Assembly (NCBI GenBank): GCA_043823065.1
Contig: JBDRBB010000008.1
Location: 93,643-157,642, forward strand
Reading direction: 5' to 3'
DNA length: 64,000 bases
Origin: Pseudomonadota bacterium
GTDB taxonomy: Bacteria; UBA10199; 2-02-FULL-44-16; DYJF01
Shown here: positions 1 through 64,000 of the stretch, one piece after another
Layout: the number at the start of each line of letters is the position of its first letter
Position numbering within the stretch: position 1 is the stretch's first letter
Translations under genes and position numbers: made by a program
The notes under the pieces: model-generated
Databases searched by the model: none
Told to the model about the DNA's origin: nothing
What the model saw: only the letters and a program-made list of their open reading frames with translations

Positions 1-812
1 AATCTGCTATTGCCTTGGCCCAGACTGGGTTTAATCCAGAATACTTGGGAAATGCTGCTGGAGTTAAAGGAGCGGGTTTTTGTCTGAAAACATTTTTAAG
101 TTATTTTTATCAAAATCCGATTTCTGCTCATGACATTGAGATGGCTTTTGAACCCCAGGTTTTTATTCCTGGTTTTTCAGGAGATATTCACAAAGATCAA
201 ATTCAGTTTATTGCCCATTTACCAGTTGGTTTTCGTTCTCAGCAACCAGCAGGTATTAGCCGAGATTCAGTAGTAGGCATTGGTTCTTTGGCTATAAATA
301 TAGAGCATTTTTGGCATATTATAGATACTAAAGATTTAGAGATGTGGCTAGATCATGCCATTAGTTCTGGCTACCCAACAGCAACCGAACATCGTGGCGT
401 TAGAATTGGCGGCAATTCATTTGTGGTTGGAGCGTTTCAAGAATTTTTCCTGCGCTATAAATCCTATCTGTTTTCTATCATGCCAGTTTTTATTGATTGG
501 AGTTTTAAAGATAATGAAACCAATCAGCGTGCTGGATTTTCCATGAATGTGCTGAATGGCTCAATAGGTTATCAAATATTTCCTAATTTTGCTGCTGGGA
601 TCAATTTTGGTCTTTTGTTAGGTAATCTAGCTGGTTCAGAGGATGCCAATGGTGTGAAACTCCCAGTTTCAGCCAGGGCTTATGCTGGTCCAGCTTTTAA
701 TATTTCTTTTAATGATAATCTAGATCTGCAAATTGGTGGGATTTTTGATGTCTATACCAGGCAAAATACCAGGGGCCAGGGAATTTTTATGGCCTTGTGG
801 CACCATTTTTGA
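1..812 (+). CDS. Putative outer-membrane beta-barrel protein (5' partial; the ORF is open to the window edge)
   Basis: No in-frame stop back to position 3. Alternating hydrophobic pattern, Gly/Asn/Tyr-rich, C-terminal ...ALWHHF ending in Phe as in OMP beta-barrels. Confidence 0.35.
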   Translation, partial: SAIALAQTGFNPEYLGNAAGVKGAGFCLKTFLSYFYQNPISAHDIEMAFEPQVFIPGFSGDIHKDQIQFIAHLPVGFRSQQPAGISRDSVVGIGSLAINIEHFWHIIDTKDLEMWLDHAISSGYPTATEHRGVRIGGNSFVVGAFQEFFLRYKSYLFSIMPVFIDWSFKDNETNQRAGFSMNVLNGSIGYQIFPNFAAGINFGLLLGNLAGSEDANGVKLPVSARAYAGPAFNISFNDNLDLQIGGIFDVYTRQNTRGQGIFMALWHHF

Positions 813-834
813 TAAAAATGGCAAATCAAATAAT

Positions 835-870
835 GTCATTCTGAGGCGAAGTTGAAGGGCTCAGAATGAC
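835..870. repeat. REP-like hairpin, TGTCAT...ATGACA family (perfect 11-bp stem gtcattctgag/ctcagaatgac)
   Basis: Seen directly. Shares the TGTCAT/ATGACAA termini with the copies at 1589, 25036 and 52299. It sits in the leader of the next gene. Confidence 0.5.
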
Positions 871-889
871 AAACCATAAAGGGGGAGAT

Positions 890-1582
890 ATGCAAAGTCA
901 ACTTATGACCTGGAGGGATGCAATAGTGCAGGCCCTGCAAAGCTTTGTGAATGATATTGTGGCAGTTATACCCAATATCGTGGCTGCGATCGTAGTGCTG
1001 ATTGTGGGCTTAATTTTAGCCAGCTTACTGCGTCACGTAGCCAAGCGTCTCATAGCTTTGAGCAAATTAGATACCTTGCTCCAAAAAGCTGTGGGTTTTG
1101 GCAAGCTCAAAGAAAATGGGATGAACATTTCAGCTTCAGGCTTAGTGGGTTGGGTGGTGAAGTGGTTTGTAATTATTGTTACTTTTATTGCTGTAGCTGA
1201 TATTTTAAGATGGCAGCAGCTCACAAATTTCTTTGAAGCAGTTGCGCTTTATATTCCTAATGTGATTATTGCTGTTTTGATTCTCTTGTTTGGTTTTATT
1301 TTAGGTAGTGGTTTAAAAGAATTAGTAATCAAAGCTGTAAAAGCATCACAGTTTCCAGAAGCTTCAGTTGGTGTGCTAGGCACAGTTGCCCGCACTGCAG
1401 TTATTATTTTCTCATTCATGGCTGCCTTAACCCAATTGGGAGTGGCTTCTGATTTGGTAAAAATACTGTTTACCGCTTTTGTGGCTATGCTGGCTTTGGC
1501 TGGCGGCTTGGCTTTTGGTTTGGGCGGAAAAGATCATGCCACCAAATGGTTAAACAAAGTACGCAAAGAAATGGAACATTAA
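890..1582 (+). CDS. Polytopic membrane protein with repeated conserved TM-helix motifs (MscS-associated TM_helix type)
   Basis: Start moved from the ORF-track ATG at 866, which lies inside the hairpin, to ATG 890. That ATG is preceded by the SD AAAGGGGGAG. Multiple hydrophobic helices with a repeated pattern. Confidence 0.45.
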   Translation: MQSQLMTWRDAIVQALQSFVNDIVAVIPNIVAAIVVLIVGLILASLLRHVAKRLIALSKLDTLLQKAVGFGKLKENGMNISASGLVGWVVKWFVIIVTFIAVADILRWQQLTNFFEAVALYIPNVIIAVLILLFGFILGSGLKELVIKAVKASQFPEASVGVLGTVARTAVIIFSFMAALTQLGVASDLVKILFTAFVAMLALAGGLAFGLGGKDHATKWLNKVRKEMEH

Positions 1583-1588
1583 GAAAAG

Positions 1589-1627
1589 TTGTCATCGCGA
1601 GGAGCCTATGCTCCTCGCAATGACAAA
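1589..1627. repeat. REP-like hairpin (17-bp stem ttgtcatcgcgaggagc/gctcctcgcaatgacaa), probable bidirectional terminator
   Basis: Lies between convergent genes and overlaps the last 5 codons plus the stop of the ABC-F gene. Same TGTCAT...ATGACAA termini as the other copies. Confidence 0.5.
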
Positions 1628-3453
1628 TCAAACTCCTTCTCTTTTTCCTGATACAATTTAGCAGCTTTTTCTAGGTCGGCAAAAGTTTGATCTATTTTTT
1701 GCTGAATATTTGAGGCTTTTTTAGAGAGATTTATAACTTCTTCCATGTTTTGTGCTTCGTTGGCAATTTGCAATTGCTCATTAATGGTTTCCAACTGCTT
1801 TTCAAAATCGCAAATATTGTTTTCCAATTTTTCAATTTTTATTTTCAAAGGTTTAAGAGTTTTAGATTTTTCATTCAGGAGTTGGCCGCGTTTTTGGCGC
1901 AGCTCTTTTTTAGATAGTTGAGGTTGGTTTGCTGGTTTTGTTGTTTCTTTTAAATCTTTTTCTTCTTCCCAGCCAACTTGTCTTAAGAAATCATCGTAGC
2001 TGCCATGAAATAATTCTACATTGTCATGTTGAAAAACTAAAAGCTTGGTTGGAACGCGCTTGAGAATCATTTCATCATGAGTGACAATAATTACTGTTCC
2101 TGGAAAACGCTCTATGCTTTCCACCAAAGCTTCCACTGATTGCACGTCTAAATGGTTGGTTGGTTCATCCAGTAAGATTAAATTAGCTGGCGTGGCTAAG
2201 ATTTTAGCCAAAAGCACTCGGCTTTTTTCGCCACCAGAAAGTACGGAAATCTTTTTTAGGGCATCATCCCCACTAAACATCATTACCCCGCAAATGCCTC
2301 TTACTACAGTCCGTCCAAGATTGGGATTGCTGGTTTCCACTTCTTGTTCCACAGTTAGTTCTGAATTTAAGCGATCAATGTTGGTTTGGCCAAAATAGTC
2401 CAGTTTAGTGTTTACGCTATGTTTAATTTGTCCTTGCTTGGGGCTCAGTTCTTGGGCGATAAGTCTAAGCAAGGTAGATTTGCCTTTGCCGTTTTTGCCA
2501 ATTACTGCAATGCGATCATTAGTTTCCACAAAACAGCTAAGGTTTTTAATTAGTTCTTGTTTTGGTTCATAATAAAAACCAAGGTTTGTGATCTCCAACA
2601 TGGTTTTGCCGGGAAAGTCAGCAGCTTGAAAATCAAAACTCAAATCATAAAGCGTTTCCAGTTTTTGGCGTTCAGGTATTTTTTCCAACATGCGCCGCCT
2701 GGATTTGGCTTGAGTGGCTGTAGCTGGATTGGCGATATTTTTATCTATAAAAGTTTGTAATTGGCGACGCTGCTTTTCTTCACTTATTCTTTGTTTTTCA
2801 TAATGCTCTTCAAACTCATCAATAACCTTGGCCAGCTTGGCGGTAGATCCTTTAACCCTTAAAATATTTTGGCGATGAATAATTGCTGTGTGGGTGGTTA
2901 CATTGTCTAAAAAAGACTGATCATGCGAGATGATAATCATCTCATTTTTCCAAGATCTGATAAAACGAGTGATCCAACGGATAGCTACAATATCTAAATA
3001 GTTGGTTGGTTCATCTAAGAGTAAAAGATTGGGTTTAGAAACCAAGGCTTTGGCCAAACTTAAGCGCACTTGAAAACCGCCAGAAAGTTCGTGTGGGTCT
3101 TTGGTTAAATCTTCTTTGCTAAATCCTAGACCAAATAAAATTTCTTCTACTTTATAGTGATCATATTTTTCTTCAGATCTAAGTCCTTGGCAACCAACTT
3201 CCAGCACAGTTGGAACATTAAACTTAAGATGCTGGGAAAGATGTGAAATCTGATAATTTTTAGGTGAGATTATTTCGCCGCTGTCTAGACCTTCTTCGCC
3301 AGAAATTATTTTAAATAAAGTGGATTTGCCTGAGCCATTTCTGCCAATTAATCCTAGGCGCATTTCTGGTTCAATTTGAAGAGAACCCTTATCTAAGATA
3401 AGGTGTTTGCCAAAAGATTTTGTAATTTCATGCAAGCGAATCATGATGAGCAA
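1606..3453 (-). CDS. ABC-F family ATPase (two ABC cassettes plus C-terminal coiled coil, Uup/EttA-like)
   Basis: Two Walker A motifs (GRNGSGKST, GKNGKGKST), two LSGG signatures (LSGGFQVRL, LSGGEKSRV) and a charged coiled-coil C-terminus. Confidence 0.85.
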   Translation of the reverse strand: MLIMIRLHEITKSFGKHLILDKGSLQIEPEMRLGLIGRNGSGKSTLFKIISGEEGLDSGEIISPKNYQISHLSQHLKFNVPTVLEVGCQGLRSEEKYDHYKVEEILFGLGFSKEDLTKDPHELSGGFQVRLSLAKALVSKPNLLLLDEPTNYLDIVAIRWITRFIRSWKNEMIIISHDQSFLDNVTTHTAIIHRQNILRVKGSTAKLAKVIDEFEEHYEKQRISEEKQRRQLQTFIDKNIANPATATQAKSRRRMLEKIPERQKLETLYDLSFDFQAADFPGKTMLEITNLGFYYEPKQELIKNLSCFVETNDRIAVIGKNGKGKSTLLRLIAQELSPKQGQIKHSVNTKLDYFGQTNIDRLNSELTVEQEVETSNPNLGRTVVRGICGVMMFSGDDALKKISVLSGGEKSRVLLAKILATPANLILLDEPTNHLDVQSVEALVESIERFPGTVIIVTHDEMILKRVPTKLLVFQHDNVELFHGSYDDFLRQVGWEEEKDLKETTKPANQPQLSKKELRQKRGQLLNEKSKTLKPLKIKIEKLENNICDFEKQLETINEQLQIANEAQNMEEVINLSKKASNIQQKIDQTFADLEKAAKLYQEKEKEFDLSLRGA

Positions 3454-3462
3454 ACACTAATA

Positions 3463-3966
3463 CTAATTAGGGGTTCTCCAATCAATAAGAATATTGGTTG
3501 GTTTTTGAGGATCCACAAATACAGGAAAAACATTCCCTGGAGAAATTCTATTTAAGTAAAGCAAGCCAACATATTCTTCATGTTGAATAATATAGGGTTT
3601 TCTGTTGGGCAGCGTAATTTCCAGCTCAAAAGCTATTTTAGGGGCATTATTTAACATTGAACCTGTTTCTTCGCAGGAAATTAGCTTGGCTGTTCCTTGA
3701 AGGCCATTTTCCCACAGCCAAGTGGCATGTCTGTTACCGTGTTTAGCCCACAACAAAACGCTAAATATTCCGATAAAAGGAGAGATTATAAAGAAAACTG
3801 CCAGCAAGATCATCTCTGATCTACGGGACATAATATCAAAGGTGCCAGGGACATAAGAGCCAACTTGAATAGCAAGAAATAATATAAATAAACCAACTAG
3901 CACAGCAGTAGTGGTTACTAAAGTGAAAATCCAAGAGGCATGTTTTGTTGGTTTCCAAACTCCCAT
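3463..3966 (-). CDS. Hypothetical membrane protein
   Basis: Start trimmed to the internal ATG (MGVWKP...) so that it abuts the pilin stop. N-terminal TM helices plus a C-terminal soluble domain. Confidence 0.4.
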   Translation of the reverse strand: MGVWKPTKHASWIFTLVTTTAVLVGLFILFLAIQVGSYVPGTFDIMSRRSEMILLAVFFIISPFIGIFSVLLWAKHGNRHATWLWENGLQGTAKLISCEETGSMLNNAPKIAFELEITLPNRKPYIIQHEEYVGLLYLNRISPGNVFPVFVDPQKPTNILIDWRTPN

Positions 3967-3967
3967 C

Positions 3968-4375
3968 TTAATCCTCAGTATAGGTGAAAGTTCCAGCGCT
4001 GTCATCATATTCATACTGAGATCCGGTAGGTCCCTGATAGTTGGTGTCATCTATTTTGCTCCAACCTCCAGTTGTAATGCCGCTTTTAATTACATCATCA
4101 AAACAAGGGTTGGTGCGGGTGCAATTTCCAGCTGCAGAATTATCCAGCTCTGCTGGATATCCATCGCAAGCGCCATCAATGCAGCTGCTGACATAATAAA
4201 GACTAATGCCAGATCTAACAGCTGAGACCACACCTTCTTCAGCATTGATCCTGGCTTGGGTTAGAGAAATATTAAAGATATTGGGTAGGGCTGAAACCAC
4301 CAATAAACCTAAAATAGCTATGACCAAAACTAGCTCAATTAAGGTGAATCCAGATGCTTCTTTTGACATGCCCAT
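3968..4375 (-). CDS. Type IV pilin / pseudopilin-like protein (prepilin N-terminal cleavage-methylation domain)
   Basis: N-terminus MSKEASG|FTLIELVLVIAILGLL is the canonical prepilin leader followed by the FTLIE motif. Cys pair in the C-terminal region. Confidence 0.7.
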   Translation of the reverse strand: MGMSKEASGFTLIELVLVIAILGLLVVSALPNIFNISLTQARINAEEGVVSAVRSGISLYYVSSCIDGACDGYPAELDNSAAGNCTRTNPCFDDVIKSGITTGGWSKIDDTNYQGPTGSQYEYDDSAGTFTYTED

Positions 4376-4426
4376 TATATTTAATAAGTAATGTTTTTTA
4401 CTTAATTTTGCAAATTCATAATAAAA

Positions 4427-4457
4427 AGAGAGCCCTTATCGTTTGATAAGGGCTCTT
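4427..4457 (-). terminator. Rho-independent terminator downstream of the 4486..4899 gene
   Basis: Stem agagcccttatc/gataagggctct, followed on the minus strand by a TTTTTATT run. Confidence 0.5.
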
Positions 4458-4485
4458 TAAATCTAATTAGTTTGAATATTTTTAA

Positions 4486-4899
4486 TTATGCTGTTTGGAG
4501 ATGAGCTTGCTCTTGTTTTCCAAAAACCAAGATCAAAAATAAGATGATGTTAACTACTGGCACTAAAGCTATGACAATTCCCCACCAGCCTGGCTTGCCC
4601 AAGCGCTCACAAATAGCCATCCACAGCAAAATAGCAAAAACCAGATTTACAATGGGAATTAGAAACATGAAGAACCACCACCAGGGTTTGCCGCCAATTT
4701 TTATTACTAGAAAAATATTGGCAATAGGAATTAAGGCCCAGATAAAACTGGAACCCATGGGCATGCCCACTTTTTTGGCTAGTCTAGCCAGGCAATAGGC
4801 ACAAAAAACATAGAGCACGAGAAAGACAATTAGAGAGCCAACTCCCATCCATGGTGATTGCGGTGCCATTTCTTGCACTTGCAAAATTTCTTGTTCCAT
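4486..4899 (-). CDS. Small polytopic membrane protein with an internal duplication (DUF5684-like)
   Basis: Two repeated units: (IPIANIFLVIKIGGKPWWWFF / LVPVVNIILFLIL with GKPGWWG). SD AAAGGGGGA is supplied by the 31-bp repeat just upstream. Confidence 0.5.
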   Translation of the reverse strand: MEQEILQVQEMAPQSPWMGVGSLIVFLVLYVFCAYCLARLAKKVGMPMGSSFIWALIPIANIFLVIKIGGKPWWWFFMFLIPIVNLVFAILLWMAICERLGKPGWWGIVIALVPVVNIILFLILVFGKQEQAHLQTA

Positions 4900-4902
4900 A
4901 CT

Positions 4903-4933
4903 TCCCCCTTTGTTGGTTTTGATAGGTTATATT
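4903..4933. repeat. 31-bp direct repeat, copy 1 (reverse complement AATATAACCTATCAAAACCAACAAAGGGGGA)
   Basis: Identical to 6883..6913. Contains the histidine-kinase stop codon and the SD for the downstream gene. Confidence 0.6.
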
Positions 4934-6114
4934 GGTAATAAAATAACAAAATTAGAGCCCTTGCCAAGCTGAGATTCCAAGTGGATGCTCCCTTCATAGG
5001 CAGATACAATGTGTTTAACAATAGCCAGTCCCAGGCCAGCACCTTTAATATTTCCTGTAAAATACTTGTCTATCTGATAAAATTTATCAAATATTTTCTC
5101 TCTTTCTTCCGGTGGAATGCCAGGCCCGTTATCAGAGATTGAAAGATTGATTTTACCCCCTTCTTTTTTAACGCTAATATTGATTTTGATAATTTCTTTA
5201 TCATTAAATGTTATAGCATTTTCTAAAAGATTTCTTGCTATCCAATTCAGGTGGTTTCTATTTATATTTAGAGTTATATTTTCTACATTCTCAGTGTCAA
5301 ATTCTAGTTTCTTGTCTCTTGCGAATTGACTAAATTCATGAGTTAGATTTAATAAATAAGGTTTTAATTCTATAGCTTCTTTTGTTGTTTCTAATTTTTG
5401 ACCTTCCAGATTTGAAAAACCTATTAGTTTTTCGATTAAATTTTCCAAGGTGTCAGTTTTTTCTTGAATGGTAGTGACAAACTTCATTTGTTTTTCATTA
5501 AGCGCTCCTAATGTTTTGTCCCCTAAGATTTCTATGCTTCCCCTTAAAACTGTAAGAGGGGTGCGCAACTTATGGGAAATAAGATTGATGAAAATTTTCT
5601 TTAATGTTTCTTCTTGGCGAGCCTCTGTTACATTTCGCAAAATCCAAATAATATTGGTAATATTACCCCGCTGATCTTTTAATATGTCTAAGCTGCCTTC
5701 CAAGTATAGAGTTGTAAACTGCTCTGTTTCTTCTCGTACTAAATCAAACTTTTTATGGGGTTTTGAGACATCTAACAACTCCTCCTTACTCATGCTGATT
5801 TTGTATTGGTTAAACATGATTTCCTGTAAGTTAGCATTTTCATAATTTGTTAGGTTTAAATACCCTTGAGCCGTTTTGTTAATAGAAATGATTTTACAAT
5901 CTGGATTGCAGACAATAATTCCATCTCCCAAATTTTGAACAATAGTTTCAAATTTCTCTTTTTCTGCCTGTTCTTTAACTTTTTGTAATTCTGCTTGAAT
6001 ATGTCGTAAGCGTGTAATTGTTTCACCAATTATTTGTTTTTCTTGTGCTAAGAATATTTCTAGACTCTTGGCTCGAAAACGGTATTCTAATAGTTCTATT
6101 TTTTTGGTATCCAT
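4927..6114 (-). CDS. Sensor histidine kinase (PAS plus HisKA plus HATPase_c), no obvious TM segment
   Basis: H-box LISHKLRTPLTVLRGSIEIL. G-boxes SDNGPGIP and GAGLGLAIV. Confidence 0.85.
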   Translation of the reverse strand: MDTKKIELLEYRFRAKSLEIFLAQEKQIIGETITRLRHIQAELQKVKEQAEKEKFETIVQNLGDGIIVCNPDCKIISINKTAQGYLNLTNYENANLQEIMFNQYKISMSKEELLDVSKPHKKFDLVREETEQFTTLYLEGSLDILKDQRGNITNIIWILRNVTEARQEETLKKIFINLISHKLRTPLTVLRGSIEILGDKTLGALNEKQMKFVTTIQEKTDTLENLIEKLIGFSNLEGQKLETTKEAIELKPYLLNLTHEFSQFARDKKLEFDTENVENITLNINRNHLNWIARNLLENAITFNDKEIIKINISVKKEGGKINLSISDNGPGIPPEEREKIFDKFYQIDKYFTGNIKGAGLGLAIVKHIVSAYEGSIHLESQLGKGSNFVILLPI

Positions 6115-6875
6115 CCGTATAATTCCTCCTCAGTCAATTGAGAATCAATTCCACACTGAAGTTTGCTTAAAGCATCAATGCATTTGGGTATCATGTCTGC
6201 TTTGATGATTGAGCCATGTTGGGGCAAGATCATCGCTAGATCTAGCTTGCTGACCCTGGTCATAACTGCGTTTAAATGTTTGTTGCTGGCCATAAAGCCC
6301 ACATGAAAACTTTCCATTTGTTTTTCATATCCTTGTTCAGCATAAAGTTTCCATCCTTTGGATATGGCGCCAAAAATATCAGAGGAAAACAACAACTTCT
6401 GTTTAGCATCGTAGGTCATTAAGGCTGCTGGAAAATGACAAAAAGGAGTAGTTATGAATTTTAGTTGGCGACCGCTTTTGAGAGTAAGAGAATGCTTATG
6501 TTTATCTACCGGATAAATTTCACTTTTTATGTCATAATATTTGATAAGCACAGCTGCGCGTGAGTGGGTCACAATTTTTAATTGTTTATTTGGAATTAAA
6601 TCTTCTAAAAGAGGTACTGCAGCGCAAATATCTGGATCTTGATGATGCAAAACTATATAGCTGACTTGTTGAGGATCTATTAAAGAGAAGATTTTTCCTG
6701 CTACTTTGGGAAACTCCCTGGTCCCAGCAGGATCAAAGATCACTGCTTCTTCTCCATCTATTAATAGATAAGGATTGCAGTGAAAGGCAGCTTGCTCATC
6801 ATAAAAACCAACCCAATATACGCCTTCTACTATTTCAATTGGTTCAAGATAATCATATAATAACTTCTCTGCCAT
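6096..6875 (-). CDS. Metallo-beta-lactamase-fold protein, possibly an ODP-like di-iron sensor partner of the kinase
   Basis: LHHQDPD motif. Overlaps the kinase start by 19 nt, suggesting translational coupling. Size (~260 aa) and context (adjacent to a histidine kinase) resemble stand-alone oxygen-binding di-iron (ODP) proteins. Confidence 0.55.
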   Translation of the reverse strand: MAEKLLYDYLEPIEIVEGVYWVGFYDEQAAFHCNPYLLIDGEEAVIFDPAGTREFPKVAGKIFSLIDPQQVSYIVLHHQDPDICAAVPLLEDLIPNKQLKIVTHSRAAVLIKYYDIKSEIYPVDKHKHSLTLKSGRQLKFITTPFCHFPAALMTYDAKQKLLFSSDIFGAISKGWKLYAEQGYEKQMESFHVGFMASNKHLNAVMTRVSKLDLAMILPQHGSIIKADMIPKCIDALSKLQCGIDSQLTEEELYGWIPKK

Positions 6876-6882
6876 GTTATAA

Positions 6883-6913
6883 TCCCCCTTTGTTGGTTTT
6901 GATAGGTTATATT
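6883..6913. repeat. 31-bp direct repeat, copy 2
   Basis: Identical to 4903..4933. Supplies the SD (AAAGGGGGA) immediately upstream of the MBL-fold gene ATG. Confidence 0.6.
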
Positions 6914-7110
6914 TTACAGAAATTAGAGGCAGGAGAAAAGTAATTAATTTCTAGGCCATTTGTGCTGACAAACCTTTTTTAAGAATATGTTTTTGGATTA
7001 AATTTTTGCCAAAGACAAAATATAACATTAACCCAATGCTAGCCAAGAATATTAATCCAAAGCCAAATCTTGTTTAGGTTGGCAATTAAAACCCCCTAAA
7101 AACCTTAATT

Positions 7111-8952
7111 TTATTGCCTGGTGGCATTTATAGTAAAGGTATACTCATCCATACTTGATTGCTTGGTGCCAGATGCTGTCATGGTATTGCCTGAAATCGT
7201 GGCTGTAAATGGGGCCACATTTGTAACATCAAGATCAAAGAATGAGAATTCATAATTGCCGTTGCTAAGTACTGTGCCTGCTAGCGTGCCTTCAGAGCTG
7301 TGGATGTCTGGTGGACAGCTAAGTGTTGGATCTTCTGACACTACACTCTCTTGGATGTTAGTAAAATAACTTGTTCCAGAAAGTATGCCTGCTTCGTTGG
7401 TTATGGACATCGATATATTGCCGGTGGTGGTATAGGTGCAAACCCATACGCCGTTAAACACGTCAACAATTTCATAGGTTCCAGACCAGGTTTCGGTGCC
7501 TTCTGTGCCGCCTCCTCCATCTGCTGAAACAATGGTCAGAATGATTTCTTCAGATATGCCGTTTATAGTCACGGTTATTCTAACCGTGCCTGGCCCAACT
7601 CCAGTAACCAAGCACTCTTCGTCAACTGTGGCCACTGAAGTATCATCAGCAACGCAGCTATAGAGGAAATCTTCCAGTTCGTTTCCTGAAATGTCATAGG
7701 CGCTTGGTATCAGCTGAAGCAAGTAGCCGTCACATAGCTCATCGCTCTCAACACTTACATTTACGCTGGCCACGGCAGTTGCCGGGTTGCCATTGGCATT
7801 GGCCAAGTCCCAGACGTCGTTAAGCTCAGCCCCACCACCAGCCTCACCAGCAAAAATTATCATGCGGTTGGTTGCCTGGGCATAGGCAATGCCAAGGTAG
7901 CGACGCGCAGTTGGAACTGGATTGCAAACCACATAGGTGCTCCAGGTAGGTGAGGTTCCGCGGGAATCAAGCAATATGGAGACTTCGTTTAATGCTGTAT
8001 TTGAGGCATTAACGCCGCCAAAGACAATCATTCGATCTTGAGTAGGATCATATACTGCGCTGTGACTATATCTGTTTTCAGTTGAAGCTGAAGGGGACAA
8101 ATTGGTCCAGCTAGGTGTTTCGCCTGTGCCGTTGGCATTGGAAAGTACCCACGTATCATTTTTAGAAGATGAAGCAACGCTGGTGCGTGAAGTAGAAGTG
8201 CTGCCTCCAAAAATGATCAAGCGATTGTCTGTTGAATCATAAACAGCGCTGGCCGCAAGCCTGGCTGAAGGTGCTGTTCCAGAAGGGGTTAGCTGTTGCC
8301 AGGTTGGAGCAGTTGTTGCATTGGTGATAAGATAGACATTGTTATACAACGTGCAGGTAGAAGTTCCGCAGGCTCTGCCGCCAAACAAAATAAGCGTATC
8401 ATTTGTTTCATCATAGGCAAAAGCCATTATAGCTCTAGATGAAGGTGCGGTTCCAGCAATAGCTGGATTGGTCCAAACAGGCGCACCTCCAGTGCCATTG
8501 GCATTGGAGAGTAGCCACAGATCCATATAAATTCCTGCTGAGTCAGAACCACCAAAGAGGATAAAATTATTGGCATTACTGTTATAGGCAACAGCAGAAA
8601 ATGCCCGGGCTGCAGGCGGGCCTCCAACTGGAGCTAGCTCTGTCCAAGCAGGAGTGTCAGTTCCTGAAGCATTGGTTAGAACAAAAATATCATTAAGATA
8701 GTTTGTGCCGTCATACCCCCCAAAAGAAATAAGGATGTTGTTGGTTGCATCATAGGCCACGCCTGGCGAATAGCGTTCAGACGGGCTGGTCCCGGTTGGA
8801 GAATGTTGGGTCCATACAGATGCGCAGGTAGCTGTGCTTGTATAATTTAAACAGACAAGTTCACCACCACCAGACCCGCCGCCACCGCCACAACTAGCCA
8901 AGCAGATAATACTAAAACAAAATACTAATATTGTTCTGATCTGTTTTTTCAT
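7111..8952 (-). CDS. Kelch-repeat beta-propeller lipoprotein with a C-terminal bacterial Ig-like (Big_2-like) domain
   Basis: Signal peptide plus lipobox LASCGGGGGSGGG. Repeated motifs (NxLIxFGG, YDxTNNxLIxFGG, VYDSTDNRLIIFGG) typical of Kelch blades. Confidence 0.7.
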   Translation of the reverse strand: MKKQIRTILVFCFSIICLASCGGGGGSGGGELVCLNYTSTATCASVWTQHSPTGTSPSERYSPGVAYDATNNILISFGGYDGTNYLNDIFVLTNASGTDTPAWTELAPVGGPPAARAFSAVAYNSNANNFILFGGSDSAGIYMDLWLLSNANGTGGAPVWTNPAIAGTAPSSRAIMAFAYDETNDTLILFGGRACGTSTCTLYNNVYLITNATTAPTWQQLTPSGTAPSARLAASAVYDSTDNRLIIFGGSTSTSRTSVASSSKNDTWVLSNANGTGETPSWTNLSPSASTENRYSHSAVYDPTQDRMIVFGGVNASNTALNEVSILLDSRGTSPTWSTYVVCNPVPTARRYLGIAYAQATNRMIIFAGEAGGGAELNDVWDLANANGNPATAVASVNVSVESDELCDGYLLQLIPSAYDISGNELEDFLYSCVADDTSVATVDEECLVTGVGPGTVRITVTINGISEEIILTIVSADGGGGTEGTETWSGTYEIVDVFNGVWVCTYTTTGNISMSITNEAGILSGTSYFTNIQESVVSEDPTLSCPPDIHSSEGTLAGTVLSNGNYEFSFFDLDVTNVAPFTATISGNTMTASGTKQSSMDEYTFTINATRQ

Positions 8953-9301
8953 AACCCAACCTCCGAATGAAAAAACTCCACCAATATGATTGGCTTGTAG
9001 AAGATTCTATTTCCGCCAGTGGTAGTTGTCAAAATCTATTATTTCACGATCTAGGCTAAATTACGCTGATCCAATATTTAGTGCCAGGTTAAAAATAGTA
9101 TGTTATAAGCATTGAAGATTAATATGAATAAAATAAAAAATATTTATTATAATTGTGATTGTGTTTTTTGGCGTAAGCCTGAATAGCTGCGGCTCAGGTT
9201 CAGCATCTATCAAGGACACATTGTATCCTCGTGTAAAACAACGCCTTGTCTGGTTTTAGATTTTATAGTATATGTAACACAACTCAAAAGGAGGGAGCGT
9301 T

Positions 9302-9439
9302 ATGAAAAAAAGATGGCTGTGGTTGTTTTTTGGCTGTGTCGTATTGTCAGTTGCAGCTTTAGTATTATACTCATGTGGTTCCAGCGGAACGTTCGAACCC
9401 ACGACTTATACTGTGACGCTGAAAGGAGCATCATCATGA
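9302..9439 (+). CDS. Small (45 aa) lipoprotein-like ORF; not in the ORF track
   Basis: Strong SD AAAGGAGGGAG 6 nt upstream. Sequence MKKRWLWLFFGCVVLSVAALVLYSC GSS... has a signal peptide and lipobox. Its stop overlaps the next gene's start (ATGA). Confidence 0.35.
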   Translation: MKKRWLWLFFGCVVLSVAALVLYSCGSSGTFEPTTYTVTLKGASS

Positions 9440-10131
9440 AAAAAATTATTTATCTAGGGTTGCTACTTTCATTCTTGTCGTCCCCTGCTTTGGCAGCGAC
9501 AAACGCTTCTTCAGCTATAATAAGACTTTACAAGGCCTATATGTCAACCAGCGGTGACTGCTCGTCGCCAGAAGTGTTCTTTGATGCTGCCAGCGATCCA
9601 ACGACCTATCCCAACGGCTATGCCGAAGTAGACATGGTCAACAATCCGACGATAGGCAGCGGCTCTCTGACTGGCGGAACCTATCAGTGCGTTATCTTCA
9701 AAATGTCTGATCAGATCACCTTTACGGCAGCTGATGATGAAGGTGCCCAGTGCGTTCAAGATCAGACATACACGACCGATGTTTGCTGGAATTGGAACGA
9801 TAACGTGGTCATCAAGAACCCAGAAACTAATGAGGAGACGCTATGCACAACCATGGGTGAGCCAGCCGAAACCATTTGGGTTTATATTAGCACCTGGTCG
9901 ACCCTCTTAACAGGATCAGGGTGCGAGGACTGCGACGGGTTTATTCCGCCGACAACTGATGGTGACACGAAAAACGGCTATAAGTTAACAAACGCTGTTG
10001 ATCTTGGCAGTAATATTATTGGGACGTTTGTTTTCGGAACCGATGGTAAAGTCGTTACTGAACAGTCAGGGGGGCTGGAACGGTGCGGATTAGAGACTCC
10101 TGATTTTTCATTCAGAGTCGAGGCGCAGTAA
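9436..10131 (+). CDS. Secreted Cys-rich protein of unknown function
   Basis: Start trimmed to MKKIIYLGLLLSFLSSPALA (signal peptide) with SD GAAAGGAG upstream. About 10 Cys. Confidence 0.55.
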   Translation: MKKIIYLGLLLSFLSSPALAATNASSAIIRLYKAYMSTSGDCSSPEVFFDAASDPTTYPNGYAEVDMVNNPTIGSGSLTGGTYQCVIFKMSDQITFTAADDEGAQCVQDQTYTTDVCWNWNDNVVIKNPETNEETLCTTMGEPAETIWVYISTWSTLLTGSGCEDCDGFIPPTTDGDTKNGYKLTNAVDLGSNIIGTFVFGTDGKVVTEQSGGLERCGLETPDFSFRVEAQ

Positions 10132-10175
10132 AAATAGGTATATTAATCAGAGTAAAATATATAGTAAAACTATTT

Positions 10176-11402
10176 ATGAAAAAACCAATTTGCTCTTTGT
10201 TGTTTTTGATCATGTTGGCAGGCCTTGGTGGTTGTTCTGGCCCCTTGCCTTGTGCTGGGATATCTGCTCCAAATCTCACCTGTCTTAGTTCCTTTGAAGA
10301 AGGAGTTCTTTTTGAAACAACCGGACAAAGTGGAGGCAACAAGTTTAAAGTTTTGGTGTTAAATGGAACCTGGCAGGAGATGGGCAGGCAATATGGTTAT
10401 TTGGTTCTAGATGAATTAAATGAATTTTATGATCTAGTGGTCACTGATCATCTGATGAACACTCAGGGTCTTGCTTATGCAGAGATATTAGAATCTGCGC
10501 AACAACTATATGACCAAAGATATGATTATCAAAAAGAACTTGTTGCTGGTTTGGCTCAGGTTCCTACGTTAAGTTTGGAAAAAGCCATGATCATCAGCTC
10601 GCTTATTGATTTGGTCGAGCCAGAAGCAGGTTGTTCTAGTATGGCAGCCTGGGGCGAATATACTGCAGACAGGCCTTTGGTGGTTGGTAGAAACTGGGAC
10701 TTGGCGCCGCCATTTGGCGAATTCAAAAAATACATGTCGGTGGTTGTTTACAATCCACAAGATGGTGTCACCAGTTTGGCTGATATTAATTTTTTGGGCA
10801 CAATTTCTCTACAGACTGGTATAAATAGTCATGGTATATTTTTGGATGTGCAAAATGGATCACACTCAGATCCTACACCGCCTATTGAAGATAGAAGGTA
10901 TCCTACTTATGTATTAGGTGATGTTTTGCTAAATTCTCAGAACATCGAAGAACTTGACGCGCAAATGATGTCAGAGGCTAATCTTCCTAAACTTGCTGCA
11001 ATTATTAATGTGGCTGAACCAAGTGAGGATTTGGTTTATGAATGGGCTACTTATGATGTAAAACAAAGGACAGCACAGGGACTGATTGCTTCGTCTAATC
11101 ACTTTGTAAATCCAGATTGGACTGATTTGCCAGTGGTCGAGCCTGGCGCAGCAGGTGATTATAGCTTGGAAAGGTTGGCTAATCTATTGGCGCTGGGAGA
11201 AGAGTATAAAGGCTCTATTGATGCCACAGTAATGCAGCAGATATTTGATACTTCTTTTGATGATGGCGGCCCAACCTTTTCAGAATATACAGTTTATCAA
11301 GTTGTGGCCAGACCAGCAGGTAAAACCATCTGGCTTAAGACACCTGGCCTTTCTGGTTGGGAAATTATTGAACTTGAATCTCTTTTCGCTGTCTCACCTT
11401 GA
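10176..11402 (+). CDS. Lipoprotein, peptidase C45 / acyl-CoA:6-APA acyltransferase-like Ntn-hydrolase (putative)
   Basis: Lipobox LAGLGGCSG. Candidate autoproteolytic Gly-Cys nucleophile (GCSSMAAWG) followed by GRNWD, which resembles the C45 RNxDW motif. Confidence 0.45.
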   Translation: MKKPICSLLFLIMLAGLGGCSGPLPCAGISAPNLTCLSSFEEGVLFETTGQSGGNKFKVLVLNGTWQEMGRQYGYLVLDELNEFYDLVVTDHLMNTQGLAYAEILESAQQLYDQRYDYQKELVAGLAQVPTLSLEKAMIISSLIDLVEPEAGCSSMAAWGEYTADRPLVVGRNWDLAPPFGEFKKYMSVVVYNPQDGVTSLADINFLGTISLQTGINSHGIFLDVQNGSHSDPTPPIEDRRYPTYVLGDVLLNSQNIEELDAQMMSEANLPKLAAIINVAEPSEDLVYEWATYDVKQRTAQGLIASSNHFVNPDWTDLPVVEPGAAGDYSLERLANLLALGEEYKGSIDATVMQQIFDTSFDDGGPTFSEYTVYQVVARPAGKTIWLKTPGLSGWEIIELESLFAVSP

Positions 11403-13880
11403 GCGCTTGCGCGTGCTGATCATGGCTGGTTTTACGTTCCAAATCTCTTTGGTATATTCCTGAATGGCCCGGTCTGAAGAAAATTTTCCAGAACGTGCGG
11501 TATTAAAGATAGAAATGCTGGTCCATTTTTCCACATTCTCTCTGGTTTGGCTCACCCTTTCCTGACAAGCAGCATAGCTGGAAAAATCAGCAAGCACAAA
11601 ATAAGGATCATCCCAGCGCAAATTTTCCACGATCGGAAAAAAAACATCTTTATCGCCATTGGAAAAATGTCCAGAGGAAAGAAGTGAGAGTGCTTCAGCA
11701 ATTCTAGGATCATTTTCAATAAAAGATGCAGGCCGGTAACCATCATAGCGCAAACGTTCAACCTGCTTGGTGGTAAGACCAAAAAGGAAAAAATTTTCTG
11801 GTCCAACTTCTTTAAGAATTTCGATGTTGGCGCCGTCCAGCGTGCCAATGGTAGCAGCGCCGTTCATCATGAACTTCATATTGCCAGTGCCAGAGGCTTC
11901 TTTGCCAGCTGTTGATATTTGCTCAGAAAGATCGCCGGCTGGATAGATGAGCTGCGCTAGTTTAACATTAAAATCCGGGATAAAAGCCACTCGCATGTAT
12001 TGATTAACCTGAGGATCAGCATTTATTACTTCACCTACAGCTGTGATTAATTTGATAATTCGCTTGGCCATGAAATAGCCTGGCGCTGCTTTGCCGCCAA
12101 AGAGGAAAACTGTTGGTAGTGGCTGATATTTTGGATCGCGTTTTATCCGGCAATACTGGGTGATAACATAGAGCATATTTAGATGCTGCCGCTTATATTC
12201 GTGAATCCTTTTGACTTGCACGTCAAAAAACCAGTCAGGATCGATTTTGATTCCAGTTTGCGTAAACACGTGAGTAGTTAGCTGCTCTTTCTTTAAACGT
12301 TTAACAGCGCGCCACTGTTTTCTAAACTCTGCATCTTTGGCAAATGGCTCAAGTTCGCGCAAGCGCGTAATATCTGTCACCCAACCTTTGCCAATAGTAT
12401 CATTGATCAAAGTAGAAAGTTCAGAGTTACAAACTCTTAAGAAACGGCGGGGAGTGACGCCATTGGTCTTGTTGGAAAAGCGTTCTGGCCACATTTCAAA
12501 AAAATCTTTGAGCACAATTGTCTTGAGAAGTTCAGTATGTAGTTCAGCCACGCCATTGATAGCATGGCTGCCAATGCAAGCCAGGTGGGCCATGCGGATG
12601 CGTTTTGGATCTCCTTCAGCAATAATTGACATGCGACGCACGCGCTCTTCATCACCAGGAAACTTTTTGCGTACCTCATCCAAAAAGCGGCGATTGATTT
12701 CAAAAATAATTTCCAGATGTCTGGGTAGCTGACCTTGAAAAAGAGGCAAGCGCCAAGTCTCCAGAGCTTCCGGTAAAAGGGTGTGATTGGTGTAGCCAAA
12801 AGTTTTAACGGTAATCTCCCAGGCAGGATCCCAATCTAGATCATACACATCAATTAACAAGCGCATCAACTCAGCCACAGCAATTGAAGGATGAGTATCA
12901 TTGAGTTGAACTGCAAACAGATCTGGAAACGAGGTAAGTGGTTTGCCAGACATCTCAATAAAGTGCAGCATGTCTTGCAAAGAACAGGAAACGAAAAAGT
13001 ATTGCTGCATTAGCCTTAACTTTTTACCAACCAAAGGCCCGTCATTAGGATAAAGGACTTTGGTGATTGTCTCTGAGAACATCTTTTCGTGCACAGCTTC
13101 ATAATAATCGCCGGCATTGAAGGCCTGAAAGTCAAACGATTCGCAAGCCTCAGCGCTCCAAAGTCTTAAAGTGTTGCAGGAATTTACGTGATAGCCCAAA
13201 ATTGGTGTGTCATAAGCCATGCCCCGGACCATGTGAAAGGGAATCCAGCGCACGCGAAAGCGCCCATTCTCATCAGTAAAGCTTTCAGTATGTCCGCCAA
13301 TGCCCACGTTATAGGTAACAGTAGGTTTGGCAATCTCCCAAGGGTTTCCATAGCGCAGCCACTTGTCGGTGACCTCAACTTGCCAGCCATCGCGAATCTG
13401 TTGATCAAAAATTCCAAATTCATAGCGAATGCCATAGCCGATGGAGGGACAAGTAAGTGTAGCCAGCGAATCCAGATAGCAAGCAGCTAAACGCCCAAGT
13501 CCTCCATTGCCTAGACCAGGCTCTTCCTCTTCTATCAGAAGGTCTTCTAGTTCAAAGCCAAGATCTTTCAAGGCTGCGCGAACTTCCTGCTCAATGTCTA
13601 AATTGACAATATTGTTGCCAAGGTGAGGACCCATTAAAAACTCTGCAGAAAGATAGCAGGCAACTTTTAGGCCGCGGCCATGATAGGCTTCCACCGAGTG
13701 TCCCCAAAGATGCTGCATGCGGTCGCGCACTGCCAAGGCCAGGGCTTTATAATATTCGTGTTTGGTGGCAGAGGATGGTATCTTGCCAATGGTGTAGGTG
13801 AGGTGGTCTTGCACAGACTGTTTTATAGCTTCAACACTGTTGCTGATCCGGCCGTTTACTTTTGATTTTTGCTCGCTCAT
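11394..13880 (-). CDS. glgP: Glycogen (alpha-glucan) phosphorylase
   Basis: GNGGLGRLAACYLDSLATL and the PLP-lysine signature EASGTGNMKFMMNGA. 828 aa. Confidence 0.95.
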   Translation of the reverse strand: MSEQKSKVNGRISNSVEAIKQSVQDHLTYTIGKIPSSATKHEYYKALALAVRDRMQHLWGHSVEAYHGRGLKVACYLSAEFLMGPHLGNNIVNLDIEQEVRAALKDLGFELEDLLIEEEEPGLGNGGLGRLAACYLDSLATLTCPSIGYGIRYEFGIFDQQIRDGWQVEVTDKWLRYGNPWEIAKPTVTYNVGIGGHTESFTDENGRFRVRWIPFHMVRGMAYDTPILGYHVNSCNTLRLWSAEACESFDFQAFNAGDYYEAVHEKMFSETITKVLYPNDGPLVGKKLRLMQQYFFVSCSLQDMLHFIEMSGKPLTSFPDLFAVQLNDTHPSIAVAELMRLLIDVYDLDWDPAWEITVKTFGYTNHTLLPEALETWRLPLFQGQLPRHLEIIFEINRRFLDEVRKKFPGDEERVRRMSIIAEGDPKRIRMAHLACIGSHAINGVAELHTELLKTIVLKDFFEMWPERFSNKTNGVTPRRFLRVCNSELSTLINDTIGKGWVTDITRLRELEPFAKDAEFRKQWRAVKRLKKEQLTTHVFTQTGIKIDPDWFFDVQVKRIHEYKRQHLNMLYVITQYCRIKRDPKYQPLPTVFLFGGKAAPGYFMAKRIIKLITAVGEVINADPQVNQYMRVAFIPDFNVKLAQLIYPAGDLSEQISTAGKEASGTGNMKFMMNGAATIGTLDGANIEILKEVGPENFFLFGLTTKQVERLRYDGYRPASFIENDPRIAEALSLLSSGHFSNGDKDVFFPIVENLRWDDPYFVLADFSSYAACQERVSQTRENVEKWTSISIFNTARSGKFSSDRAIQEYTKEIWNVKPAMISTRKRSR

Positions 13881-13942
13881 ATTTTCCCAGAAGTTTTAAT
13901 AATAAGCTAGGTCATTATTTTTATCAATAACTACTATTAGTT

Positions 13943-13989
13943 GGTTTGTGGTTTTGATCATTGCAATGTTAAGGTTTTTTTTGGGGGGG
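13943..13989. repeat. Repeat B copy 1: ~40 bp with core palindrome CATTGCAATG and a T8G7 homopolymer tract
   Basis: Matches 18503..18543, where the tract is only T5G4. Lies in the divergent promoter region between glgP and the 14161 gene. Confidence 0.55.
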
Positions 13990-14160
13990 CGATGAGCTGT
14001 CTCGGAATTTTGCGTGTCAATTACCTGACTTGAAAAATATCGTTCAACAAGTAATTTATTACCCCCTCTTTCCAAAATACTATAATTAACAGTCAATTGG
14101 ATGATTTGTTTTTGGCATATAATATGCACAAAAAATTATATGGTATATAAAGGAGATTTT

Positions 14161-14610
14161 ATGAAAAAATTAATTTTTTCCATTTTTGCAACTTTTTTTC
14201 TGATTGCTCTAATGATTACAGAAGTTGCTGCCCAAGGTTTTCAAATTATGATTATTGATAAAGATACTGGCCAGGGAATTTCTAGTGCAACTGTAGATAT
14301 TGAACTTGGTACACGGCCTAAGCTTGGTGATATTTCTGCTCGGACTTATGATTACGAAAAGATTGCCACGTTGTGGACGTTGGATGGATATTTAAATGGA
14401 GTTACAACAATTCCCATTGATTTAGACGAAGTTGCTGAAGAATATATTAGCGTTAGATTAAAAATATCTGCGCCTGGATATAAAACTATTTTTAAAAAAT
14501 GGAATAATTTGAATAATAATTTTATAAATACTGAGCCTGCACCAACGCTGGAAATTGGTTTAGAAAAAATTCCAAAGATCAGAGTATTTCAAAGATTGCT
14601 TGATGAATAA
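14161..14610 (+). CDS. Small secreted protein with a carboxypeptidase-regulatory-like beta-sandwich
   Basis: Start at MKKLIFSIF... (signal peptide) with SD GGAG upstream. Motif GFQIMIIDKDTGQGISSATVDIE. Confidence 0.45.
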   Translation: MKKLIFSIFATFFLIALMITEVAAQGFQIMIIDKDTGQGISSATVDIELGTRPKLGDISARTYDYEKIATLWTLDGYLNGVTTIPIDLDEVAEEYISVRLKISAPGYKTIFKKWNNLNNNFINTEPAPTLEIGLEKIPKIRVFQRLLDE

Positions 14611-14689
14611 ATAAAGGGAAAGTCCTCAACCCTGCAAAATTGATAAAGCTGAGTGGATATTGGGGCTGAAGAAATGACCCAGATTTTGC

Positions 14690-15496
14690 CTATTGCACCG
14701 GTGTTATATAGACATTGGTGCCAACCAGCTTCCAGCCCAAACCTTCGTATATATATTTTAATTCAAATGAAATTCTGGATGGGCGTGTTGGGTAATGCCC
14801 TTTTATGGTTAGAATGCCATTTTTGGATAATGTAGGTTTTTGATCAAACACAGGCGGATAGCTTTCCAAAACAGGAACTATATTTATGTCCGCGTCTGTA
14901 AAAGATTTAAATGCCTGGCTGAACCCATTAACAGACAACTCTTTTTTCCAGGAATTGGAGACAAAATTATGAAATCCAGTAAAATCCTTGTCTCTTACAG
15001 ACACAGCAAATTTCATAAGACTTTCACTTACCAGCTCTATTGCTTCTGATTCGCTAGGAAGTCTGGTGTCTTCATTTTCTTGAAGCAGAGCAGGTTTCTC
15101 AACCAAACCAGCATTTGGTTTGGATATGGAATAGATTTTCCATTCACCTTTTTCTTTTACAAATTCCATCTTGACTGGAACAATTCCATCTGAATCGGTA
15201 ACAACCGACCCTTCCAGAGTTCCTTTTTCTCCTGATATGGAACGATTATCCCAGGAAAATTTTTTGAAATTCATTAAGCTGCTTTTGTTCAAAAATTCTA
15301 TAAATCTGTTCTGAGGGGTGCTTATTTTGAAATCTTCAGATACATATATATAGGCTTTTTGATAATCTCTGTTTTTTAAATTGATAAAAAAACTATCAGC
15401 AGTCTTAACCAGTCCGGATGTAAACCAAAAGACAAGGCTCACTCCTATGGCAGCAATAACAACCAGCCCTATAAGTATAAGAAACACTTTTTTCAT
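14690..15496 (-). CDS. Membrane-anchored protein of unknown function (two repeated domains)
   Basis: N-terminal TM anchor; no recognised catalytic motif. Confidence 0.45.
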   Translation of the reverse strand: MKKVFLILIGLVVIAAIGVSLVFWFTSGLVKTADSFFINLKNRDYQKAYIYVSEDFKISTPQNRFIEFLNKSSLMNFKKFSWDNRSISGEKGTLEGSVVTDSDGIVPVKMEFVKEKGEWKIYSISKPNAGLVEKPALLQENEDTRLPSESEAIELVSESLMKFAVSVRDKDFTGFHNFVSNSWKKELSVNGFSQAFKSFTDADINIVPVLESYPPVFDQKPTLSKNGILTIKGHYPTRPSRISFELKYIYEGLGWKLVGTNVYITPVQ

Positions 15497-15594
15497 ATAT
15501 AACCCCCGGTTTGATTTTTAACACAATGTTACTTGTTAAATCAATTAGGTTATTGAGTTGGGAAGGTGAAAAGGTGGTTGCTTAGGAAATCTAA

Positions 15595-16383
15595 TCAAAT
15601 TATTCCTAACCCGAGTAGCAAAGCAACAACTAGCAAGAGGCAGCCGGTGATTTGCTGTATTGTAATCATGGTTACCTTGTGTAAAAAACGTTTGCCAAGC
15701 ATCACTCCACAGAAAGCTGCAATGACTCCTGATGCAACCAGCCCCACTTCATGGTTATGAGTAATAGCGCTAAAGCGTGCGCCGACTAGAATTGCGCCAT
15801 AAGCCACAAGACGCGCCATGTCCACCAGCAATCCAATGATTGCATTCGTGCCTACAAAGGACTGGGGCGAAATACCAACCTTGGCCAAAAAAGCGGATCG
15901 GAGCGCACCTTGGTGCCCAGACAGACCTCCGAAGAACCCTGAGAGTAGGCCTCCAAGCAAGATCCAGCGGCGATTGATTTCCATTTTGGCAAATCGTGGA
16001 TGCAGTTCAATTGTTGCAAAAACAGCCATGAGCAGGGCTATGATGAGCTTAATTGGTGTGATGACTGCTTGTTTGCCAAATAGTGAATATGTCCAGATTT
16101 CTGTCATTCCGGAAAGAAGTGTGAGTACGTAGACACCGCCGAAAGCTGCAATGATGGCCGGAAGGCCAAAGCGCAACACCAGCCCTTTGTCCGCCATCTT
16201 GCCAAGCAGGACTGCCTTGAATATACCGTTGAAAAAGTGGACAAGCGCCGTGGCCGCAATTGCGATTTCTACAGGAAGAAACAGGGCGAACACCGGAAGA
16301 AGCAGGGTGCCCAATCCAAATCCGGAAAACATTGTCAGACCAGAAGCAAGTGTGGCTGCAACGATGATAAAAATATAATCCAT
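15595..16383 (-). CDS. TauE/SafE (DUF81) family membrane exporter
   Basis: Duplicated 4-TM halves with Gly-rich motifs (SGFGLGTLLLP, GGLSGHQGALRSAFL). Confidence 0.7.
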   Translation of the reverse strand: MDYIFIIVAATLASGLTMFSGFGLGTLLLPVFALFLPVEIAIAATALVHFFNGIFKAVLLGKMADKGLVLRFGLPAIIAAFGGVYVLTLLSGMTEIWTYSLFGKQAVITPIKLIIALLMAVFATIELHPRFAKMEINRRWILLGGLLSGFFGGLSGHQGALRSAFLAKVGISPQSFVGTNAIIGLLVDMARLVAYGAILVGARFSAITHNHEVGLVASGVIAAFCGVMLGKRFLHKVTMITIQQITGCLLLVVALLLGLGII

Positions 16384-16387
16384 AAGT

Positions 16388-16813
16388 TTAGATATCCTGT
16401 AACAGTTCAGAATGTATTTTCCTTAATAGCTTATCTCTTGCAGTTCTAAAGGCGTTGTACTTCTCATCTGTTGAGAATTTAACAACTGCCGGATCTTCGA
16501 TGTTCCAGTGAATCATCTTGCTTCCTGCAAAATAAGGACACGACTCTTTGGCATTATTGCAAACAGTAATGACAAAATCAAAAGAAGCGTTTTTAAATTC
16601 ATCTACTGATTTTGAACGATACGATGAAATATCAATTCCTATTTCCTTCATAACTTCTATTGCGTGTGGATTAACGACTGTAGGATTAATCCCTGCGCTA
16701 AATACTTCATACTTATTACCAGCTAGATGGCGCAGTAATCCTTCCGCAATTTGACTTCTGCAAGAATTCCCCGTGCATAAAAATAAAACTCGTTTCTTCA
16801 TTGTTCTCCTCAA
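16388..16813 (-). CDS. arsC: Arsenate reductase, LMW-PTP family (thioredoxin-coupled)
   Basis: P-loop VLFLCTGNSCRSQIAEG. 141 aa. Confidence 0.85.
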   Translation of the reverse strand: MRRTMKKRVLFLCTGNSCRSQIAEGLLRHLAGNKYEVFSAGINPTVVNPHAIEVMKEIGIDISSYRSKSVDEFKNASFDFVITVCNNAKESCPYFAGSKMIHWNIEDPAVVKFSTDEKYNAFRTARDKLLRKIHSELLQDI

Positions 16814-16829
16814 GCTGTTTTAAACCAAT

Positions 16830-17999
16830 TTATATAAAATATCCAAACAACATCCCGCTGATGGTTGACATAATAACAACCAAAGAAACATAGGCAATGG
16901 TCTTTTGGGTGCCAATCACTCCCCGAATGACCAGCATGTTTGGAAGGCTCAAGGCTGGTCCTGCCAGAAGAAGCGCCAGAGCAGGGCCTTGCCCCATTCC
17001 TGCGCCGATGAGTCCTTGCAATATCGGTATTTCAGTAAGTGTCGCGAAATACATAAACGCACCGACAAAGGAGGCAAAAAAGTTTGCTGACAGGGAATTC
17101 CCGCCTACAAATCTAGCGACCCAACTAGACGGTATGAGTCCCTCGTGATCGGGTCTGCCCAAAAGAAAACCCGCGACAACAACTCCGATAAAAAGAAGCG
17201 GCATGATCTGCTTGGCAAAATTCCAAGAAGCCCTAGTCCAACTTGTAATCTCATCTTTCTTAAACCAACTGATAATCGTGTAGATAAGCACTAAAAGAAA
17301 TGTTCCGGTGATGTACCATTTATATGAGTAGATCAAAGCCCATGTAGTAGAGTCTTCCCCAGAAGGTTTTCCCCAGTTTGCAAAGACCAAAACACCAACC
17401 ATAGAAGCAAAATAGATAATCTCTTTCCAAAAAGGCCGTGCGATTTTTTCTTCAGAAAAAGTAAGATTGCCGCTGGCATGCCTCTCTCTTTCTTCCCTAA
17501 GAAATAAGAAGTGCATCAATAGGCCGACAACCACACTAAAAAGAATCGCGCCGATTGCCCTTGCCAGACCCAGCTTAAAACCAAGTATTCTTGCGGTCAT
17601 TATGATGGCCAGAACATTTATGGCTGGCCCGGAATAAAGAAAGGCAATTGCAGGGCCAAGACCAGCACCTCTTTTGTATATACCTGAAAAAAGCGGCAGT
17701 ACCGTACAGGAGCAAACAGCAAGAATAGCACCTGACACAGAAGCGACGCCGTAAGCCAAGACTTTATTTGCCTTTGCGCCGAAATATTTGATGACCGAGG
17801 CCTGACTTACAAATACCGCTATTGCTCCGGCGATAAAAAAGGCTGGAACCAGACAAAGCATGACATGTTCCTGCGCATACCACTGGGTCAGCGCGAGCGA
17901 CTCGAAGAAGGGTCCACTAAACGGGAGCATTCCAAGTGGAAAAAAATACAAGACGAGGAACACCGCCAACATAAGGATAAATTTATAAATCTCTCTCAC
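16830..17999 (-). CDS. DUF318 / ArsP-like predicted permease
   Basis: CSCTVLP motif, resembling the ArsP-family motif as I recall it. GTG start with SD AAGGGGGAA, overlapping the DUF134 stop (GTGA). Confidence 0.7.
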   Translation of the reverse strand: MREIYKFILMLAVFLVLYFFPLGMLPFSGPFFESLALTQWYAQEHVMLCLVPAFFIAGAIAVFVSQASVIKYFGAKANKVLAYGVASVSGAILAVCSCTVLPLFSGIYKRGAGLGPAIAFLYSGPAINVLAIIMTARILGFKLGLARAIGAILFSVVVGLLMHFLFLREERERHASGNLTFSEEKIARPFWKEIIYFASMVGVLVFANWGKPSGEDSTTWALIYSYKWYITGTFLLVLIYTIISWFKKDEITSWTRASWNFAKQIMPLLFIGVVVAGFLLGRPDHEGLIPSSWVARFVGGNSLSANFFASFVGAFMYFATLTEIPILQGLIGAGMGQGPALALLLAGPALSLPNMLVIRGVIGTQKTIAYVSLVVIMSTISGMLFGYFI

Positions 18000-18325
18000 T
18001 TCTTCCCCCTTGAAGGTACCACCTTGCAACAACCACCTTCAATCTTGATTGCCTTGAGATTTACAAAAGCATCGGTTACTTTTTTGTGTGCAGAGGCTAA
18101 AATCCTTGAGATCGTTGAACGGTGAATTTTCATTTTGCTTGCTACTTCTTCCTGCTTCATTTTTTCAAGGTACGAAAGCCGCATGGCCTCAAATTCATCC
18201 AGTGACAATACAACACCTTCAAGCTCAGATGTCCTTTTACACTTCGGTCTGAAGCAGCGCTCGTTGATATCACATCTTACCCATCGTTGCTTTTTTGGTC
18301 TCATAATCACCTCATGGTATTGCAC
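17996..18325 (-). CDS. DUF134 (UPF0251) DNA-binding protein, putative operon regulator
   Basis: Matches the DUF134 pattern: RPKKxR...F.P...LSLDEFEAMRL...EVA..M...RSTI.RIL.SA.KKV.DA.VN.KAI.I. Confidence 0.7.
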   Translation of the reverse strand: MQYHEVIMRPKKQRWVRCDINERCFRPKCKRTSELEGVVLSLDEFEAMRLSYLEKMKQEEVASKMKIHRSTISRILASAHKKVTDAFVNLKAIKIEGGCCKVVPSRGKK

Positions 18326-18368
18326 CTATGTGCATAACATTTCAAACACAATGGAGTCAACAGCTTAT

Positions 18369-18412
18369 ATTAAGGGATCAAGTCTTGCGTTTCGTGTTTT
18401 GAATCTACTTAT
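18369..18412. repeat. Repeat A copy 1 (ATTAAGGGATCAAGTCTTGCGTTTCGTGTTTTGAATCTACTTAT)
   Basis: Near-identical copies at 20756 and 22158, all in the same orientation. Confidence 0.6.
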
Positions 18413-18502
18413 ATTAAACATAAGATGGAGGAAAATGTCTAAGGGTGTAATTACTTAGAGCTATTTGTCTTTTTGTTCGTCCGTCTTATGAGTTTCTTAG
18501 TG

Positions 18503-18543
18503 GGTTTATGGTTTTGATCATTGCAATGTTAAGGTTTTTGGGG
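18503..18543. repeat. Repeat B copy 2 (palindrome CATTGCAATG core, T5G4 tract)
   Basis: Matches 13943..13989. Lies in the divergent promoter region between the DUF134 gene and the 18642 lipoprotein gene. Confidence 0.55.
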
Positions 18544-18641
18544 AAAAATGATACTTATTTTATAAGTATGAAGTATATATTTAAAGCTTTTATTCAGTAG
18601 GAATTTAAAGTATATTATGTAGTATTCAAAAAGGAGGGGGT

Positions 18642-19772
18642 ATGAAAGTAAAAGATAGGAAATTCTTGTTCGTGTGTGGCATTGTTAGCCTGCTGGCGTT
18701 TGCAGCGTGTGGAGGTGGTTCTAGTGGTGGCGGCACAACAAGTGCGGCCTTTCCAACCAGTATGGGAGTTGATGTGAGCAGCGTTTCATCAGAAGATCTC
18801 CAGAACGTTAATTTTTCAGTGGCCAAGGCAGGCATACCTGACACAGGCACCATGTCCGCGCCCATAACTACGGCTACGAACATGGCAGATCTTGTTACCA
18901 AATTATCTGATCATATGTTTTCCGGAATTGCGGCTGCCTTAAATAGCCAGCTGACGTCAACTGCCACGCAAATAAGCGGCACTGTGTTTGGCGGCACCCT
19001 GAAAATGGATTTTTCAAACTACAATTATGATGTGGATGGAGATGGAGAAAATGATCCATGTTCTGGAACAGCATCAATAACTTCAACACAGTATACTTGT
19101 TTCAGGGCCTGGTTTAATGATAATCGCTTTATGATTGGATATCTTCAAACAGCGCCGACCGCTGACAATTCAGGCAGAGGCATAGTAATTGCGTCCCCTA
19201 CCTTAGTTGCTGATGCCACCCAGGTTGATGCGATTGGTATGGGCAATAATGTAATGACCTACCTCATGTGGGATAACACCGTGGCAGCAGAAAATACTTT
19301 TAACGGCTATATGTCAGGGCAGATGATGGAGGCCCCAGGTACAGGTACGCCAGTAGATCTCACCATTGGCAGAATTGCTGCTAGTTCTGATACAACAACA
19401 GATAAGATTACACTTAGAACAGCAGCCTACTTTGGTACACCGCAACCAGTAACAATCCCCAATGTTGGGGAAGTCGAGGTTGACCAAGTGTTCTTTAATT
19501 CACAATTTATTTCAACCGGCACCTATCTTTTGTTTGAAAATGATTTCCTCTTTCAAGGAGCTGAGGTTGCGGCTGCCCCGAATAACATCTGGTTTTGTGG
19601 TGTTATAGCAACTGGCAATCCGGCAGCTCCTGGAGAGCCTCAGGATACCAGGCTTTGCGAGGGAGAAGGGCTTAGTGCTACCGGCATTGAATATCCTTCG
19701 CTTGCGGCAACTGATGCCTCCAAGACCCAGTTCCCGAACACCACTGTATTTCCTGAAGCCCCGACGTTCTAG
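18642..19772 (+). CDS. Lipoprotein of unknown function with a Gly/Ser linker
   Basis: SD GGAGGGGG upstream. Signal peptide and lipobox LAFAACGGGSSGGG. Confidence 0.55.
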   Translation: MKVKDRKFLFVCGIVSLLAFAACGGGSSGGGTTSAAFPTSMGVDVSSVSSEDLQNVNFSVAKAGIPDTGTMSAPITTATNMADLVTKLSDHMFSGIAAALNSQLTSTATQISGTVFGGTLKMDFSNYNYDVDGDGENDPCSGTASITSTQYTCFRAWFNDNRFMIGYLQTAPTADNSGRGIVIASPTLVADATQVDAIGMGNNVMTYLMWDNTVAAENTFNGYMSGQMMEAPGTGTPVDLTIGRIAASSDTTTDKITLRTAAYFGTPQPVTIPNVGEVEVDQVFFNSQFISTGTYLLFENDFLFQGAEVAAAPNNIWFCGVIATGNPAAPGEPQDTRLCEGEGLSATGIEYPSLAATDASKTQFPNTTVFPEAPTF

Positions 19773-19793
19773 CTTTTCATAGTTATAACTTGG

Positions 19794-19848
19794 AATTCCA
19801 GGGATACGATACATATTCATCGTGTCCCTGGAATTTTTATTTTGTTTG
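19794..19848 (+). terminator. Rho-independent terminator (16-bp stem aattccagggatacga/tcgtgtccctggaatt plus a T-run)
   Basis: Seen directly, 22 nt after the 18642..19772 stop. Confidence 0.6.
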
Positions 19849-19960
19849 TCACCTTTGGAGAAATGTCCAGAGGAAAGTAGCTCAAGCACTTCAGAAATTC
19901 TGGGAACGGTATTGGCTTGTTCGGGTAGCTTTAAATGGTAATTCTGTTGACAGGTTGTCT
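19845..19960 (-). pseudogene. Decayed fragment of an alpha-glucan phosphorylase gene
   Basis: The minus-strand translation ...NTVPRISEVLELLSSGHFSKGDK aligns with resident GlgP ...NDPRIAEALSLLSSGHFSNGDK. About 75-80% nucleotide identity to 11645..11705 by eye. In-frame stops lie upstream and the similarity is lost downstream. Confidence 0.55.
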
Positions 19961-20058
19961 AGTCTCGGCCAGTATCTTATCAATACCTTGTATCCAAATG
20001 GTTGGTCGGAATTTTTTGGAGCATTGTACCGCTAGATGGTTAAAGAAGGTGAGTGTAT

Positions 20059-20700
20059 ATGGAAAACAGAAAAATTATAGGACTATCTGCTGTAATTGCT
20101 ATTGCTATTTGTTGCGTTGGTTGTGGCTCTGGTTCATCAGGTGGATCAGACGACAATGATCTGTCAGAAACACAGGCTGACGCTCTTTCTGGACAAATCG
20201 CGGATGCAGCGGTCAATGCCATGAATAGCGGCAATTTTGCCGCCATGGTGAGCAAAGCGCTTGCGGGCGAAGATCTTCCCAGTAAAATAGCCAAAACCAT
20301 CCAATGCAATGATGCTGGTTGCACGATCAATGTTCCGATTGACTACGGAGTTAACTGTACTGCGGGAGGTAGGATAGCGGTTACCGGGAGCATTACCGGA
20401 AGCACTAGCAGCAGCGGTACGGGGATTTTGCAGATTGGTGCCACAGAGACGATTACCGACTGGGAATGTATTAGTGGCTTTATCATCAATGGCGATCCTT
20501 ACATTTCCTTGAGCGGGACCTTTAGTTTTCTTAATGGTGCTCCATCTACCCAACAATCGCTTACCATCAGCGGTGGTTTTAAATGGGGAACAACAGCTGC
20601 AGAAAGTTGCCAAATACATCTCTCAACCAATTTTTATACCAGCGGCGGCGGAACAACCACAGGTACAATCTGTGGTTACACGGTTAATGAAAGTTTTTGA
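20059..20700 (+). CDS. Lipoprotein of unknown function with a Gly/Ser linker
   Basis: SD AAGGTGAG upstream. Sequence MENRKIIGLSAVIAIAICCVGCGSGSSGGSDD. Confidence 0.5.
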   Translation: MENRKIIGLSAVIAIAICCVGCGSGSSGGSDDNDLSETQADALSGQIADAAVNAMNSGNFAAMVSKALAGEDLPSKIAKTIQCNDAGCTINVPIDYGVNCTAGGRIAVTGSITGSTSSSGTGILQIGATETITDWECISGFIINGDPYISLSGTFSFLNGAPSTQQSLTISGGFKWGTTAAESCQIHLSTNFYTSGGGTTTGTICGYTVNESF

Positions 20701-20755
20701 GTTAAATCTTATAATATTTACTCCGTCTGACGAATTTAGAGCACTTGTGTTTCTT

Positions 20756-20812
20756 ATTAAGGGATCAAGTCTTGCGTTTCGTGTTTTGAATCTACTTATG
20801 AGTTTCTTGCGC
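20756..20812. repeat. Repeat A copy 2, extended by TATGAGTTTCTTGCG
   Basis: Immediately 3' of the AAA+ ATPase gene. The extension also occurs at 18487, next to copy 1. Confidence 0.6.
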
Positions 20813-20884
20813 CATTAGTTCTTTGCAAACTCAGAACTAGAGAACGGAGAACGAACGGAGAAGAACGGGTCAAGACAATGACCT

Positions 20885-22153
20885 TTACAGCGCCTTGCGC
20901 ATGAAGTCGATGTCTTCGGCCTCCACCCACGGCAAAAACCTTACGTGTCTGCCTTGATATGCAATTTCTTCAGACAAGTAATCGTTGAACACAAGCGCTT
21001 CTGGCGCATCTTCGTAAATATCGAGAAATTTTTTCATTCCATCCGGCACCTCAGCCCTTTTTATAGCTGATTTCACTTCGATGGGATATGGAACGCGGTT
21101 CTTGATGACAATAAAATCGACTTCATGTCCTTGTTTGGTTCGCCAAAATCTAAGTTCCATATTTGCTTTCAATTGGCGAATGAGATTCAGAGCAACAAAG
21201 CTTTCCTTCAAAAAACCCGCGTCCTTTCTTTTGTTGATAGAGCTAAAATCTTTCAACAAACTATTTCTAATACCGGTATCGAACAAAAATTGTTTCCGAG
21301 ATTTTTTGAGTTCGTTGCCAAGGTTTCGCGCAAAACTTGGCACGGTATGACACACATAAGTTTGCGACAGGATGTCGAGATATTTTTCAACGGTCGGTTT
21401 TGACATATCGATCTCGTTTGCGAGATTTGCCGATACAACGATTGATCCCTGTTGTTCAGCAAGGAGATACATCATATGATTAAAGGCACGCACATTCTCT
21501 TCTCTGACCATCCCTTTGATGTCGCGATTGATATACGTTGCGACTATTGTCTGTAATTCCTTTGGCGCCTCATCTTTGCTTGCCAGATTAACTAATCCAG
21601 GCATTGCACCTGTCACAAGAATATCCTCGTCCTTGAACCCTTGTTTTTGACGAAGCTCGGCAAGCGAAAGTGGAAAGATTCTGTTGAAAATAACTCTGCC
21701 TGCCATGCTTTCTTTCAAATGCGTGTGCAACTCAAGCGCAGAAGATCCCGAGGCAAAAATCTTAGGTTTTTTAATTCTGCTGTCGAAGATGGCTTTGAAA
21801 ACGTGGGAGATGTTTTTTAGGAGATAGAGTTCATCGATAAACACCACGTCGCCACTTGATATTATAGTATCGAATTGTTGTTTGTCTGTAGCGCCCAAAG
21901 ACAGGAGATTGTCCGGAATTTCAAGATCAAAAAATCGTGTCTTACGACCTTTCTTTTTTGCCGCTGTTTCCAGCTCTCGAAGTAGAAATGTTTTCCCGAC
22001 TTGCCTTGGACCCACAAGAACCGAGATCTTCGGATCATTGATTTGCGCTAATAACTCATTGAATATGTTGCGTTTTATCTTTATATAACTATTGTAAATC
22101 TTAACTTTACAATGGTCAAGAAAGTTTTTAACACTCCTTAAAATTGGGATCAT
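20885..22153 (-). CDS. AAA+ superfamily ATPase, COG1373 type (AAA_14 plus DUF4143)
   Basis: Walker A VLVGPRQVGKTFLL and Walker B-like VVFIDE. 422 aa, the typical size. Confidence 0.8.
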   Translation of the reverse strand: MIPILRSVKNFLDHCKVKIYNSYIKIKRNIFNELLAQINDPKISVLVGPRQVGKTFLLRELETAAKKKGRKTRFFDLEIPDNLLSLGATDKQQFDTIISSGDVVFIDELYLLKNISHVFKAIFDSRIKKPKIFASGSSALELHTHLKESMAGRVIFNRIFPLSLAELRQKQGFKDEDILVTGAMPGLVNLASKDEAPKELQTIVATYINRDIKGMVREENVRAFNHMMYLLAEQQGSIVVSANLANEIDMSKPTVEKYLDILSQTYVCHTVPSFARNLGNELKKSRKQFLFDTGIRNSLLKDFSSINKRKDAGFLKESFVALNLIRQLKANMELRFWRTKQGHEVDFIVIKNRVPYPIEVKSAIKRAEVPDGMKKFLDIYEDAPEALVFNDYLSEEIAYQGRHVRFLPWVEAEDIDFMRKAL

Positions 22154-22157
22154 TAAG

Positions 22158-22199
22158 ATTAAGGGGTCAAGTCTTGCGTTTCGCGTTTTGAATCTACTT
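22158..22199. repeat. Repeat A copy 3
   Basis: Abuts the ATPase start codon (ATG at 22151-22153). Two substitutions relative to copies 1 and 2. Confidence 0.6.
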
Positions 22200-22213
22200 T
22201 AAAAAATCATAAA

Positions 22214-22247
22214 CAAAAACCCCGCAAATGCTTGCGGGGTTTTGTTT
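22214..22247. terminator. GC-rich hairpin ccccgcaa/ttgcgggg flanked by T/A runs on both strands (terminator for tRNA-His)
   Basis: Seen directly, just 3' of the tRNA on the minus strand. Confidence 0.5.
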
Positions 22248-22251
22248 TCTG

Positions 22252-22327
22252 GGTGGCTAGAGGGATTTGAACCCTCGGCCTTCTGGGCCACAACCAGACG
22301 CTCTAACCAAGCTGAGCTATAGCCACC
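22252..22327 (-). tRNA. tRNA-His (anticodon GTG)
   Basis: Folds as a cloverleaf with an 8-bp acceptor stem including G-1:C73, which is the hallmark of tRNA-His. Anticodon loop TTGTGGC. T-arm GAGGGTTCAAATCCCTC. CCA is not encoded. Confidence 0.85.
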
Positions 22328-22335
22328 ATAAAAAC

Positions 22336-22821
22336 TTAGGCAATTTTCAAACTCTTCAAATACTCCTGAAACGGTTTGTAATATTCTTCAAATTTATCTG
22401 CTGGAAAACTGGCAGTCATGTTAATGGCCAAGCTATCTTTAAGTAAAGTTACTTGAACTTGTTTCACAATTTGTCCTGGTTGAATATTTGGAGCTGGGGC
22501 ATTAGGATTTTTTTGCTTCATCATTTCCGCCATGGCTGAAACATCCCAACTGCAAACCATCATTTTGCCACGCACACCAGAGATGGCAATGTCTTTTTCA
22601 TCCGAGATTTTTAGATCTTTAATGCCTCTTTTTTGGATGGATTCCTTAATCTTGCCAAAATAAGTGGCCAGATCAGATGCTTTTGGCAAATACTCTTTGG
22701 TTAAAATAATGTTGGGCTTGACGTTTGGATCTTGAGAAGGCAACGTCAAGGTCAACATGCCTTGTACTTGCCAGTCATCTGGGATGTTGGCAGTTAAACC
22801 TGATAAATTGATATTGGCCAT
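22336..22821 (-). CDS. DUF1795 / DcrB-like protein
   Basis: Start trimmed to MANINLSGL. Overall pattern similarity to DcrB-family proteins. Confidence 0.4.
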   Translation of the reverse strand: MANINLSGLTANIPDDWQVQGMLTLTLPSQDPNVKPNIILTKEYLPKASDLATYFGKIKESIQKRGIKDLKISDEKDIAISGVRGKMMVCSWDVSAMAEMMKQKNPNAPAPNIQPGQIVKQVQVTLLKDSLAINMTASFPADKFEEYYKPFQEYLKSLKIA

Positions 22822-22905
22822 AATAGTCCTCCAAGTTGAATTGGCCCAAATAGCTAGCATGTGGCGTCAACTAGATCAAGTATTTTAAGGGATTAGAGGT
22901 GAAAG

Positions 22906-23754
22906 ATGCGTTTAGATCTCTGGCTTAAGGAAAATAAAAAATTTTCACGTAAAAAGGCCAAACAGCTGATAGATGCTGGAAAAATATATATTAATGGTAA
23001 AAAAGTGCATATGGCTGGCTGGGAAGTGGGAGCTCAAGATAAGGTTGTGGTTAAACAGGTGCAATCCCCAAAGGGTGGATATGTAAAAGTTATCCATGAA
23101 GATCAGCATATTATAGTGGTGGATAAACCTGCAGGTTTGCTTTCTGTGCCAGATGGCCCTGAAGGACAAGAATCCATGCTGGCTTGGGTGCAAAAATATC
23201 TGCAGCGAAAATATGCTAAAAAAGGCGCGTTTGTTTATCCAGTGCATCGCTTAGATGCTGAAACCAGTGGAGTAATGGTTTTTGCCCTATCAAATGCAGG
23301 TAAAAAACTGGAAGATATATTCAAACAACATCAAATTAATCGGCGCTATTTGGCTATAGTTGAGGGACAACTCCTGCCAGAATCAGGGCGGTTCCAAGCT
23401 GATTTGGAAAAGGGCGATTTTAAAGGAGGCAAGAAAACTAAAGTTGCCAAATCTAGCACTGCTAAAAAAGCAGTCACAGATTATCAAGTCAAAGAATATT
23501 ATCAAAACGCCAGCTTGGTTGAACTCACCGTGCATACTGGTCGCACGCATCAAATTCGGGTGCATTTATCTGAGGCTGGTTTTCCCATTATTGGCGATAA
23601 AGTTTATGGGGGAAAGCAGACATTTGCGCGCCAGGCCTTGCATGCTCATGCCCTGGCTTTTAAACATCCGGTTTCTAATAAGAAATTAAAATTTGATTCA
23701 CCTCTGCCCAAAGATTTGGAAAAGCTGATAGATGAACTGCGGGTTAGCTGTTAA
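22906..23754 (+). CDS. rluD: RluA-family 23S rRNA pseudouridine synthase with an N-terminal S4 domain (RluD/RluC-like)
   Basis: Catalytic motif HRLDAETSGVMVFA. S4-like N-terminus. Confidence 0.85.
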   Translation: MRLDLWLKENKKFSRKKAKQLIDAGKIYINGKKVHMAGWEVGAQDKVVVKQVQSPKGGYVKVIHEDQHIIVVDKPAGLLSVPDGPEGQESMLAWVQKYLQRKYAKKGAFVYPVHRLDAETSGVMVFALSNAGKKLEDIFKQHQINRRYLAIVEGQLLPESGRFQADLEKGDFKGGKKTKVAKSSTAKKAVTDYQVKEYYQNASLVELTVHTGRTHQIRVHLSEAGFPIIGDKVYGGKQTFARQALHAHALAFKHPVSNKKLKFDSPLPKDLEKLIDELRVSC

Positions 23755-24880
23755 AGTGATTAATAATTTTGATTTGCGTGTCTTTTTCAATTCTATCGTG
23801 CTTGGTAGAAATAGTTATAATGTCACCGCGTTTAATGTTTGCTAAACAGGAATTAGCTGAACTAGTGTCACGATCCAGACGCATAATTTTTCTTAAACGT
23901 TTATTAGCGCATAAAATTAATTCTATTTTGCCTTTGGAAAACAAAGGAGAGCTGACAACACGCCATTTTGTTTCGTCGCTCGTTGTTCGTCGCTCGTCGT
24001 TTGTTTTTTTGATGATAAGATAGGCCATTTTTAGATAATCGTGTTTAATACCTAAGAGCTGATCAACTCTGCGAATAATATCCGGGCATTTCCATTCCAA
24101 ATAAAAATGACACCAGTCACGCTTGTTATGAGTTAGCATGGGGCAATTGCCCTGATGCAAACAAGGATTAACAATTTGATAGCCAGTTAGATTTTGTAAA
24201 ATCTGATCGCGCAATTCCATTAAGGGTCTGGTGGTTTTTTGCAAGGCTGGATCTAAAATAATTAAACAACCATCTGGGTTTAAGTTGTGTTCTAGCAAGT
24301 TTTGGCACAAGCGATATTGCTGTTTGCTGGTTTTGAGTTCATTTAAGACATTGGCTGCGATTATTAAATCAAAGCGCTCATTTATTCTGGTTTGATCAGA
24401 AATGGTTTGTTGCTTGGTGCGAAAAATATGCTTGGGATTTCCTAGTTGTTTAAAAAGCTGCTGGGCATCTTCTAGTATGCCGGCGTTTTGATCTAAGGCT
24501 GTAAGTTGAATTGGTGAATTGTTGAAAAAATAGGAACAAGCTAGGCAGGCTGTTCCTGGACCGGAGCCAAGGTCTAAGATTTTATTAACACGTCCATTTA
24601 AATTAGCTTCAGCCAAACATTTAAAGATTTTAGCAAAATTAGTTAAAGTAAAATAAAGTAAATATGCTGAACGAAACTCTTTTTTGTTGAAATAATTTTG
24701 AGGCATATTGCCACGTTCAACAGTAAAGGCATTAGAGAGAAGGGCTGCTCCTTGGGCAAAAAACATTAAGTCCTTATTGGTAAAGTGTGCCTTAGTGGAT
24801 TTTTGAAAACGTTGAGGCAGGTATTGGAGTTTGAGATATTGCAAAAGCTTTTGTTCAAAATGTGAGGGAATAAGATTCAT
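23744..24880 (-). CDS. SAM-dependent methyltransferase, Rsm22-like (COG5459)
   Basis: Motif I ILDLGSGPGTACLA. C-terminal Cys cluster CLHQGNCPMLTHNKRDWCHF. Confidence 0.5.
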   Translation of the reverse strand: MNLIPSHFEQKLLQYLKLQYLPQRFQKSTKAHFTNKDLMFFAQGAALLSNAFTVERGNMPQNYFNKKEFRSAYLLYFTLTNFAKIFKCLAEANLNGRVNKILDLGSGPGTACLACSYFFNNSPIQLTALDQNAGILEDAQQLFKQLGNPKHIFRTKQQTISDQTRINERFDLIIAANVLNELKTSKQQYRLCQNLLEHNLNPDGCLIILDPALQKTTRPLMELRDQILQNLTGYQIVNPCLHQGNCPMLTHNKRDWCHFYLEWKCPDIIRRVDQLLGIKHDYLKMAYLIIKKTNDERRTTSDETKWRVVSSPLFSKGKIELILCANKRLRKIMRLDRDTSSANSCLANIKRGDIITISTKHDRIEKDTQIKIINHFNS

Positions 24881-24904
24881 AGTAATTAATTATTGCTAAA
24901 GAAG

Positions 24905-24929
24905 AAAAAGGGGTGAAAACCCCTTTTTC
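24905..24929 (-). terminator. Terminator for tRNA-Leu (stem aaaaagggg/cccctttt)
   Basis: Hairpin plus T-run on the minus strand, 8 nt after the tRNA 3' end. Confidence 0.5.
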
Positions 24930-24936
24930 TTCTTTG

Positions 24937-25018
24937 TGCCCAGGGCGGGATTTGAACCCGCAAGGGTTACCCCATACGCCCCTCAAACGTACGTGTATGC
25001 CAATTCCACCACCTGGGC
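24937..25018 (-). tRNA. tRNA-Leu (anticodon GAG), long variable arm
   Basis: Acceptor GCCCAGG/CCTGGGC. Anticodon loop TTGAGGG. Variable arm TGGGGTAACCCTT. T-arm GCGGGTTCAAATCCCGC. Confidence 0.85.
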
Positions 25019-25035
25019 AGATGCTGCTACATTAG

Positions 25036-25060
25036 ATTCCCGCTTTCGCGGGAATGACAA
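25036..25060. repeat. REP-like hairpin, single-ended copy (minus-strand TTGTCATTCCCGCGAAAGCGGGAAT)
   Basis: Almost identical to 52299..52327. Lies between the secG stop and tRNA-Leu. Confidence 0.5.
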
Positions 25061-25408
25061 CTATTTTGAATCTTGCTTCTTGGGCTCATCTGCTTTTTTC
25101 TCTGTAGTTGTCGCAGGTACCGCTTCTTCAGTTGTCTGCTCCGCAGCTACTGGTGTTGTATCCATTACCGAAGTAATGGATTTAGTCCTGGCAATGTGGG
25201 CCAACCAAATTGAGGTTACCAAAAAAGTAAACGCAACAATTACGGTGAGCTTGTTTAAAAAAGTAGCTGGGCCGCGACTTCCAAAAACAGTTTGTGAACC
25301 ACCACCAAATACCGCGCCAATATCAGCTCCTTTGCCTGCTTGCAAAAGAATGGTGATGATTAAAAAAATGCAGATTACATAATGTAAACCTAATAAAATT
25401 GATTCCAT
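25061..25408 (-). CDS. secG: Preprotein translocase subunit SecG
   Basis: LLQAGKGADIGAVFGGGSQTVFGSRG pattern with two TM segments. Conserved tpiA-secG gene order. Confidence 0.8.
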   Translation of the reverse strand: MESILLGLHYVICIFLIITILLQAGKGADIGAVFGGGSQTVFGSRGPATFLNKLTVIVAFTFLVTSIWLAHIARTKSITSVMDTTPVAAEQTTEEAVPATTTEKKADEPKKQDSK

Positions 25409-25424
25409 AACTTAACCTTCTTTC

Positions 25425-26198
25425 TTAATTTTTTTCCACTGGCAAACTTCTGATAATATCTGAAAACTGAATTGGGTCTAAGCTGGCGCCGCCAACTAGG
25501 AGCCCGTCTATATCTGGCTGAGAAAGCAACTCTTTGCTGTTGGCTGGCTTGGCGCTGCCGCCATATAGAATTCGAACGCGATCAGAAACATCGCCGTCAT
25601 AATTTTTAGAAATCCAATTTCTAATCATAGAATGAACTTCGTTGGCTTGCGCAGAAGTTGCGGTTTTGCCTGTGCCAATGGCCCAAACTGGTTCATAGGC
25701 AATTACAAAATTCTCCACATCTTGCAGAGCAATGCTGGCTAAACCAATTTTAAGTTGTTTTTCGCAAACTTCCCAGGTTTGGTTGCTTTCGCGTTGCTCC
25801 AGGGTTTCGCCAATGCAAAGCATAGGTACAATGTCATTTCTTAAAGCAGCAACCACTTTTTTGCCAACCATTTCATTGGTTTCACCAAAGATATGGCGAC
25901 GTTCAGAATGGCCCAAAATTACGTATTCACAGCCCAAATCTTTAATAAAGCTGCCGGAAACTTCACCCGTAAAAGCGCCACTATCTTCAAAATAAATATT
26001 TTGGGCAGCTAGTTTGTATGGAGTATCAGCCATGGCCACGCCAGTGGAATAAAGCGCAGTAGTTGGTGGGGCAATCACAATTTCCACGTTTCCAGTGGCT
26101 TTAAGTTCATGACTAAAAGCAGTGATAAACTTCAAGGCTTCTGGAATAGTAAAATTCATTTTCCAATTTGCTGCAATCAGCGGGGTTCTCTTAGCCAT
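25425..26198 (-). CDS. tpiA: Triosephosphate isomerase
   Basis: Start trimmed to MAKRTPLIAANWKMN. Active-site signature AYEPVWAIGTGKTAT. Confidence 0.9.
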   Translation of the reverse strand: MAKRTPLIAANWKMNFTIPEALKFITAFSHELKATGNVEIVIAPPTTALYSTGVAMADTPYKLAAQNIYFEDSGAFTGEVSGSFIKDLGCEYVILGHSERRHIFGETNEMVGKKVVAALRNDIVPMLCIGETLEQRESNQTWEVCEKQLKIGLASIALQDVENFVIAYEPVWAIGTGKTATSAQANEVHSMIRNWISKNYDGDVSDRVRILYGGSAKPANSKELLSQPDIDGLLVGGASLDPIQFSDIIRSLPVEKN

Positions 26199-27381
26199 TT
26201 TTGCTCTCCAAAGCCTGAATGCCAGGCATTTCTTTGCCTTCCACAAATTCCAAAGAAGCGCCGCCACCAGTGGAAATATGGGTAATTTTATCAGCTACAC
26301 CTGCTTTGTTAACTGCAGATACAGAATCTCCACCGCCAATTATTGAAGTGGCAGGAGAAGCAGCCACAGCCTTGGCCAGGGCCATGGTGCCTTTGGCAAA
26401 GGCTGGAATTTCAAAAACTCCCATGGGGCCGTTCCAAAAAATAGTTTTTGCGCCATTCAAGCTTTTTTCAAATTGGGCAATTGTTTTGGGGCCAATATCT
26501 ACGCCCATCATATTGTCTGGAATATCGCCTTCCACAGTTTGAAACTTGGCATTTTCAGTAATTTCATTGGCAACGATATTGTCAACCGGTAGATGAATTG
26601 GAATGTCTCGGTTGGTAGCTCGTTCCAAAATCTTTTTTGCTGTATGTAACTTATCTTCTTCTAGAAGTGATTTACCAACTTCCTGACCTTTGGCTTTTAA
26701 GAAAGTATAGGCCATGCCGCCACCAATAATAAAAGAAGTAGCCAGAGTCATCAGGTTTTCAATAACCCCGATTTTATCTGAAACCTTGGCGCCGCCCAAT
26801 ATTACCACAAATGGCTTTTCAGGATTAGCTGTGACCTTGCTTAAGTTTTCAATTTCAGCTTTTAGCAAAAAGCCAGCGCCTTTTTCTGCGCAAAATTGAG
26901 CCATACCAAAAGTTGAAGCATGAGCCCGGTGGCAAGTGCCAAAAGCATCATTAATATAAACTTGAGCTAAAGAAGCTAGTTGTTTGGAAAAATTTTCATC
27001 ATTAGCGGTTTCTTCTTTATGAAAGCGTAAATTTTCCAAAAGCATCACTTGTCCAGGTTCTAAATCATGGGCTAGTTTTTTCACTGCATCGCCCACGCAA
27101 TCTTCAGGTAGTAATACATCTGTATTGCCCAAAAGTTCAGCTAAGCGCTGGCCAACTGGTTTCATGGAATATTTTGGATTAACTTCACCTTTGGGACGTC
27201 CCAGATGAGAAGCTAAAATAACTTTAGCTTTTTGATCCAAGGCATATTTAATAGTTGGCAAGGCTTTCTTGATTCTGGTGTCATCAGTGATTACTCCGTC
27301 TTTCATGGCCACATTAAAATCCACCCGAATGAAAACGCGTTTATCTTTAATATCTAGTTGGTCAATGTACTTTATAGTCAT
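26191..27381 (-). CDS. pgk: Phosphoglycerate kinase
   Basis: Start trimmed to MTIKY... (ATGA overlap with the gap stop). RVDFNVP-type N-terminus. GGGASLEF near the C-terminus. Confidence 0.92.
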   Translation of the reverse strand: MTIKYIDQLDIKDKRVFIRVDFNVAMKDGVITDDTRIKKALPTIKYALDQKAKVILASHLGRPKGEVNPKYSMKPVGQRLAELLGNTDVLLPEDCVGDAVKKLAHDLEPGQVMLLENLRFHKEETANDENFSKQLASLAQVYINDAFGTCHRAHASTFGMAQFCAEKGAGFLLKAEIENLSKVTANPEKPFVVILGGAKVSDKIGVIENLMTLATSFIIGGGMAYTFLKAKGQEVGKSLLEEDKLHTAKKILERATNRDIPIHLPVDNIVANEITENAKFQTVEGDIPDNMMGVDIGPKTIAQFEKSLNGAKTIFWNGPMGVFEIPAFAKGTMALAKAVAASPATSIIGGGDSVSAVNKAGVADKITHISTGGGASLEFVEGKEMPGIQALESKNG

Positions 27382-28382
27382 AAGGATTTTCCCATATAGT
27401 TTGCAAAATCCATCATGCGATAGCAAAAGCCCATTTCATTATCATACCAGCCAATGATTTTTACCATATTATCAATCACTTTTGTGGAAAGACCATCTAC
27501 GATAGAAGAATGAGTAGCGCCGTTAAAATCAACTGAAACTAGAGGTTCTTCGCAGAATTCCATAACGTTTTTTAAAGAACCATTAGCTTCTCTTTTTAAG
27601 GCTGCATTTACAGTTTCAACAGTAATTGGTTTTTTGCAAACTGCCACCAAATCAACGCAGGACACATTGGGCGTTGGAACGCGAATGGCCATGCCGTCTA
27701 ATTTGCCAGCTAATTCTGGAAGTACCAAGCCAACTGCTTTGGCTGCACCAGTTGTGGTTGGAATTTGAGATAGAGCAGCAGAACGGGCTCTTCTTAAATC
27801 TTTGTGTGGAGCATCCAAAATACATTGGTCATTAGTATAAGCGTGAATAGTGGTCATTAAACCGCGTTCAATAGTAAAGTTTTCATGTACTACTTTGGCA
27901 ATTGGAGCCAAACAGTTTGTAGTACAAGAAGCATTGGAAACCACATGATGCTTATCTGGTTGATAAGTTTCATGATTAACGCCAAACACAAAAGTTGCTG
28001 TATCTTTTTCCTTGGCTGGAGCAGAAATAATAACTTTTTTGGCGCCAGCAGTGAGGTGCTTGGAAGCATCAGCAGTTTTGACAAATTTGCCAGTGCATTC
28101 CAAAACAATATCTACGCCTAAATCTTTCCAAGGAAGTTTTTCAGGCTCTTTTTCACAAAAAGTTTTCATCTTGTTTTTGTTAACAGTTAAGGTTCCTTCA
28201 GTGGCAGTTACTGTGCCTTTAAAACGACCATGAGTGGAATCATATTTGAAAAGATGGGCCATAACATTGGTGGGAATGAGATCATTTACTGCTACAAATT
28301 CAAAATTTGGGTTGTCAGCTGCAACTCTTAAAGCCAGTCTACCAATTCTGCCAAAACCATTGATCGCTACTTTTAATGCCAT
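27378..28382 (-). CDS. gap: Glyceraldehyde-3-phosphate dehydrogenase
   Basis: NGFGRIGR NAD-binding motif. Catalytic ASCTTNCLAP. Confidence 0.95.
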   Translation of the reverse strand: MALKVAINGFGRIGRLALRVAADNPNFEFVAVNDLIPTNVMAHLFKYDSTHGRFKGTVTATEGTLTVNKNKMKTFCEKEPEKLPWKDLGVDIVLECTGKFVKTADASKHLTAGAKKVIISAPAKEKDTATFVFGVNHETYQPDKHHVVSNASCTTNCLAPIAKVVHENFTIERGLMTTIHAYTNDQCILDAPHKDLRRARSAALSQIPTTTGAAKAVGLVLPELAGKLDGMAIRVPTPNVSCVDLVAVCKKPITVETVNAALKREANGSLKNVMEFCEEPLVSVDFNGATHSSIVDGLSTKVIDNMVKIIGWYDNEMGFCYRMMDFANYMGKSL

Positions 28383-28463
28383 AAATTCCTCCTGTTATTT
28401 TAAGTTTTTTATTATCTTGATTTCAAAGTTGCGGGAGTATACATCCTAGCACCTTAGAGTCAA

Positions 28464-30920
28464 GTGTTCTTAAAAATTACTATGTTACTGCCAAAAATCG
28501 TAAAATTTGTAGTGCAAAAAGTGGTTCGTTACTATCTGGTGGTTTTATTATTAGCAGGTCTATTAACTGCTGTGTGTTTTCCGCGTGCCTCTAAATTTTT
28601 TGCTAATATTAATACTGACTTAACCAAGTTAATACCCGAACACTACAAAAGCGTTGAGTCGATAACTGAAATTCGGGAAAAGTTCAAGTCAATTAAGACA
28701 GCTATTTTAGTGGTAGAAGATGAGAATCCCCAGGTTGCCCAAGACCTAATGGCCAATCTGGCGACTTTTTTGGAAAAAGATCCCATAATCGATGAGGTAG
28801 AATATAAAAAGCGTGGCTACCAGTTTTTTGAAGATCATGTGCTTTTGTTCTTAGAATTAGAGGACTTAGAAACTATTCGGGATAGAATAGACCGCCGTAT
28901 TCAGCAGGAAAAGCTGGGCAGTTTGTATATAGATTTCGAGGATAATGGTGAAGATGAAGAGTTTAAGTTTGGAGACATAGAAAGTAAGTATAAGAGCAAA
29001 TATAGCTCAGGCTCCACAAGCCCCTATTATGCCAATGATCAGGAAACTGTGTATGCCATGTATATTTATCCGCTAAAGGATCCTGAGGAGATTACAGATA
29101 GCAAGAAATTCTATGAAAATTTACAGCAAAAGGTTGCCCAGTTTTTTAAGGAAAATAAATATCCAAGTTCAAAAATCTATTTTACAGGAACAATTCGCAC
29201 CCATGTTGATGAGTATGACACGCTTATTCATGATTTGAAAAAAGCAGGTTTAATTTCAGGGTTGGGCATTTTTTTGATTCTTTCCCTGTATTTTAGACGA
29301 GTCATAACTGTGGGGTTATTGTTTTTGCCAATTTCCATGGCAATTTTGATTACTTTTGCTTTTAGTTCTTTGTTTATTGAAAATCTTAATTTAGTTACTT
29401 CGTTTTTGTTTGCCATTCTGGGAGGTTTGGGTGTTGAAATTGGCATTCATTTTTTGTCGCGCTATATAGAAGAGCGACGAATTGGCAAAGATATCAACCA
29501 GGCGCTATTTGCTGTTTTGTATCATACTGGCGGTTCTGCCTTAACTTCAGCAGTTTCAGTGGCAGCTACGTTTTTAATTTTAATGGTCAATGATTTTAAG
29601 GGATTTTCCGAATTTGGCTTTATTGCTGGTTTTGGTTTAATTATGAATTATCTTTGTTATGTTTTGGTGTTTCCTTCATTGCTGGTATTGGCAGAAAAAC
29701 TGCATTTATTAAGATTTAAGCGAAGTATTGGTTTGGAGTTTGATCAAACTCAGATTACTTCTCAGTATATATTAGAACATCCCAAGCGTTTTCCAGTGCC
29801 TAAATTTGTTTTGGTTTGTTTAAGTGTTTTTGCCATTATTTCCATTATTGATTTACCCAGCCTGGAATTTGAATGGCGGTTTTCCAAAATCAAATCCAAT
29901 ATTCCAGCATCTTTGGAGGCAAGAGAAAAACAACGTTTAACCAGTAAAAGTGTTAATTCGCCAGCTATCGTAATTTTAAAAAATAAGGAACAAGCTCAGG
30001 CAATTAAGCAAGCTGTAAAAAAATTGCAAGAAAATCCTGGTTCTTCGGTTAATGACTTCAAGTCGTATTATGATTTAATGCCTGATGATCAAATGGCTAA
30101 GCTGGAAGTTATTGGGCAGATGCACAAGCTTTTGGAAGACGATACCTTAAAATTGGTTAAGGGCGAGCACAAAGAAGATATTGAAAGGTTTAAAGATGTG
30201 TTGGCCAAGATGAACCCTATTAATGAAGAAGATATTCCGCCCAAGATTAAAGAAATTTTTCAGGGCAATGTAAAAGGAGATACAGCTCAAATTGGTTATA
30301 TTAATCCCTTGCCGCTTTTGGAAATGGATGATGGCCGCAATGCTATTCGCTTTGCTAAGGAAATTCAACAAATAGAAACACCGCAAGGAACTTTTTATCC
30401 TTCTAATAATGCCATTGTTTTTGCAGATGTGCTGCGCACCATGATGAAAGATTCAAAAAGGGTAATTATCATGGCCTTTGGCATTGTGTTTTTGATTGTG
30501 TTATTAGATTTTCGTAGTGTTAAAGCCACCTGCTTAGTGCTTTCGCCAATTGTTTTAGGTGTGCTTTTCTTAAGCGGTTTTATGTACATCTTAAAACTCA
30601 AACTCAATTTCTATAATATGATTGCAGCACCCATTGTGGTTGGAACCAGCATAGATAATTCTGTGCATTTGTATCATCGGTATAAAGAAATGGGTAAGGG
30701 TTCTTTGATTTATGCCCTGCGTTCTACAGGTGGAGCAGCTTTTATGAGTTCCATGACCAATATTTGCGGGTTTTTAGGTTTGGTGTTTGCTTTTCATAAT
30801 GGTTTGCAATCTATTGGTGATTTGGCAGTGACTGGAATGGTAGCGTGCCTGATAACCACTTTGGTTTTCTTCCCGGCGTTGTTGCAGGTTATAGAGGATA
30901 GAAAGGTAAAGAAGATATGA
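28464..30920 (+). CDS. MMPL/RND-superfamily exporter (COG1033 type)
   Basis: Two 6-TM bundles, each preceded by a large extracytoplasmic domain. 818 aa. Confidence 0.7.
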   Translation: MFLKITMLLPKIVKFVVQKVVRYYLVVLLLAGLLTAVCFPRASKFFANINTDLTKLIPEHYKSVESITEIREKFKSIKTAILVVEDENPQVAQDLMANLATFLEKDPIIDEVEYKKRGYQFFEDHVLLFLELEDLETIRDRIDRRIQQEKLGSLYIDFEDNGEDEEFKFGDIESKYKSKYSSGSTSPYYANDQETVYAMYIYPLKDPEEITDSKKFYENLQQKVAQFFKENKYPSSKIYFTGTIRTHVDEYDTLIHDLKKAGLISGLGIFLILSLYFRRVITVGLLFLPISMAILITFAFSSLFIENLNLVTSFLFAILGGLGVEIGIHFLSRYIEERRIGKDINQALFAVLYHTGGSALTSAVSVAATFLILMVNDFKGFSEFGFIAGFGLIMNYLCYVLVFPSLLVLAEKLHLLRFKRSIGLEFDQTQITSQYILEHPKRFPVPKFVLVCLSVFAIISIIDLPSLEFEWRFSKIKSNIPASLEAREKQRLTSKSVNSPAIVILKNKEQAQAIKQAVKKLQENPGSSVNDFKSYYDLMPDDQMAKLEVIGQMHKLLEDDTLKLVKGEHKEDIERFKDVLAKMNPINEEDIPPKIKEIFQGNVKGDTAQIGYINPLPLLEMDDGRNAIRFAKEIQQIETPQGTFYPSNNAIVFADVLRTMMKDSKRVIIMAFGIVFLIVLLDFRSVKATCLVLSPIVLGVLFLSGFMYILKLKLNFYNMIAAPIVVGTSIDNSVHLYHRYKEMGKGSLIYALRSTGGAAFMSSMTNICGFLGLVFAFHNGLQSIGDLAVTGMVACLITTLVFFPALLQVIEDRKVKKI

Positions 30921-30924
30921 AATT

Positions 30925-31058
30925 CTAATATCTAATATCTAAATCCTAAACAAATTCTAATATTCAAAATTCAAATATTCGAAACAAAGTGTTTTGGATT
31001 TTGGTCATTATGATTTAGATATTGTTTAGAGTTTAGAAATTAGGGTTTAGGGTTTGCA
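30925..31058. repeat. AT-rich imperfect inverted repeat of degenerate heptamers (CTAAAYC-like arm versus GTTTAGR/GGGTTTA arm) in the mnmE leader
   Basis: Exact 11-bp inverted pair atatctaaatc (30935-30945) and gatttagatat (31012-31022), plus flanking degenerate heptamer repeats. Confidence 0.35.
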
Positions 31059-31064
31059 TTAATT

Positions 31065-32435
31065 ATGAATAACAAAGACACAATTTGCGCTATCGTAACT
31101 CCTCCTGGCACAGGCGGTGTAGGCATAGTACGTATTAGCGGTGGGAAGGCTCAAGAAGTTTTGCAAAAAATTTGGCAAGGAAAAGTCAAAGTTGCTAACT
31201 TTGAATCCCACAAAATGCATTTAGGTCATATCCAGGATCCACAATCCAAAAACCCGGTGGATAATGTTTTAGTAGTAATCATGCGTGCCCCGCATTCTTA
31301 TACAGGAGAAGATGTAGTGGAAATCTCTGGCCATGGCGGGCAGATGCTTTTGGGCAGGATCTTGGCTAGCTGTCAAAAAGCAGGAGCACGTTTAGCCCAG
31401 CCCGGCGAGTTTACCAGACGGGCGTTTTTAAATGGCAAAATGGATCTGGCTCAAGCTGAAGCAGTTGCAGATTTGATTGCTGCTAATAATGAATCTGCCG
31501 CGCGTTTGGCGTTAAATCAATTAGAAGGAAAATTATCTGAAACAATTTCAAGCTTGCAAGAAGGGCTAACTAATTTGCGAGCCTTTGTAGAAGCAGCCAT
31601 AGATTTTCCAGAAGAAGATATTGAGTTTATCAAAAAAGAAGGTGTGGCAGAAAAGTTAAAAGTTATAGCAAGTAAGCTGCAAACATTGATTAGCACTTAT
31701 GCAGACGGCCGTCTTTTGAAAGACGGAGTAAAAGTGGCGATCATTGGCAAACCAAATGTAGGTAAATCAAGTTTGTTTAATAAGTTGGTTGGTAGTGCGC
31801 GAGCAATTGTGCACTACAGCCCAGGCACAACTCGTGATTTAGTTTCAGAAACCATTCAGTTGGAAGGGGTTGCTTTTCATCTAATTGATGCAGCAGGAAT
31901 TAGAGATGAGGGACATGAAGTAGAGATGATTGGCATTGAGCTGGCTCGCGAACAAGTTAAAAAAGCAGATCTAATCATCAGGGTGGTTGATGAGCCCAAA
32001 GTTGAGGAATTAAAAGGACTTGATCTGCAAAAGACAATTTTGTGTTTAAATAAAATTGATCTATTAACTTCGGAGCAAAAAACTTCTTATTTAAAAAACT
32101 TGGGTACGGATTGGTATGCAGTGGTTTCAGTTTCAGCTTTAGAGGGAAAAGGTTTATCAGATCTGCAAAAAGCTTTGTCTTTATTTGCGGTTTCAGGGAA
32201 GAACAAAGGTAGCCAAGAAGGCGTGGTCATTACTTCTGCCAGGCATAAGCAAGCTTTAAAAGAAGCTGTTGTTAATATTAGCGAGGCCATCAAGGCAGTA
32301 AAGGAAAACAGTTCAGCAGAATTCATTGCTGAACATCTCACCCAAGCCAGTGGGGCTCTGGGCCAAATCATTGGCCAAGTTAGCACTGATGACATCTTAA
32401 ACCAAATCTTCTCCAAATTTTGCATAGGGAAATAA
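31065..32435 (+). CDS. mnmE: tRNA modification GTPase MnmE
   Basis: G1 motif GKPNVGKSSLFN. C-terminal CIGK motif. Confidence 0.92.
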   Translation: MNNKDTICAIVTPPGTGGVGIVRISGGKAQEVLQKIWQGKVKVANFESHKMHLGHIQDPQSKNPVDNVLVVIMRAPHSYTGEDVVEISGHGGQMLLGRILASCQKAGARLAQPGEFTRRAFLNGKMDLAQAEAVADLIAANNESAARLALNQLEGKLSETISSLQEGLTNLRAFVEAAIDFPEEDIEFIKKEGVAEKLKVIASKLQTLISTYADGRLLKDGVKVAIIGKPNVGKSSLFNKLVGSARAIVHYSPGTTRDLVSETIQLEGVAFHLIDAAGIRDEGHEVEMIGIELAREQVKKADLIIRVVDEPKVEELKGLDLQKTILCLNKIDLLTSEQKTSYLKNLGTDWYAVVSVSALEGKGLSDLQKALSLFAVSGKNKGSQEGVVITSARHKQALKEAVVNISEAIKAVKENSSAEFIAEHLTQASGALGQIIGQVSTDDILNQIFSKFCIGK

Positions 32436-32439
32436 ACCC

Positions 32440-33521
32440 TTGTTATTCCCGCGGAAAAACCAGACGGACCAAAATTGGACAGTTGGTGCATCAAAACGCT
32501 ACACCTGTTAGCAACTGAGTCGGTGCAAAAGCCCTATTTTACGCACTTTTTATTTTGGCACGAGGTTTGCTTTATATTTTAGCATGCCCTACTTACCTAG
32601 ATACTTTATTATCTGCGATGACTCCTACTTCCATGTGACTTGGCAATGCCACAACCAAGATTGGCTTCTAAAATGGGATTGGGCCAAGGAAATCTATTAT
32701 AATCTCCTGCGTAAATATAAAGATAAGTATGGAGTAGAAATCTATGCTTATAACTTTATGGATAATCACCCGCACCTTGCTGGTCACTTAAGATCTAAAG
32801 ATGAATTTTCTGCCTTTTTTCGCCTAGTTAATGGTTTATTTGCCAAAGCTGTTAACAAACGCCTTAACAGAAAAGGTCAGGTCATTATGGATAGATTCAA
32901 ATCTCCTAGAATTGAATCTGATAATCATTTGATAAATGTCATGACTTATATTGATCTAAATCAGCAACGAGTAGGCAAAGTAGATCATCCAAAGCAAAAT
33001 ACATGGTCATCTTATAGGTACTATGCATATGGCCAAAAAGATTCTCTGATTACCCCTTCACCTTCATATTTACTATTAGGAAGAACACCAACAGAGAGGC
33101 AAAATGAATATAGGAGATTAGTTGAGGGATTAATTGGAAATGACAAAGAAATAAATATATCTAAAACCTATTTCATAGGAAACCCAGATTGGGTAATTGC
33201 CAGATACAAAGAGTATAGAATTTTGTGGAAGACTGTCTATATCAAGCAAGGCCTATCCAATGCTAATTCTCCGCCAGGATAGCAAAAAAAGCAAGCAAGC
33301 GTGCAGTTTAATTTGAGAAATTAAGGATTTGATTGTAGAGCTGTATCCAAATTTAGCCAAATTCAAAAAAAATACCAAAATACAAATCGACAAGCGAAAA
33401 TTTAGTTTTGCAAGAGAGGTTTGCAAGTTTCAGATATTTGTAAATTGCCAATCAAATACAAAGTTGAGCAACTTTTATTCAAAAACTAATCAATAAGTAA
33501 AAATTGGTCCGTCTGAGTTTC
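32440..33521 (+). mobile_element. IS200-like / RAYT-like element: HuH transposase gene flanked by 12-bp inverted repeats, with a REP half-site at the left end
   Basis: Left end has TGTTATTCCCGCGG, a REP-like half hairpin. Inverted repeats are cagacggaccaa (32461-32472) and ttggtccgtctg (33505-33516). Confidence 0.4.
32584..33282 (+). CDS. HuH Y1 transposase-like protein (IS200/Transposase_17 fold; REP-associated tyrosine transposase-like)
   Basis: HuH motif MDNHPHLAGHL. YIDLNQQRV (similar to the YIxxNPV motif) and a Tyr-rich region SSYRYYAY. 232 aa. Confidence 0.55.
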   Translation: MPYLPRYFIICDDSYFHVTWQCHNQDWLLKWDWAKEIYYNLLRKYKDKYGVEIYAYNFMDNHPHLAGHLRSKDEFSAFFRLVNGLFAKAVNKRLNRKGQVIMDRFKSPRIESDNHLINVMTYIDLNQQRVGKVDHPKQNTWSSYRYYAYGQKDSLITPSPSYLLLGRTPTERQNEYRRLVEGLIGNDKEINISKTYFIGNPDWVIARYKEYRILWKTVYIKQGLSNANSPPG

Positions 33522-33648
33522 GAGAGCTTCCAAAATTTTTGACGCATGAAGAAATTTTGGATTTAACGAAGCAATGCTCGTCCGTCCAGCTAATTAAAGG
33601 ACAGAATTCCAGGGGCATGATACTTAATAGGCTATCTGATGATTTTAT

Positions 33649-34140
33649 TTATGACTTCATGTTTACGTACTGAAGCGGGATTTTATAGTCTTTGGAATTC
33701 AGGGTTTGAATAACCTTCTGAAGATCATCTATTTTTTTGCCAGTAACGCGTACCTGTTCATCCTGAATTGCAGCCTGAACCTTTAGGTTTAAATCTTTGA
33801 TTGTTTTCACAAGCTCGCGGGCAATATCCTTGGATATTCCCTCATTGATTTTAATGGTTCTTTTTAGCAGCCCTTGCGAGGTTGGTTCGATTTTTTTGAA
33901 TTCCAGGCACCTTGGATCTACTTTTCTTCTTACGCAATTCGCGCGAATCATTTCTTCAAGTAACTTCATCTTCATCTCGTCAGAGGTGGTAATCTGCAGA
34001 GACTTCTCTTTTTTATCCAGATTTATAGATGTTTTCGAATTCTTAAAATCATATCTGGTTGTTACTTCGCGAGATGTATTATTAACCACGTTGTCCATTT
34101 CAGCTAGATCAACTTTATTTACAATATCAAATGACGGCAT
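33649..34140 (-). CDS. yajQ: YajQ-family nucleotide (c-di-GMP)-binding protein, UPF0234
   Basis: N-terminus MPSFDIVNKVDLAEMDNVVNNTSREVTTRYDFKNS matches the YajQ pattern. 163 aa. Confidence 0.85.
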   Translation of the reverse strand: MPSFDIVNKVDLAEMDNVVNNTSREVTTRYDFKNSKTSINLDKKEKSLQITTSDEMKMKLLEEMIRANCVRRKVDPRCLEFKKIEPTSQGLLKRTIKINEGISKDIARELVKTIKDLNLKVQAAIQDEQVRVTGKKIDDLQKVIQTLNSKDYKIPLQYVNMKS

Positions 34141-34295
34141 ATTAGCTCCTTTTTTGTTAAACCTTTTATCAAACCTTGTCTTAACTAACTCATCTATGCC
34201 TTTTTTGGCCAGAAAAAAACGATTTTAGGATATTAAGCAAATTGACAAATATTTCAGTTTATAGGCGTATTTCTGTGGATTGAAGGGAGGGGTCT

Positions 34296-34772
34296 ATGCC
34301 ATTTGTTCAGGTATACCAAGGCTTGCGGTCTAATGGAGTAACTGCTGCTGAGATGAACCAACTTACCCAGGCTGTGGCAGAAGCAGAAGGAATTATCAGA
34401 AATGAAAATGGAGAAGTGATTAACGCTACTGCAGATACTTTAGATCTGTTTATGGCCATAAACAGAGATATAAGATCTTTTGCTTATAACCGTCCAGAAT
34501 TTGAAGAACAAGCCCTTGGTAATTTTCAAAATTTTTTTTCAGGGGTAGATCAATTTCTACAACATAGATGCCAGGCCATTGGCAGCCAGCATTGGCAGCA
34601 TGCGGCTGGTTTAACCTTTGCTGGCGGAATTAGTGTTAGCATAGGAGCCGTTCTGCTCTTGCCTGGCTGGCTAAAGTTAATAGCTATAATTCCTGGAGTA
34701 GTTACTATTGGCGCGGGTCTGTATCATCAGCATGTGCATTATAATATTTTGCCAGAATATTGCCGGTATTGA
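34296..34772 (+). CDS. Hypothetical protein with a C-terminal TM hairpin
   Basis: ORF with a plausible start. No recognised motifs. Confidence 0.35.
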   Translation: MPFVQVYQGLRSNGVTAAEMNQLTQAVAEAEGIIRNENGEVINATADTLDLFMAINRDIRSFAYNRPEFEEQALGNFQNFFSGVDQFLQHRCQAIGSQHWQHAAGLTFAGGISVSIGAVLLLPGWLKLIAIIPGVVTIGAGLYHQHVHYNILPEYCRY

Positions 34773-34773
34773 T

Positions 34774-37287
34774 TTAAAAATATAAAATCAATTCCAATAT
34801 TTCATTATCAGCAACTTTGATGTTGATCCATTTTTTGAGCAGCACGCTTGCTTCAGGATCAACATAGCCAGCTTCCAAATAATAATCTCCTGGTTCTATT
34901 TCATAAATTTGCCAATCATCACCGGTTTCGCCAAGGATAAGCTCACGATCAGAACCATATTCAAATACCTTAAATTTACAATTAATAATGATATTATTTG
35001 AACCTCGACCAATGATTTTGAGCTTGCCAGTGGTAAAAATGCTTTCTTGGCTAATCAATTTGCCGTTTTTTATTTCAATGTCTTTTAACCAATTGGTGGT
35101 TTCAATCTTATCTTTGGTTTCTGCATTTATTGCCTTGGCGTTATAAAACCCTTGAGGAAGTTCAAATACCACCCAATCGCTTGATGCGTTTGCTGTGCCA
35201 AAGGGTTCATCCAGGCCTGCCCGATAAATCATAAATTCTGTTTCAATTGGTTGTTCTTTGGAATTAATGCCGCGCACACGCAAAGTGCCATAACTAAACT
35301 GAGCTACCTTTTCCACCGGTTTGGTGGCATCAATGCGCACATTGGGAATTAATGTTGTTGGTTTGGGCGTAGTTAAAATATTTTTTGAAGCCAGGATTTC
35401 GTATGTGTCTGGTGGAACAGGTACTGTAATGGTTTTGTCTGTTGCCACAAATTTTACTTTAGCAATAGATTCGGCTTTGGGCATCAGGCGAATATCAAAC
35501 TCAGCATCAGTTAATTTGCCTTCTGTATCTACGGCAGACAAGGTTAACAACCCCATTTCAAATGAAGCTAAGACTTCTGTGATTTCTGAAGCTTTCACAG
35601 ATACAGCATTGGCTTTGGAGCGCGGACTAATAATCATTTGAGGATCCTGACCAATAAAGACAATATCGTAATTTCCAGGAGCTACATTAACGGTGCCGCC
35701 GGATTTGGTTAAGGCGCCGCTAACATAAATCTGGTCTGGTTTTTCTGTTTTATAGATTTGATAGATAAACGGTATTTCTGTTTTTTGGGAAGTGATTCCT
35801 TCTAGTTTTAAAGTGCCTTCTTGAAATAAATATTTAACCAAGGTGCTTTCGCCTGTTTTAATGTCCACTCCAGATTCGGTTAAACGAATTCTTTCTGGAA
35901 TTGCCCCTTCTTGTTCAGAAGTGATGTCATATTGTCCTGGAGGTAAATAAATTTGTTGGGGGTGATCAGTTATTCTGGCTTCAGCAATAATTTCTGGTTG
36001 GCCTTTTTTGCGAATTTCAAAACGGGCCGGGCTGGGGTTGCCTGTAGCATCTATGGCAGCCAAGGTTATAGCGCCTAAGTCAAAATTTATTTTTTGTTCA
36101 ACTTTAGTTTTTTCTAAAATTTCTACACCTTTAATGATTTTAGATGGTTTTTTAAATTCAGGTGAAGCTGTGTATTCCACCATAATATCGTAAGTTCCAG
36201 GAGCCAAGCTTAACAGCTTGGTGCCAAAGCTGGTTTCAGTTTTAACCACTTCATTGGTCTGGCTCTTGTAAACAGTTAGGGTAACAGGAATGGGTGTGGC
36301 GCCAATAACTGTATTTAAGCGCAAATTATAAGGCAGCTTAGAGCTTACTGCTTCATCCAAAGATTTTCTGAGTTCTTCCTCATTGCGAGCTAAATAGAAT
36401 TTGCCATCAGAATTTTTGGCAATGCAGCTGAGTTTTTCTTGATCTGCGCTACTAATATCAAATCCAATCACTTGAATTGAAGTTCTAGGGTTTTGGGTGT
36501 GAATGGTTTGAGCTATCTGGCAAGGATCAGCTTGGCAAGTGTCAGAGCCATCAGTTATTAGCACAATGATTTGGTCAACGTCAGTCATAGCAGGAAAATC
36601 ATTGCTAGCAGCTTCTAGGCTCGCAGCTATTGGGCTTTCCCCCTGAGCGGTCAAAGGCAGAACAACTTCTTTGATTTTATCTAAATTTGGCTGGCTCACT
36701 GGATATAGTTGTCGCATATCTGCACAATCGCGATCATTTAATGATGTTTGCGAGCCAAAGGTTCTAATGCCTACATTACGCGGAAACTCAGTATCTTTTA
36801 AGGATAACATTACTTCAAACAAGGCCTTTTTTTGCAGGTCCAGTTTACTCTGAGTTGTGATGCCATAAATTGCACTTTGGCTGCCAGATGCATCTAAAAT
36901 AATATTGATGTTGGTTTTGGCATCCACCAGCTTAGGTGCAAAAGGCACTTCAGGGAATTGTTTTTTGCCAACTTCTTCAATAACCGGGGTGGGTATGTCA
37001 GCAGCGCCCAGGTTGGCTAGGGTTTCTGGCTCGGTTGGCGCTGCTTTTTGCTCCGTCTGAGTAGGTTCTGTTTGCTCCGTCTGAGTAGGTTCTACAGGTT
37101 CAGGAGCTGGTTCTATGGTCTTGGGACCTGGTAGCTCAATCTTCTTGCTTTGAGTTGTGCCAGATTGGGCAGGTTTTTGTTTTTCTTTGTTTTTACAGCT
37201 TGTTAAGCTACCCAGACTAAAACAAATAGCTAGGCAGATTACAAAAATAAGATAGTTTAATTTTCGCATAATTTGAATATTTACCAT
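34774..37287 (-). CDS. Large secreted lipoprotein with a von Willebrand factor A domain and repeated beta-sandwich domains
   Basis: Lipobox LTSCKNK. Pro/Thr/Glu linker with a tandem 24-nt repeat (TEPTQTEQ x2). VWA MIDAS-like motifs (ILDASGS, LITDGSDTC). Confidence 0.7.
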   Translation of the reverse strand: MVNIQIMRKLNYLIFVICLAICFSLGSLTSCKNKEKQKPAQSGTTQSKKIELPGPKTIEPAPEPVEPTQTEQTEPTQTEQKAAPTEPETLANLGAADIPTPVIEEVGKKQFPEVPFAPKLVDAKTNINIILDASGSQSAIYGITTQSKLDLQKKALFEVMLSLKDTEFPRNVGIRTFGSQTSLNDRDCADMRQLYPVSQPNLDKIKEVVLPLTAQGESPIAASLEAASNDFPAMTDVDQIIVLITDGSDTCQADPCQIAQTIHTQNPRTSIQVIGFDISSADQEKLSCIAKNSDGKFYLARNEEELRKSLDEAVSSKLPYNLRLNTVIGATPIPVTLTVYKSQTNEVVKTETSFGTKLLSLAPGTYDIMVEYTASPEFKKPSKIIKGVEILEKTKVEQKINFDLGAITLAAIDATGNPSPARFEIRKKGQPEIIAEARITDHPQQIYLPPGQYDITSEQEGAIPERIRLTESGVDIKTGESTLVKYLFQEGTLKLEGITSQKTEIPFIYQIYKTEKPDQIYVSGALTKSGGTVNVAPGNYDIVFIGQDPQMIISPRSKANAVSVKASEITEVLASFEMGLLTLSAVDTEGKLTDAEFDIRLMPKAESIAKVKFVATDKTITVPVPPDTYEILASKNILTTPKPTTLIPNVRIDATKPVEKVAQFSYGTLRVRGINSKEQPIETEFMIYRAGLDEPFGTANASSDWVVFELPQGFYNAKAINAETKDKIETTNWLKDIEIKNGKLISQESIFTTGKLKIIGRGSNNIIINCKFKVFEYGSDRELILGETGDDWQIYEIEPGDYYLEAGYVDPEASVLLKKWINIKVADNEILELILYF

Positions 37288-37396
37288 AAGTTAAAAAATT
37301 TGAAAATGAGTAAAAGCAAAAGAAAAACTGCTTTCATTTTGAGAAAAAAAAAGGTATTGTTCAGCTAATATCGTCAAAAATCCTATAAAAACCTTT

Positions 37397-38578
37397 ATGT
37401 CTATAAAAAATATTAAGAAAATTAAGCAAAAGAGAGTTAAGAAAACCCCAGCGTCAAGAAAACTGCAAGTCCCTTGTCAAAAAACCCTACTAGCAAAAAT
37501 TAAAACCTTAGAAAATTTGGTAAAGATTATTGAACGCGGCAAACGTCAGTGGGAAGCAACCTTTGATGCAATTGCTTCACCAGTTATGATTGTTGGCAAA
37601 GATTATAAAATAGAGCGGGCAAATATTTTTTTGGCAAATTTAATTGGGGCGGAGATAAAAAAGGTTGTTAATAGGAAGTGTTATCAGGTTTTTGCTGGAC
37701 GAGAAGAAATCTGCGTGGGCTGCCCGGTAAAAGAAGCTGTGGCCATTTATCGACCTTGTTCAAATATGCTTAATAATAAAATTGCTCGAAAAGATTTTGA
37801 AGCTCATGCTTTTCCCTATCTAAATAGGGAGGAAGTATCTGAAGCAGTGGTTATGTATTATCGGGATGTTACCCAAGAAAATTACTTACATCAGGAGTTA
37901 ATCCAAAATGAAAAAATGGCAGCCATTGGTCTTATTTCTGGTGGTATTGCCCATGAAATTAACAATCCTTTAGCAGTAATTTTGGTTTCAGCCCAATATT
38001 TAGTAGAAAATAATCGGCACAATGAGGCTCTTTTAAGTGATTTGAAAAAAATAGAAACAGCAGCCATGCAATGCAAAAGCGTGGTGCGAGATTTGCTTGA
38101 TTTTGCGCGTATTTCCAAAGCAACAGATAAATTGTTGATGGATATTAATTTGGTAATTGAAAAGATGATACCCTTTATTAAAGCTGATTTGGCTTTAAGA
38201 AATATTGAGCTTGTTTTGAAATTGGGTTCAAGTTTGCCCAACTTAAACGGCAGGCAAGACCGCATTCAGCAAGTACTTCTAAATCTTTTTACCAATGCTT
38301 GCCATGCTATGTCCCAAGGAGGAATTTTAACCATTGCCTCTGCCACCAACAATAAAAAAGAGATTTTAGTAACTGTAAGTGACACAGGCCAGGGCATGGA
38401 CGAGGAACAATTAAACAGATTGTTTGAGCCGTTCTATACCACCAAACAAGGCGATGAAGGCACAGGTTTGGGTTTGTCAATTTCCAAACAGATCGTGCAA
38501 GAACATGGTGGCAAGATTGAGGTTCAAAGCAAAAAAAATAAAGGAACTACTTTTAAGCTTGTATTTCCTGGGTGTTAA
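37397..38578 (+). CDS. Cytoplasmic PAS sensor histidine kinase
   Basis: PAS region with CVGCPV. H-box IAHEINNPLAVI. G-boxes SDTGQGMD and GTGLGLSI. Confidence 0.85.
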   Translation: MSIKNIKKIKQKRVKKTPASRKLQVPCQKTLLAKIKTLENLVKIIERGKRQWEATFDAIASPVMIVGKDYKIERANIFLANLIGAEIKKVVNRKCYQVFAGREEICVGCPVKEAVAIYRPCSNMLNNKIARKDFEAHAFPYLNREEVSEAVVMYYRDVTQENYLHQELIQNEKMAAIGLISGGIAHEINNPLAVILVSAQYLVENNRHNEALLSDLKKIETAAMQCKSVVRDLLDFARISKATDKLLMDINLVIEKMIPFIKADLALRNIELVLKLGSSLPNLNGRQDRIQQVLLNLFTNACHAMSQGGILTIASATNNKKEILVTVSDTGQGMDEEQLNRLFEPFYTTKQGDEGTGLGLSISKQIVQEHGGKIEVQSKKNKGTTFKLVFPGC

Positions 38579-38594
38579 GTAAGCGGGGAGGATT

Positions 38595-39977
38595 ATGCAG
38601 CATATTTTAATTGTCGATGATGAACCAGGTATCCGTTCAACCTTGCAAAAATATTTAAGCAACAAAAACTATAATGTTTCTATAGCTGGAAGTTGTGAAG
38701 AGGCTTTTAAAATTTTAGAAGAAGAGCCAGTGCAAGTTGCTTTGGTGGATTTGGTTATGCCTAAAATGGACGGCATTCAATTGATTCACAAGATGAAGCA
38801 GATTCAGCCATCCTTGGTGCCGATTGTAATCACTGGTTTTGGCACTATTACTTCAGCAATTCAGGCCATGAAAGCCGGCGCTTTTCATTATATTACTAAG
38901 CCTTTTGAGCTAGACGATATTTCCCTAATTGTTAATGCAGCTTTGGAACATTACAACCTAAAAGAAGAGAATATTTCTTTACGCAAGCAACTTAAGACAG
39001 AATATAAATTTAAAAATATTGTTGGCAAAAGTGAACCAATGCAGGCGGTTTTTGATTTGGTGGATAAAGTTGCCACAACTGATTCCACAATTTTGATTTT
39101 AGGAGAAAGTGGTACTGGTAAAGAGCTGGTGGCCAGGGCCCTGCATTACAACAGTCGGCGCGCTGAAAAAGCCTTGGTAACCGTGAACTGTGCGGCCATT
39201 CCAGAAGGTCTTTTAGAAACAGAACTTTTTGGGCATGTTAAGGGAGCTTATACTGGTGCTATTTCTACTGCACCGGGCCGTTTTGATAATGCTGATCAGG
39301 GAACAATTTTTTTAGATGAAATTGGTGATATGAGTTTTAAGTTGCAAGTCAAGTTATTGCGTGTCTTGCAGGAACAATCATTTGAGCCAGTTGGTTCAGC
39401 CAAAACTCATAATGTTGATGTGCGTGTAATTGCCGCTACCAATCATGATTTGGAAAAAGCGGTTAAAGAAAAACGTTTTCGGGAAGATCTTTATTATCGA
39501 TTAAATGTAATTCCCATTCATATTCCACCGCTGCGTGAACGCAAGGATGACATACCTTTGCTGGCTAATCATTTTATTGAAAAATTTAATCGAGAAGGCG
39601 AATGCGCCATAGACGGCATTGATGATACAGCTTTGGCTATTTTAATGGATTATGACTGGCCAGGCAATGTGCGCGAACTGGAAAACACCATTGAGCGAGT
39701 TGCGGTGTTAAAAAGAAAAGGACAAATTACCCCGACTGATTTACCGCAAAAAATTGAGGCCTGGCAAGGTACAGCTCAAACAAACCAGAAAAAAGTTAAA
39801 AAAATTAATTTAGATGAGAATATCTCTTTTAGAGAGTTAGTTGCTGATTATGAAACCAATTTAATCAAGCAAGCTTTAGAAAAAGCAGGTTGGAACAAAA
39901 ATAAAGCAGCTAATTTATTGGGGCTAAATCGTACTACTTTGGTGGAGAAACTTAAAAAATTAAAGATCAATAAATGA
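38595..39977 (+). CDS. Sigma-54-dependent response regulator (REC plus AAA+ sigma-54 interaction plus Fis-type HTH), NtrC family
   Basis: REC with Asp in ALVDLVMPKMDG. GESGTGKE. GAYTGA (the GAFTGA motif). C-terminal HTH. Confidence 0.9.
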   Translation: MQHILIVDDEPGIRSTLQKYLSNKNYNVSIAGSCEEAFKILEEEPVQVALVDLVMPKMDGIQLIHKMKQIQPSLVPIVITGFGTITSAIQAMKAGAFHYITKPFELDDISLIVNAALEHYNLKEENISLRKQLKTEYKFKNIVGKSEPMQAVFDLVDKVATTDSTILILGESGTGKELVARALHYNSRRAEKALVTVNCAAIPEGLLETELFGHVKGAYTGAISTAPGRFDNADQGTIFLDEIGDMSFKLQVKLLRVLQEQSFEPVGSAKTHNVDVRVIAATNHDLEKAVKEKRFREDLYYRLNVIPIHIPPLRERKDDIPLLANHFIEKFNREGECAIDGIDDTALAILMDYDWPGNVRELENTIERVAVLKRKGQITPTDLPQKIEAWQGTAQTNQKKVKKINLDENISFRELVADYETNLIKQALEKAGWNKNKAANLLGLNRTTLVEKLKKLKINK

Positions 39978-41419
39978 TTAAAGAAACAGACCTATTAATA
40001 ATTGATAATGATAGCGTTCAAGCTCATCTCTTAGAGGGGTTGGCTGAAGATAAGCGCTGGTCCTATGTGCATGCCAAAACAGGTGAAGAAGCCATCCGTC
40101 TTTTAAATCAGCAGCTATTTAAATTAGTGATTGTTGATGTGAAATTACCTGGGTTTAGCGGTTTGCAAGTTCTGGAATATATCAAGCTTAATCGAATTTT
40201 TGCTGAAGTAATTATGCTCGCAGATCCAGAGAGCATGGAGGTTGCGGTTCAGGGAATTAAAAAAGGCGCCTATGGTTATCTTACCAAACCCTTGCTTGAT
40301 TTAAGCAAGGTGCAAATAACTGTGGAAAAGGCCTTTGAGCATTATGGCTTAAATGCCCAGGTTCGGGATTTAAAAAGAGAAAAATTAGATCGCATTTCTT
40401 ATGAAGGTATTATTGGTCGTAGTAAAAAAATCCAGGAAATCTTTAATACTATCGACAGCGTTGCCGCTACTAATTCCACCATCTTAATTACCGGAGAAAG
40501 CGGTACTGGCAAGGAAATGGTGGCCAAGGCCATTCACAGCAGATCGAATCGCAAAAATAAAAAATTTGTGGTTATTAATTGTGCGGCTATTCCAGAACAA
40601 CTTATGGAGTCAGAGTTGTTTGGTCATAAGCGGGGTTCTTTTACCGGAGCTATTGCTGATAAAAAAGGTCTTTTTGAAGAAGCAAATGGCGGCACTGTTT
40701 TTTTAGATGAGATTGGCGAAGTATCTCCGGTTATTCAAGTTAAGCTCTTGCGAACTATTCAAGAAGGAGAGGTTAAGCCAGTTGGTTCAGGTGAAACTTC
40801 TCAGGTAGATGTGCGCATAATTTCAGCCACGAATCAAGATTTGGTGGAGTTAGTAAAACAAGGTCTTTTTAGAGAAGATCTTTATTATCGCCTAAATGTA
40901 ATCACCCTGCATATGCCATCACTCAGAGAAAGAATGGAAGATATCCCCTTGCTAACTTATCATTTCTTGGAAAAATATAGCCAAAGAGTGGGCAGAATTG
41001 TGAGCAAAATTTCCATTGATGCTTTGCAAGCCCTGCAAAACCATGAATGGATTGGTAATGTTAGAGAATTGGAAAACGTAATTGAACGGGCCGTGGTTTT
41101 GAGTTCAGATGAAACACTTTCTATTTCTGATTTGCCGCCCCGGGTTTTGGGAGATGCTTTTTATCTTTATAAAGAAGATGATCTTGATTTAAGTAAATAT
41201 TCCTACAGGGAAGCTAAAGAGAGGGCCTTGGTCAATTTTAATCGATCCTATTTGCGTAACTTGCTCAAACAAACTTCTGGCAATATTTCCTTTGCCGCCC
41301 AGAAAGCGCATATGGATCGCAGTAATTTTAAAAAATTGATTAAAAAGTATGGAGTGGATCCACGAGAAATTGTTTCGCCAGCAAGGGAATGGTCATTGAA
41401 GCCTGGCGGATCAAAATAA
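39974..41419 (+). CDS. Sigma-54-dependent response regulator, second paralogue
   Basis: REC with Asp in VIVDVKLPGFSG. GESGTGKE. GSFTGA. 4-nt overlap with the upstream gene. Confidence 0.9.
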   Translation: MIKETDLLIIDNDSVQAHLLEGLAEDKRWSYVHAKTGEEAIRLLNQQLFKLVIVDVKLPGFSGLQVLEYIKLNRIFAEVIMLADPESMEVAVQGIKKGAYGYLTKPLLDLSKVQITVEKAFEHYGLNAQVRDLKREKLDRISYEGIIGRSKKIQEIFNTIDSVAATNSTILITGESGTGKEMVAKAIHSRSNRKNKKFVVINCAAIPEQLMESELFGHKRGSFTGAIADKKGLFEEANGGTVFLDEIGEVSPVIQVKLLRTIQEGEVKPVGSGETSQVDVRIISATNQDLVELVKQGLFREDLYYRLNVITLHMPSLRERMEDIPLLTYHFLEKYSQRVGRIVSKISIDALQALQNHEWIGNVRELENVIERAVVLSSDETLSISDLPPRVLGDAFYLYKEDDLDLSKYSYREAKERALVNFNRSYLRNLLKQTSGNISFAAQKAHMDRSNFKKLIKKYGVDPREIVSPAREWSLKPGGSK

Positions 41420-41431
41420 GGGAGGGGTTTC

Positions 41432-42805
41432 ATGAATAACGCAGTACTAATTGTCCATGAATCAGAACCAGTCATTATTGAAAAAACATTGGCAGATAAT
41501 GATCTTCAATTAATTCGCACGGATGTTAAGGCTTTAGAGGGAAGATTGTATCATGAGGCGCCAGAGGTGGTAATTTTCTATAGTGAAAAAGAAGATGCCA
41601 ACCATGCCCTGCAGGTTTTAAAAACTGTTAAGAGTTTTGATGATAATTTGCCGGTAGTGGTTATTGCCAAGCAAACTGGTTTAGCTGAAGTTGTAAACAT
41701 TATGAAAGCCGGGGCTTATGATTTTTTTCCCCTGCCTTTGGATAAAACCAAGTTCAATAATTCGGTTAATAATTCCATAAGACTATATAATCTTACTAAA
41801 CGCGTTTTTTTATTAGAAAACCAAATGGGCTTAAGGGAAGGTTTTGATGATATTATTGGAACTAGTCCAGTGATGCAGGATATTTATCGTACCATTGAAA
41901 TTGTGGCCAAAAGCAATGCTACAGTGCTGGTTTTGGGCGAGAGCGGCAGTGGCAAAGAATTGGTAGCCAAGGCCATTCATCGTCATTCTCCGCGTGTGGA
42001 CAAGGTTTTTATGGATATTAATTGCGGAGCTATTCCTTCTGAGCTGTTGGAAAATGAAATGTTTGGCCATGAAAAAGGCGCCTATACTGGAGCAGATCGC
42101 CGCTATATCGGCAGTTTCGAGCGGGCCAGTGGTGGCACCATTTTTCTAGATGAAATAAGTGAAATGAGCCCGAATTTGCAGGTTAAGCTGCTGCGGTTTT
42201 TACAAGAGCGAAATTTTACGCGCGTGGGATCAAGCGAACCAATTAATGTGGATGTGAGAATTGTGGCAGCTACCAATCGAGATTTGGCAAAATGCGTGAA
42301 AGAAGGCGTTTTTCGCGAAGATCTATATTACCGGCTAAACGTGGTGCCTATTTCAATTCCTAGCCTGCGCGATCGGAGGGAAGATATTCCTTTACTAGCC
42401 AAATACTTTTTGCAAAAACTTTCTGCTAAGAACGAACGGATTTTTTTAGATTTTGCGCCCCAAGCAATGGAAGCGCTAATATCCTATGATTGGCCTGGAA
42501 ATGTGCGCGAACTGGAAAACACCATTGAGCGAGTAGTGGTTTTGAACAATGATAGTAAAGTAAAGCTCAGCCACTTACCTTTGGTAATTAGAGAAAACTC
42601 AGAAAGTAAGCTAGAAGATAGACCTAAAGTTGAGCCAACCTTTGTTGAACAACAAAAAATTGTTCCTCTGGAACTGGTGGAAAGATATGCTATTGAAGCT
42701 GCCCTACGAAAGTGTTATGGAAATGTTGCTGAAGCATCAAACAAACTTAAAATAGGCCAGGCAACATTGTATAGAAAGATAAAGCAATATGGATTAAGAA
42801 CTTAG
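41432..42805 (+). CDS. Sigma-54 enhancer-binding protein with a degenerate (pseudo-)receiver domain
   Basis: GESGSGKE and GAYTGA present. The N-terminal REC-like domain has EVVIFYSEKED at the position where the phospho-acceptor Asp is expected. Confidence 0.8.
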   Translation: MNNAVLIVHESEPVIIEKTLADNDLQLIRTDVKALEGRLYHEAPEVVIFYSEKEDANHALQVLKTVKSFDDNLPVVVIAKQTGLAEVVNIMKAGAYDFFPLPLDKTKFNNSVNNSIRLYNLTKRVFLLENQMGLREGFDDIIGTSPVMQDIYRTIEIVAKSNATVLVLGESGSGKELVAKAIHRHSPRVDKVFMDINCGAIPSELLENEMFGHEKGAYTGADRRYIGSFERASGGTIFLDEISEMSPNLQVKLLRFLQERNFTRVGSSEPINVDVRIVAATNRDLAKCVKEGVFREDLYYRLNVVPISIPSLRDRREDIPLLAKYFLQKLSAKNERIFLDFAPQAMEALISYDWPGNVRELENTIERVVVLNNDSKVKLSHLPLVIRENSESKLEDRPKVEPTFVEQQKIVPLELVERYAIEAALRKCYGNVAEASNKLKIGQATLYRKIKQYGLRT

Positions 42806-42813
42806 GAGGTTTA

Positions 42814-43173
42814 ATGAATATCAATGTAGAACAACAAGGTAATGTTTCAATTTTGCACTGCGGAGGAAGTTTGGATGCAGAATCTGTGGCTGGATTTAAA
42901 AAAATCGCCTATGATTTGGTGGAAAAAGGATCGGTAAATATTGTGATAGATTGTGAAGCAATTAATTTTGTGGATAGCATGGGCTTGGGCGCTTTAATTT
43001 CTCTGTTGCGTAGGGCTCGTTCCAGAAAAGGAGATGTAAAAGTATCTGCTCTAAGTGAAGATGTTAGAACAGTTTTTGAAATCACTAGACTGCATCGTCT
43101 TTTTGATATTTGCGCTGATGCCAGTGCTGCATGTCACCGTTTTGATAAGGCTGCCATACAAAAAAACAATTAA
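42814..43173 (+). CDS. STAS-domain anti-sigma-factor antagonist (SpoIIAA/RsbV-like)
   Basis: Conserved phosphorylatable Ser context FVDSMGLGALI. 119 aa. Confidence 0.8.
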   Translation: MNINVEQQGNVSILHCGGSLDAESVAGFKKIAYDLVEKGSVNIVIDCEAINFVDSMGLGALISLLRRARSRKGDVKVSALSEDVRTVFEITRLHRLFDICADASAACHRFDKAAIQKNN

Positions 43174-43180
43174 TTGATTC

Positions 43181-43591
43181 ATGGATTTTTCAGTTAAAAT
43201 AAGTATTTTAAGTGATACAAAATATTTGGCCCCCTTAAGGGGGCTTGTTCATGCTGTGTCAAAAGCGGTTGAACGCCATGATATTCCAGAACAAGCTTGG
43301 AAGGCCTGCGCTCTTGGTTTGATTGAAGCAGTTGATAATGCGATTTTTCATGCGCATCAAAACAAGGAGAACGAGCCTATTGACGTAAAGCTCACTGTGG
43401 GTGATAGTGCCATCGAAATTTCAATATTGGATCAAGGTTTGGGATTTAATACAGCTTTTGACCCAGACCAAGCGCCAGATTTAATGTCTACAAGTGGTCG
43501 TGGTCTTTATTTAATGCACGCCTTAATGAGTAAAGTGGAAAGGCGGCAAAGCGAGCAAGGACATGAAGTTGTGTTAACCTATAATCTTTGA
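43181..43591 (+). CDS. Anti-sigma regulatory factor / serine protein kinase (RsbW/SpoIIAB-like HATPase_c)
   Basis: N-box EAVDNAIFHAH. G1 DQGLGF. G2 GRGLYLM. Confidence 0.7.
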   Translation: MDFSVKISILSDTKYLAPLRGLVHAVSKAVERHDIPEQAWKACALGLIEAVDNAIFHAHQNKENEPIDVKLTVGDSAIEISILDQGLGFNTAFDPDQAPDLMSTSGRGLYLMHALMSKVERRQSEQGHEVVLTYNL

Positions 43592-43637
43592 AGAATAAGC
43601 TCAATTTGAGGAGAGTAAGCTTTGAGGTTGAAGCAAT

Positions 43638-44981
43638 ATGATGAGAAAAAGCAGGGAGAGTATTAGCAAGGAAGTGGCTATGGCGGAAAAATTGCATAAA
43701 AAATTAAAAGCCCAGAGCGCTACCAGAAAAACCGATGAATCTATGGAAAGCATTTATTCCTTAAGTAAGGCCATTGCCCAGGCTTCAGAGATAAAAGAGA
43801 TTTATGAATTAATTTTAGATGAAGTGGTGAGAATTTTTGGCGTGGAAAAAGCATCTATCATGGTTTATGACCCGGATTTAGATGCCTTAAAGATTGCAGC
43901 TGCTAGAGGATTAGATATAGACATTAAAAACAAGGCTTTTGTTAGAGTTGGAGAAGGCATTAGCGGTAAGGTTTTTAAAAGCAGCGAACCTTTGCTAATT
44001 CAAGATATTCAGGCTTCTGGAATGGATAAAGGCAGGGATCGCTATAAAACAAAATCTCTCATGTCTGCGCCAGTCACTTGTTTTCCCATGAAAGTTGGCA
44101 AGCAGACCCTGGGCGTTATCAATGTAACTGATCGCGCTAGTGGCAAATCTTTTGATGCTACTGACCTAAAAGTTCTGACCACTTTATCCAACCAGGTGGC
44201 GTCATATTTGCGAATAGTGCAATTGTCCAGAGAAGTTGCTTCAACTGAGCAGCTCAAACAACAGTTGGAAATTGCCCGCCAAATTCAATATCGCTTATTG
44301 CCAGTTAACCCCCCAAATTTAGAGGGAATTGAAGCTGCTGGTAGAGTTGTTACAGCTGATCGGGTTGGTGGCGATTATTATGATTTTTTTATTTCACACA
44401 GTAAGCGTCCTTCATTTGCTATTGCTGATGTGTCTGGGCATTCCATTGGCGCGGCTCTAACTATGGCTGCTTTTCGTTCAGCAATTAGGGCTCAAATGGA
44501 TTCTGAGTTTACAACTTCAATTTTGGTTCAGCGAATCAATCAGATTCTTTTTGAAGATTTATTTCAAGCAGAGCAATTTATCTCCATGGCTTTTTTGAAA
44601 TATATGAAGGCCAGGCAGCTTATCCAGTTTACCAATGCTGGTCATCCGCCGCCAATTATTTGGCGGAGTGGCTTGCGTAAGTTCGAAGAATTATATACAG
44701 ATGATCCCTTGTTGGGAATTGAACCGATTAGCATCTACCATGAAAAACAAGTTGTGGTTTCCAAGGGAGATGTGGTGCTGTTATATACTGATGGCTTAAC
44801 TGAAGCAGCAAATACTAAAGGAGAGCGTTTTGGAAAAGCCCGGCTGCTTAATTTCCTAGAGCCTATCATGGAAAAGAGCGCTGAGGAAATTGTTGGAGAA
44901 ATTGTTGAACAAGCAGCTAGTTTTGCTGATCCAGCGCCGATTAAAGACGATATTACAGCTATGGTTTTAAAGATTACGTAG
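43638..44981 (+). CDS. GAF-domain PP2C (SpoIIE-type) serine phosphatase, RsbU-like
   Basis: PP2C motifs GGDYYDF, ADVSGHSIGAAL and LYTDGLTEA. N-terminal GAF. Confidence 0.85.
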   Translation: MMRKSRESISKEVAMAEKLHKKLKAQSATRKTDESMESIYSLSKAIAQASEIKEIYELILDEVVRIFGVEKASIMVYDPDLDALKIAAARGLDIDIKNKAFVRVGEGISGKVFKSSEPLLIQDIQASGMDKGRDRYKTKSLMSAPVTCFPMKVGKQTLGVINVTDRASGKSFDATDLKVLTTLSNQVASYLRIVQLSREVASTEQLKQQLEIARQIQYRLLPVNPPNLEGIEAAGRVVTADRVGGDYYDFFISHSKRPSFAIADVSGHSIGAALTMAAFRSAIRAQMDSEFTTSILVQRINQILFEDLFQAEQFISMAFLKYMKARQLIQFTNAGHPPPIIWRSGLRKFEELYTDDPLLGIEPISIYHEKQVVVSKGDVVLLYTDGLTEAANTKGERFGKARLLNFLEPIMEKSAEEIVGEIVEQAASFADPAPIKDDITAMVLKIT

Positions 44982-44986
44982 AGACT

Positions 44987-46186
44987 ATGGAATATCAAGC
45001 AACCCTAAAATATCTGGAGTCATTAATACCCGTTAATTTTAAACAAGATTTAGTTGCTTTGAGCGAAGCTTGTCATTTGTTTGACAATCCCAGCTTGGCT
45101 TTCCCTACTATTCATATTGCTGGTACTAATGGCAAAGGTTCTACGGCAACTTTTTTGACTTCAATTTTAATGCATAGTGGTTACAAAGTTGGTCTCTACA
45201 CTTCTCCGCATTTAATAGATGTTAGGGAGCGTATTCAGGTTAATCGCCAACCAATTTCCGAACAAGATTTTGTCAAACTAACAGAAGAAATTCGCAAAGT
45301 TCTACCAAATGAGCGGTATTTAACTTATTTTGAGTTTTTAACTTTAATGTCTTTTCTATATTTTAAACAGCAAAAAGTTGATATAGCAGTGTTTGAAACT
45401 GGTTTGGGTGGTCGTCTTGACGCCACAAATGTGATAAAGCCTCAAGTGGCAATTATTACCTCTATTTCTTTTGATCATAGACATCATTTAGGGGCTAGCT
45501 TGGCAGATATTGCCAAAGAAAAATGCGGAATTATCAAACGTGGTGTGCCCACAGTAGTTGCCGAGCAGCAAAATGAAGTCATGGATGTAGTGCGCAGGTG
45601 GTGTGATGATCAAGGTTCTCCTTTGTGTGTGGCCCATCCAGCAGATATTACTCAGCCGTTAGGTTTGCTAGGTAAACATCAAAAACAAAATGCCTCTTGT
45701 GCAGTAGAGGCAGCGCAGCTTTTGTCAGCCATGTTTAAGATTAAAAAAGTAGATGAAGCTTTGCTAAATACACATTGGAGCGGTCGTCTGGAACAAGTTA
45801 ATGCTGCTCCTAAAGTTTTGGTAGATGGGGCCCATAATTTAGCTGGAGCACAAGTGTTGGCTGAATATATTTCTGAAACAATTCCTCGCGATAAGGTAGT
45901 GTTGATGATTGGAATTATGCAGGATAAAGATATCAAAGGTATTTGCCGAGTTTTGGCGCCAACGGCAAAAGAGATAATTTGTGTGCGCGCGCCAATAGAT
46001 CGCAGCGCTTCGCCAAAAGATATCGCTGCTGCAGCCAGATCTTATGGGGCTGAAGTGCATGTTGAAGAAGAAGTTGCTCAGGCCCTGGCTACCTGGCTTA
46101 AAAAATTAAAAAAGCAAGATATTCTAATTATCTCTGGTTCTTTAATGATTGTGGCTGAAGCCAAGAAATATTTCGACAAAGCTTAA
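44987..46186 (+). CDS. folC: Folylpolyglutamate synthase / dihydrofolate synthase
   Basis: P-loop IHIAGTNGKGST. Mur-ligase-like architecture. Confidence 0.9.
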   Translation: MEYQATLKYLESLIPVNFKQDLVALSEACHLFDNPSLAFPTIHIAGTNGKGSTATFLTSILMHSGYKVGLYTSPHLIDVRERIQVNRQPISEQDFVKLTEEIRKVLPNERYLTYFEFLTLMSFLYFKQQKVDIAVFETGLGGRLDATNVIKPQVAIITSISFDHRHHLGASLADIAKEKCGIIKRGVPTVVAEQQNEVMDVVRRWCDDQGSPLCVAHPADITQPLGLLGKHQKQNASCAVEAAQLLSAMFKIKKVDEALLNTHWSGRLEQVNAAPKVLVDGAHNLAGAQVLAEYISETIPRDKVVLMIGIMQDKDIKGICRVLAPTAKEIICVRAPIDRSASPKDIAAAARSYGAEVHVEEEVAQALATWLKKLKKQDILIISGSLMIVAEAKKYFDKA

Positions 46187-47226
46187 ACAAGCAACATACA
46201 ATCCCCATAACTAAAAAGCCGGTATTTTTGTTTAATAGCTTCCTGGTAGGCGTTAAGTACAAACTCTTTGCCGGCAAAAGCAGAAACCAGCATGATTAAA
46301 GTTGATTTAGGTTGATGAAAATTAGTGAGCACTGCATCTACAATCTGAAATTCATAGCCTGGAGTAATAAAAAGATGAGTTTCTTGCTCACCTGCTTGCA
46401 CCAAGTTATTTTTAGCGCTGGCTTCTAAGGCACGTACAGTGGTGGTGCCAATAGCCACAATTTTTTTTCCTTGGTTTTTTGCGTTATTAACTGTTTCTGC
46501 AGTTTTTGCTGAAATAAAAATTTTTTCACCATGCATCTTATGATCTTTAATGTTTTCCTCACGCACTGGAGCAAAAGTATCCATCCCAACATGTAGTGTT
46601 ACGTATTCAATTAAAACACCCTTATCCTGGATTTTTTGTAAAAGCTCTGTGGAAAAGTGCAGGCCAGCAGTAGGCGCTGCTGCAGAGCCAGGAGTTTTGG
46701 CATATACAGTTTGGTAACGCTGGCGATCTAAATCAGTATAATCCTGAAACTCTTTTTTCCTAATATAAGGAGGCAGGGGTGGAACACCGCAACGTTCAAT
46801 TGCTCTTTGACAGTGGCCAGCTGGAAATTCTACAACTAAGAAATCTTGATCTCTACCTTTAACAACTGCTTGGGCGGAAATGCCAAAAAAGAATTTATCT
46901 CCTTTGTGATAATTGCGCACACGCTTTGTTAAGCAGCGCCAGGTTTGAACTGTATGTTCCTCTCCTTTTGTTTTTTCCACCAAAAGCAGCTCTAAAGATC
47001 TGCCACCAGATCTCTGGCCAAAAATTCGCCAAGCCATAACCTGAGAATTGTTAAGTATTAAGACATCACCTTTATTCAAATACTTAATGATGTCAGTTAA
47101 TTGAGCATGTTCATAGGTCTGAGCTTGCCGGTTGAGAACCATCATTTTGGAGGCTGTTCGCTCTGCTAAAGGTTGCTGGGCAACCAACTCTTCAGGAAAT
47201 TTATAATTGAAATCACTAAGTTTCAT
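46183..47226 (-). CDS. queA: S-adenosylmethionine:tRNA ribosyltransferase-isomerase
   Basis: N-terminus MKLSDFNYKFPEELVAQQPLAERTASKMMVL is typical of QueA. 347 aa. Confidence 0.92.
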   Translation of the reverse strand: MKLSDFNYKFPEELVAQQPLAERTASKMMVLNRQAQTYEHAQLTDIIKYLNKGDVLILNNSQVMAWRIFGQRSGGRSLELLLVEKTKGEEHTVQTWRCLTKRVRNYHKGDKFFFGISAQAVVKGRDQDFLVVEFPAGHCQRAIERCGVPPLPPYIRKKEFQDYTDLDRQRYQTVYAKTPGSAAAPTAGLHFSTELLQKIQDKGVLIEYVTLHVGMDTFAPVREENIKDHKMHGEKIFISAKTAETVNNAKNQGKKIVAIGTTTVRALEASAKNNLVQAGEQETHLFITPGYEFQIVDAVLTNFHQPKSTLIMLVSAFAGKEFVLNAYQEAIKQKYRLFSYGDCMLLV

Positions 47227-47289
47227 AAGTGGGCCAGAGATAGCTTAGGCCTAGGTAGTTAGTCAAGAAGCAACGGAAGTGTTGTTCAT

Positions 47290-47358
47290 GGTTCGACAAG
47301 CTCACCACGAACGGCTAACTATTTGATTTTCCGTTCACCCTGAGCTGGTCGAAGGGTT
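47290..47358. other. Long imperfect hairpin (~25-bp arms, 16-nt loop) followed by a T-run, in the queA/nfeD divergent region
   Basis: Arms ggttcgacaagctcaccacgaacgg and ccgttcaccctgagctggtcgaagg, about 18/25 complementary. Then gcttgctttttt. Confidence 0.3.
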
Positions 47359-47408
47359 AAACAACAATTCCGCTTGCTTTTTTGTGGTTAGTGGCGAAAC
47401 TGCAGGTT

Positions 47409-48782
47409 ATGAAACTAAGAAAATATAAAAAATATTTTTATCTCATCCCTTTTTGTTTAGCTTTTTTCTCTTTTCTAATAGGTGCTAGTTCCCAGTCAGA
47501 ACAAAAAGTTTATATAGCCACTCTTGATGACCAAATTATCAATCCAGTTATGGTGGATTATATTGATAAGGCAATTGCCGAGGCTAAAGCTAACCAAGCC
47601 CAGTGTTTGATCTTAAAGCTAGACACACCAGGTGGTCTTTTAACCTCAACTAGAAAAATCGTGAAATCTATTATGAACTCAGAAGTGCCAGTGGTTGTTT
47701 ATGTTGCTCCCCAAGGCGCGCGCGCTGGATCAGCAGGTGTTTTTATAACTTTAGCGGCAAATATTGCTGCCATGGCGCCTTCTACTAATATTGGCGCTGC
47801 TCATCCAGTTAATTTGCAAGAAGATAAGGGTAGTAAAGATAATTTGGAAGATTTGTTGCAAAGATTAGTAGATAAAAAGCCAGACCAGAAACAAGATCAG
47901 GAATCAGCTAGTCCAATGCAAGATAAGATATTAAATGACACCACAGCTTGGGTTAAAGGTATCGCTCAAACCAGAGGAAGAAATGTAAATTGGGCGATAA
48001 AAGCAGTAACTGAAAGTGTTTCGGTTGAAGAACAAGAAGCCTTAAAACTTAATATTATTAATTTTATTGCTAAGGATGTTGCGGATTTGCTAACCAAAAT
48101 AGATGGCCAGAAAATAACTATTGGTGATCAAAATAAAATTTTAAACACCAAAAATGCAGCTCAAATTCAAATTGAACCAGGTTTGCGTGTCAAAATTTTA
48201 GCTACACTGGCTCATCCAAATATTGCTTATATATTATTGATGTTAGGTTTTTATGGTTTGTTGTTTGAATTTACCAATCCTGGAATTGGTTTTTCCGGAA
48301 TTGCTGGAGTAATTTGTTTGGTACTGGCTTTTTTTGGATTACAAATTTTGCCAACTAATTACGCAGGTATTGTATTAATTGCCCTGGCTATTATTCTTTT
48401 TATTGTTGAGATTAAAGTGATTAGTTATGGGCTTTTAACCCTGGGTGGATTGGTCTCTTTTTTAGTTGGATCCTTAATTTTGTTTGATACTCCGCATAAG
48501 TTTATGCAGGTTTCCTTGCCTTTGGTGGGTGGTTTTGCTGCTGCAACATTTATCGTTGCTGCTTTTTTAGCCTTTATTGCCATTAGATCCCATCAACGTA
48601 AAAGTAAAATTGGTTTGGAAGGTTTAATAGGAGAAGTAGCTGAGGTAAGCAAGGCCAGGGGCAAAAAAGGCAAAGTATTTGTGCATGGTGAAATATGGGA
48701 TGTTATTTCTGAAAATAACCTTGAAGTAGGTAAGCCAGTTGAGGTAATAGGTAAGCAAGCTACAAAATTAATTGTGAAATAG
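47409..48782 (+). CDS. NfeD-family membrane-bound serine protease (ClpP-class N-domain, TM region, C-terminal OB-fold)
   Basis: Start trimmed to MKLRKYKK.... ClpP-like GGxxT region. Four or five TM helices. C-terminal beta domain with GEIWDV. Confidence 0.75.
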   Translation: MKLRKYKKYFYLIPFCLAFFSFLIGASSQSEQKVYIATLDDQIINPVMVDYIDKAIAEAKANQAQCLILKLDTPGGLLTSTRKIVKSIMNSEVPVVVYVAPQGARAGSAGVFITLAANIAAMAPSTNIGAAHPVNLQEDKGSKDNLEDLLQRLVDKKPDQKQDQESASPMQDKILNDTTAWVKGIAQTRGRNVNWAIKAVTESVSVEEQEALKLNIINFIAKDVADLLTKIDGQKITIGDQNKILNTKNAAQIQIEPGLRVKILATLAHPNIAYILLMLGFYGLLFEFTNPGIGFSGIAGVICLVLAFFGLQILPTNYAGIVLIALAIILFIVEIKVISYGLLTLGGLVSFLVGSLILFDTPHKFMQVSLPLVGGFAAATFIVAAFLAFIAIRSHQRKSKIGLEGLIGEVAEVSKARGKKGKVFVHGEIWDVISENNLEVGKPVEVIGKQATKLIVK

Positions 48783-48800
48783 TAAATTAAGGAGGATTGG

Positions 48801-49322
48801 ATGAAACTGAAACATTGGTCAATATTGGTTGGTTTGGTTTTAATGTTTACAATTGGTTGTGAAAAAGCAGACCTATTTCCTGAAACACAAGAACCAGCAG
48901 CAACAGAGGAAACAGCAACTCTACCAACGCCGAGCGCGGAGTTAAGCGCTGGCACAGTGGTGATTCATGGAGCTGATAAAGATCTAAATTTAACGGTTGA
49001 ATTAGCCAACGATCGGGAATCCAGGGCTAAGGGTTTGTCTGGTCGGGAAGCTTTGGCGCCAAACAGTGGCATGTTATTTATCTTTGAAGAAGATGTGCGA
49101 GATGCTTTTTGGACCAAAGATACCTATGTTCCCCTGGATTTAATTTTTATCGATAGCGCTAAAAATATTGTAGATATTATTGTTAATGCTGAACCAAATT
49201 CTACAGAGCGTTTAGTGCCAAATGCAGATTATCGTTATGTATTAGAAGTGCCGGCAGGTTATGCTAATGCCAATGCTATTGAAGTTGGCAACTTAGTTGA
49301 ATTAAGAATTGGTCCTAGATAA
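48801..49322 (+). CDS. DUF192 (COG1430) secreted/lipoprotein
   Basis: Lipobox FTIGCEK. DUF192-like motifs (AKGLSGRE, MLFIFEED, VLEVPAG). Confidence 0.6.
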   Translation: MKLKHWSILVGLVLMFTIGCEKADLFPETQEPAATEETATLPTPSAELSAGTVVIHGADKDLNLTVELANDRESRAKGLSGREALAPNSGMLFIFEEDVRDAFWTKDTYVPLDLIFIDSAKNIVDIIVNAEPNSTERLVPNADYRYVLEVPAGYANANAIEVGNLVELRIGPR

Positions 49323-49342
49323 CAGCGATTGTTATCCTCAAT

Positions 49343-49376
49343 AAAAAAGCCCCAGTGTTAAACTGGGGCTTTTTGC
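49343..49376. terminator. Bidirectional rho-independent terminator (gccccagt/actggggc) between convergent genes
   Basis: A-run upstream and T-run downstream. Confidence 0.6.
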
Positions 49377-49389
49377 ATATCTGATAAGC

Positions 49390-50382
49390 TTAATTCTTTA
49401 CAGTTTCTTTGTTTTCTTCACTTTTTTCAGCAGTGCCAAGGTTTGTTGTTTCTGATTTGTTTTCTTTTACAGCTTGTCCTTGGGCTTCTGCTTTTTTCTC
49501 TTCTTTAGGAAAACTAATTTTAGCTTCAGCCTTGAGTTGCTTCAAGAGATCGTCTTTAACGGTATTTCTGACTTTGAAAATAATACTATTCTTAGCTTGA
49601 TCATAAGGGCTGAGTTCAAAACCTTTGGTAACTGTGATTAGATGATAACCTTTGTTTGTTTTAATTGGTCCAGCAATTTCTCCAACTTTGATTTCCGCAG
49701 CTTTTTCCAAAAGAGGGCCAAAACCACGCGCTGCCAACCGTTGGTCAGTTTTATCAACTAAACCAAGATCTCCACCACGATTTTTAGTGGCAACATCTTC
49801 AGAAACTTCTTTAGCTACAGTAGCAAAATCCTCACCCTTGTCTAAACGAGCTTTAATTTTTTGAATATAAATAAGGGCTTCTTCTTCACTTCTTGGGCCA
49901 GTCTGCTTTTTGCTTTTTTGTTTTTTATGTTTCTTGTCATTTTTTAAGTCAGCTGGATTAGCATATTCCACCATGATGTGAGAAAAACTAAGCTTGTTAA
50001 ACTCATCTTTATTTTCATCATAATATTTTTGGGCTGCCTTTTCGATCTCCTCTTCCATTAGAGTTTGAGAAATAATCACCCGGCGATAAAGATCGCTTTT
50101 CACTTTAACATCTTCCCGACGGTTGATGCCTTGTTTAACAGCCTCTTGATAAAGGAGTTCCTGTTCGATCATATTGTCCAGTAATTTTTGTCTGCCTTCA
50201 GGATTCGTGAGTTGGGCTTTAATGCGCGGGTTAATAGTGCCCAAAAATTCCAGGTCATTTTCAGTAATAACTTCATTATTAACTTTGGCTACAGTATCGC
50301 CTTTTTTATTGGAAGAACAGCTGCCAGCCAAAAAACTTAGGCCGAAGGCAGCGCAAATAACTAATAAGCCTACTTTTTTCAT
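49390..50382 (-). CDS. Parvulin-type peptidyl-prolyl isomerase lipoprotein (PrsA/SurA-like)
   Basis: Lipobox LAGSCSS. SurA_N-like N-terminus. Parvulin core GGDLG...GYHLITV. Confidence 0.75.
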   Translation of the reverse strand: MKKVGLLVICAAFGLSFLAGSCSSNKKGDTVAKVNNEVITENDLEFLGTINPRIKAQLTNPEGRQKLLDNMIEQELLYQEAVKQGINRREDVKVKSDLYRRVIISQTLMEEEIEKAAQKYYDENKDEFNKLSFSHIMVEYANPADLKNDKKHKKQKSKKQTGPRSEEEALIYIQKIKARLDKGEDFATVAKEVSEDVATKNRGGDLGLVDKTDQRLAARGFGPLLEKAAEIKVGEIAGPIKTNKGYHLITVTKGFELSPYDQAKNSIIFKVRNTVKDDLLKQLKAEAKISFPKEEKKAEAQGQAVKENKSETTNLGTAEKSEENKETVKN

Positions 50383-50442
50383 AAAAACCTCCTTAATTTT
50401 GTTGCTGGTTTATACACCTGTTGGGTGATACTGTCAAATTGG

Positions 50443-50718
50443 TTAAAAATGACTGATTTTAAAATCTGAGAATTTTCCTTTTGCTTGAGACCAAACCGTT
50501 TCCACCTTGTCAACTCTGGCTGAAGGAGGTCCTTGACGGCACCAGGCGATTAGTTGTTCAAGTGCTGTTTTTTCACCTTCGGCAATCACTTCCACCCCTC
50601 CATCATCTGTATTTTTAACCGCGCCGGTTAGGCCAAGGCTTTTGGCTTTTTTTTGGGTATGCATCCTAAAAAATACACCCTGGACCAAACCAGAAATTTT
50701 TATTTGAATTTGTTGCAT
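50443..50718 (-). CDS. acyP: Acylphosphatase
   Basis: Start trimmed to MQQIQ.... Signatures VQGVFFRMHT and GAVKNTDDGGVEV. Confidence 0.8.
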   Translation of the reverse strand: MQQIQIKISGLVQGVFFRMHTQKKAKSLGLTGAVKNTDDGGVEVIAEGEKTALEQLIAWCRQGPPSARVDKVETVWSQAKGKFSDFKISHF

Positions 50719-50813
50719 AATGCTCAATTGTCGCCAGATTAGGGAAAAAATCAAGAATTAAAGGATTAAGAAAATCTTGCTGAATTCTTGCATGCAAGTT
50801 ATGCTTTAGAAAG

Positions 50814-51239
50814 ATGAAAATTATATGTTTAGATGTAGGAACTAAAAGAATTGGTTTGGCTGCTTGTGATCCCTTGGAAATCACTGCCCAAGGTTTGGGT
50901 GTTATTGAGCGTACTACAAAACAGCGTGATTTTGCGGAAATTTTGCAATGTATTCAGCAAGAAGCGGCAGAAAAGCTCTTGATTGGTTTGCCTTTGGATG
51001 CAGAAAGCAAAATTGGGGTCTCAGCCCAAAAGATTTTGGATTTTATTCAGGAATTGAGAGGATATTTAAGAGAAAATCAGTGCCAGATACCTATTGAAAC
51101 TTGGGATGAGCGCTATTCTACTGCTCAAGCTCAAGAACATTTGATTGAATTTGAGGTAAGCCGCAAGAAGCGCAAGAAAGTCATTGATAAAATGGCTGCT
51201 TTAATGATCTTGCGGGATTATTTGGAATCAAAAGTTTAG
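50814..51239 (+). CDS. ruvX: Holliday-junction resolvase-like nuclease YqgF/RuvX
   Basis: MKIICLDVGTKRIGLA N-terminus. 141 aa. Confidence 0.88.
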   Translation: MKIICLDVGTKRIGLAACDPLEITAQGLGVIERTTKQRDFAEILQCIQQEAAEKLLIGLPLDAESKIGVSAQKILDFIQELRGYLRENQCQIPIETWDERYSTAQAQEHLIEFEVSRKKRKKVIDKMAALMILRDYLESKV

Positions 51240-51247
51240 GGGGAGTT

Positions 51248-52285
51248 ATGGGTGTAAGAAAGTTTTTTAGGCGTTTAGTGTTAACAGTTTTTCTGCTTTG
51301 TTTAATTGCTGCTGGTTTTCTAGGTTGGTCTTTTTATGCAGCTATTTATAAATGGACCTCGCCTATTAAAGCAATTGTGGAAATTGAGCCTGGTTCTTCA
51401 GTGCAAACCATTGCGCTTAAATTGGCTGCCAACAAAGTGCTTAATACCCCCAAAATTTTTACTGCTTATGTTCGGCTGGCCGGTAAATCAGGAAAGCTTA
51501 AAGCTGGAGAATATGAATTCCCGGCAGGACTGACTGCTCATGAAGTTTTACAAAAAATTCTCAAAGGAGATGTAATACATTATGAGCTGCAGATTATTGA
51601 AGGCTGGTCTGTTGCTGATATTGCTGATTATTTAGCAAAGCAGCCAATCATTACTGACCCCCAGTTTGCGGCAGATTTTAAACGTTTGGCTAAAAGTAAA
51701 GAGGGGTATATGTTTCCCGATACCTATCGAATTTTACGTCCCAAAAGCGCGCAAGATTTGATTGATCGTTTTGAAGCCAGATTCAACGAGGTCTATTCTC
51801 CAGAGATTGCAGCTGTTGCTAAAGATCAAGGTTTGAGCAAGCAAGAAGTAATTACCCTGGCATCTATTGTGGAAAAGGAAACTGGCCTGGCTGATGAACG
51901 GCCAGTAATTGCTTCAGTATTTCTAAATCGTTTAAAAAATAATATTGCCCTGCAAAGCGACCCTACGGTGATTTATGGTTTGTCAAATTTTGACGGTAAT
52001 TTGCGCAAACAAGATTTAGCTAACCCTCATCCTTATAATACCTATGTGCATGCTGGTTTGCCGCCTGGGCCGATTTGTAATCCAGGCCAGGCTTCTATTG
52101 AAGCAGTTTTGTATCCAGCCCAAACCCATTATCTATATTTTGTTTCCAAAAATGACGGCAGTCATGAATTTTCCAGAACCTTGGAAGAACACAACCGGGC
52201 AGTGCAGAAATATCAAATGCGGAGAAACGTCAGCAATAATCCACCTAAATCATTACCAGCACCAAAAATAATACCCCAAAGGTAG
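51248..52285 (+). CDS. mltG: Endolytic murein transglycosylase MltG (YceG family)
   Basis: N-terminal TM. Motifs YEFPAGLT, LASIVEKE and LQSDPTVIYG. Confidence 0.9.
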   Translation: MGVRKFFRRLVLTVFLLCLIAAGFLGWSFYAAIYKWTSPIKAIVEIEPGSSVQTIALKLAANKVLNTPKIFTAYVRLAGKSGKLKAGEYEFPAGLTAHEVLQKILKGDVIHYELQIIEGWSVADIADYLAKQPIITDPQFAADFKRLAKSKEGYMFPDTYRILRPKSAQDLIDRFEARFNEVYSPEIAAVAKDQGLSKQEVITLASIVEKETGLADERPVIASVFLNRLKNNIALQSDPTVIYGLSNFDGNLRKQDLANPHPYNTYVHAGLPPGPICNPGQASIEAVLYPAQTHYLYFVSKNDGSHEFSRTLEEHNRAVQKYQMRRNVSNNPPKSLPAPKIIPQR

Positions 52286-52298
52286 TTTTCCACTATGT

Positions 52299-52375
52299 TT
52301 TGTCATTCCCGCGAAGGCGGGAATCTAGCCTGTTATAACGGACTGGATCCCCACTTTCGTGGGGATGACAAACCT
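52299..52375. repeat. Compound REP-like element: outer TGTCAT...ATGACAA ends enclosing two hairpins (attcccgc/gcgggaat and atccccac/gtggggat)
   Basis: First hairpin is near-identical to 25036..25060. Same termini as the 835 and 1589 copies. Confidence 0.5.
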
Positions 52376-52597
52376 TTGGCGACAGGCTCTTTGATAGTCT
52401 TCGAGCGAAGCAAAGCGGAGTCGAGAAGCACAATTTGGACTTCGGAAACAGCCTCTATCTAGGCTGCTGTTATGGCTCGTTCGCACGCCGCTCAACAACA
52501 CTTCCCAGCGCAACTAACCAAACATAAATTTCGCAGTCTAATAACTTCTACGCTATTTTCTGACCGACAATTTTTGAGGAGGCCAATATGTTGTCTA

Positions 52598-52660
52598 GAA
52601 AAAAGTGTTTGGATTATCGGACTATGATTCACCTTAAGTTACCCCAAACACTTTTTTCTT
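52598..52660 (-). terminator. Terminator-like long hairpin (13-bp stem aaaaagtgtttgg/ccaaacacttttt) downstream of the permease gene
   Basis: T-runs on both sides. Lies 11 nt after the stop of the 52671..53729 gene. Confidence 0.5.
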
Positions 52661-52670
52661 GAGAAAATAT

Positions 52671-53729
52671 TTACTTCTTCTTAAAGGCAGCAACTAGCAT
52701 TACTAGGGTTAGGGGCACCGCAGTGATCCATTTGAGCCAATCTGGAATTACTTGATGGGCATGGCCTAAGTGAGTTTGGATGTTAATGCCAAAGCCTGCA
52801 TAAATTTCATTAAGCAGCAATCCTAAAACCAGGGCACAAACAGCAATAGATACAACATAGATAATTGCAGTACGAATTCCTAACATTTTGACAATTACTG
52901 AAAAAGAAGCAGCATTAGTGGCTGGGCCAACCAAAAGAAAGACCAGGGCTGCGCCAGGATCCATGCCCTTTAGAAGCAGGGCAGCGGCGATTGGCGTGGA
53001 AGCAACTGCGCACACATATAGAGGCAAGCCAACAACTAGCATGATAAGAAGTGAAATAAAGCCAGCGCCTAAATAATTTTCAATAATACTGGTTGGTACT
53101 AAAAAAGTAATAATACCAGCAATAACCATGCCGATTAAAAACCAGCGACTAATATCAGTTAGAAGTTCGACAAAGGCAAAGTGCAGGCCATGTCCAATTC
53201 TTTCCCCAAGAGAATGGGAGTGTGGCCCTTGTCCGTGGTCAACACAATGAGGACAGGCTACTTCTTTATTTTTAGTTTCATCTTTTTTACCCCATACAAT
53301 TTCAATGGCTCCAGAAACAAAACCAGTGATAAAAGCAGCAATAGGACGAAACACGGTCATGATGGGATCAATCAAAGCATAAGTAAGTGCAATAGAATCA
53401 ATGCTAGACTCTGGAGTGGAGATCAAAAAAGAAAGGGTGGCTGGCTTGGAAGCTCCTTGTTTGCGCAAGGCCATGGCTGTGGGCACTACACCACAAGAGC
53501 ACAAAGGTAAAGGAACGCCAAACAAAGCTGCGCGCAGCACAGATTTAAGATCATTGCCTCCCATATATCTTACAATAGTTTCACTGGAGATAAAGGCGCG
53601 AATCAGAGCTGCAATGACAAATCCCAAAAGAATAAAAAAACTGGCATCTAGCAATACATTCCAGGTTGCGTTTAATATGCCCCAAAAGATTTCATAAATT
53701 CTATCCATATTTCCCCCGTTCCTGCTCAA
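52671..53729 (-). CDS. DUF318 / ArsP-like predicted permease with a His/Cys-rich cytoplasmic loop
   Basis: LCSCGVVP motif, as in the paralogue at 16830. Loop CPHCVDHGQGPHSHSLGERIGHGLH suggests metal binding. Confidence 0.7.
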   Translation of the reverse strand: MSRNGGNMDRIYEIFWGILNATWNVLLDASFFILLGFVIAALIRAFISSETIVRYMGGNDLKSVLRAALFGVPLPLCSCGVVPTAMALRKQGASKPATLSFLISTPESSIDSIALTYALIDPIMTVFRPIAAFITGFVSGAIEIVWGKKDETKNKEVACPHCVDHGQGPHSHSLGERIGHGLHFAFVELLTDISRWFLIGMVIAGIITFLVPTSIIENYLGAGFISLLIMLVVGLPLYVCAVASTPIAAALLLKGMDPGAALVFLLVGPATNAASFSVIVKMLGIRTAIIYVVSIAVCALVLGLLLNEIYAGFGINIQTHLGHAHQVIPDWLKWITAVPLTLVMLVAAFKKK

Positions 53730-54109
53730 TATACTAGTTCAGAAATGCTGATATTACAATATATCAATTGGCAATCCGTCATTCCCTTTGCCTTGAAAAA
53801 AGTGCATGGGGTCCTGAGGTGACAGAGCAGTCTGATGTTATGGGGTATTGCTCTCGTGGCTCTCGGCCGACTTTTTTTATTTCCCTACAACCATTCCGGT
53901 GTATTCCTGTTTTTTTGTTATATCGGGAAAGTAAAAAAAGCCGCCCTACGCCACTAGCGCAATACCCAAAGTATCTACATATTCTGTAAGCGCGCGCCTA
54001 AATTGCTTCAAACACCTCACCTCCTGCAGGGATTTTGGATAAGCAATTAAGTAGATGTCCCCGGAATTCTTTGATGTTGCTTAGTTGCATATGATATTCA
54101 ACGTCATTG

Positions 54110-54583
54110 CTACACAACATTATAATATTCTCGATAAGCAGTGTTCTGATATAGATCTAGAAACTCTCGGCAAGGTTTATCGTCAATATACTTCCATTGC
54201 GTAAATAAAGTGGGGCTAACTTTTACCACAATTTGGTTTTTCGTATGAGCATACATTTCATAAGCGCGAGGGTGTTTGTGCTTAAAATGTTCGGAAAATT
54301 TTGCATTTGTAACTTCCGATGGATGTCCAAGTAATTCAGCAGTTCCTTCTATTTGTAAACTGCCAAGGCAAAAAGCAACTTGAGGATTTTTGCGTATTTG
54401 GTCAATTTTTAAAAATCTACTGTCTGTTTGAAAGAATATGTTAAGGCCAATATTGACGTGACACATAGATCTAACTGTCACCCGACTATCTGCACATGTA
54501 GCCAGTACAATGTGTTTTGACTTTTCAAGTAGCTCAGTTATCTCTTTTTTCTTTTCGTCAATATTAAGTGTGACTTTATCCAT
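54110..54583 (-). CDS. Pyridoxamine 5'-phosphate oxidase-like FMN-binding split-barrel protein
   Basis: Start at MDKV with SD GGAGG. Pattern HIVLATCADSRVTVRSM...FFQTDSRFLK...NPQVAFCL. Confidence 0.5.
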   Translation of the reverse strand: MDKVTLNIDEKKKEITELLEKSKHIVLATCADSRVTVRSMCHVNIGLNIFFQTDSRFLKIDQIRKNPQVAFCLGSLQIEGTAELLGHPSEVTNAKFSEHFKHKHPRAYEMYAHTKNQIVVKVSPTLFTQWKYIDDKPCREFLDLYQNTAYREYYNVV

Positions 54584-54864
54584 AAAACCTCCATTATTCA
54601 TGGCTTCTAATCACAGTTATCGTTCACTTTTCAAGGATAAAGTGTAAAAGAATGATAGATGTCTTTGATTAAAGGTATGAATTTGAGGCAGCGTAGAGCA
54701 GGTCTTTGAATCCGGACCGACATCATCCAAGCTGCTAATAGTTTCGTAATAGCCTGAGGGAGGTGAGAAGACCTGGTCGAGAGCTGTCTCAAATTCATTT
54801 TTGTGATCAAATATATTATATTTCCACTGGCAATATTGTTTCAGAATGTTATAGGAACCAAACT

Positions 54865-55185
54865 ATGGAAATAATTCCCGGAGTGCGCAAAAAATTAAGA
54901 AAACGCCGTACTGAAAAATTTTTAGACACTCAGAACCTGGCGAGTGAATGTCATAATTTTTCTGTGGAAGGTTTTGTAGATCAAAAATTAGAATTTTTCT
55001 TCACCCGTCTAGGAGATTTAGAAGCAGAAGGTCTTTATGAGACCGTGATGGATCAAGTTGAGAGGTCTTTGCTAAAAAAATCATTAACCTGGGCTAAAGG
55101 AAATCAACTTAAAGCTGCCCGGGTTTTGGGGATTAATCGCAACACTTTGCGGACAAAAATGCGTAAGTTAAAAGTTGACTTATAG
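54865..55185 (+). CDS. fis: Fis-family DNA-binding protein
   Basis: Start trimmed to MEIIPGV. C-terminal HTH KGNQLKAARVLGINRNTLRTKMRKL. Confidence 0.55.
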   Translation: MEIIPGVRKKLRKRRTEKFLDTQNLASECHNFSVEGFVDQKLEFFFTRLGDLEAEGLYETVMDQVERSLLKKSLTWAKGNQLKAARVLGINRNTLRTKMRKLKVDL

Positions 55186-55192
55186 CTGTCTT

Positions 55193-55972
55193 ATGAATGC
55201 AACTGTATTAACAATTGCAGGTTCAGACCCTTCTGGTGGAGCTGGAGTGCAGGCTGATCTCCAGACATTTGGAGATCTAGAAGTTTCAGCTATCTCAGCA
55301 GTAACTGCTATTACAGCTCAAAATGATCAAGAGGTTTTGGCAATTCATCCCACGCCAGCAGATGTTTTAACTCAACAACTATCCACAGCCTTAAAAGGCA
55401 AAAAAGTGGAAGTGGTAAAAATTGGCATGGTGGCAACGTTAAGCAATGTGCGCGCCATAGCCTGGTTTTTGAAGCATACTTCATTTAAACAAGTTGTGCT
55501 TGATCCTGTTTTACATTCTTCAACTGGAATACCGCTTTTGGAAACCAAAGCGCTCAGCATTTTTCGTCAGCAGCTAATGCCTTTGGCAACTGTGATTACC
55601 CCTAATTTACCTGAAGCACAAGTGCTGGCTGGTATGCAAGTAACCTCTTTGGAAACAATGAAAAAAGCAGCTGAAGTTATTCATTTAGATGCTTTTAAAT
55701 TGCGAGCTGGTATAAATAAGCCACTTTATGTGTTAATTAAAGGAGGTCATCTAAAAGGAGACGCAGCTGATGTTCTTTATAATGGCGAAAAATTTGAAAT
55801 TTTTTCAGCAAAAAGAATTTCAGGTCCATCCCCTCGGGGTACTGGCTGCCGTTTTTCAGCAGCCATTGCTGCAGGCCTGGCCAAAGGAGAGCAATTAGAA
55901 GTTGCCATTAAGAATGCAAAAACATATTTAGAGAGTTATATTGCAGGAGAAAAATCTAAAAAGCATAATTGA
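55193..55972 (+). CDS. thiD: Hydroxymethylpyrimidine / phosphomethylpyrimidine kinase
   Basis: VLTIAGSDPSGGAGVQADL N-terminal signature. GTGCRFSAAIAAGLA. Confidence 0.9.
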   Translation: MNATVLTIAGSDPSGGAGVQADLQTFGDLEVSAISAVTAITAQNDQEVLAIHPTPADVLTQQLSTALKGKKVEVVKIGMVATLSNVRAIAWFLKHTSFKQVVLDPVLHSSTGIPLLETKALSIFRQQLMPLATVITPNLPEAQVLAGMQVTSLETMKKAAEVIHLDAFKLRAGINKPLYVLIKGGHLKGDAADVLYNGEKFEIFSAKRISGPSPRGTGCRFSAAIAAGLAKGEQLEVAIKNAKTYLESYIAGEKSKKHN

Positions 55973-56035
55973 CCATTGACTATAGACCATTGACCTTTTT
56001 CCGTTTTAGGTCAATTGTCTATGGTCAATAGTCGA
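55968..56035. promoter_or_regulatory. Large palindrome with four TTGACC/GGTCAA-type half-sites and a T-rich loop (terminator and/or operator)
   Basis: Arms ttgaccattgactatagaccattgacc and ggtcaattgtctatggtcaatagtcga, about 22/27 complementary. Loop tttttccgttttag, followed by TTTTATT. Confidence 0.4.
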
Positions 56036-56042
56036 TTTTATT

Positions 56043-57752
56043 ATGGGCGAGTTAATCCTTAATGACATTTTAGTGATTGTTATCATAGCCATCCCTGTTG
56101 TGCTAATTGCCCATCGTCTAAACTTGCCGCCCATTGTTGGTTTTTTGCTCACTGGAATTATTATTGGTCCAGAGGGTATTGGTTTTGTCAGAGATGCTCA
56201 GCGCATTGAGCTGTTAGCTGAAGTAGGTGTGGCGCTTTTACTATTTCATATTGGTTTAGAATTCTCAGTTAGTAATTTGCGAGGTTTAAAAAGAATTGTT
56301 TTAGGCGGAGGCCTTCTTCAGGTCTCCTTCACTATTATAGCCGGAACTTTTTTTGGTGTTTTGTTGGGTTGGCATTTAACCCGCAGCATCTTTTTTGGCT
56401 GTGCTGCAGCCTTGTCCAGCACAGCTATTACCTTAAGTTTTCTTTCCCATCGTCGACGCCTAGATTCCCCTGCTGGTAGAATAACCACTGGCATTTTGAT
56501 CTTACAAGATTTGGCAATTGTACCCATGCTGGTTTTTTTGCCTTTGATTGCTGCCACCGACCTTAGCGCAGAATTAAATTGGACCTTATTATTGCCTTTT
56601 TTAAAAATAATTTTGGTTTTTGGAGTGCTCTGGATATTTTACTATTATGTTTTAGATCTATTGTTGCACCAAGTAGCTCGGGTAGGCAGCAAAGAATTGT
56701 TTGTAATAATTTTAATCGGCATGGCCATTGGTTTTGCTTGGTTTACTAAACAGCTAGGTCTTTCTTTTGCTTTGGGTGCGTTTTTAGGTGGGTTGATGAT
56801 TTCTGCCACTCCGTTTCGTTTTCATGCGCTTTCGGAAATTGCTCCTTTTAGAGCCCTGGTTAGCGGAGTATTTTTTGTTTCTGTGGGTATGTTGATCTCG
56901 CCTTCTTTTGTAATTAATCATTTGGGCCAAGTTACCGCAATTGTTTTGTTTATTGTGGTGGCTAAGACTTTGTTGACTACTGCTTCAATAATGATCTTTC
57001 GTTATCCTCTAACAATTGCCCTGGTGGTAGGCATGCTTTTAGGACAAATGGGAGAGTTTTCTTTTGTGCTGATGCAGGCTGGTTTTAAGTCAGGTATTAT
57101 TAAGAGCGAATTATTTAATCTTTTAATTGCCGCCAGTGGTTTGAGTATTGTGATTGCTCCCATCATGATGGAGCTTTCAGCTTATGTTTGTGTGATTAAA
57201 GATAAATTTTTTTCCCGCTTGCCACAAGAGAGTCCTAGAGCAGAGCCTTTCCAAGAGCCTGGTTCAGAAGAATTGGAAAATCATGCGATAATTTGTGGAT
57301 TTGGACCTTTGGGGGAAACTATTGGCCAGTTGCTGGAAAAAAGCGGGATGCATTATGTGGTGTTGGAGTTAAATCCCATGACTGCCAAGAAATTGATTAG
57401 CGCCAAGAAGAAGGCTTATGTTGGGGATGGAGCCAGTGCTGAACTTTTGTCTCACTCTAGAATTGAAAAAGCCAAAATGTTAGCTATTGCTGTTCCAGAC
57501 TACATCAATGGCCTGGCTATTGTCAGGCAGGCCAGAAGGCTAAATTCCCAAATTACTATTGTAGCCAGATCCAGATATCGCGATCAAGTTAGCGATTTTT
57601 ATGAGGTTGGCGCAGATATAGTGATTTGCGAAGAACTTGAAGCTGGTATTGAAATGGGGCGTCATGTTTTGTTGCAGCTAGGGGTGGAAGAAGAAACAGC
57701 TAACCAGTTTATTAGCGAGATCAGATCCTTTGGAAGTGCTGATTTTTTCTAG
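56043..57752 (+). CDS. CPA2-family cation:proton antiporter with a C-terminal RCK/TrkA-N domain (KefB/KefC-like)
   Basis: About 12 TM helices. Rossmann motif IICGFGPLGETIG in the C-terminal domain. Confidence 0.8.
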   Translation: MGELILNDILVIVIIAIPVVLIAHRLNLPPIVGFLLTGIIIGPEGIGFVRDAQRIELLAEVGVALLLFHIGLEFSVSNLRGLKRIVLGGGLLQVSFTIIAGTFFGVLLGWHLTRSIFFGCAAALSSTAITLSFLSHRRRLDSPAGRITTGILILQDLAIVPMLVFLPLIAATDLSAELNWTLLLPFLKIILVFGVLWIFYYYVLDLLLHQVARVGSKELFVIILIGMAIGFAWFTKQLGLSFALGAFLGGLMISATPFRFHALSEIAPFRALVSGVFFVSVGMLISPSFVINHLGQVTAIVLFIVVAKTLLTTASIMIFRYPLTIALVVGMLLGQMGEFSFVLMQAGFKSGIIKSELFNLLIAASGLSIVIAPIMMELSAYVCVIKDKFFSRLPQESPRAEPFQEPGSEELENHAIICGFGPLGETIGQLLEKSGMHYVVLELNPMTAKKLISAKKKAYVGDGASAELLSHSRIEKAKMLAIAVPDYINGLAIVRQARRLNSQITIVARSRYRDQVSDFYEVGADIVICEELEAGIEMGRHVLLQLGVEEETANQFISEIRSFGSADFF

Positions 57753-57830
57753 ACAAATGCCCTTTACAACTATTTTGGGACAATGTTATGAAGCCATTCT
57801 GGTTGTCAAATAACCACAACAGGAGGACAT

Positions 57831-59087
57831 ATGCCAGAAGAAAATCTTAATCCATTTGCTATAGCTCAGCAGCAACTTGATGAAGCTGCAAAAATTTTAG
57901 GGTTAGATGCAGGCACTCATGCAGCGCTTAGAGAACCAATGCGCGAGTTGCATGTTAGTTTGCCTGTGCGCATGGATGATGGCACAACCAAGGTTTTTAA
58001 AGGGTTTCGTGTGCAATATAATGATGCTCGTGGCCCCACTAAAGGTGGTCTTCGTTTTCATCCTGAAGAAACAATTGATACAGTGCGTGCTTTAGCAGCT
58101 TGGATGACCTGGAAAACTGCAGTGGTTGATATCCCCTTGGGTGGTGGTAAAGGTGGAATAGTTTGCAATCCTAAGGAGATGAGCCCAACAGAACTGGAAA
58201 GGCTTAGCAGACAATATGTTAGGCAGGTAGGTAGAATTTTGGGTATTGAAAAAGATTGCCCAGCACCAGATGTCTATACCACACCTCAAATCATGGCCTG
58301 GATGATGGATGAATTTTATTGGCAGAAAGGTTATAACGCGCCAGGCGTAATTACGGGCAAACCTTTGGCAGTAGGTGGTTCAAAAGGGCGCAGTGATGCC
58401 ACAGCTAGAGGTGGAGTATATTGTGTGCGCGAAGCAGCCAAGCGCTTAGATCTTGATCCTAAAAAAGCCAGGTTTGCAGTGCAAGGCTTTGGCAATGCTG
58501 GTCAATATGCAGCAACTTTGATGGACGAAATTTTAGGCGCAAAAAATTTAGTAGCTGTTTCTGATTCCAAAGGCGGAATTTATAATCCAAAAGGAATTGA
58601 GGCAAAAGAAATTGTAAAATATAAATTGGAAACAGGCAGTGTGGCTGATTTTCCAGGGAGCAAGCCAATTACCAACCAGGAGTTGTTAGAATTGGATGTT
58701 GATATTTTATTTCCTTCAGCTTTAGAAAACGTTATCACTGCTAAAAATGCTGCTAATATTAAAGCCAAGATTATTGCTGAACTAGCTAATGGCCCAACTA
58801 CTCCTGAAGCTGATGAAATCCTCTATAAGAATAAGGTTTTTGTGATTCCAGATTTTTTGTGCAATGCTGGCGGAGTGACTGTTTCTTATTTTGAAATGGT
58901 GCAAAATAGTTATAACTTTTTCTGGGAGCTGCCTGAAGTGCATGCTCGTTTAGATCAAAAAATGACCCATGCTTTTAATGGTGTGTATGAAATGCATGAT
59001 CAGCACAAAGTGCATATGCGCTCAGCTGCCTATTTGGTTGCAGTGCAACGAGTGGCAGAAGCCATGAGATTTAGAGGTTGGGTATAA
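57831..59087 (+). CDS. gdhA: Glutamate dehydrogenase
   Basis: KGGLRFHP motif and the catalytic Lys loop PLGGGKGGIVCNP. 418 aa. Confidence 0.9.
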   Translation: MPEENLNPFAIAQQQLDEAAKILGLDAGTHAALREPMRELHVSLPVRMDDGTTKVFKGFRVQYNDARGPTKGGLRFHPEETIDTVRALAAWMTWKTAVVDIPLGGGKGGIVCNPKEMSPTELERLSRQYVRQVGRILGIEKDCPAPDVYTTPQIMAWMMDEFYWQKGYNAPGVITGKPLAVGGSKGRSDATARGGVYCVREAAKRLDLDPKKARFAVQGFGNAGQYAATLMDEILGAKNLVAVSDSKGGIYNPKGIEAKEIVKYKLETGSVADFPGSKPITNQELLELDVDILFPSALENVITAKNAANIKAKIIAELANGPTTPEADEILYKNKVFVIPDFLCNAGGVTVSYFEMVQNSYNFFWELPEVHARLDQKMTHAFNGVYEMHDQHKVHMRSAAYLVAVQRVAEAMRFRGWV

Positions 59088-59091
59088 ACTT

Positions 59092-60849
59092 ATGGATGTT
59101 TTAGCAGGTGGAGAAATTGGTGGTAAGACCAAGGGGTTTATCAAGGCCAGAGATGTTTTAACTTCTGAAGAATTTAAAACAGAAAATTCTTATGAGGCGG
59201 GGCTAATTAGGTTTCCCGCCTCGTTTTGTGTTGGCACCAATGGTTATGTCAATTTTATTAAGCGCAATGGTTTGGAAAAATTGATAGCACGTTATCGCCA
59301 AGCTCCAAATGACAAAAATTACGAGAAGTTTAAAAAACATTTTTTGCAGGGCACGTTTGCTGGCGACTTTGTGCAAGAGATTTCGAACCTCATAGATAAT
59401 TTACTCTATCCCTTGGCTGTGCGTTCATCTTCTTTACTGGAAGATCAGCCAGGAACTTCTTTTGCCGGTAAATACGACACAGTTTTTATCAGTAATCGAG
59501 GAGAAAAAGATGAAAGGGTATCACAAATTCTAACAGCTATTAAAGAAGTCTATGCCAGCACCTTTAATCCAAGCGCTGTGGAATACAGAACCAAACACAA
59601 TCTTACAGTGGATAATGAAAAAATGGCCATTCTTTTGCAGGAAGCAATTGGCAGAGAATATAAAGGTTACTTTTTTCCTTTAATGGCTGGGGTTGGTTTT
59701 TCTAAAAATGATTATTGTTGGAGCAAAGAAATTAATAAAGATGATGGTTTGGTGAGGTTGGTTTTTGGTTTAGGCACCAGGGCTGTGGGTAGAGGATATG
59801 CCAGACTATTTTCACCTCCTAAACCACTTATTCGTCCAGAAGGCAATGCAGTGCGGGAAATTGATAAATTTTCTCAAGCAACTATGGACGCCTTAGACTT
59901 GACTGAAAACGAAATCGTTTCCTTTCATTTTTCTAAAGTAGTGAAAAATGGCCTGGATTGTTATCCTAGATCCCAAAAACTTTTTTCCCTGCGCGATGGC
60001 GCTCATTTATATAATCCAGTGACCGATATTTGGGATGAAAAACACAAGCCATTGCTCACGTTTGATCCAGTCTTGGTTAAACCCTGGTGTGATCTGCACT
60101 TGCCAACTATGGCAGAAAAGGTTTTTAAGGCATTAGAAAAACATTTTGGCTGTCCAGTGGATATTGAGTTTGCGGTGCGGGTTGATGATGACACAAATCA
60201 GGCCCATTTTTATATGTTGCAAGCCAGGCCTTTAAGCCAGCGTGAGGTAATGGCTCCAAGACGAATTCCAAAAAATATACCCCTGGAAGACCAGATTTTT
60301 ACAGCGCATAAAAATGTGCCATCTGGCATCATCAAAAATATTGAATATATTGTTTATGTTGATTCTTTTGCCTATGATAAATGGCCAATTAACGATCGTT
60401 TTCAGGTGGCGCGAATTGTTGGCCAGATAAATCGACTTTTGGAAGGCAAGATTTTTATCTTAATGGGTCCTGGTAGATGGGGGTCTCAAAAAGTTGATTT
60501 AGGTGTACCCACCAGATATTCAGAAATCTCAAATTGTTCTATGCTAGTGGAAATTGCGCGCAGTACTGAAGAATATGTGCCAGAAGTGTCTTTTGGTACC
60601 CATTTTTTTCAGGATTTGATTGAGGATCAAATAATTTATGCACCACTTTATCCAGATGAACCAGAAGTTGTTTTTAATGAAGCATTTTTGAAAAAACAAA
60701 ATGATCTTAAAAAACTTTTGGGTGATCATTATGATTCTTCTTATGAAAATTTAATCTATGTTGCACATATTCCAGATATTGCTAATGGTCGGTTTGCCAG
60801 GGCCGTCCTCAACGGCATAAAAGAAAAAGCATTAGTTTATTTACAATAA
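59092..60849 (+). CDS. Stand-alone PEP/pyruvate-binding (PPDK_N-like ATP-grasp) domain protein, function unknown
   Basis: LAVRSSSLLEDQPGTSFAGKYDTVFI matches the PPDK_N signature (VAVRSSAxxEDxxxASFAGQ). No phospho-His or PEP-utilizer domains evident. Confidence 0.55.
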   Translation: MDVLAGGEIGGKTKGFIKARDVLTSEEFKTENSYEAGLIRFPASFCVGTNGYVNFIKRNGLEKLIARYRQAPNDKNYEKFKKHFLQGTFAGDFVQEISNLIDNLLYPLAVRSSSLLEDQPGTSFAGKYDTVFISNRGEKDERVSQILTAIKEVYASTFNPSAVEYRTKHNLTVDNEKMAILLQEAIGREYKGYFFPLMAGVGFSKNDYCWSKEINKDDGLVRLVFGLGTRAVGRGYARLFSPPKPLIRPEGNAVREIDKFSQATMDALDLTENEIVSFHFSKVVKNGLDCYPRSQKLFSLRDGAHLYNPVTDIWDEKHKPLLTFDPVLVKPWCDLHLPTMAEKVFKALEKHFGCPVDIEFAVRVDDDTNQAHFYMLQARPLSQREVMAPRRIPKNIPLEDQIFTAHKNVPSGIIKNIEYIVYVDSFAYDKWPINDRFQVARIVGQINRLLEGKIFILMGPGRWGSQKVDLGVPTRYSEISNCSMLVEIARSTEEYVPEVSFGTHFFQDLIEDQIIYAPLYPDEPEVVFNEAFLKKQNDLKKLLGDHYDSSYENLIYVAHIPDIANGRFARAVLNGIKEKALVYLQ

Positions 60850-60851
60850 TT

Positions 60852-61901
60852 ATGAACGAAAAGCTATCTACAAGAGATCAGGAGATTTTAGAAATCCTGA
60901 TTGCTGATTATATTGCAACTGCTTTGCCGGTTGGCTCCAGAACTATTTCTAAAAAACATGGAGTGCACTATTCAGCAGCAACAATTAGAAGCGTTCTGGC
61001 GGAACTAGAGGAGATGGGTTTGTTAAAACAGCCGCATACATCTGCGGGCAGAATACCTACAGCTTATGGCTTGCGCTATTATGTTAACACGCTTTTAAAA
61101 TGCAGAAATTTAACTCTTGAAGAGCAAGAAAGTCTGAAGAAAAAATATCTTGCTTCAAAGGGATTGGGGATGGAGGCGGTTTTAGATCGTACTTCTCAGA
61201 CGCTTTCTGCTATTTCAAATTATGTGGGTTTGGTAACCTCTGCCTCTAAAAATCAGGTTGTTTTTAAACAGATTCAATTTGTATTACTTTCTAAAAAAAG
61301 AATTTTAGGAATTTTTGTTTCTCAAGAAGGTTTGGTGCAGAATAAGCTAATTGAAGTTAATAATGATTTGAATTATGCTGATTTGGAAAAAATTAATAAT
61401 TATGTTAATAATGCTTTCTTGGGTTTAACTATAGAACAAGCAAAAAAGAAAATCGGCAAAGAATTGGCAGAAATAAAAAAAGATTATGATCAGTTGCTAA
61501 GCCAAGCCATGCTTTTTTCTCAAGAATTATTTGCTGCTGCAGGCGATGCACACCTGGTTTTTGATGGTGAGGCGCATTTGGTTGGGGAACCAGAATTTTC
61601 AAAAGTGGAACAACTTAAAAATATTTTGGAAATGTTGCGAGAAAAAGAACTGGTGCTAAGTATTTTAGAAGGATCGCAAAAATCAGAAGGAGTCCAAATA
61701 TTTATTGGCGCAGAATCTGATTTAAATAGCGCCCCTAATTATCGTGTAGCCATGGAGAAGGTAAGTGTGGTTTCAGCTCCATTTAAAAAGGATGGACGTG
61801 TTTTAGGTTACTTAGGAGTTATAGGTCCCATGCGCATGGATTATTCCAGGGTCATACCTGTGGTGGATTTTACCGCTAAAATACTGGAGGATATCTTATG
61901 A
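60852..61901 (+). CDS. hrcA: Heat-inducible transcription repressor HrcA
   Basis: N-terminal wHTH LPVGSRTISKKHGVHYSAATIRSVLAELEEMGLL. Followed by grpE with an ATGA overlap. Confidence 0.9.
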   Translation: MNEKLSTRDQEILEILIADYIATALPVGSRTISKKHGVHYSAATIRSVLAELEEMGLLKQPHTSAGRIPTAYGLRYYVNTLLKCRNLTLEEQESLKKKYLASKGLGMEAVLDRTSQTLSAISNYVGLVTSASKNQVVFKQIQFVLLSKKRILGIFVSQEGLVQNKLIEVNNDLNYADLEKINNYVNNAFLGLTIEQAKKKIGKELAEIKKDYDQLLSQAMLFSQELFAAAGDAHLVFDGEAHLVGEPEFSKVEQLKNILEMLREKELVLSILEGSQKSEGVQIFIGAESDLNSAPNYRVAMEKVSVVSAPFKKDGRVLGYLGVIGPMRMDYSRVIPVVDFTAKILEDIL

Positions 61902-62488
61902 CCAAAAAGCCAACAAATAAGGTAGATGAATTAAGGGAAGTTCTGCAAGGCAGAAAACAGGTTGAAAAAGCCAAGGAATATCCTGAAAAAAATGAGCAAA
62001 CAGAACCGGAAATAGAAAATTTAAGGCAAAAGCTTAAAGCTACAGAAGAAAAAGCCCAAAAAAATCATGAACAGCTTTTGCGAGTTATGGCAGAATTTGA
62101 AAATTATAAAAAACGAACTGCTAAAGAAAAAACAGAGCAGATAAAGTTTGCCAATGAAAAACTGGTGCAGGAATTATTGCCAATAGTAGATGATTTGGAG
62201 CGCGTTTCTCACCATGTTTCTGAGGATTCATCTGAAGAAGCTAAAAATATTATGCAAGGTGTGGGTATGGTGGAAAAAAGCTTGCTTAAAATTTTAAAGC
62301 ATTTTGGTTTGCATGAAATTCACGCCAAAGGATCTCATTTTGATCCAAATCTTCATGAGGCCTTGTGCTGTCAAACAGCACAAGATGTTGAGGATGATAC
62401 AGTGCTAGCTGTGCATCGCAAAGGATATAAATTGGGAGATCGGGTAATTAGAGCGGCCCAAGTGACAGTGGCCAAAAAACAAGCTTAG
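61898..62488 (+). CDS. grpE: Nucleotide exchange factor GrpE
   Basis: Motifs RVMAEFENYKKR and LPIVDDLER. Confidence 0.9.
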   Translation: MTKKPTNKVDELREVLQGRKQVEKAKEYPEKNEQTEPEIENLRQKLKATEEKAQKNHEQLLRVMAEFENYKKRTAKEKTEQIKFANEKLVQELLPIVDDLERVSHHVSEDSSEEAKNIMQGVGMVEKSLLKILKHFGLHEIHAKGSHFDPNLHEALCCQTAQDVEDDTVLAVHRKGYKLGDRVIRAAQVTVAKKQA

Positions 62489-62489
62489 T

Positions 62490-64000
62490 ATGATAAAACG
62501 ATATTTAATCATCTTTTTATTACTAGTTTTAACAGCTTGCGCCAAGGCGCCCATACTTGCCAAGTATCCCACTTCTGTTACGCCGGAAATTCAAAAAGCT
62601 TATAACGAAGCGCAGTCTCTGGTGGCCGCAAAAAAATACAAGCAAGCCAAAGCAGCTTATCAAAATTTTATTACGATTCATGGTTATAATGCCTTAACTG
62701 ATAAGGCTTATTTTCAGTTAGGTGAAATAGATTTTTTATATGCTGATTTTCGGGCTGCCTTAAATAATTATCAGCAAGCTTATGCCAGAACATATTCTGC
62801 GGAAGTTGTGCCTAGGGCCAGGTTTAAGGCTGCTTTTTGTTTATATCGTTTGACTCAATTGCAAAAAGCAACTCAAGAGTTAAATCAAATTCAAAGACAA
62901 GATGCCTCGCCAGTTTTGCGAACCAGGATAGATTCTTTGGCTGTGATTATTTCCAAGCAGGCTGGTGAATCTCAAGCAGAGCGGATTAAGTGGTATTTGT
63001 ATTTAGTAGATGATTATGCCCAACTAGATGCAGGTCGCCATATATTAAAAAATCTGCAAGATATTGTGTCTGAAACAGAAACCATGGAAGCAGTGAATAA
63101 TTGGGTAAATAATGATTTAATTGATTCTGCCCAAGTGCGTAAATTGCCATTGGCGGAATTTAAGGGTAAACGTTCTGGTGGTTATGCGTTGTTCAAATTA
63201 GGCAAGGCCCTAAACAAAGAAGGCCAGTTTGAAGAATCTAGTCGGGAACTTAAAGCCTATACTTTTGCCTATCCCAAACATGAATATTATCAAGAAGCAG
63301 TGGCTTTATTAAGTGAAGTAAAGGGCAGAAGCGGACAGGTCAAAGCCAAAGTAGGAGTGATTTTGCCGTTAAGTGGTAAATATGCGGTTTATGGTGAATC
63401 AGTTTTACACGGTATTGAATGTGCAGTTGGAGTTTATGCTCCTTGCCAAAAAGATGCAGATATTCAACTTATCATTCAGGACACAGCAGGCGAAGCCAGT
63501 CGTGCGGCCAGCGATGTTGAGGAATTGGCCAATCAGGGTGTAATTGCCATTATTGGACCGTTGCTTTCAGCTACAGCTGCCGAAGCAGCTAAGAAAGCCC
63601 AGCAAATAGGAATTCCTTTAATTACTGTTTCCCAGCGTCCAGGTGTTTCTTTGTTGGGAGATTATATCTTTCGCAACACTGTGACTGCAACTTCTCAAGT
63701 GGCTGCAGTTACAGAATATGCAAAACTTCGAGGTTTAGATAAATTTCTGTTGCTTTATCCTCGCACCAAAAAAGGGGAGGAATATAAAAAATTATTTGAA
63801 CAAAGGGTCTTGGATGAAGGGGGAAAAGTGGTTGCAGCCTATCCTTATAATTCAAGCCATGTGGAATTGGCTACAGATCTGATGAGTATGCCTTTTAAGA
63901 AAGAACGCGGCATACCTTTTTACAACGCAATCTTTATTCCAGATTCTTTTTCAATTGTGGCTTATTTAATTCCCATGTTGAATTCCTTGGGTGTGGAGAA
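62490..64000 (+). CDS. LpoA-like lipoprotein: N-terminal TPR-like helical domain plus C-terminal periplasmic-binding-protein type I fold (3' partial)
   Basis: Open frame to the window end. Lipobox LLVLTACAK. C-terminal region KVGVILPLSGKYAVYGESVLHGIECAV resembles LivK-type PBPs, as in LpoA. Confidence 0.45.
   Translation, partial: MIKRYLIIFLLLVLTACAKAPILAKYPTSVTPEIQKAYNEAQSLVAAKKYKQAKAAYQNFITIHGYNALTDKAYFQLGEIDFLYADFRAALNNYQQAYARTYSAEVVPRARFKAAFCLYRLTQLQKATQELNQIQRQDASPVLRTRIDSLAVIISKQAGESQAERIKWYLYLVDDYAQLDAGRHILKNLQDIVSETETMEAVNNWVNNDLIDSAQVRKLPLAEFKGKRSGGYALFKLGKALNKEGQFEESSRELKAYTFAYPKHEYYQEAVALLSEVKGRSGQVKAKVGVILPLSGKYAVYGESVLHGIECAVGVYAPCQKDADIQLIIQDTAGEASRAASDVEELANQGVIAIIGPLLSATAAEAAKKAQQIGIPLITVSQRPGVSLLGDYIFRNTVTATSQVAAVTEYAKLRGLDKFLLLYPRTKKGEEYKKLFEQRVLDEGGKVVAAYPYNSSHVELATDLMSMPFKKERGIPFYNAIFIPDSFSIVAYLIPMLNSLGVE

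Follow-up and report, generated by a model that had tools for sequence, protein, structure and literature searches.

Three NTS/SRM repeats of the kind targeted by Ssn nucleases and two palindromes related to a second class among the GTCAT-framed hairpins of an uncultured, low-G+C bacterial lineage

Short palindromes that recur between genes with common outer ends raise the question of what kind of repeat they represent and which enzyme they belong with. This question arose from four sites in a 64-kb stretch of DNA (hereafter the window, i.e. the whole stretch analysed, with a G+C content of ~ 40%), which the initial annotation had described as one family of REP/BIME-type elements sharing the inverted ends TTGTCAT/ATGACAA and accompanied by a RAYT-like HuH transposase. 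A hairpin scan of the window resolved the four sites into five short intergenic DNA hairpins (Table 1). Folded as single-stranded DNA, all four sites reached -8.8 to -20.3 kcal/mol (z = -4.5 to -10), and none of 200 shuffles folded as strongly. The window contains 40 perfect hairpins of at least 8 bp, five of which carry GTCAT at the base of the stem. Counted by strand, GTCAT leads directly into a perfect stem of 8 bp or longer 5 times, against a mean expectation of 0.03 (maximum 1) in 300 first-order Markov randomisations. The hairpins are genuine and well in excess of chance, and the enrichment proposed for their shared ends was borne out. The other strong hairpins of the window (4429, 22216, 24898 and 49344) are ordinary A/T-flanked terminators.

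Table 1. The GTCAT-framed hairpins of the 64-kb window, with their scores against the covariance model R1 described in the text.
Feature	Position	Strand	Sequence	R1 score	Context
Perfect palindrome	834..871	both strands (GTCAT + stem)	TGTCATTCTGAG-(14 nt)-CTCAGAATGACA		unknown ORF (stop 812) upstream; RBS/start of MscS-like gene (probable start 890) downstream
17-bp palindrome, one mismatch, 4-nt loop	1589..1626	both strands	TTGTCATCGCGAGGAGC-ctat-GCTCCTCGCaATGACAA		between convergent MscS-like and ABC-F genes
NTS/SRM-type hairpin	25028..25064	-	5'-TTGTC ATTCCCGC gaaa GCGGGAAT C TAATG-3'	41.2 bits, E = 1e-10	begins directly after secG stop codon; ends 10 nt before tRNA-Leu(GAG)
NTS/SRM-type hairpin, left half of doublet	52296..52332	+	TGTC ATTCCCGC gaag GCGGGAAT C TAG	48.6 bits, E = 4e-13	11 nt past mltG stop codon
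NTS/SRM-type hairpin, variant stem, right half of doublet	52339..52375	-	TTTGTC ATCCCCAC gaaa GTGGGGAT C CAG	42.2 bits	doublet in convergent spacer downstream of mltG

Judged from their sequences, the five hairpins split into two classes with only the (T)TGTCAT frame common to both. The outer ends attributed to all four sites hold for three of them, since TGTCAT...ATGACA pairs at most 120 nt apart occur exactly three times in the window (834-871, 1590-1625 and 52301-52370), while the copy at 25036 shows ATGACAA only on the + strand and is a single oriented element of the - strand, TTGTCATTCCCGCGAAAGCGGGAATC. Read on the + strand, this copy (25036-25055) is ATTCCCGC-tttc-GCGGGAAT, followed by GACAA, and the doublet (52299-52372) is made of ATTCCCGC-gaag-GCGGGAAT and ATCCCCAC-tttc-GTGGGGAT. 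The near-identity noted between 25036 and 52299 thus applies to their cores (ATTCCCGC/GCGGGAAT), which are identical but lie on opposite strands and enclose different loops. The two hairpins reported within the 52299 element are both present; the right half is inverted relative to the left, with the GTC ends pointing outward (tail-to-tail), and its core (52345-52372, - strand) is a stem variant set in the same frame as the other NTS copies. GTC directly 5' and C directly 3' of the palindrome are found in all three of these hairpins. The palindromes at 834-871 and 1589-1626, the latter reading TTGTCATTGCGAGGAGC-atag-GCTCCTCGCGATGACAA on the - strand, present GTC on both strands, but have G where the 3' C of the NTS stands.

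Searching the literature by sequence brought up Chenal et al. 2025 (PMC11893778), who describe the Neisseria Transformation Sequence (NTS), CGTCATTCCCGCGMAVGCGGGAATCYRG, which takes in the older dRS3 repeat, and a degenerate Ssn-related motif (SRM), HGTCWYN(0-2)YYVSBRHN(0-5)WNVSBRGN(0-2)RNCYNB. SsnA, a GIY-YIG protein of 94 aa with a single domain, binds the hairpin when it is single-stranded DNA and in no other form, and its cut falls a few nucleotides upstream; cleavage depends critically on the GTC 5' of the palindrome and binding on the C 3' of it, and ssn genes are typically bracketed by the motif (PMC11893778). Taking CGTCATTCCCGCGMAVGCGGGAATCYRG with at most 1 mismatch, or the SRM string, as the mark of NTS membership, the hairpin at 52301-52328 (+) is the sole exact SRM match in the window (0.13 expected) and differs from the NTS consensus at one position. 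The hairpin at 25033-25060 (-) has two mismatches to the consensus, at its first and last bases, and fails the SRM string at the last base only. Altogether, the 64-kb window holds three NTS-type copies, where 0.13 SRM matches are expected.

Furthermore, 31 hairpins located next to Ssn-like genes of viral contigs, none of them from the window, served to train a covariance model (R1). Its strong matches in the window number exactly three (41-49 bits) and are followed, at 11.9 bits, by bare palindromes on the wrong strand; on the 12 NTS copies around a gonococcal ssnA homologue, the model scored 35-53 bits. Because R1 was trained without the window's hairpins and nevertheless scores them at 41-49 bits, the copies at 25028-25064 (-), 52296-52332 (+) and 52339-52375 (-) are placed in the NTS/SRM family by sequence and structure together. 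Stems that covary between the same conserved flanks (GTC...C) are found in different phyla. Neither R1 nor the SRM string detects 834-871 or 1589-1626, and the single family of four initially proposed gives way to two classes, one of which comprises the three hairpins found by R1. As a separate observation, the interval 52279-52338, which overlaps an NTS hairpin, gave a sub-threshold Rfam match to the Francisella sRNA FtrB (24 bits vs 66), and the FtrB family model itself may include an NTS-like hairpin.

The genes that accompany such hairpins in other contigs point to a partner. An exact-pattern scan of viral contigs with the window's NTS variant yielded 73 loci. Among loci picked by this variant alone, Ssn-like genes occur in two sets: 4 of the 73 viral loci, where profile searches placed a GIY-YIG ORF (PF01541) within 50 bp of the match, and at least four metagenome loci (four with Ssn-like ORFs, two of them strong, in a set of at least 80 NTS-selected loci); five of these Ssn-like genes lie within 50 bp of a hairpin. 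In one metagenome locus (L154), the Ssn-like ORF begins a few nucleotides after the hairpin. One of the viral proteins is 59% identical to the product of a single N. gonorrhoeae locus, a 94-aa protein amid 12 NTS copies, which we take to be the SsnA orthologue. A second scan, using an alignment of three Ssn-like proteins as the query, provided 16 good loci, all 16 of which carry GTC-AT hairpins within 170 bp of the Ssn-like gene, typically with a + strand hairpin 18-34 bp upstream and a - strand hairpin 20-40 bp downstream. Of the 3 copies of the variant stem ATCCCCAC present in the fetched loci, 2 also have an Ssn-like gene no more than 300 bp away. The linkage of hairpins identical to those of the window with Ssn-like genes is thus a direct observation in other contigs. 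Y1 genes, for their part, were found in none of the 73 viral and at least 80 metagenome NTS-selected loci, nor in 118 loci selected by the second repeat class described below. With no Y1 gene in the hairpin-selected loci, and Ssn-like genes beside the hairpins in some of those selected by the NTS variant, this linkage suggests that the partner is Ssn and not a Y1 enzyme. Within the 64-kb window, neither a motif regex nor a check of every small ORF nor iterated profile searches (down to 40-aa stop-to-stop frames, E up to 1e-3) recovered an Ssn-like ORF, and we infer that an Ssn encoded elsewhere in this genome would act on the three NTS-type copies.

Taken together, the explanation that we favour, with a probability of roughly 0.7, is that the window carries five GTCAT-framed palindromes, three of them NTS/SRM elements, i.e. 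Ssn targets, and two of them relatives of a second class (hereafter GAG class) with a presumed nuclease partner. Each of the five consists of a conserved (T)TGTC, a stem starting with AT, a short loop and the complementary stem. In the NTS/SRM family, which was first seen in Neisseria as dRS3/NTS, the hairpin forms in single-stranded DNA, and the small single-domain GIY-YIG nuclease Ssn binds the palindrome plus the following C before cutting that strand a few nucleotides to the 5' side of the GTC. In N. meningitidis, Ssn cleavage trims incoming transforming DNA (PMC11893778). Members of the family build up between genes and around ssn, frequently in inverted pairs of the tail-to-tail kind, in a REP/REPIN-like manner.

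The arrangement and turnover of the NTS-type hairpins were followed through the fetched loci. Of 100 close pairs, 69 are tail-to-tail, 19 head-to-head and 12 tandem, with a modal spacer of ~ 22 nt, and the 52299 doublet of the window is of the modal tail-to-tail type. Such a doublet has the geometry of NTS-ssn-NTS minus the gene and is REPIN-like. According to crude ORF calls, hairpins are oriented 90 sense/58 antisense relative to flanking ORFs for the NTS type and 37 sense/62 antisense for the GAG class, a mild bias in both cases. The closest relative, GCA_054920855.1 (locus L231; TPI 90% identical, DNA ~ 78% identical), is syntenic with the window over 22.2-37.5 kb and allowed the spacer between secG and tRNA-Leu to be compared. 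This spacer is 17 nt long and empty in a distant relative (L234), 25 nt long with a short hairpin devoid of GTC in L233, 42 nt long with one NTS in the window, and 70 nt long with a tail-to-tail pair in L231/L232, where the ATTCCCGC copy has the orientation opposite to that of the window. Because relatives hold 0, 1 or 2 elements at this orthologous spacer, the repeats turn over: NTS elements are gained, lost and duplicated, and are not a conserved regulatory structure. In addition, ~ 100 kb from ABC-F relatives contained no perfect-stem GTCAT hairpin, one weak R1 match and four GAG-class copies. Comparison of orthologous sites via the ABC-F gene was set aside, its homologues being 66-74% identical with no conserved synteny, and only the C-terminus was usable. 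More broadly, several window proteins have their relatives in MAGs from groundwater and sediment, which carry the labels Deltaproteobacteria, Oligoflexia, Pseudobdellovibrionaceae or 'bacterium'.

The two remaining palindromes lead to the GAG class, defined as TGTCATTGCGAG-(variable inner hairpin)-CG(A/T/C)(A/G)GCAATC(T/C), with the minor forms ATTCTGAG...AGAATC and ATCCTGAG...GGATC; more loosely, it can be written TGTCATTGCGAG/TGTCATTCTGAG-(variable inner hairpin)-CGNR(GC/AG)AATC. Repeats of this class, GTCATTCTGAG...CGAAGAATC, occur in NTS-bearing contigs, and the arm of 834-871, GTCATTCTGAGG, corresponds to their 5' end. Likewise, GAG-class copies such as L195 have at their 5' end the 15 nt of the 1589-1626 arm, GTCATTGCGAGGAGC, so that the arms of the two window palindromes match the first 11-15 nt of the class. 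Canonical copies are asymmetric, with a 5-bp outer stem, an internal loop, a variable inner stem and an AATC end, whereas the window copies are palindromic and end in ATGAC. Only one other palindromised copy (L087/L088) was seen among about 250, and the exact 1589-type stem pattern gave no matches in viral contigs. Among the matches listed, at least 120 viral contigs contain the class; a single contig can hold as many as 15 copies, which are often located between genes for phage structural proteins. GAG copies also co-occur with NTS copies, at times 10 nt apart. Across the viral contigs L235-L352 (e.g. L273 2669-2856, L276, L247 and L300), they form tandem arrays with a spacing of ~ 40 nt or stand one per intergenic region.

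The SRM string fits none of 247 GAG-class copies. No Ssn-like or Y1 gene was found in the 118 GAG-selected loci (among the matches listed), and no Ssn-like gene lies within 300 bp of any of 42 GAG copies; the neighbours of the class in GAG-selected viral loci include no recurrent family and no gene bracketed by inverted copies. No relevant description of the class emerged from a sequence-based search of the literature. The palindromes at 834-871 and 1589-1626 are therefore best described, on the match of their arms, as palindromised relatives of a second, abundant and apparently undescribed class. Because they have the GTCAT frame, and nothing else, in common with the NTS type, we infer only tentatively that they could be cut in trans by the single-strand nuclease presumed for the NTS type or by a related one. 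That the GAG class as a whole is a very large family populating the intergenic DNA of many phage and bacterial contigs and serving as the substrate of a trans-acting single-strand nuclease, perhaps a divergent Ssn paralogue, and that the window palindromes would be cut on both strands, is possible but doubtful.

Among the alternatives, the one that survives best holds that the hairpins are primarily RNA-level signals, i.e. intrinsic terminators or 3'-end stabilisers for the genes upstream, and that the TGTCAT frame is incidental. REP-type hairpins stabilise mRNA 3' ends in E. coli, all five hairpins lie at gene ends, and on the - strand 1589-1626 is followed by a T-rich tail and is picked up by a terminator-like scan. 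However, a T tract accompanies only this one of the five hairpins, and the other four fail the terminator pattern (G+C-rich stem plus T tract). The secG/tRNA-Leu copy lies inside a probable co-transcript, with a real bidirectional terminator at 24898-24935, and the 834 copy precedes an RBS. Furthermore, a generic terminator needs neither GTC...C flanks nor stems that covary across phyla, the orientation to genes given above is mixed, and the hairpin is missing from the orthologous site in relatives. Nor is the RNA form of the hairpin a ligand of SsnA (PMC11893778). Scanned with Rfam, only two tRNAs reached the gathering score in the whole window, and permissive scans around the hairpins returned sub-threshold noise only. 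We consider this alternative unlikely.

Still less likely is a role in which a site-specific recombinase, or an element of the IS110/Piv type, uses the hairpins as attachment or target sites, in the manner of dRS3, which is reported as a target of the recombinase of a Neisseria filamentous prophage (as cited in PMC11893778). The NTS core of the window does hold a perfect dRS3 (ATTCCC-N8-GGGAAT), but no recombinase, IS110-family gene or prophage adjoins any of the five copies, and such a role would explain the use of the sites and not their origin or spread. It is also compatible with, and not exclusive of, the explanation that we favour.

The transposase that had suggested a REP/RAYT system is a Y1 (HuH) transposase-like gene at 32584-33282, with a weak match to PF01797 (Y1_Tnp, 35.5 bits) and a score of 45 bits against the NCBIfam model of REP-associated tyrosine transposases, whose cut-off is 80; a Y1 gene is thus present as announced, but falls short of a RAYT. 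A half-site, TTGTtATTCCCGCGG (13/14 nt), is found 130 nt upstream of it, and the general layout of the hairpins agrees with that of REPs, being extragenic palindromes at gene ends with an inverted doublet. Against this stand the lack of any GTCAT hairpin within 1 kb of the gene, which has its own flanking inverted repeat, CAGACGGACC, unrelated to the GTCAT hairpins, and the match of three copies to the Ssn-target NTS/SRM. In 13 homologous Y1 loci (49-80% identity), none has a GTCAT hairpin within about 1.5 kb, and a sigma-54-type promoter is conserved before the gene in 12-13 of 14 loci, as for a regulated single-copy gene. The reading of the hairpins as REP/BIME elements mobilised by this RAYT-like enzyme was consequently rejected on model score, flanks, the 13 homologous loci and ~ 270 hairpin-selected loci without Y1, and we hold it to be very improbable; what stands of it is the REP-like layout.

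Several features of the Y1 region deserve description in their own right. The promoter-like sequence TGGCACgaggtTTGCT lies ~ 15-30 nt before the Y1 start (window 32440-33520), its counterpart in the window and L001-L013 being TGGCA(C/T)-N5-TTGC(T/A), found in 12-13 of these 14 loci. The motif (C)AGACGGAG occurs in one to four copies 100-180 nt upstream of Y1 across loci, and the window has an inverted copy downstream of the gene as well (32456-32472 / 33504-33520). By these features, the Y1 gene looks like a regulated, single-copy, possibly domesticated gene with enhancer-like sites. From mnmE to a gene of 837 aa, the window (32434-34774, 2.3 kb) contains Y1, yajQ and a 158-aa ORF, and the same interval of L231 (2698-3616, 0.9 kb) contains DUF6868 and DUF3617 genes; the Y1 gene therefore sits in a variable segment.

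Three other repeat regions were noted along the window. An imperfect inverted repeat of 43 nt (53843-53967; 74% complementary, 39-nt spacer), without an Rfam match, occupies a 370-nt gene-free stretch between a Cu/Zn efflux gene and a 163-aa ORF. Reiterated TTGACCATTGAC/GGTCAAT units are located at 55957-56040, upstream of a gene at 56043, and TCTAA/TTAGA-rich repeats at 30920-31055, between an MMPL gene and mnmE. The last two regions may be operator or binding-site arrays.

The hairpins also leave their mark on coding sequences. As the initial annotation had observed, the hairpin at 1589-1626 overlaps the end of the ABC-F gene, of which it encodes the last six codons (LSLRGA) and the stop. 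The ABC-F protein ends in FDLSLRGA and nine homologues end in (H/Y)F(D/E)xLLxxx, LSLRGA standing in place of the conserved tail. Pseudo-peptides arise where hairpins lie in open frames: LSLRGA* at 1606-1626 (-), LDSRFRGNDN at 24900-25379 (+) and FCHSREGGN...DPHFRGDDK at 52286-52459 (+). LSLRGA is the real C-terminus of ABC-F, and the other hairpin peptides are likely sources of spurious ORF calls. For annotation, this means that such hairpins yield spurious peptides (LDSRFRGND, FCHSREGGN) and can rewrite real C-termini (ABC-F LSLRGA). Beyond annotation, NTS/SRM repeats, characterised in Neisseria and a few other Pseudomonadati, are now placed in an uncultured low-G+C 'Deltaproteobacteria'/Bdellovibrionota-like lineage, and one orthologous spacer shows cleanly how they are gained, lost and doubled. 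The GAG class, abundant in phage contigs and set in the GTCAT frame, is the more open lead, and its partner protein, once found, could extend the Ssn story and the toolbox of single-strand DNA nucleases.

Compared with known systems, the window's hairpins resemble the REP/BIME/REPIN elements of E. coli and Pseudomonas in being short extragenic palindromes at gene ends that probably accumulate in genomes, with an inverted doublet as the preferred unit and a conserved short motif 5' of the stem. They differ in that the REP motif is GTAG and its partner a Y1 HuH transposase flanked by REPs, whereas the motif is here GTCAT, the hairpins neither flank the Y1 gene nor correlate with it, and the gene linked elsewhere to window-type hairpins encodes a GIY-YIG nuclease. 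The 834 and 1589 palindromes agree with the GAG class (TGTCATTGCGAG...CGNRGCAATC) over their first 11-15 nt (GTCATTCTGAGG, GTCATTGCGAGGAGC) and in the GTCAT frame, but canonical copies are asymmetric with an AATC end and the window copies palindromic with an ATGAC end; the class itself falls outside the published definition of the SRM. The NTS/SRM system differs from the situation described here in its hosts, Neisseria or an alphaproteobacterium instead of an uncultured ~ 40% G+C 'Deltaproteobacteria'/Bdellovibrionota-like lineage, in its published start, CGTC instead of the TTGTC of the window variant, and in its ssn gene, which is absent from the 64-kb window; the 834 and 1589 hairpins, moreover, lie outside the published motif. 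The likeness, finally, is close for the copies at 25028, 52296 and 52339, which share the 28-nt layout GTC, ATTCCCGC-N4-GCGGGAAT, C, are hairpin-forming, intergenic and often paired, with 1-2 mismatches to the consensus, and have identical counterparts that flank Ssn-like GIY-YIG genes in other contigs.

Follow-up and report, generated by a model that had tools for sequence, protein, structure and literature searches.

How did a two-gene sensor unit come to lie on the minus strand between two identical 31-bp direct repeats, immediately in front of a gene for a small membrane protein? We addressed this question in a 64-kb (64,000-nucleotide) stretch of bacterial DNA, hereafter called the window, by comparing the locus with sequences from the same species and from more distant lineages. 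The answer that we consider likely is that a horizontally acquired, promoterless gene pair was inserted into the leader of the resident gene by a single illegitimate duplicative event, and that it can now be excised.

The repeats and the genes that they serve

A sequence-only reading of the window had proposed that identical direct repeats bracket a two-gene sensor cassette. This was confirmed: the 31-mer AATATAACCTATCAAAACCAACAAAGGGGGA (minus strand) is present in exactly two copies, at 6883-6913 and 4903-4933, and no third copy was found in the window even when three mismatches were allowed, with 100 shuffles giving 0 matches. Likewise, its 17-nt core, searched with three mismatches, yielded no third copy in the window beyond one poor match. 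By chance, only about 1.6e-9 exact pairs of 31-mers are expected in 64 kb, and in control comparisons the longest word common to segment pairs 1.9 kb apart was 7 to 14 nt. Since the bases flanking the two copies diverge at once on both sides, the repeat is exactly 31 nt long. The copies start 1980 nt apart and enclose 1949 bp of unique DNA (4934-6882). The features of the locus, whose proteins correspond to NCBI entries MFH1874194-197 on a contig of 320,553 bp from a metagenome-assembled genome, are as follows, in the direction of transcription.

6911..6939, minus strand: conserved promoter-proximal block TTTTCTCCTGCCTCTAATTTCTGTAAAAT, a candidate promoter (27/35 alignment to DNA 5' of the DUF5684 gene in locus L002)
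6883..6913, minus strand: repeat copy 1, the native DUF5684 leader (exact 31-mer; adjoins promoter-proximal DNA homologous to the region upstream of the L002 DUF5684 gene)
4934..6882, minus strand: unique segment of 1949 bp, absent from the conspecific contig L001 (blastn and base-level comparison)
6096..6875, minus strand: predicted oxygen-binding di-iron protein (ODP) with MBL fold, 259 amino acids (PF19583, PDB 6QRQ and 6QNM, invariant residues)
4927..6114, minus strand: cytoplasmic PAS-HisKA-HATPase_c histidine kinase (HK), 395 amino acids (Pfam; 49% full-length identity to the L003 HK)
4903..4933, minus strand: repeat copy 2 (exact 31-mer; provides the HK Ile-stop and the DUF5684 ribosome-binding site)
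4486..4899, minus strand: DUF5684 small membrane protein, 137 amino acids (PF18936; orthologues in L002, L010, L007, L091, and L093)
4429..4456, minus strand: strong intrinsic-terminator-like hairpin 3' of DUF5684, with a 12-pair stem and then a run of T

The first gene of the pair had been read as encoding an MBL-fold protein of the di-iron ODP type, and profile and structure searches bore this out. Its product matched PF19583 with 211.3 bits (cut-off, 27.2; E value, 1.5e-62) over the full profile (positions 1 to 194), and it matched the crystallised oxygen-binding diiron proteins 6QRQ/6QWO (E value, 5.9e-32) and 6QNM/6R9N (E value, 2.2e-27). The HQDPD motif, H147, D166, and H220, which are candidate metal ligands, align identically with these crystallised proteins, and H78, D80, D82, H147, D166, and H220 are invariant across 18 homologues. 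These matches place the 259-amino-acid protein clearly within the ODP family. The second gene encodes a kinase with HisKA (E value, 7e-14) and HATPase_c (E value, 7e-26) domains in Pfam, and its translation includes an H-box, LISHKLRTPL, with the phospho-acceptor histidine. By analogy with ODPs that have been characterised, the protein would sense O2/Fe(II) and control its partner kinase. Muok et al. 2019, as summarised in PMC7319448, already describe ODPs that are encoded in signal-transduction operons or fused to domains of such pathways. Fusions of REC and ODP domains were common among the ODP homologues that we found.

The repeat copies are fitted closely to the ends of these genes. Copy 1 spans from the 3' part of a -10-like hexamer, TAAAAT, to the ribosome-binding site AAAGGGGGA and now serves the ODP gene, whose ATG (6875) lies 7 nt past its end. 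The HK start overlaps the 3' end of the ODP gene by 19 nt, and the last HK codon and the stop lie inside copy 2, positions 2 to 7 of which read ATA TAA (stop at 4927-4929). The DUF5684 ATG (4899) follows 3 nt past the end of copy 2, in which the 5' half of the -10-like hexamer is missing. The earlier statements on the overlap of the second copy with the HK stop and on the 19-nt gene overlap, like the other factual statements made from the sequence alone, were all correct, and the proposal that the repeat supplies the Shine-Dalgarno sequence for whatever lies downstream held for both copies, with copy 1 doing so for ODP and copy 2 for DUF5684.

With regard to transcription, the block at 6911..6939 is the probable promoter of an ODP-HK-DUF5684 unit; a generic sigma-70 scan made no call there. 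No terminator was called between HK and DUF5684, and the sole terminator-like call between the repeat copies was a weak 5-pair stem within the HK coding sequence (5040-5024). All three genes would then be transcribed from the old DUF5684 promoter to the hairpin at 4456-4429. According to Pfam, a Kelch/Big_2 lipoprotein gene lies upstream of the unit, and a pilin-like gene and an ABC-F gene lie downstream.

A repeat of this kind could simply be a leader used throughout the genome, and the sequence-only reading had named this as an alternative to be checked. We rejected this candidate. In a scan of one genome per species, the species-representative genome held one copy of the 31-mer, and a 24-mer taken from the repeat had 0 matches in JGI metagenome contigs. 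No Rfam families were detected near the repeats.

An empty site and the ancestral owner of the leader

The single 31-mer outside the window is located in contig L001 (JAHJGZ010000246.1; 2547 bp), the only contig with the 31-mer in the one-genome-per-species scan, which belongs to a metagenome-assembled genome (MAG), mb.92, labelled Candidatus Omnitrophota. In blastn comparisons, L001 matched window positions 2513-4933 with 99.88% identity and then ran straight into window positions 6914-7039, so that 4933 abuts 6914 and the contig has a single repeat and lacks ODP-HK. Against a version of the window from which the segment was deleted in silico, L001 differed at window positions 3065, 4778, and 4779 only. 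Given that it carries these three single-nucleotide polymorphisms (SNPs) of its own, L001 represents an independent haplotype within the species. Its allele and that of the window differ by the 1949 bp of unique DNA plus one repeat copy, i.e., by an insertion/deletion unit of 1980 bp, which supports the earlier proposal that a unit of about 1.98 kb was inserted at a 31-bp site. L001 thus provides the empty site with one repeat for which the sequence-only reading had suggested a search, and neither of the outcomes that this reading had named as refuting it was observed. The comparison identifies the locus as a presence/absence polymorphism within one species.

Alternatively, the polymorphism could be an assembly artefact, with L001 collapsed or chimeric across the repeat or with the contig of the window threading a foreign segment between the two copies. 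The empty site was seen in this one short contig, which extends only 126 nt beyond the repeat. Its MAG is fragmentary: the protein collection contains a DUF5684 variant but no protein at least 90% identical to ODP, HK, or the Kelch protein, and the absence of the Kelch protein as well would suit an artefact. However, L001 is a k=141 contig, and by the logic of the assembler each 141-mer that spans the 31-bp repeat should need reads of its own; by the same logic, a competing branch with the cassette would be expected to break the contig at the repeat, which L001 passes without a break. The SNPs of L001 and the arrangement in three outgroups, which independently place the leader directly in front of DUF5684 (see below), likewise speak against an artefact, and if the insertion in the window were false, the foreign segment would nevertheless have to carry the same 31-mer at both ends. 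We therefore regard an artefact as very unlikely.

Next, we asked which gene the leader originally belonged to. The nearest other DUF5684 genes are 76 to 77% identical to that of the window, and the 80 nt located 5' of the gene in L002 read ...TTTTCTCCTGCTCTTTATTTTTGTAAAATAT...AAAGGGGGGATTATG. Window DNA strictly upstream of copy 1 aligned with this L002 upstream region at 27/35 positions without gaps (0/1000 shuffles as good), in contrast to the DNA upstream of copy 2, which gave no alignment with it (500/1000 shuffles as good). The element TGTAAAATA is common to the window, L002, and L010. In L010, the DUF5684 gene is preceded by a divergent intergenic region of its own, in which TTGTAAAATA is followed after about 20 nt by AACAAAGGGGGGAATTTATG, and a ribosome-binding site of the form AAAGGGGG(G) lies at most 5 nt 5' of the DUF5684 ATG in L002, L010, L007, L091, and L093. 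The two ends of the leader, TGTAAAATA and AACAAAGGGGG, are common to L010 and L002, whereas its middle has diverged between species. That the copies in the window are perfectly identical throughout therefore reflects a recent duplication, not selection on a motif.

Taken together, these comparisons show that the 31-mer, which reaches from the edge of the -10 element to the ribosome-binding site, originally belonged to DUF5684 as its native leader, and that this gene is now the third of the unit. The ancestral order, as reconstructed from the outgroups, is promoter, leader of about 31 nt, and DUF5684; because the outgroups have the leader directly before DUF5684, ODP-HK is an insertion that arose in the lineage of the window. 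The arrangement in L007-L009, where a PAS kinase is found upstream of DUF5684, was considered as a conserved pairing and rejected, since that kinase is only 24% identical to the HK of the window; the resemblance was treated as coincidence. The neighbourhoods in four other outgroups differ. The empty allele in L001 itself is either ancestral or a revertant, because recombination between the two repeats could excise the cassette precisely.

The insert, its relatives, and its possible origin

The insert is trimmed almost to its two open reading frames (ORFs): it begins 7 nt 5' of the ODP start codon and runs up to the penultimate codon of HK. The ODP is complete from its native first residue, and the HK ends in LPI*, in keeping with the LPA*, LPG*, or LPLI* ends of its orthologues, i.e., with a natural LPx* end. 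The unique DNA contains neither a ribosome-binding site for ODP nor a stop codon for HK, and no promoter-like site above background was found in it. Base composition is uninformative with regard to the foreignness of the cassette: the GC content of HK is 0.32 against 0.40 +/- 0.04, about two standard deviations below the mean, and the GC content of ODP is ordinary, as is the codon usage of the two genes, which does not look foreign.

The sequence-only reading had compared this arrangement with a cassette or target-site-duplication signature. The part of this comparison that stood is the insertion flanked by repeats; no recognisable transposon, integron cassette, or integrase element was found behind it. 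An insertion sequence (IS) element or transposon was rejected, since the insert encodes no transposase, its borders at 4934/6882 have no terminal inverted repeats, and the duplication of 31 bp exceeds the typical 2 to 15 bp. An integron attC site was ruled out because the repeat and its flanks form no hairpin: the repeat has no dyad symmetry, and folding of the DNA of the repeat with its flanks gave -0.4 to -0.5 kcal/mol (z, +1.8). We also rejected an integrase-mediated element, given that no recombinase, transposase, or integrase was found by Pfam in the 1949 bp, whose only genes are ODP and HK, and that the 31-mer lacks dyad symmetry. In a scan limited to the neighbourhood, genes between 1606 and 13880 with a Pfam family included 0 integrases, and two ORFs in this region had no Pfam match. 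Like attL/attR sites, the locus does have an identical direct repeat at each end of the insert, and the empty site holds one copy. A Xer module was likewise rejected, as the locus lacks its defining features. A known site-specific system is unlikely, and the insertion footprint fits a broad known class, namely, repeat-flanked indels from illegitimate recombination.

To place the cassette among its relatives, we compared it with the same gene pair in other lineages. The nearest ODPs are 68 to 72% identical to that of the window (68 to 71% in L003 and L011-L015), and their HK partners are 45 to 52% identical. Wherever downstream sequence exists (L003, L004-6, and L011-L015), the ODP is followed by an orthologous kinase, which is degraded and split in L004-6; in the loci with both ORFs delimited (L003, L012, and L013), the two genes overlap by 16 nt. 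As the ODP is always accompanied by the orthologous kinase in these loci, the pair is a co-inherited and probably translationally coupled module. In one subfamily (L003, L011-L015, L027, and L028), the module DNA is 90 to 97% identical and the flanks are unrelated. The left border of this subfamily is the same in two independent contexts (CCTAAAACC) and its right border reads ...ATCCTAA; these CCTAA borders differ from the borders of the window insert. From such comparisons, the module clearly moves between contexts. In L012, it lies between direct repeats of 97 nt that are 90% identical and correspond to small S1-like ORF fragments, not to hairpins, and no flanking repeats were found around ODP-HK in L003, L004, or L016.

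The locus records a real and tidy gain or loss of genes, which was probably a one-off event and not the work of a new kind of mobile element. In the origin that we favour, the gene pair would have entered the DUF5684 leader in one illegitimate event that also duplicated the leader, through a template switch in replication or repair or through the mending of a staggered break, probably guided by microhomology of both leader ends with the borders of the donor ODP-HK genes. On the left, the junction would lie at the ribosome-binding site GGGGGA, and on the right at the A/T-rich stop region (AATATAA). The closest ODP relative is 71% identical at the protein level, and it is the positions of the repeat ends that suggest microhomology at the donor junctions. 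For the left junction, such microhomology gains plausibility from the ODP leader in L004, whose ribosome-binding site, AGGGGGAT, is similar. An insert that matches its ORFs so precisely and is flanked by a 31-bp duplication is unusual for random illegitimate recombination, and junctions at similarities between gene borders would account for both the tight trimming to the ORFs and the duplication of exactly the leader. After such an event, copy 1 would provide the ribosome-binding site for ODP, HK would be translationally coupled to ODP, and copy 2 would terminate HK and keep DUF5684 translated. The two copies, being identical over 31 bp, should then be able to recombine through RecA or through slippage and so excise the cassette precisely, and the excised circle may re-enter empty sites by a single crossover.

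This last step leads to another possibility, namely, that the filled allele arose by Campbell-type integration, in which a 1980-bp circle carrying ODP-HK and one 31-mer, excised in a conspecific cell by recombination between the repeats, entered the chromosomal leader by a single homologous crossover. Integration of this type would leave identical direct repeats around the insert and a precise empty site, and the 97-nt repeats of L012, at 90% identity, would suit integration driven by homology. In Escherichia coli, RecA-dependent recombination is reported to need at least about 23 to 27 bp, and the 31-bp repeat is just above this limit. However, neither a circle junction nor a tandem copy was seen, and such integration accounts for spread between strains and not for the first origin, since the circle must already hold the leader of the host. 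As the explanation of the locus, we consider it unlikely.

One might also speculate that the 31-mer is the attachment site of a recombinase encoded elsewhere, be it integron-like, Xer/dif-like, or integrase-like. Such a system would be in keeping with a promoterless, ORF-precise cassette between identical sites, with the recurrent CCTAA... borders of the ODP-HK module of another lineage in unrelated contexts, and with the further repeat-bracketed gene groups in the same window. Against it stand the repeat's lack of dyad symmetry or of a hairpin (-0.4 kcal/mol; z, +1.8), the lack of terminal inverted repeats and of a recombinase inside or adjoining the cassette, and the rarity of the 31-mer (found only once in the representative genome and not at all in the metagenome collection); moreover, the site is simply the leader of the resident gene. 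We hold this explanation to be highly unlikely.

A bolder reading would treat the 31-bp leader as a reusable landing pad, with an unrecognised mechanism that plugs promoterless sensor cassettes into resident leaders and duplicates the leader as it does so, leaving both the cassette and the resident gene with a ribosome-binding site. Such a mechanism might be common to ODP-HK modules with CCTAA borders or flanking repeats elsewhere, and it might also explain the other repeat-bracketed gene groups of the window. We regard this reading as quite improbable, and a new class of element would be at hand only if the same footprint proved recurrent.

Comparison with known systems

The locus is an unusually clean natural case in which a sensor module gained by horizontal transfer became part of a transcription unit that was already there; one event would have given the newcomer a promoter, a ribosome-binding site, and a stop codon. 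Because the filled and empty alleles both survive in one species, the event is datable and possibly reversible. The locus also bears on how short leader repeats let uncultured bacteria acquire and lose genes for signalling.

Among mobile units, integron cassettes are similar in that they are promoterless, ORF-tight units that depend on a resident upstream promoter and are present or absent at a defined site. In contrast to them, ODP-HK comprises two genes, has no attC hairpin and no intI among the neighbouring genes with a Pfam family, and is flanked by a repeat that is the leader of the host gene. Target-site duplications of IS elements and transposons, which usually measure 2 to 15 bp, and attL/attR sites share with the locus the identical direct repeats and the single copy at the empty site; the ODP-HK repeat differs from those of IS elements, transposons, and integrative elements in its length of 31 bp and in the lack of a transposase, an integrase, and terminal inverted repeats. 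Short-repeat indels and microhomology template-switch insertions also resemble the locus, with junctions at short similarities, duplication of a stretch of the target, and the possibility of precise loss. To our knowledge, microhomology insertions that provide a foreign operon with a resident ribosome-binding site and stop codon have rarely been documented.

Among sensors, the ODP of Treponema denticola (6QRQ, 6QWO, 6QNM, and 6R9N) is like that of the window in its Pfam family and in the HQDPD...H...D...H positions. It differs in its partner, which in the window is a soluble PAS kinase encoded in an overlapping frame and not a chemoreceptor/CheA pathway. The H-NOX/HnoK and NosP/NahK pairs are operons of a gas sensor and a histidine kinase in which the sensor is haem based. 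As in these pairs, a small stand-alone sensor is encoded directly 5' of a cytoplasmic kinase, is co-translated with it, and presumably regulates it in trans, whereas the fold and cofactor of the ODP (a di-iron MBL protein, not a haem protein) are unrelated. The locus adds a pair of an ODP and a soluble PAS kinase, with probable translational coupling, to the known routes by which di-iron O2/Fe(II) sensors are recruited to signalling.

The ODP-HK module in other lineages

We found the module that couples the gene for the oxygen-binding di-iron protein (ODP) with the PAS histidine-kinase (HK) gene in eight loci of other lineages (L003, L011 to L015, L027, and L028), for example at the following positions:
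L003, 7860-10067, ODP-HK module
L012, 4853-7067, ODP-HK module
Among these eight loci the module DNA is 90 to 97% identical and the flanking contexts are unrelated, with toxin-antitoxin and defense-type genes (AbiGi, AbiEii, and AAA_14/DUF4143) abundant around it. The borders of the module also recur, the left one reading CCTAAAACC and the right one ...ATCCTAA; in L012 the module is additionally flanked by 97-nt direct repeats, and in L003 a 105-nt near-perfect hairpin (z -5.7) lies just 5' of it. In these lineages, the ODP-HK module looks like a mobile cassette.

Kinases beside related ODP and DUF5684 genes

A related ODP, 71% identical to the window ODP, occurs in bacterium BMS3Abin10 (L004 to L006), followed by:
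L004-L006, 6759-7509, split kinase downstream of ODP
Here the kinase is in two pieces, a 91-amino-acid coiled-coil ORF and a 154-amino-acid HATPase_c ORF, which lack the PAS and HisKA parts, and the partner kinase of this ODP appears to be degraded or remodeled.

In another lineage (outgroup loci L007 to L009), a PAS histidine kinase directly precedes DUF5684, the small membrane-protein gene that follows HK in the window:
L007, 6778-8411, region with a PAS histidine kinase directly 5' of DUF5684 (likewise in L008 and L009)
This kinase is unrelated to the window HK (24% identical), and a good promoter-like site separates it from DUF5684. Because no kinase occurs in four other DUF5684 neighborhoods, this adjacency is probably a coincidence.

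Other repeats in the window

Three direct copies of ATTAAGGG(A/G)TCAAGTCTTGCGTTTCG(T/C)GTTTTGAATCTACTT, with a core of about 44 nt, flank two gene groups, the last copy adjoining a tRNA gene:
18368-18412, 20755-20799, and 22158-22201, repeat copies (first two, 45 nt exact)
18642-20700, first gene group, two ORFs (no match to either in a Pfam search)
20885-22153, second gene group, AAA_14/DUF4143 ATPase
22251-22326, minus strand, tRNA-His
Possible readings of these repeats are att-like sites belonging to tandem islets and, alternatively, a regulatory element present in repeated copies.

Separately, the same window holds a second islet between repeats, a 4.5-kb block with a 43-nt direct repeat on each side:
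13937-13979 and 18497-18539, the two repeat copies (95% identity, with an exact stretch of 31 nt)
14101-14610, very AT-rich ORF (GC 0.31)
16388-16813, low-molecular-weight phosphatase/ArsC-like gene
16830-18032, ArsP-type permease

Taxonomic labels and tandem paralogues

The window and L001, a 2,547-bp contig with one repeat copy and no ODP-HK, belong to one species (99.9% identity over 2.4 kb), yet their NCBI MAG labels conflict ("Pseudomonadota bacterium" versus "Candidatus Omnitrophota bacterium"); at least one of the two is wrong. Elsewhere in the window lies a group of three genes:
38595-42805, paralogues in tandem, encoding proteins of 460, 481, and 457 amino acids
Segments of their DNA are 66 to 89% identical, including a 35-nt exact stretch, and their conserved motif WPGNVRELEN suggests putative sigma-54-type response regulators.

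Follow-up and report, generated by a model that had tools for sequence, protein, structure and literature searches.

Homopolymers in the spacer of a promoter are an established type of expression switch in Neisseria, Bordetella and Campylobacter, and in the known promoter switches a long homopolymer lies between the −35 and −10 hexamers. The repeat described here shares with such phase-variable promoters (porA and opc in Neisseria, fim in Bordetella, the poly-G loci of Campylobacter) an intergenic tract ahead of genes that encode surface or exported proteins and a tract length that varies among copies. It differs from them in that its tracts are short and mixed, the tract of its longer copy is not bracketed by recognizable −35 and −10 elements, and the window, by which we mean the entire 64-kb stretch of DNA analyzed, is not rich in SSRs. 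The organism, moreover, is an uncultured environmental MAG rather than a host-adapted pathogen.

A second group of related systems comprises the att repeats of tRNA-linked islets that use a tyrosine integrase, together with Campbell-type insertions. With these the locus has in common direct repeats of about 45 bp that bound a 4.5-kb block within a mosaic on the side of a tRNA gene, as well as differences between copies that are confined to their outer ends; in contrast to them, it has no recombinase gene, tRNA overlap or compositional contrast. REP/BIME elements, MITEs and integron attC sites are likewise short intergenic repeats with sharp boundaries, but the module described here is without a stable hairpin, terminal inverted repeats or a target-site duplication, and is present in only two to three copies in 64 kb. 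The window does contain a RAYT-like Y1 transposase gene, at 32584-33282.

The module also bears a superficial likeness to the −24/−12 promoters of sigma-54, in which GG and GC doublets are exactly 10 nt apart (TGGCACG-N4-TTGCW). Its segment TGGTTTTGATCATTGCA recalls TGGCACG-N4-TTGCA, yet the spacing from GG to GC in the module is 11 nt rather than the invariant 10, and the version at an orthologous locus (L010, described below) has no GC at that place. We therefore rejected a sigma-54 promoter inside the module, since the spacer in GG-TTTTGATCATT-GC has 11 nt. True sigma-54 consensus sites in the window have the 10-nt spacer, as exemplified by a perfect TGGCACGAGGTTTGCT at 32556-32571.

A two-copy intergenic repeat with a variable T/G tract

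The motif TTAGTKGGTTTRTGGTTTTGATCATTGCAATGTTAAGG-Tn-Gn occurs in two intergenic regions between divergent genes, at 13937-13989 (copy A) and 18497-18543 (copy B), both on the plus strand. This agrees with the first-pass annotation, except that the left end of the repeat lies 6 nt to the left of position 13943, where the earlier account had placed it. Copy A consists of TTAGTTGGTTTGTGGTTTTGATCATTGCAATGTTAAGG followed by T8 and G7 (the tract spans 13975-13989, plus strand), and copy B of TTAGTGGGTTTATGGTTTTGATCATTGCAATGTTAAGG followed by T5 and G4 (18535-18543, plus strand); the two tract lengths, likewise reported earlier, are read directly from the sequence. Copy A is separated by 56 nt from the start codon of its left neighbor, glgP (11394-13880, minus strand), and by 171 nt from the ATG of its right neighbor downstream, gene 14161 (14161-14610, plus strand), which encodes a 149-aa protein with a signal peptide. 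Copy B lies 171 nt from the start of the DUF134 ORF on its left (17996-18325, minus strand), which encodes an HTH protein and heads a cluster with genes for an ArsP-type permease, an LMW phosphatase/ArsC-like protein and TauE. On its right, 98 nt downstream, is the ATG of the lipoprotein gene 18642 (18642-19772, plus strand, 376 aa). The two copies are thus 4.5 kb apart, each ahead of a gene for an exported protein. The lipoprotein is 100% identical to ABH859_03355 and the 149-aa protein 100% identical to ABH859_03325, both of a Pseudomonadota bacterium MAG.

The ungapped parts of copies A and B are identical at 41 of 43 positions, with both substitutions within the left 12 nt, and alignment shows their flanks to be unrelated on both sides. 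The 25-mer GGTTTTGATCATTGCAATGTTAAGG occurs exactly twice in the window against an expectation of 0.00, and none of 100 shuffles yielded a second copy. The repeat is real and non-random. In the 64 kb, BLAST and repeat searches found no other full-length copy, and our count of module copies refers to this window. The 20-mer had no match in a collection of genome contigs. Five matches to the 19-mer in metagenome contigs had unrelated flanks, as expected by chance, and a relaxed form of the core gave 61 matches in genome contigs and 30 in viral contigs, all unrelated. A BLAST search of plasmids returned no relevant match.

We found no sign that the module acts through a folded nucleic acid. At the gathering threshold, only two tRNAs in the window match Rfam, and a permissive Rfam scan of 13800-18800 gave nothing at either copy. 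When both strands of the module were folded as RNA and as DNA, z-scores ranged from −1.1 to +1.4, indicating no significant structure, and the minus strand is essentially unstructured. With no terminator-like site, significant fold or Rfam match, an intrinsic terminator or structured RNA was rejected, as was a single-stranded DNA hairpin of the attC, REP or IS200 type, for which no hairpin was found. A dif/Xer site was also set aside by inspection: ATGTTAA is similar to the XerD arm of dif, but the module has no second arm and lacks the 11-6-11 symmetry. The lack of a structured RNA or DNA signal favors an element that is bound by protein as duplex DNA.

Each copy contains the 10-bp perfect palindrome CATTGCAATG (13959-13968 in copy A and 18519-18528 in copy B), which had been interpreted as the site of a dimeric regulator. 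The palindrome is present as described, and by inspection the dyad can be extended imperfectly to 18 bp with 14 of 18 positions matching, but the interpretation is not supported. Perfect 10-bp palindromes number 91 in the window against a mean of about 78 in shuffles, a frequency near chance, which here amounts to roughly one per 700 bp. Beyond copies A and B, CATTGCAATG is absent from the 64-kb window, and no intergenic site matches it with one mismatch or fewer. At the orthologous locus L010 the half-site CAATG is kept, whereas the left half-site CATTG is replaced by GGG (GGGCAATG there). With the left half unconserved at this locus and no recurrence of the site at another promoter in the window, a palindromic operator for a dimeric regulator finds no support.

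The tract itself is unusual chiefly in its combination of runs. No mixed tract in the window is longer than T8G7, whose G7 is both the longest G run and the sole G/C run of at least 7, while T8 is one of four such runs, about as many as composition predicts. Each run taken singly is near its composition-predicted frequency, with only their juxtaposition standing out, and the window holds no other SSR loci. The PhasomeIt cut-offs for phase-variable tracts are at least 7 for G/C and at least 10 for A/T (PMC6321876). Measured against these, the G7 of copy A is at the limit and its T8 below, and the G4 and T5 of copy B both fall far short.

The first-pass annotation had proposed the tract as a candidate slipped-strand phase-variation switch that affects spacing for the expression of glgP or the lipoprotein gene. 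On such a reading, the length of the tract would alter promoter geometry and so toggle glgP, 14161 or the lipoprotein gene. Besides the size of the tract in copy A, this proposal can draw on the precedent of promoter-spacer switches elsewhere and on the variation of the tract, which is T8G7 in copy A, T5G4 in copy B, T5AG5 at a probable third site and T5G in L010. At copy B, inspection also reveals a sub-threshold pair, TTGCAA-17-AAAAAT (8/12), with the tract as its 17-nt spacer. At copy A, however, no −35/−10 pair brackets the tract, and a sigma-70 consensus scan found no pair spanning it at either copy. If the conserved TGnTAAGRT is a −10 element, the tract would lie downstream of it, with little influence on the spacing of the hexamers. 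The absence of other SSR loci sets the window apart from genomes that depend on such switching, and the L010 locus has the same tract in both of its assemblies. In the consensus of a MAG, moreover, homopolymer lengths may be assembly errors. A T8G7 string in a relative (L001) proved to lie inside a poly-G/N scaffold artifact and is not homologous. With tract lengths that are marginal and a promoter pair that is weak at one copy and missing at the other, we regard a switch as highly improbable. The differing lengths among copies imply that the tract has changed by slippage during evolution. Such change is ordinary slippage, and the difference between A and B appears to reflect an indel that has become fixed, not an active switch.

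The right-hand core and nearby promoter signals

The family of the lipoprotein encoded by 18642 is rare: of 5.8 billion proteins, 11 belong to it. We compared the upstream regions of five orthologous genes (L009, L010, L012, L013 and L076) and found the core only in L010, at what we call the L010/L011 locus. The ortholog at this locus (P0125) has 61% protein identity, and its upstream region reads GGTTTTG-N8-GCAATGTTAAGATTTTTG, ending 30 nt before the ATG. The match is to the right half of the module, GCAATGTTAAGRTTTTTG, and the agreement at 17 of 18 positions was equaled in none of 2000 shuffles. CCAATGTTAGCGGTTTTGG recurs 26 nt upstream of this core, and TGATCATTG is found 130 nt upstream. 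In the other four upstream regions, matches to the core were at chance level in the shuffle test. They include that of L009, whose protein is closer (66%) and yet has no significant core upstream; GATCATTG in this region was rejected as a copy because 271 of 2000 shuffles were as good. The motif is also absent upstream of the nearest glgP homologs (81-83% identical). Because only the right half is kept in L010, the constrained (or gene-travelling) part of the module would be GCAATGTTAAG-R-TTTTTG.

A partial third copy of this right-hand core is present on the minus strand at 7092-7117 (GCAATAAAATTAAGGTTTTTAGGGGG). Its core, TTAAGGTTTTTAGGGGG, runs from 7108 to 7092, preceded by GCAAT (from 7117), and it keeps TTAAGG-T5-A-G5. 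The site begins within and just past the stop codon of a Kelch-repeat gene (7111-8952, minus strand). An ODP/metallo-beta-lactamase gene (start at 6875, minus strand) follows 216 nt downstream, and the site has the same orientation relative to this downstream gene as the other copies. The pattern TTAAGGTTTTTN{0,3}GGGG finds three sites in the window (A, B and the third) against an expectation of 0.00. Since this pattern was chosen post hoc, and the site did not stand out in a general local-alignment test, we consider it a probable rather than a certain third copy.

All four instances (A, B, the third site and L010) lie upstream of the next gene and are oriented toward it, at distances from core to start codon that span 30 to 216 nt. 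The presence of the tract in the right-half matches places it within the conserved core, and a T run of 5 in three of the four instances suggests T5 followed by G as the ground state, with T8G7 of copy A as an expansion. Tiny ORFs of 13, 5, 3 and 1 codons begin 2-6 nt past the G run or T run in the four instances, an observation made post hoc on peptides that are unconserved, and one to which we give no weight.

Among known promoter types, the core resembles an extended −10 (TGn) promoter of sigma-70. The sequence TGTTAAGGT (TGTTAAGAT in L010) keeps the TG together with T−12, A−11 and T−7, oriented to the downstream gene, and AATGTTA occurs at the TG-extended −10 of two more predicted promoters, those of the ODP gene (7046-7019) and the DUF134 gene (18341-18335). 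Unlike such promoters, the module has no −35 element, with no acceptable hexamer 16-18 nt upstream of TAAGGT; its third copy is without the TG, and it lies at widely differing distances from the start codon. Nor is the signature enriched, as TGnTAnnnT upstream of genes in the window numbers 6 against 9.5 in shuffles. A FliA (sigma-28) promoter was also considered and rejected: TAAGGTTT approximates TAAAGTTT, but the −10 element and spacing are loose at copy A and fail at copy B, the third copy and L010. The window contains no flagellar genes. By eye, no convincing match to the Fur, Zur, FNR or IHF consensus was seen in the module.

Both neighbors of copy A have promoter-like sites of their own. 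A sigma-70-like promoter for glgP, TTGATA-17-TATTAT (10/12), is predicted at 13899-13927 on the minus strand, with its −35 hexamer 9 nt from the left edge of the module. Proximal to gene 14161 is a sigma-70-like site, TTGGCA-16-AATTAT, at 14112-14139 (plus strand), in a region that is conserved in L075, the contig of an 85%-identical ortholog. Given this conserved proximal site, module A would not be needed as the core promoter of 14161. Overlapping it at 14113-14128 (plus strand), 33 nt before the ATG and also conserved in L075, is a sigma-54-like sequence, TGGCATATAATATGCA, with the correct GG-N10-GC spacing.

This last site raises another way in which the module could act, as an enhancer whose dyad TTGATCATTGCAATGTTAA binds a bEBP dimer and activates a downstream −24/−12 promoter. 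Module A is located 125-175 bp upstream of TGGCATATAATATGCA, at the distance usual for enhancers; the window also encodes three tandem sigma-54-dependent response regulators, besides the perfect consensus site at 32556-32571. The arrangement is, however, particular to copy A, as inspection found no GG-N10-GC between copy B and the lipoprotein gene or after the L010 and third copies. Sigma-54 consensus matches with three mismatches occur at chance in any case (95 against 101 expected), the stretch 14112-14139 scores as a sigma-70 promoter as well, and the left half of the dyad is unconserved in L010. We judge an enhancer role to be improbable.

Recombination in the mosaic region beside tRNA-His

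The 8-kb region from glgP to the tRNA-His gene (22251-22326, minus strand), which bounds it, is a mosaic with several other short repeats. One of these, D3 (ATTAAGGGATCAAGTCTTGCGTTTCGTGTTTTGAATCTACTTAT, 45 nt), is found at 18368-18412 (plus strand), again at 20755-20799 with 100% identity to the first copy, and a third time at 22158-22199 with 95% identity, about 50 nt from the 3' end of tRNA-His. A search of viral contigs for D3 gave a single chance match, in coding sequence. The 14-mer CTTATGAGTTTCTT at 18485-18498 (plus strand) is identical to 20795-20808. At 20755-20808, D3 and CTTATGAGTTTCTT are contiguous, whereas near copy B a 72-nt insert bounded by CTTAT splits them. On the CTTATGAGTTTCTT side, homology stops at 18498, precisely at the beginning of copy B, so that the left edge of the module is a breakpoint in two independent comparisons; 18498 marks a recombination junction at that edge. 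A resemblance of the left half of the module to D10, a 31-nt repeat (TTTGTTGGTTTTGAT), was dismissed as a 10-mer-level match of chance frequency. At 19845-19904 (minus strand), a 20-codon remnant of a second glgP, PRISEVLELLSSGHFSKGDK, matches residues 725-744 of the resident enzyme with 80% identity and shows past rearrangement in the region. Clearly, this region is prone to recombination.

No relative that we examined has synteny around glgP or the lipoprotein gene, and in the close relative L075 homology is lost directly past the stop codon of the 14161 ortholog (85% identical protein). In L009, another MAG, the lipoprotein ortholog is located 2.5 kb from tRNA-His, beside a serine recombinase and defense genes.

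One rival reading sees the module as a recombination scar or an att-like site of crossover. The 4.5-kb block between the copies (13990-18496) would have entered as a circle when one crossover, whether site-specific or homologous in the manner of Campbell, took place within the module, leaving the module duplicated as flanking direct repeats with no role of its own at A. Copies A and B do flank a discrete segment, as repeats at island boundaries do, and the genes between them form a coherent block. Differences between the copies are limited to two SNPs at the left end and the tract at the right end, and the 30 nt in between are identical. A crossover midway through two parental modules that differed slightly would give this pattern. 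The T5G4 nearest to the lipoprotein gene agrees with the T5 of L010 and of the third copy. Joining the ends of the block also yields a sensible divergent intergenic region (171 nt, the module and another 171 nt). To these can be added the independent breakpoint at the left edge of copy B, the position of the region against tRNA-His with other direct repeats and a gene remnant inside, and the L009 ortholog near its own tRNA-His and serine recombinase.

Other observations weigh against such a scar. No integrase or recombinase is encoded in or beside the block: none of the genes from 9.3 to 26.3 kb has a Pfam match to an integrase, a resolvase or a transposase. The tetranucleotide distance of the block, 19.0, is typical of the 15-29 range for other 4-kb windows. 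The module has neither the 11-6-11 architecture of dif nor a hairpin, and no empty site is visible among the relatives examined, none of which conserves the synteny. On balance we consider the scar a possible explanation, though not the likeliest one. It requires that the module already existed in both recombining partners, and in this sense it complements rather than replaces a regulatory role.

A more speculative scheme would make the module and the D3 repeats the recombination sites of an undescribed cassette system, served by a recombinase in trans, that shuffles small gene blocks beside tRNA-His, with the module doubling as an outward-facing promoter. The blocks envisaged are lipoprotein genes, a DUF4143 ATPase and the DUF134-ArsP block. 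If true, such a system would account for the sharp edges of the module and its direct orientation, for breakpoints that coincide, and for the loss of synteny at the lipoprotein locus in relatives, but we consider it a long shot.

A candidate duplicated cis-regulatory module

The explanation that we prefer, and put forward tentatively, is a promoter-proximal cis-regulatory module of about 45 bp that is native upstream of the lipoprotein gene and was duplicated by recombination. The upstream position of the copies, their shared orientation and the 18-nt core at the 61%-identical ortholog make a regulatory role plausible. This much of the earlier proposal of a promoter-region element stands, while its dimeric palindrome and its switch are not supported. 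From these features we infer a role in transcription initiation or regulation. Several observations count against a regulatory module. The core is found at only one of five ortholog upstream regions, its distance to the start codon varies, it has no acceptable −35 hexamer and its TGnTAnnnT signature is not enriched upstream of genes, and gene 14161 has a conserved proximal promoter-like site of its own. The identity of A and B may, moreover, reflect no more than a recent duplication, as other repeats in this region are 95-100% identical.

We also infer which copy is ancestral. The module would be native upstream of the lipoprotein family that 18642 represents, and recombination would have placed the second copy upstream of gene 14161, in a mosaic of short duplicated intergenic modules on the tRNA-His side. 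Equivalently, insertion of the 4.5-kb block may have used the module as its crossover homology. The functionally constrained part would be the right half, GCAATGTTAAGG-T5-GGGG, read toward the downstream gene. This part may comprise TGnTAAGRT as an extended −10-like element, with a T-rich discriminator after it and a start region in the G run; alternatively, it may be the binding site of a factor that recognizes CAATGTTA. As a putative factor-binding site, CAATGTTA occurs as a direct repeat in L010 and as an inverted one in the window, and this assignment fits equally well as the extended −10. The ground state of the tract would be T5 then G, from which copy A would derive by slippage (+3 T, +3 G).

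Through RecA-dependent recombination between the two 43-nt direct repeats, the 4.5 kb that separates them could be deleted or amplified; this stretch holds gene 14161 and the DUF134-ArsP-LMW-phosphatase-TauE cluster. Direct repeats in this arrangement make the block, which is of arsenic/redox type, prone to deletion or amplification. Neither a portable module nor a repeat-prone block would surprise a specialist. If the module is indeed a portable promoter or operator, it would mark a small set of co-regulated genes for exported proteins in an uncultured lineage, and would also illustrate how recombination copies regulatory DNA between loci.

Repeats and remnants around the lipoprotein genes

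In the region bounded by the tRNA-His gene (22251-22326, minus strand), we observed a second family of 45-nt direct repeats, D3 (ATTAAGGGATCAAGTCTTGCGTTTCGTGTTTTGAATCTACTTAT), with copies at 18368-18412, 20755-20799 and 22158-22199 that share 95-100% identity. Near the tRNA, D3 copies delimit a block of 2.4 kb holding two genes for lipoproteins and another of 1.4 kb with a DUF4143 AAA ATPase. We found no hairpin in D3 and no match to it in Rfam or among viral sequences. Its 11-mer TATTAAGGGAT recurs at a gene boundary (positions about 575-585) in L075, the related contig that carries an 85%-identical ortholog of gene 14161.

A second glgP gene survives as a 20-codon fragment between the two lipoprotein genes (19845-19904, minus strand); the fragment shares 80% identity with the intact glgP (11394-13880) at residues 725-744. 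An AT-rich 19-bp palindrome, ATACTTAT-TTT-ATAAGTAT (18551-18569), is situated between module copy B and the lipoprotein gene; it is found at that site only, and its dyad is better formed than that of the module's 10-bp palindrome.

In L009, the MAG locus whose lipoprotein ortholog is 66% identical, the gene for a large serine recombinase (4910-6427) overlaps the end of tRNA-His and is preceded by ThsB-TIR and restriction-modification genes, an arrangement suggestive of the integration of a defence island at tRNA-His.

Matches in other organisms

The 18-mer GCAATGTTAAGGTTTTTG was found in three Flavobacterium loci (L040, L053 and L069) and in three loci from Spirosomataceae and relatives (L028, L045 and L060). 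In these two Bacteroidota groups it is embedded in longer stretches conserved across genera, and in one of them it occupies the loop of TTGAGA…TCTCAA. The sequences flanking the 18-mer in the Bacteroidota loci bear no relation to its flanks in the window, and the stretches bearing it in L040 and L028 gave no Rfam match at the gathering threshold.

We rejected as spurious a T8G7 match in the relative L001. The match derives from about 6080-6200, where a run of Ns has long poly-G/poly-T on either side (…GGGGGTTTTTTTTTGGGGGGGGGGGGGGGGGGGGGG…) and which has the appearance of a poly-G artefact of scaffolding or two-colour chemistry.

Sigma-54-related features

The segment 37397-42805 carries a histidine kinase gene and, after it, a tandem series of three paralogous genes for sigma-54-dependent response regulators (38595-39977, 39974-41419 and 41432-42805), to which repeat families D1 and D2 are due. 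The sequence TGGCACGAGGTTTGCT (32556-32571) matches the sigma-54 consensus perfectly (0 mismatches) and precedes by 13 nt a gene (32584-33282) whose product weakly matches the REP-associated tyrosine transposase (RAYT/Y1 transposase; E 7e-12, under the curated cut-off). A transposase-like gene driven by sigma-54 would be unusual.

Other short repeats

A 28-nt inverted pair, 96% complementary (25033-25060 and 52300-52327), is REP-like or terminator-like; both members contain the hairpin TTCCCGC-NNNN-GCGGGAA, and one adjoins tRNA-Leu. The 31-nt sequence TCCCCCTTTGTTGGTTTTGATAGGTTATATT is present in two copies with 100% identity (4903-4933 and 6883-6913); read on the minus strand, these serve two genes, 4486-4899 and 6096-6875, as 5' leader and Shine-Dalgarno region. 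This repeat is a further case of duplicated regulatory DNA in the source genome.

Follow-up and report, generated by a model that had tools for sequence, protein, structure and literature searches.

The closest described counterparts of the locus studied here are islands or islets of tyrosine-integrase integrative elements that lie beside tRNA genes, in which same-orientation att repeats of tens of nucleotides enclose acquired cargo. Within the 64-kb window, by which we mean the whole stretch of DNA that was analysed, a family of short direct repeats that we refer to as repeat A shares several of these traits: the array is found 3′ of a tRNA gene, its content is absent from relatives at the site, the enclosed cargo includes a candidate defence gene encoding an ATPase, and composition is deviant (GC3 of 0.435 for the ATPase gene and 0.40-0.42 for two lipoprotein genes, against 0.335 +/- 0.035 for the core). 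Two modules share three copies of repeat A, an arrangement like that produced by tandem accretion in tRNA-linked islands. Unlike in those islands, however, repeat A is situated beyond the tRNA and its terminator and is not tRNA-derived, the modules measure just ~1.4 and ~2.4 kb, and the array comes without an integrase gene among the ORFs scanned. The Pfam scan covered the main ORFs from 15 to 27426 and twenty ORFs at 32.6-57.8 kb, with six others of at least 90 aa lying outside its scope; among these it recovered no integrase, recombinase, resolvase or transposase in or beside the array. The sole transposase-like ORF found encodes a Y1_Tnp protein at 32584, 10 kb from the array.

Integron cassette arrays provide a further comparison, as small one- or two-gene modules of unrelated origin are likewise separated by same-orientation repeats. 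Unlike in integrons, no IntI integrase was found near the array among the scanned ORFs, and repeat A has neither an attC-type imperfect palindrome or significant single-strand fold nor readable attC core sites (RYYYAAC / GTTRRRY). Its copies are also near-identical, whereas attC sites vary, and the ATPase gene has a promoter of its own. REP/BIME or MITE repeats resemble repeat A in being short, intergenic and lineage-private, but repeat A differs from them in being non-palindromic, in its lack of terminal inverted repeats and in its occurrence as three clustered copies within the 64 kb. The features on which the following analysis is based are:

4900-22206, no strand: region that is variable relative to L018, ~17 kb here versus 4.7 kb of unrelated genes in L018
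14630-14676, plus strand: 3′-end relic of a LOG-like gene, at the far boundary of the 7.5-kb indel seen in comparison with L022
18369-18410, plus strand: repeat A copy 1 (identity with copy 2 spans 18368-18412)
18642-19772, plus strand: lipoprotein gene 1, with signal peptide and Cys lipobox, no Pfam family, GC3 0.416
19792-19837, plus strand: strong intrinsic-terminator-like hairpin of 19 pairs, 3′ of lipoprotein gene 1
19845-19905, minus strand: C-terminal relic of glycogen phosphorylase, 20 aa, 80% identical to glgP residues 725-744
20053-20700, plus strand: lipoprotein gene 2, with lipobox, no Pfam family
20756-20797, plus strand: repeat A copy 2 (identical unit 20755-20799)
20885-22153, minus strand: ATPase gene, AAA_14 plus DUF4143 (COG1373), PADLOC PDC-S01, by Pfam and PADLOC profiles
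22091-22119, minus strand: sigma-70-type promoter of the ATPase gene, TTGACC-N17-TACAAT, where DNA homology to the cassettes of other genomes starts
22158-22199, plus strand: repeat A copy 3 (2 substitutions relative to copies 1 and 2)
22216-22243, no strand: bidirectional intrinsic terminator with 12-bp stem, downstream of tRNA-His
22251-22326, minus strand: tRNA-His (GTG), by tRNA detection

A pattern search of the window with the 42-nt consensus of repeat A returned three exact matches, all on the plus strand, where none is expected in shuffled sequence. Repeat-finding on the window recovered the same three copies as one family, and a profile search with all filters off found no further copies in the 64 kb. 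The three same-orientation copies that a first-pass annotation had reported are confirmed by these searches, at 18369, 20756 and 22158; for random points, clustering within 3.8 kb of the 64-kb window has p ~0.01. Copies 1 and 2 are identical at 45 of 45 nt, and copy 3 carries two substitutions in the 42 nt (A>G at position 9, T>C at position 27). On the tRNA side, copies 1 and 3 share ~13 nt of extra gapped, AT-rich similarity. The edges of the copies are abrupt, and the flanks are unrelated between copies. Copy 1 occupies the divergent intergenic region between a DUF134 operon (minus strand) and lipoprotein gene 1 (plus strand), copy 2 falls where lipoprotein gene 2 and the ATPase gene converge, between their 3′ ends, and copy 3 begins 52 nt past tRNA-His, beyond the terminator; a strong terminator and tRNA-His do adjoin the repeats, as had been described. 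The gap of 73 nt given earlier between copy 2 and the ATPase stop codon is correct for a 57-nt version of the repeat, but is 87 nt when the 42-nt core is used. It had further been proposed that the repeats are recombination scars or att sites around a one-gene module. What stands of this proposal is the presence of apparently acquired modules at a hotspot; the identical pair, however, encloses a module of two lipoprotein genes (~2.3-2.4 kb) rather than the ATPase gene, and no recombinase was found among the scanned ORFs.

The 3′ flank of tRNA-His holds different cargo in every relative that carries this tRNA, and in none of them does it hold the ATPase gene or repeat A. A LOG-like gene is found directly beside the terminator in L022, a HEPN/MNT pair in L026, a large serine recombinase element immediately next to the tRNA in L023, and a protease-like pair together with a duplicated tRNA 3′ end in L018. 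Judged from this turnover of gene content, the tRNA-His 3′ flank is an insertion hotspot, in agreement with the first-pass annotation; the converse that it had raised, an ATPase gene held at the same site in relatives without the repeats, is seen in no relative. The tRNA and terminator of L022 are 99% identical to those of the window, the highest local identity of any relative, and its tRNA-His flank contains no A-like sequence. L018 shows a collinear, weak likeness to copy 3 at the same position (20 identities in 28 aligned nt, a score reached by 16 of 5000 shuffles). Synteny with L018 can be aligned from 31991 to 22199, which is the outer edge of copy 3, and then not again until 4914, while the indel relative to L022 spans 7.5 kb (14677-22206) and is not itself bounded by repeat A. 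Separately, a first scan of genome contigs with the RluA-like protein returned distant relatives only.

The array constitutes the tRNA-proximal 3.8 kb of the variable region. From 4.9 to 22.2 kb this region is a mosaic, compositionally heterogeneous and of deviant GC3, and it contains relics of two genes: the glycogen phosphorylase fragment within the lipoprotein module, whose intact counterpart glgP is present in the same window (11394-13880), and the 3′ end of a LOG-like gene. Together these relics point to repeated rearrangement of the region. The window also has other short intergenic repeats, namely D6 (43 nt), D7 (31 nt) and a REP-like hairpin at 25036 and 52305.

The ATPase combines an N-terminal AAA_14 domain (PF13173, E 8.8e-21) with a C-terminal DUF4143 domain (PF13635, E 3e-36, profile positions 2-159 of 160), and its motifs are intact, including Walker A (GPRQVGKT), Walker B (VVFIDE) and D...E-x-K (EVDF...IEVK). 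It matches the PADLOC PDC-S01 profile PDLC04789 with an E-value of 3.9e-82 across positions 2-369 of 375. DUF4143 has been placed in the PD-(D/E)XK superfamily (PMC3424549), and the PDC-S01 family is very common, often transferred and experimentally unvalidated (PMC12988326); the profile matches make the gene a candidate for single-gene phage defence. Homologs with 74-76% amino-acid identity (tblastn) and 69-73% nucleotide identity occupy unrelated neighbourhoods without repeat A, and no relevant repeats flank those in L014-L017. DNA homology is limited to 22119-20891, a span that opens with the -35 box and closes at the stop codon. The gene is a self-contained cassette of promoter and ORF that occurs in unrelated contexts, which bears out the earlier description of DUF4143 ATPases as frequent single-gene passengers and suggests that it moves horizontally as such a unit. 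The annotated ATG (22153) lies 4 nt from copy 3, and to this extent the repeat abuts the ATPase start as had been stated; the start that is conserved in the family, however, corresponds to 22084-22082, which lies 69 nt into the annotated ORF and is ATA in this copy rather than ATG or GTG, so that relative to the family the annotated ORF is 23 codons longer upstream. As the family start codon falls 6 nt after the promoter, the ATPase mRNA is predicted to be leaderless.

We tentatively favour the explanation that the copies of repeat A are junction duplications arising from serial insertion at a hypervariable tRNA-adjacent hotspot. The stretch beside tRNA-His is most likely a hotspot of the ordinary kind, in which insertions left duplicated junctions; no working mobile element was detected there. 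In this scenario two cargo modules, the two-lipoprotein module of ~2.3 kb and the ATPase cassette of ~1.36 kb, would have been inserted serially just past the tRNA-His terminator. At each insertion, incoming DNA that was probably circular would have recombined with a resident 42-45 nt copy, potentially by Campbell-type integration through a tyrosine-type integrase that acted in trans or has since been lost, or alternatively by short-homology recombination in place of integrase catalysis; direct copies would flank the insert under either route. The ancestral, resident copy is probably copy 3, beside the terminator; given that L022 has no A-like sequence, the case for this ancestry rests on a weak match in L018, which is more distant. 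Copies 1 and 2, being identical, may represent the latest event, or may have been homogenised by gene conversion between them. The ATPase would be cargo and not the driver of insertion, and the mobility of the modules is unproven. The suggestion that repeat A serves as the att site of the ATPase gene is not supported: the repeat contains no tRNA sequence and is absent beside ATPase homologs elsewhere. With up to 2-3 mismatches allowed, the final 14-21 nt of tRNA-His do not recur in the window, and repeat A has neither a dif-like structure nor core-type binding arms in inverted orientation around a 6-8 nt spacer.

An unlikely but credible alternative is that the duplications are generic and non-site-specific, having been produced by a single crossover at chance homology, by template switching in repair or by gene conversion, such that repeat A has neither a recombinase nor a function. 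A case for such a process is D7, a perfect 31-nt duplication (4903-4933 and 6883-6913) of the native DUF5684 leader, which is unrelated to repeat A and encloses another inserted module, encoding an ODP lactamase and a histidine kinase, in the same region. The uninterrupted state at the D7 site is found in L018, and D7 would fit a generic duplication-generating insertion no worse than a dedicated att site. A recombinase gene was not found nearby among the scanned ORFs, and repeat lengths vary (31, 42-45 and up to ~55-61 nt), both of which are compatible with generic duplication. This account must nevertheless assume a circular donor that already held 42-45 nt of target identity, and it does not readily accommodate the use of the same sequence twice in tandem at a tRNA-adjacent site that has bona fide integrative elements in L023 and L018; tandem double use at such a site is what a preferred site predicts.

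It is quite unlikely that repeat A is instead a lineage-specific dispersed short repeat, whether REP- or MITE-like or a small RNA gene, that is clustered here by chance. The presence in the window of D6, D7, the REP-like hairpin and the Y1_Tnp (IS200-like) gene would be in keeping with this possibility, as would the AA-GTAG with which the minus strand of repeat A starts and which we take to resemble the REP 5′ tetranucleotide. The three copies are, however, the only ones in the 64-kb window and all lie within 3.8 kb, and no copy was found in relatives. An exact pattern with 27 specified bases had 0 matches in the genome, metagenome and viral contig collections, and blastn against plasmid and phage collections gave a chance 24-nt match only, which also speaks against the first-pass alternative of a widespread leader of unrelated genes. 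At the gathering threshold Rfam detected tRNAs only and no family for repeat A, and at E<=1 the repeat A region gave weak, terminator-driven matches only. Folding was no better than that of shuffles on both strands (z -0.27 to +1.25), inspection of the repeat ends revealed no palindrome and no terminal inverted repeats, and no target duplications were seen. A tie between repeat A and the REP-like hairpin through a shared heptamer, TAGATTC, was considered and set aside as compatible with chance. As a minor possibility, repeat A may be a coding relic, a 14-aa fragment: each strand has one open frame in which neither substitution of copy 3 changes the amino acid (IKGSSLAFRVLNLL on the plus strand), with p roughly 0.1 for two changes.

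We consider it very unlikely that repeat A is a cis-regulatory element, either a binding site for DUF134 or another factor or a promoter module reused by the DUF134 operon and the ATPase gene. Read on the minus strand, the DUF134 start follows copy 1 by 62 nt and the ATPase -35 box follows copy 3 by 38 nt, but copy 2 is located between two convergent 3′ ends and has no gene to regulate, and the distances between repeat and promoter are unequal (10 versus 38 nt). The plus strand shows a GG-N10-GC arrangement with TTGC; repeat A is nonetheless absent among the sigma-54-like sites, and there is no sigma-70-like promoter inside it. Moreover, operators do not typically show 95-100% identity over 42-45 nt with edges this sharp, and the 45/45 identity of copies 1 and 2 far exceeds the conservation that a protein-binding site needs. 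A sigma-54 promoter in repeat A was rejected because, despite its GG-N10-GC, the repeat is not among the 47 window sites within two mismatches of the consensus, a number equal to the chance count. A perfect sigma-54 site is present at 32556, outside repeat A.

More speculative is the notion that the tRNA-His flank is an integrase-less cassette acquisition site at which each insertion duplicates a 30-45 nt target, as would have happened twice with repeat A and once with D7; we regard this as a long shot. Modules would be promoter-bearing or promoter-capturing, and a repeat-module-repeat array would grow from a fixed site by the terminator, by a logic analogous to the growth of integron or CRISPR arrays but with gene-sized inserts and an enzyme that is not known. 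An assembly artefact, in which the assembler joined strain alleles or a small circle via the shared 45 nt, is hardly credible even though the source is a MAG and strain-level variation at the site is real (L022 versus the window), given that copy 3 differs from copies 1 and 2, that every copy has unique flanks, and that the largest assembly k-mers usually exceed 45 nt, so that the junctions should have been spanned by real k-mers.

If serial insertion with junction duplication is the correct explanation, the locus, from an uncultured groundwater-type lineage, would be a clear, small-scale case of candidate defence genes and surface lipoproteins accumulating in a hotspot next to a tRNA, with duplicated junctions and relics of genes that can still be read. 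Nothing in this would surprise a specialist. The repeats also predict a route of module loss, by recombination between the 45-nt direct repeats. The mobile unit of PDC-S01 is a side finding that is perhaps more useful than the repeat array itself: delimited from the -35 box to the stop codon and including a conserved leaderless promoter, it may help in expressing and testing a common, as yet unvalidated defence candidate.

The 42-nt consensus of repeat A drawn up in the first-pass annotation matches the window exactly three times, always on the + strand, and a repeat search groups the same family; shuffled sequence gave 0 matches, and a profile search with filters off found no fourth copy in the window. 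Copies 1 and 2 agree at every one of 45 nt (18368-18412 and 20755-20799), copy 3 differs from both at two positions, and copies 3 and 1 share a further gapped, AT-rich stretch of ~13 nt on the tRNA side. As the flanks of the copies are otherwise unrelated, the edges of the repeat are sharp.

Features of the repeat A region and the adjacent tRNA-His site
18369-18410, + strand: repeat A copy 1, exact match to the 42-nt consensus
20756-20797, + strand: repeat A copy 2, exact match to the 42-nt consensus
20885-22153, - strand: ATPase ORF, 422 codons, AAA_14 and DUF4143 domains
22082-22119, - strand: ATPase-family promoter and start arrangement, TTGACC-N17-TACAAT-N6-start, common to homolog loci L014, L016 and L017
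22158-22199, + strand: repeat A copy 3, exact match to the 42-nt consensus
22216-22243: bidirectional terminator near tRNA-His
22251-22326, - strand: tRNA-His (GTG)

Several identities for repeat A were rejected: it matches no known RNA family, shows no folding advantage over its shuffles, whichever strand is taken, contains no tRNA sequence, and is not credible as a sigma-54 or sigma-70 promoter. Exact matches were absent from genome, metagenome and viral collections, and blastn returned no match in phage and plasmid collections. The copies had been read at first as recombination scars or attachment sites; direct copies are indeed present, but no integrase, resolvase or ordinary transposase was found among the scanned ORFs of the window, leaving that role putative. 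The sole related gene among these ORFs is an IS200-like Y1_Tnp ORF at 32584 (232 aa, possibly RAYT-type; region 32556-33282), with a perfect match to the sigma-54 consensus, TGGCACGAGGTTTGCT, upstream of it. Elsewhere in the window, two copies of a REP-like hairpin (ATTCCCGC-N4-GCGGGAAT) lie inverted relative to each other (25036-25055 and 52305-52324), and three tandem paralogous ORFs with 60-89% identical segments lie downstream of a histidine kinase gene (38595-42805), the first confirmed as a sigma-54-dependent response regulator.

Relatives were fetched using the DcrB-like protein next to the tRNA-His locus as an anchor, and those that have the tRNA carry differing cargo at its flank, confirming its suspected status as a hotspot. 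The closest readable relative, L018 (GCA_054920855.1), whose anchor protein is 94% identical, aligns collinearly with the window between 31991 and 22199; there, at the outer boundary of copy 3, alignable similarity ends, returning only at the DUF5684 gene (4516-4914); ~17 kb of the window thus corresponds to 4.7 kb of unrelated L018 genes (a retropepsin-like pair, a GH19 lipoprotein and a peroxiredoxin). In L018 a duplicate of the tRNA-His 3′ end (gtcccactagccaccc; 10573-10850), which has a separate terminator, occurs 145 nt past the tRNA, a classic integration scar with almost no element remaining between the copies. In L022 and L024 the tRNA and terminator are 99% identical to the window and divergence begins 8 nt short of copy 3, at 22207, beyond which lies a LOG-like gene; in L022, a near-identical strain, this gene directly adjoins the terminator. 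A 3′ relic of the LOG-like gene persists in the window at 14630-14676 (+; 95% nucleotide identity to L022 942-985), which marks 14677-22206 (7.5 kb) as an indel relative to the L022 strain. Other cargo includes, in L023 (3457-7800), a large serine recombinase (503 aa), accompanied by HTH_17 and HTH_3 genes, with the end of its ORF extending into the tRNA 3′ end, and, in L026 (5261-6005), a HEPN/nucleotidyltransferase (HEPN/MNT) toxin-antitoxin-like pair at the tRNA 3′ flank. L019 and L020 have no tRNA-His at this position; their DcrB-like genes (proteins 83-85% identical; L019 7440-12626, L020 10510-15732) are followed immediately by gyrB-dnaN-dnaA, placing the window locus at a rearrangement breakpoint near the lineage's replication-origin gene cluster. 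None of these loci has the ATPase at this site, and none has a repeat A-like sequence except for a weak collinear similarity in L018 just past the terminator (20/28 aligned nt, equalled by 16/5000 shuffles).

The ATPase is itself a mobile cassette, as had been proposed. Its many homologs share 60-84% identity, and at four readable loci (L014-L017; 74-76% amino-acid identity by tblastn, 69-73% nucleotide identity) the gene neighbourhoods are entirely different, with DNA similarity limited to 22119-20891 and beginning exactly at the -35 box. No partner gene is conserved at the homolog loci, and neither repeat A nor a comparable flanking repeat occurs at L014-L017. The ATPase matches the PADLOC profiles for the candidate single-gene defence system PDC-S01 (E 3.9e-82), described as an ATPase fused with a PD-(D/E)XK domain, the fourth most common prokaryotic defence candidate, repeatedly transferred and still awaiting experimental validation (PMC12988326); the PD-(D/E)XK superfamily listing includes DUF4143 (PMC3424549). 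TTGACC-N17-TACAAT with a start codon 6 nt later is conserved in all ATPase contexts, and sequence further upstream is unrelated. Given this spacing and the lack of a Shine-Dalgarno sequence, the mRNA is predicted to be leaderless. Homologs, whose proteins begin MKIKR..., use ATG or GTG as the family start codon; in the window this codon is ATA (22084-22082), and the annotated ORF extends to an ATG 23 codons upstream; repeat A therefore abuts the annotated start, as originally stated, but not the family-conserved one. The catalytic motifs are intact.

The surrounding region is a mosaic. Against a core-gene GC3 of 0.335 ± 0.035, the ATPase (0.435), the two lipoprotein genes between copies 1 and 2 (0.40-0.42) and the adjacent DUF134-ArsP-LMWP-TauE operon (0.31-0.48) are deviant and heterogeneous. 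This operon (14690-18325, -) encodes a DUF134 regulator, with a palindrome, ATGCACATAGGTGCAAT, immediately upstream of its start, an ArsP_1 permease, a low-molecular-weight phosphatase (ArsC-like), a TauE exporter and a 268-aa protein; another ArsP_1 permease lies at 52671-53729. Between the lipoprotein genes, directly past a strong terminator hairpin, is a 20-aa glycogen phosphorylase C-terminal relic (19845-19905, -), 80% identical to the intact glgP (11394-13880). A 43-nt intergenic repeat (13937-13979 and 18497-18539; 95% identical) lies ~100-120 nt upstream of two + strand genes, at 14101 and 18642 (lipoprotein), and has a TGG...TTGCA arrangement one base over canonical sigma-54 promoter length. 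At the end of the variable region farthest from tRNA-His, a module of an ODP-type metallo-beta-lactamase-fold gene and a PAS histidine kinase (4927-6875, -) is bracketed by D7, a direct repeat of 31 nt whose two copies match perfectly (4903-4933 and 6883-6913). This module sits inside the DUF5684 gene leader, with the ribosome-binding site within the duplicated segment; the leader-DUF5684 arrangement is uninterrupted in L018, and the native upstream sequence in the window now lies past the distal D7 copy. D7 and repeat A share an architecture and differ in sequence.

The evidence best supports two successive insertions at a hotspot just past the tRNA-His terminator, with repeat A at their junctions. 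Campbell-type integration would leave such sharp-edged, near-identical direct copies, and a dedicated integrase, acting in trans or since lost, may have driven the insertions. Alternatively, a generic short-homology process may have done so, which the D7 case favours, although one sequence served twice at a place where relatives have genuine integrative elements, and this speaks for a preferred site. A regulatory role for the repeat accounts for where copies 1 and 3 lie, but for neither the position of copy 2 nor the extent of identity. Membership in a dispersed-repeat family is possible, but the clustering speaks against it (p ~0.01 for three random points within 3.8 kb of 64 kb). Differences among the copies and among their flanks make an assembly artefact improbable.

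The identical pair flanks the lipoprotein module, indicating under the two-insertion interpretation that this module, rather than the ATPase, was the latest event or underwent gene conversion. The first-pass observation stands, and its interpretation is partly supported: the ATPase module it described exists, but as one of two, and the identical copies bracket the other. As a variable islet beside a tRNA gene, with repeats at its junctions and a candidate gene for defence, the locus adds a new case to a well-known type.
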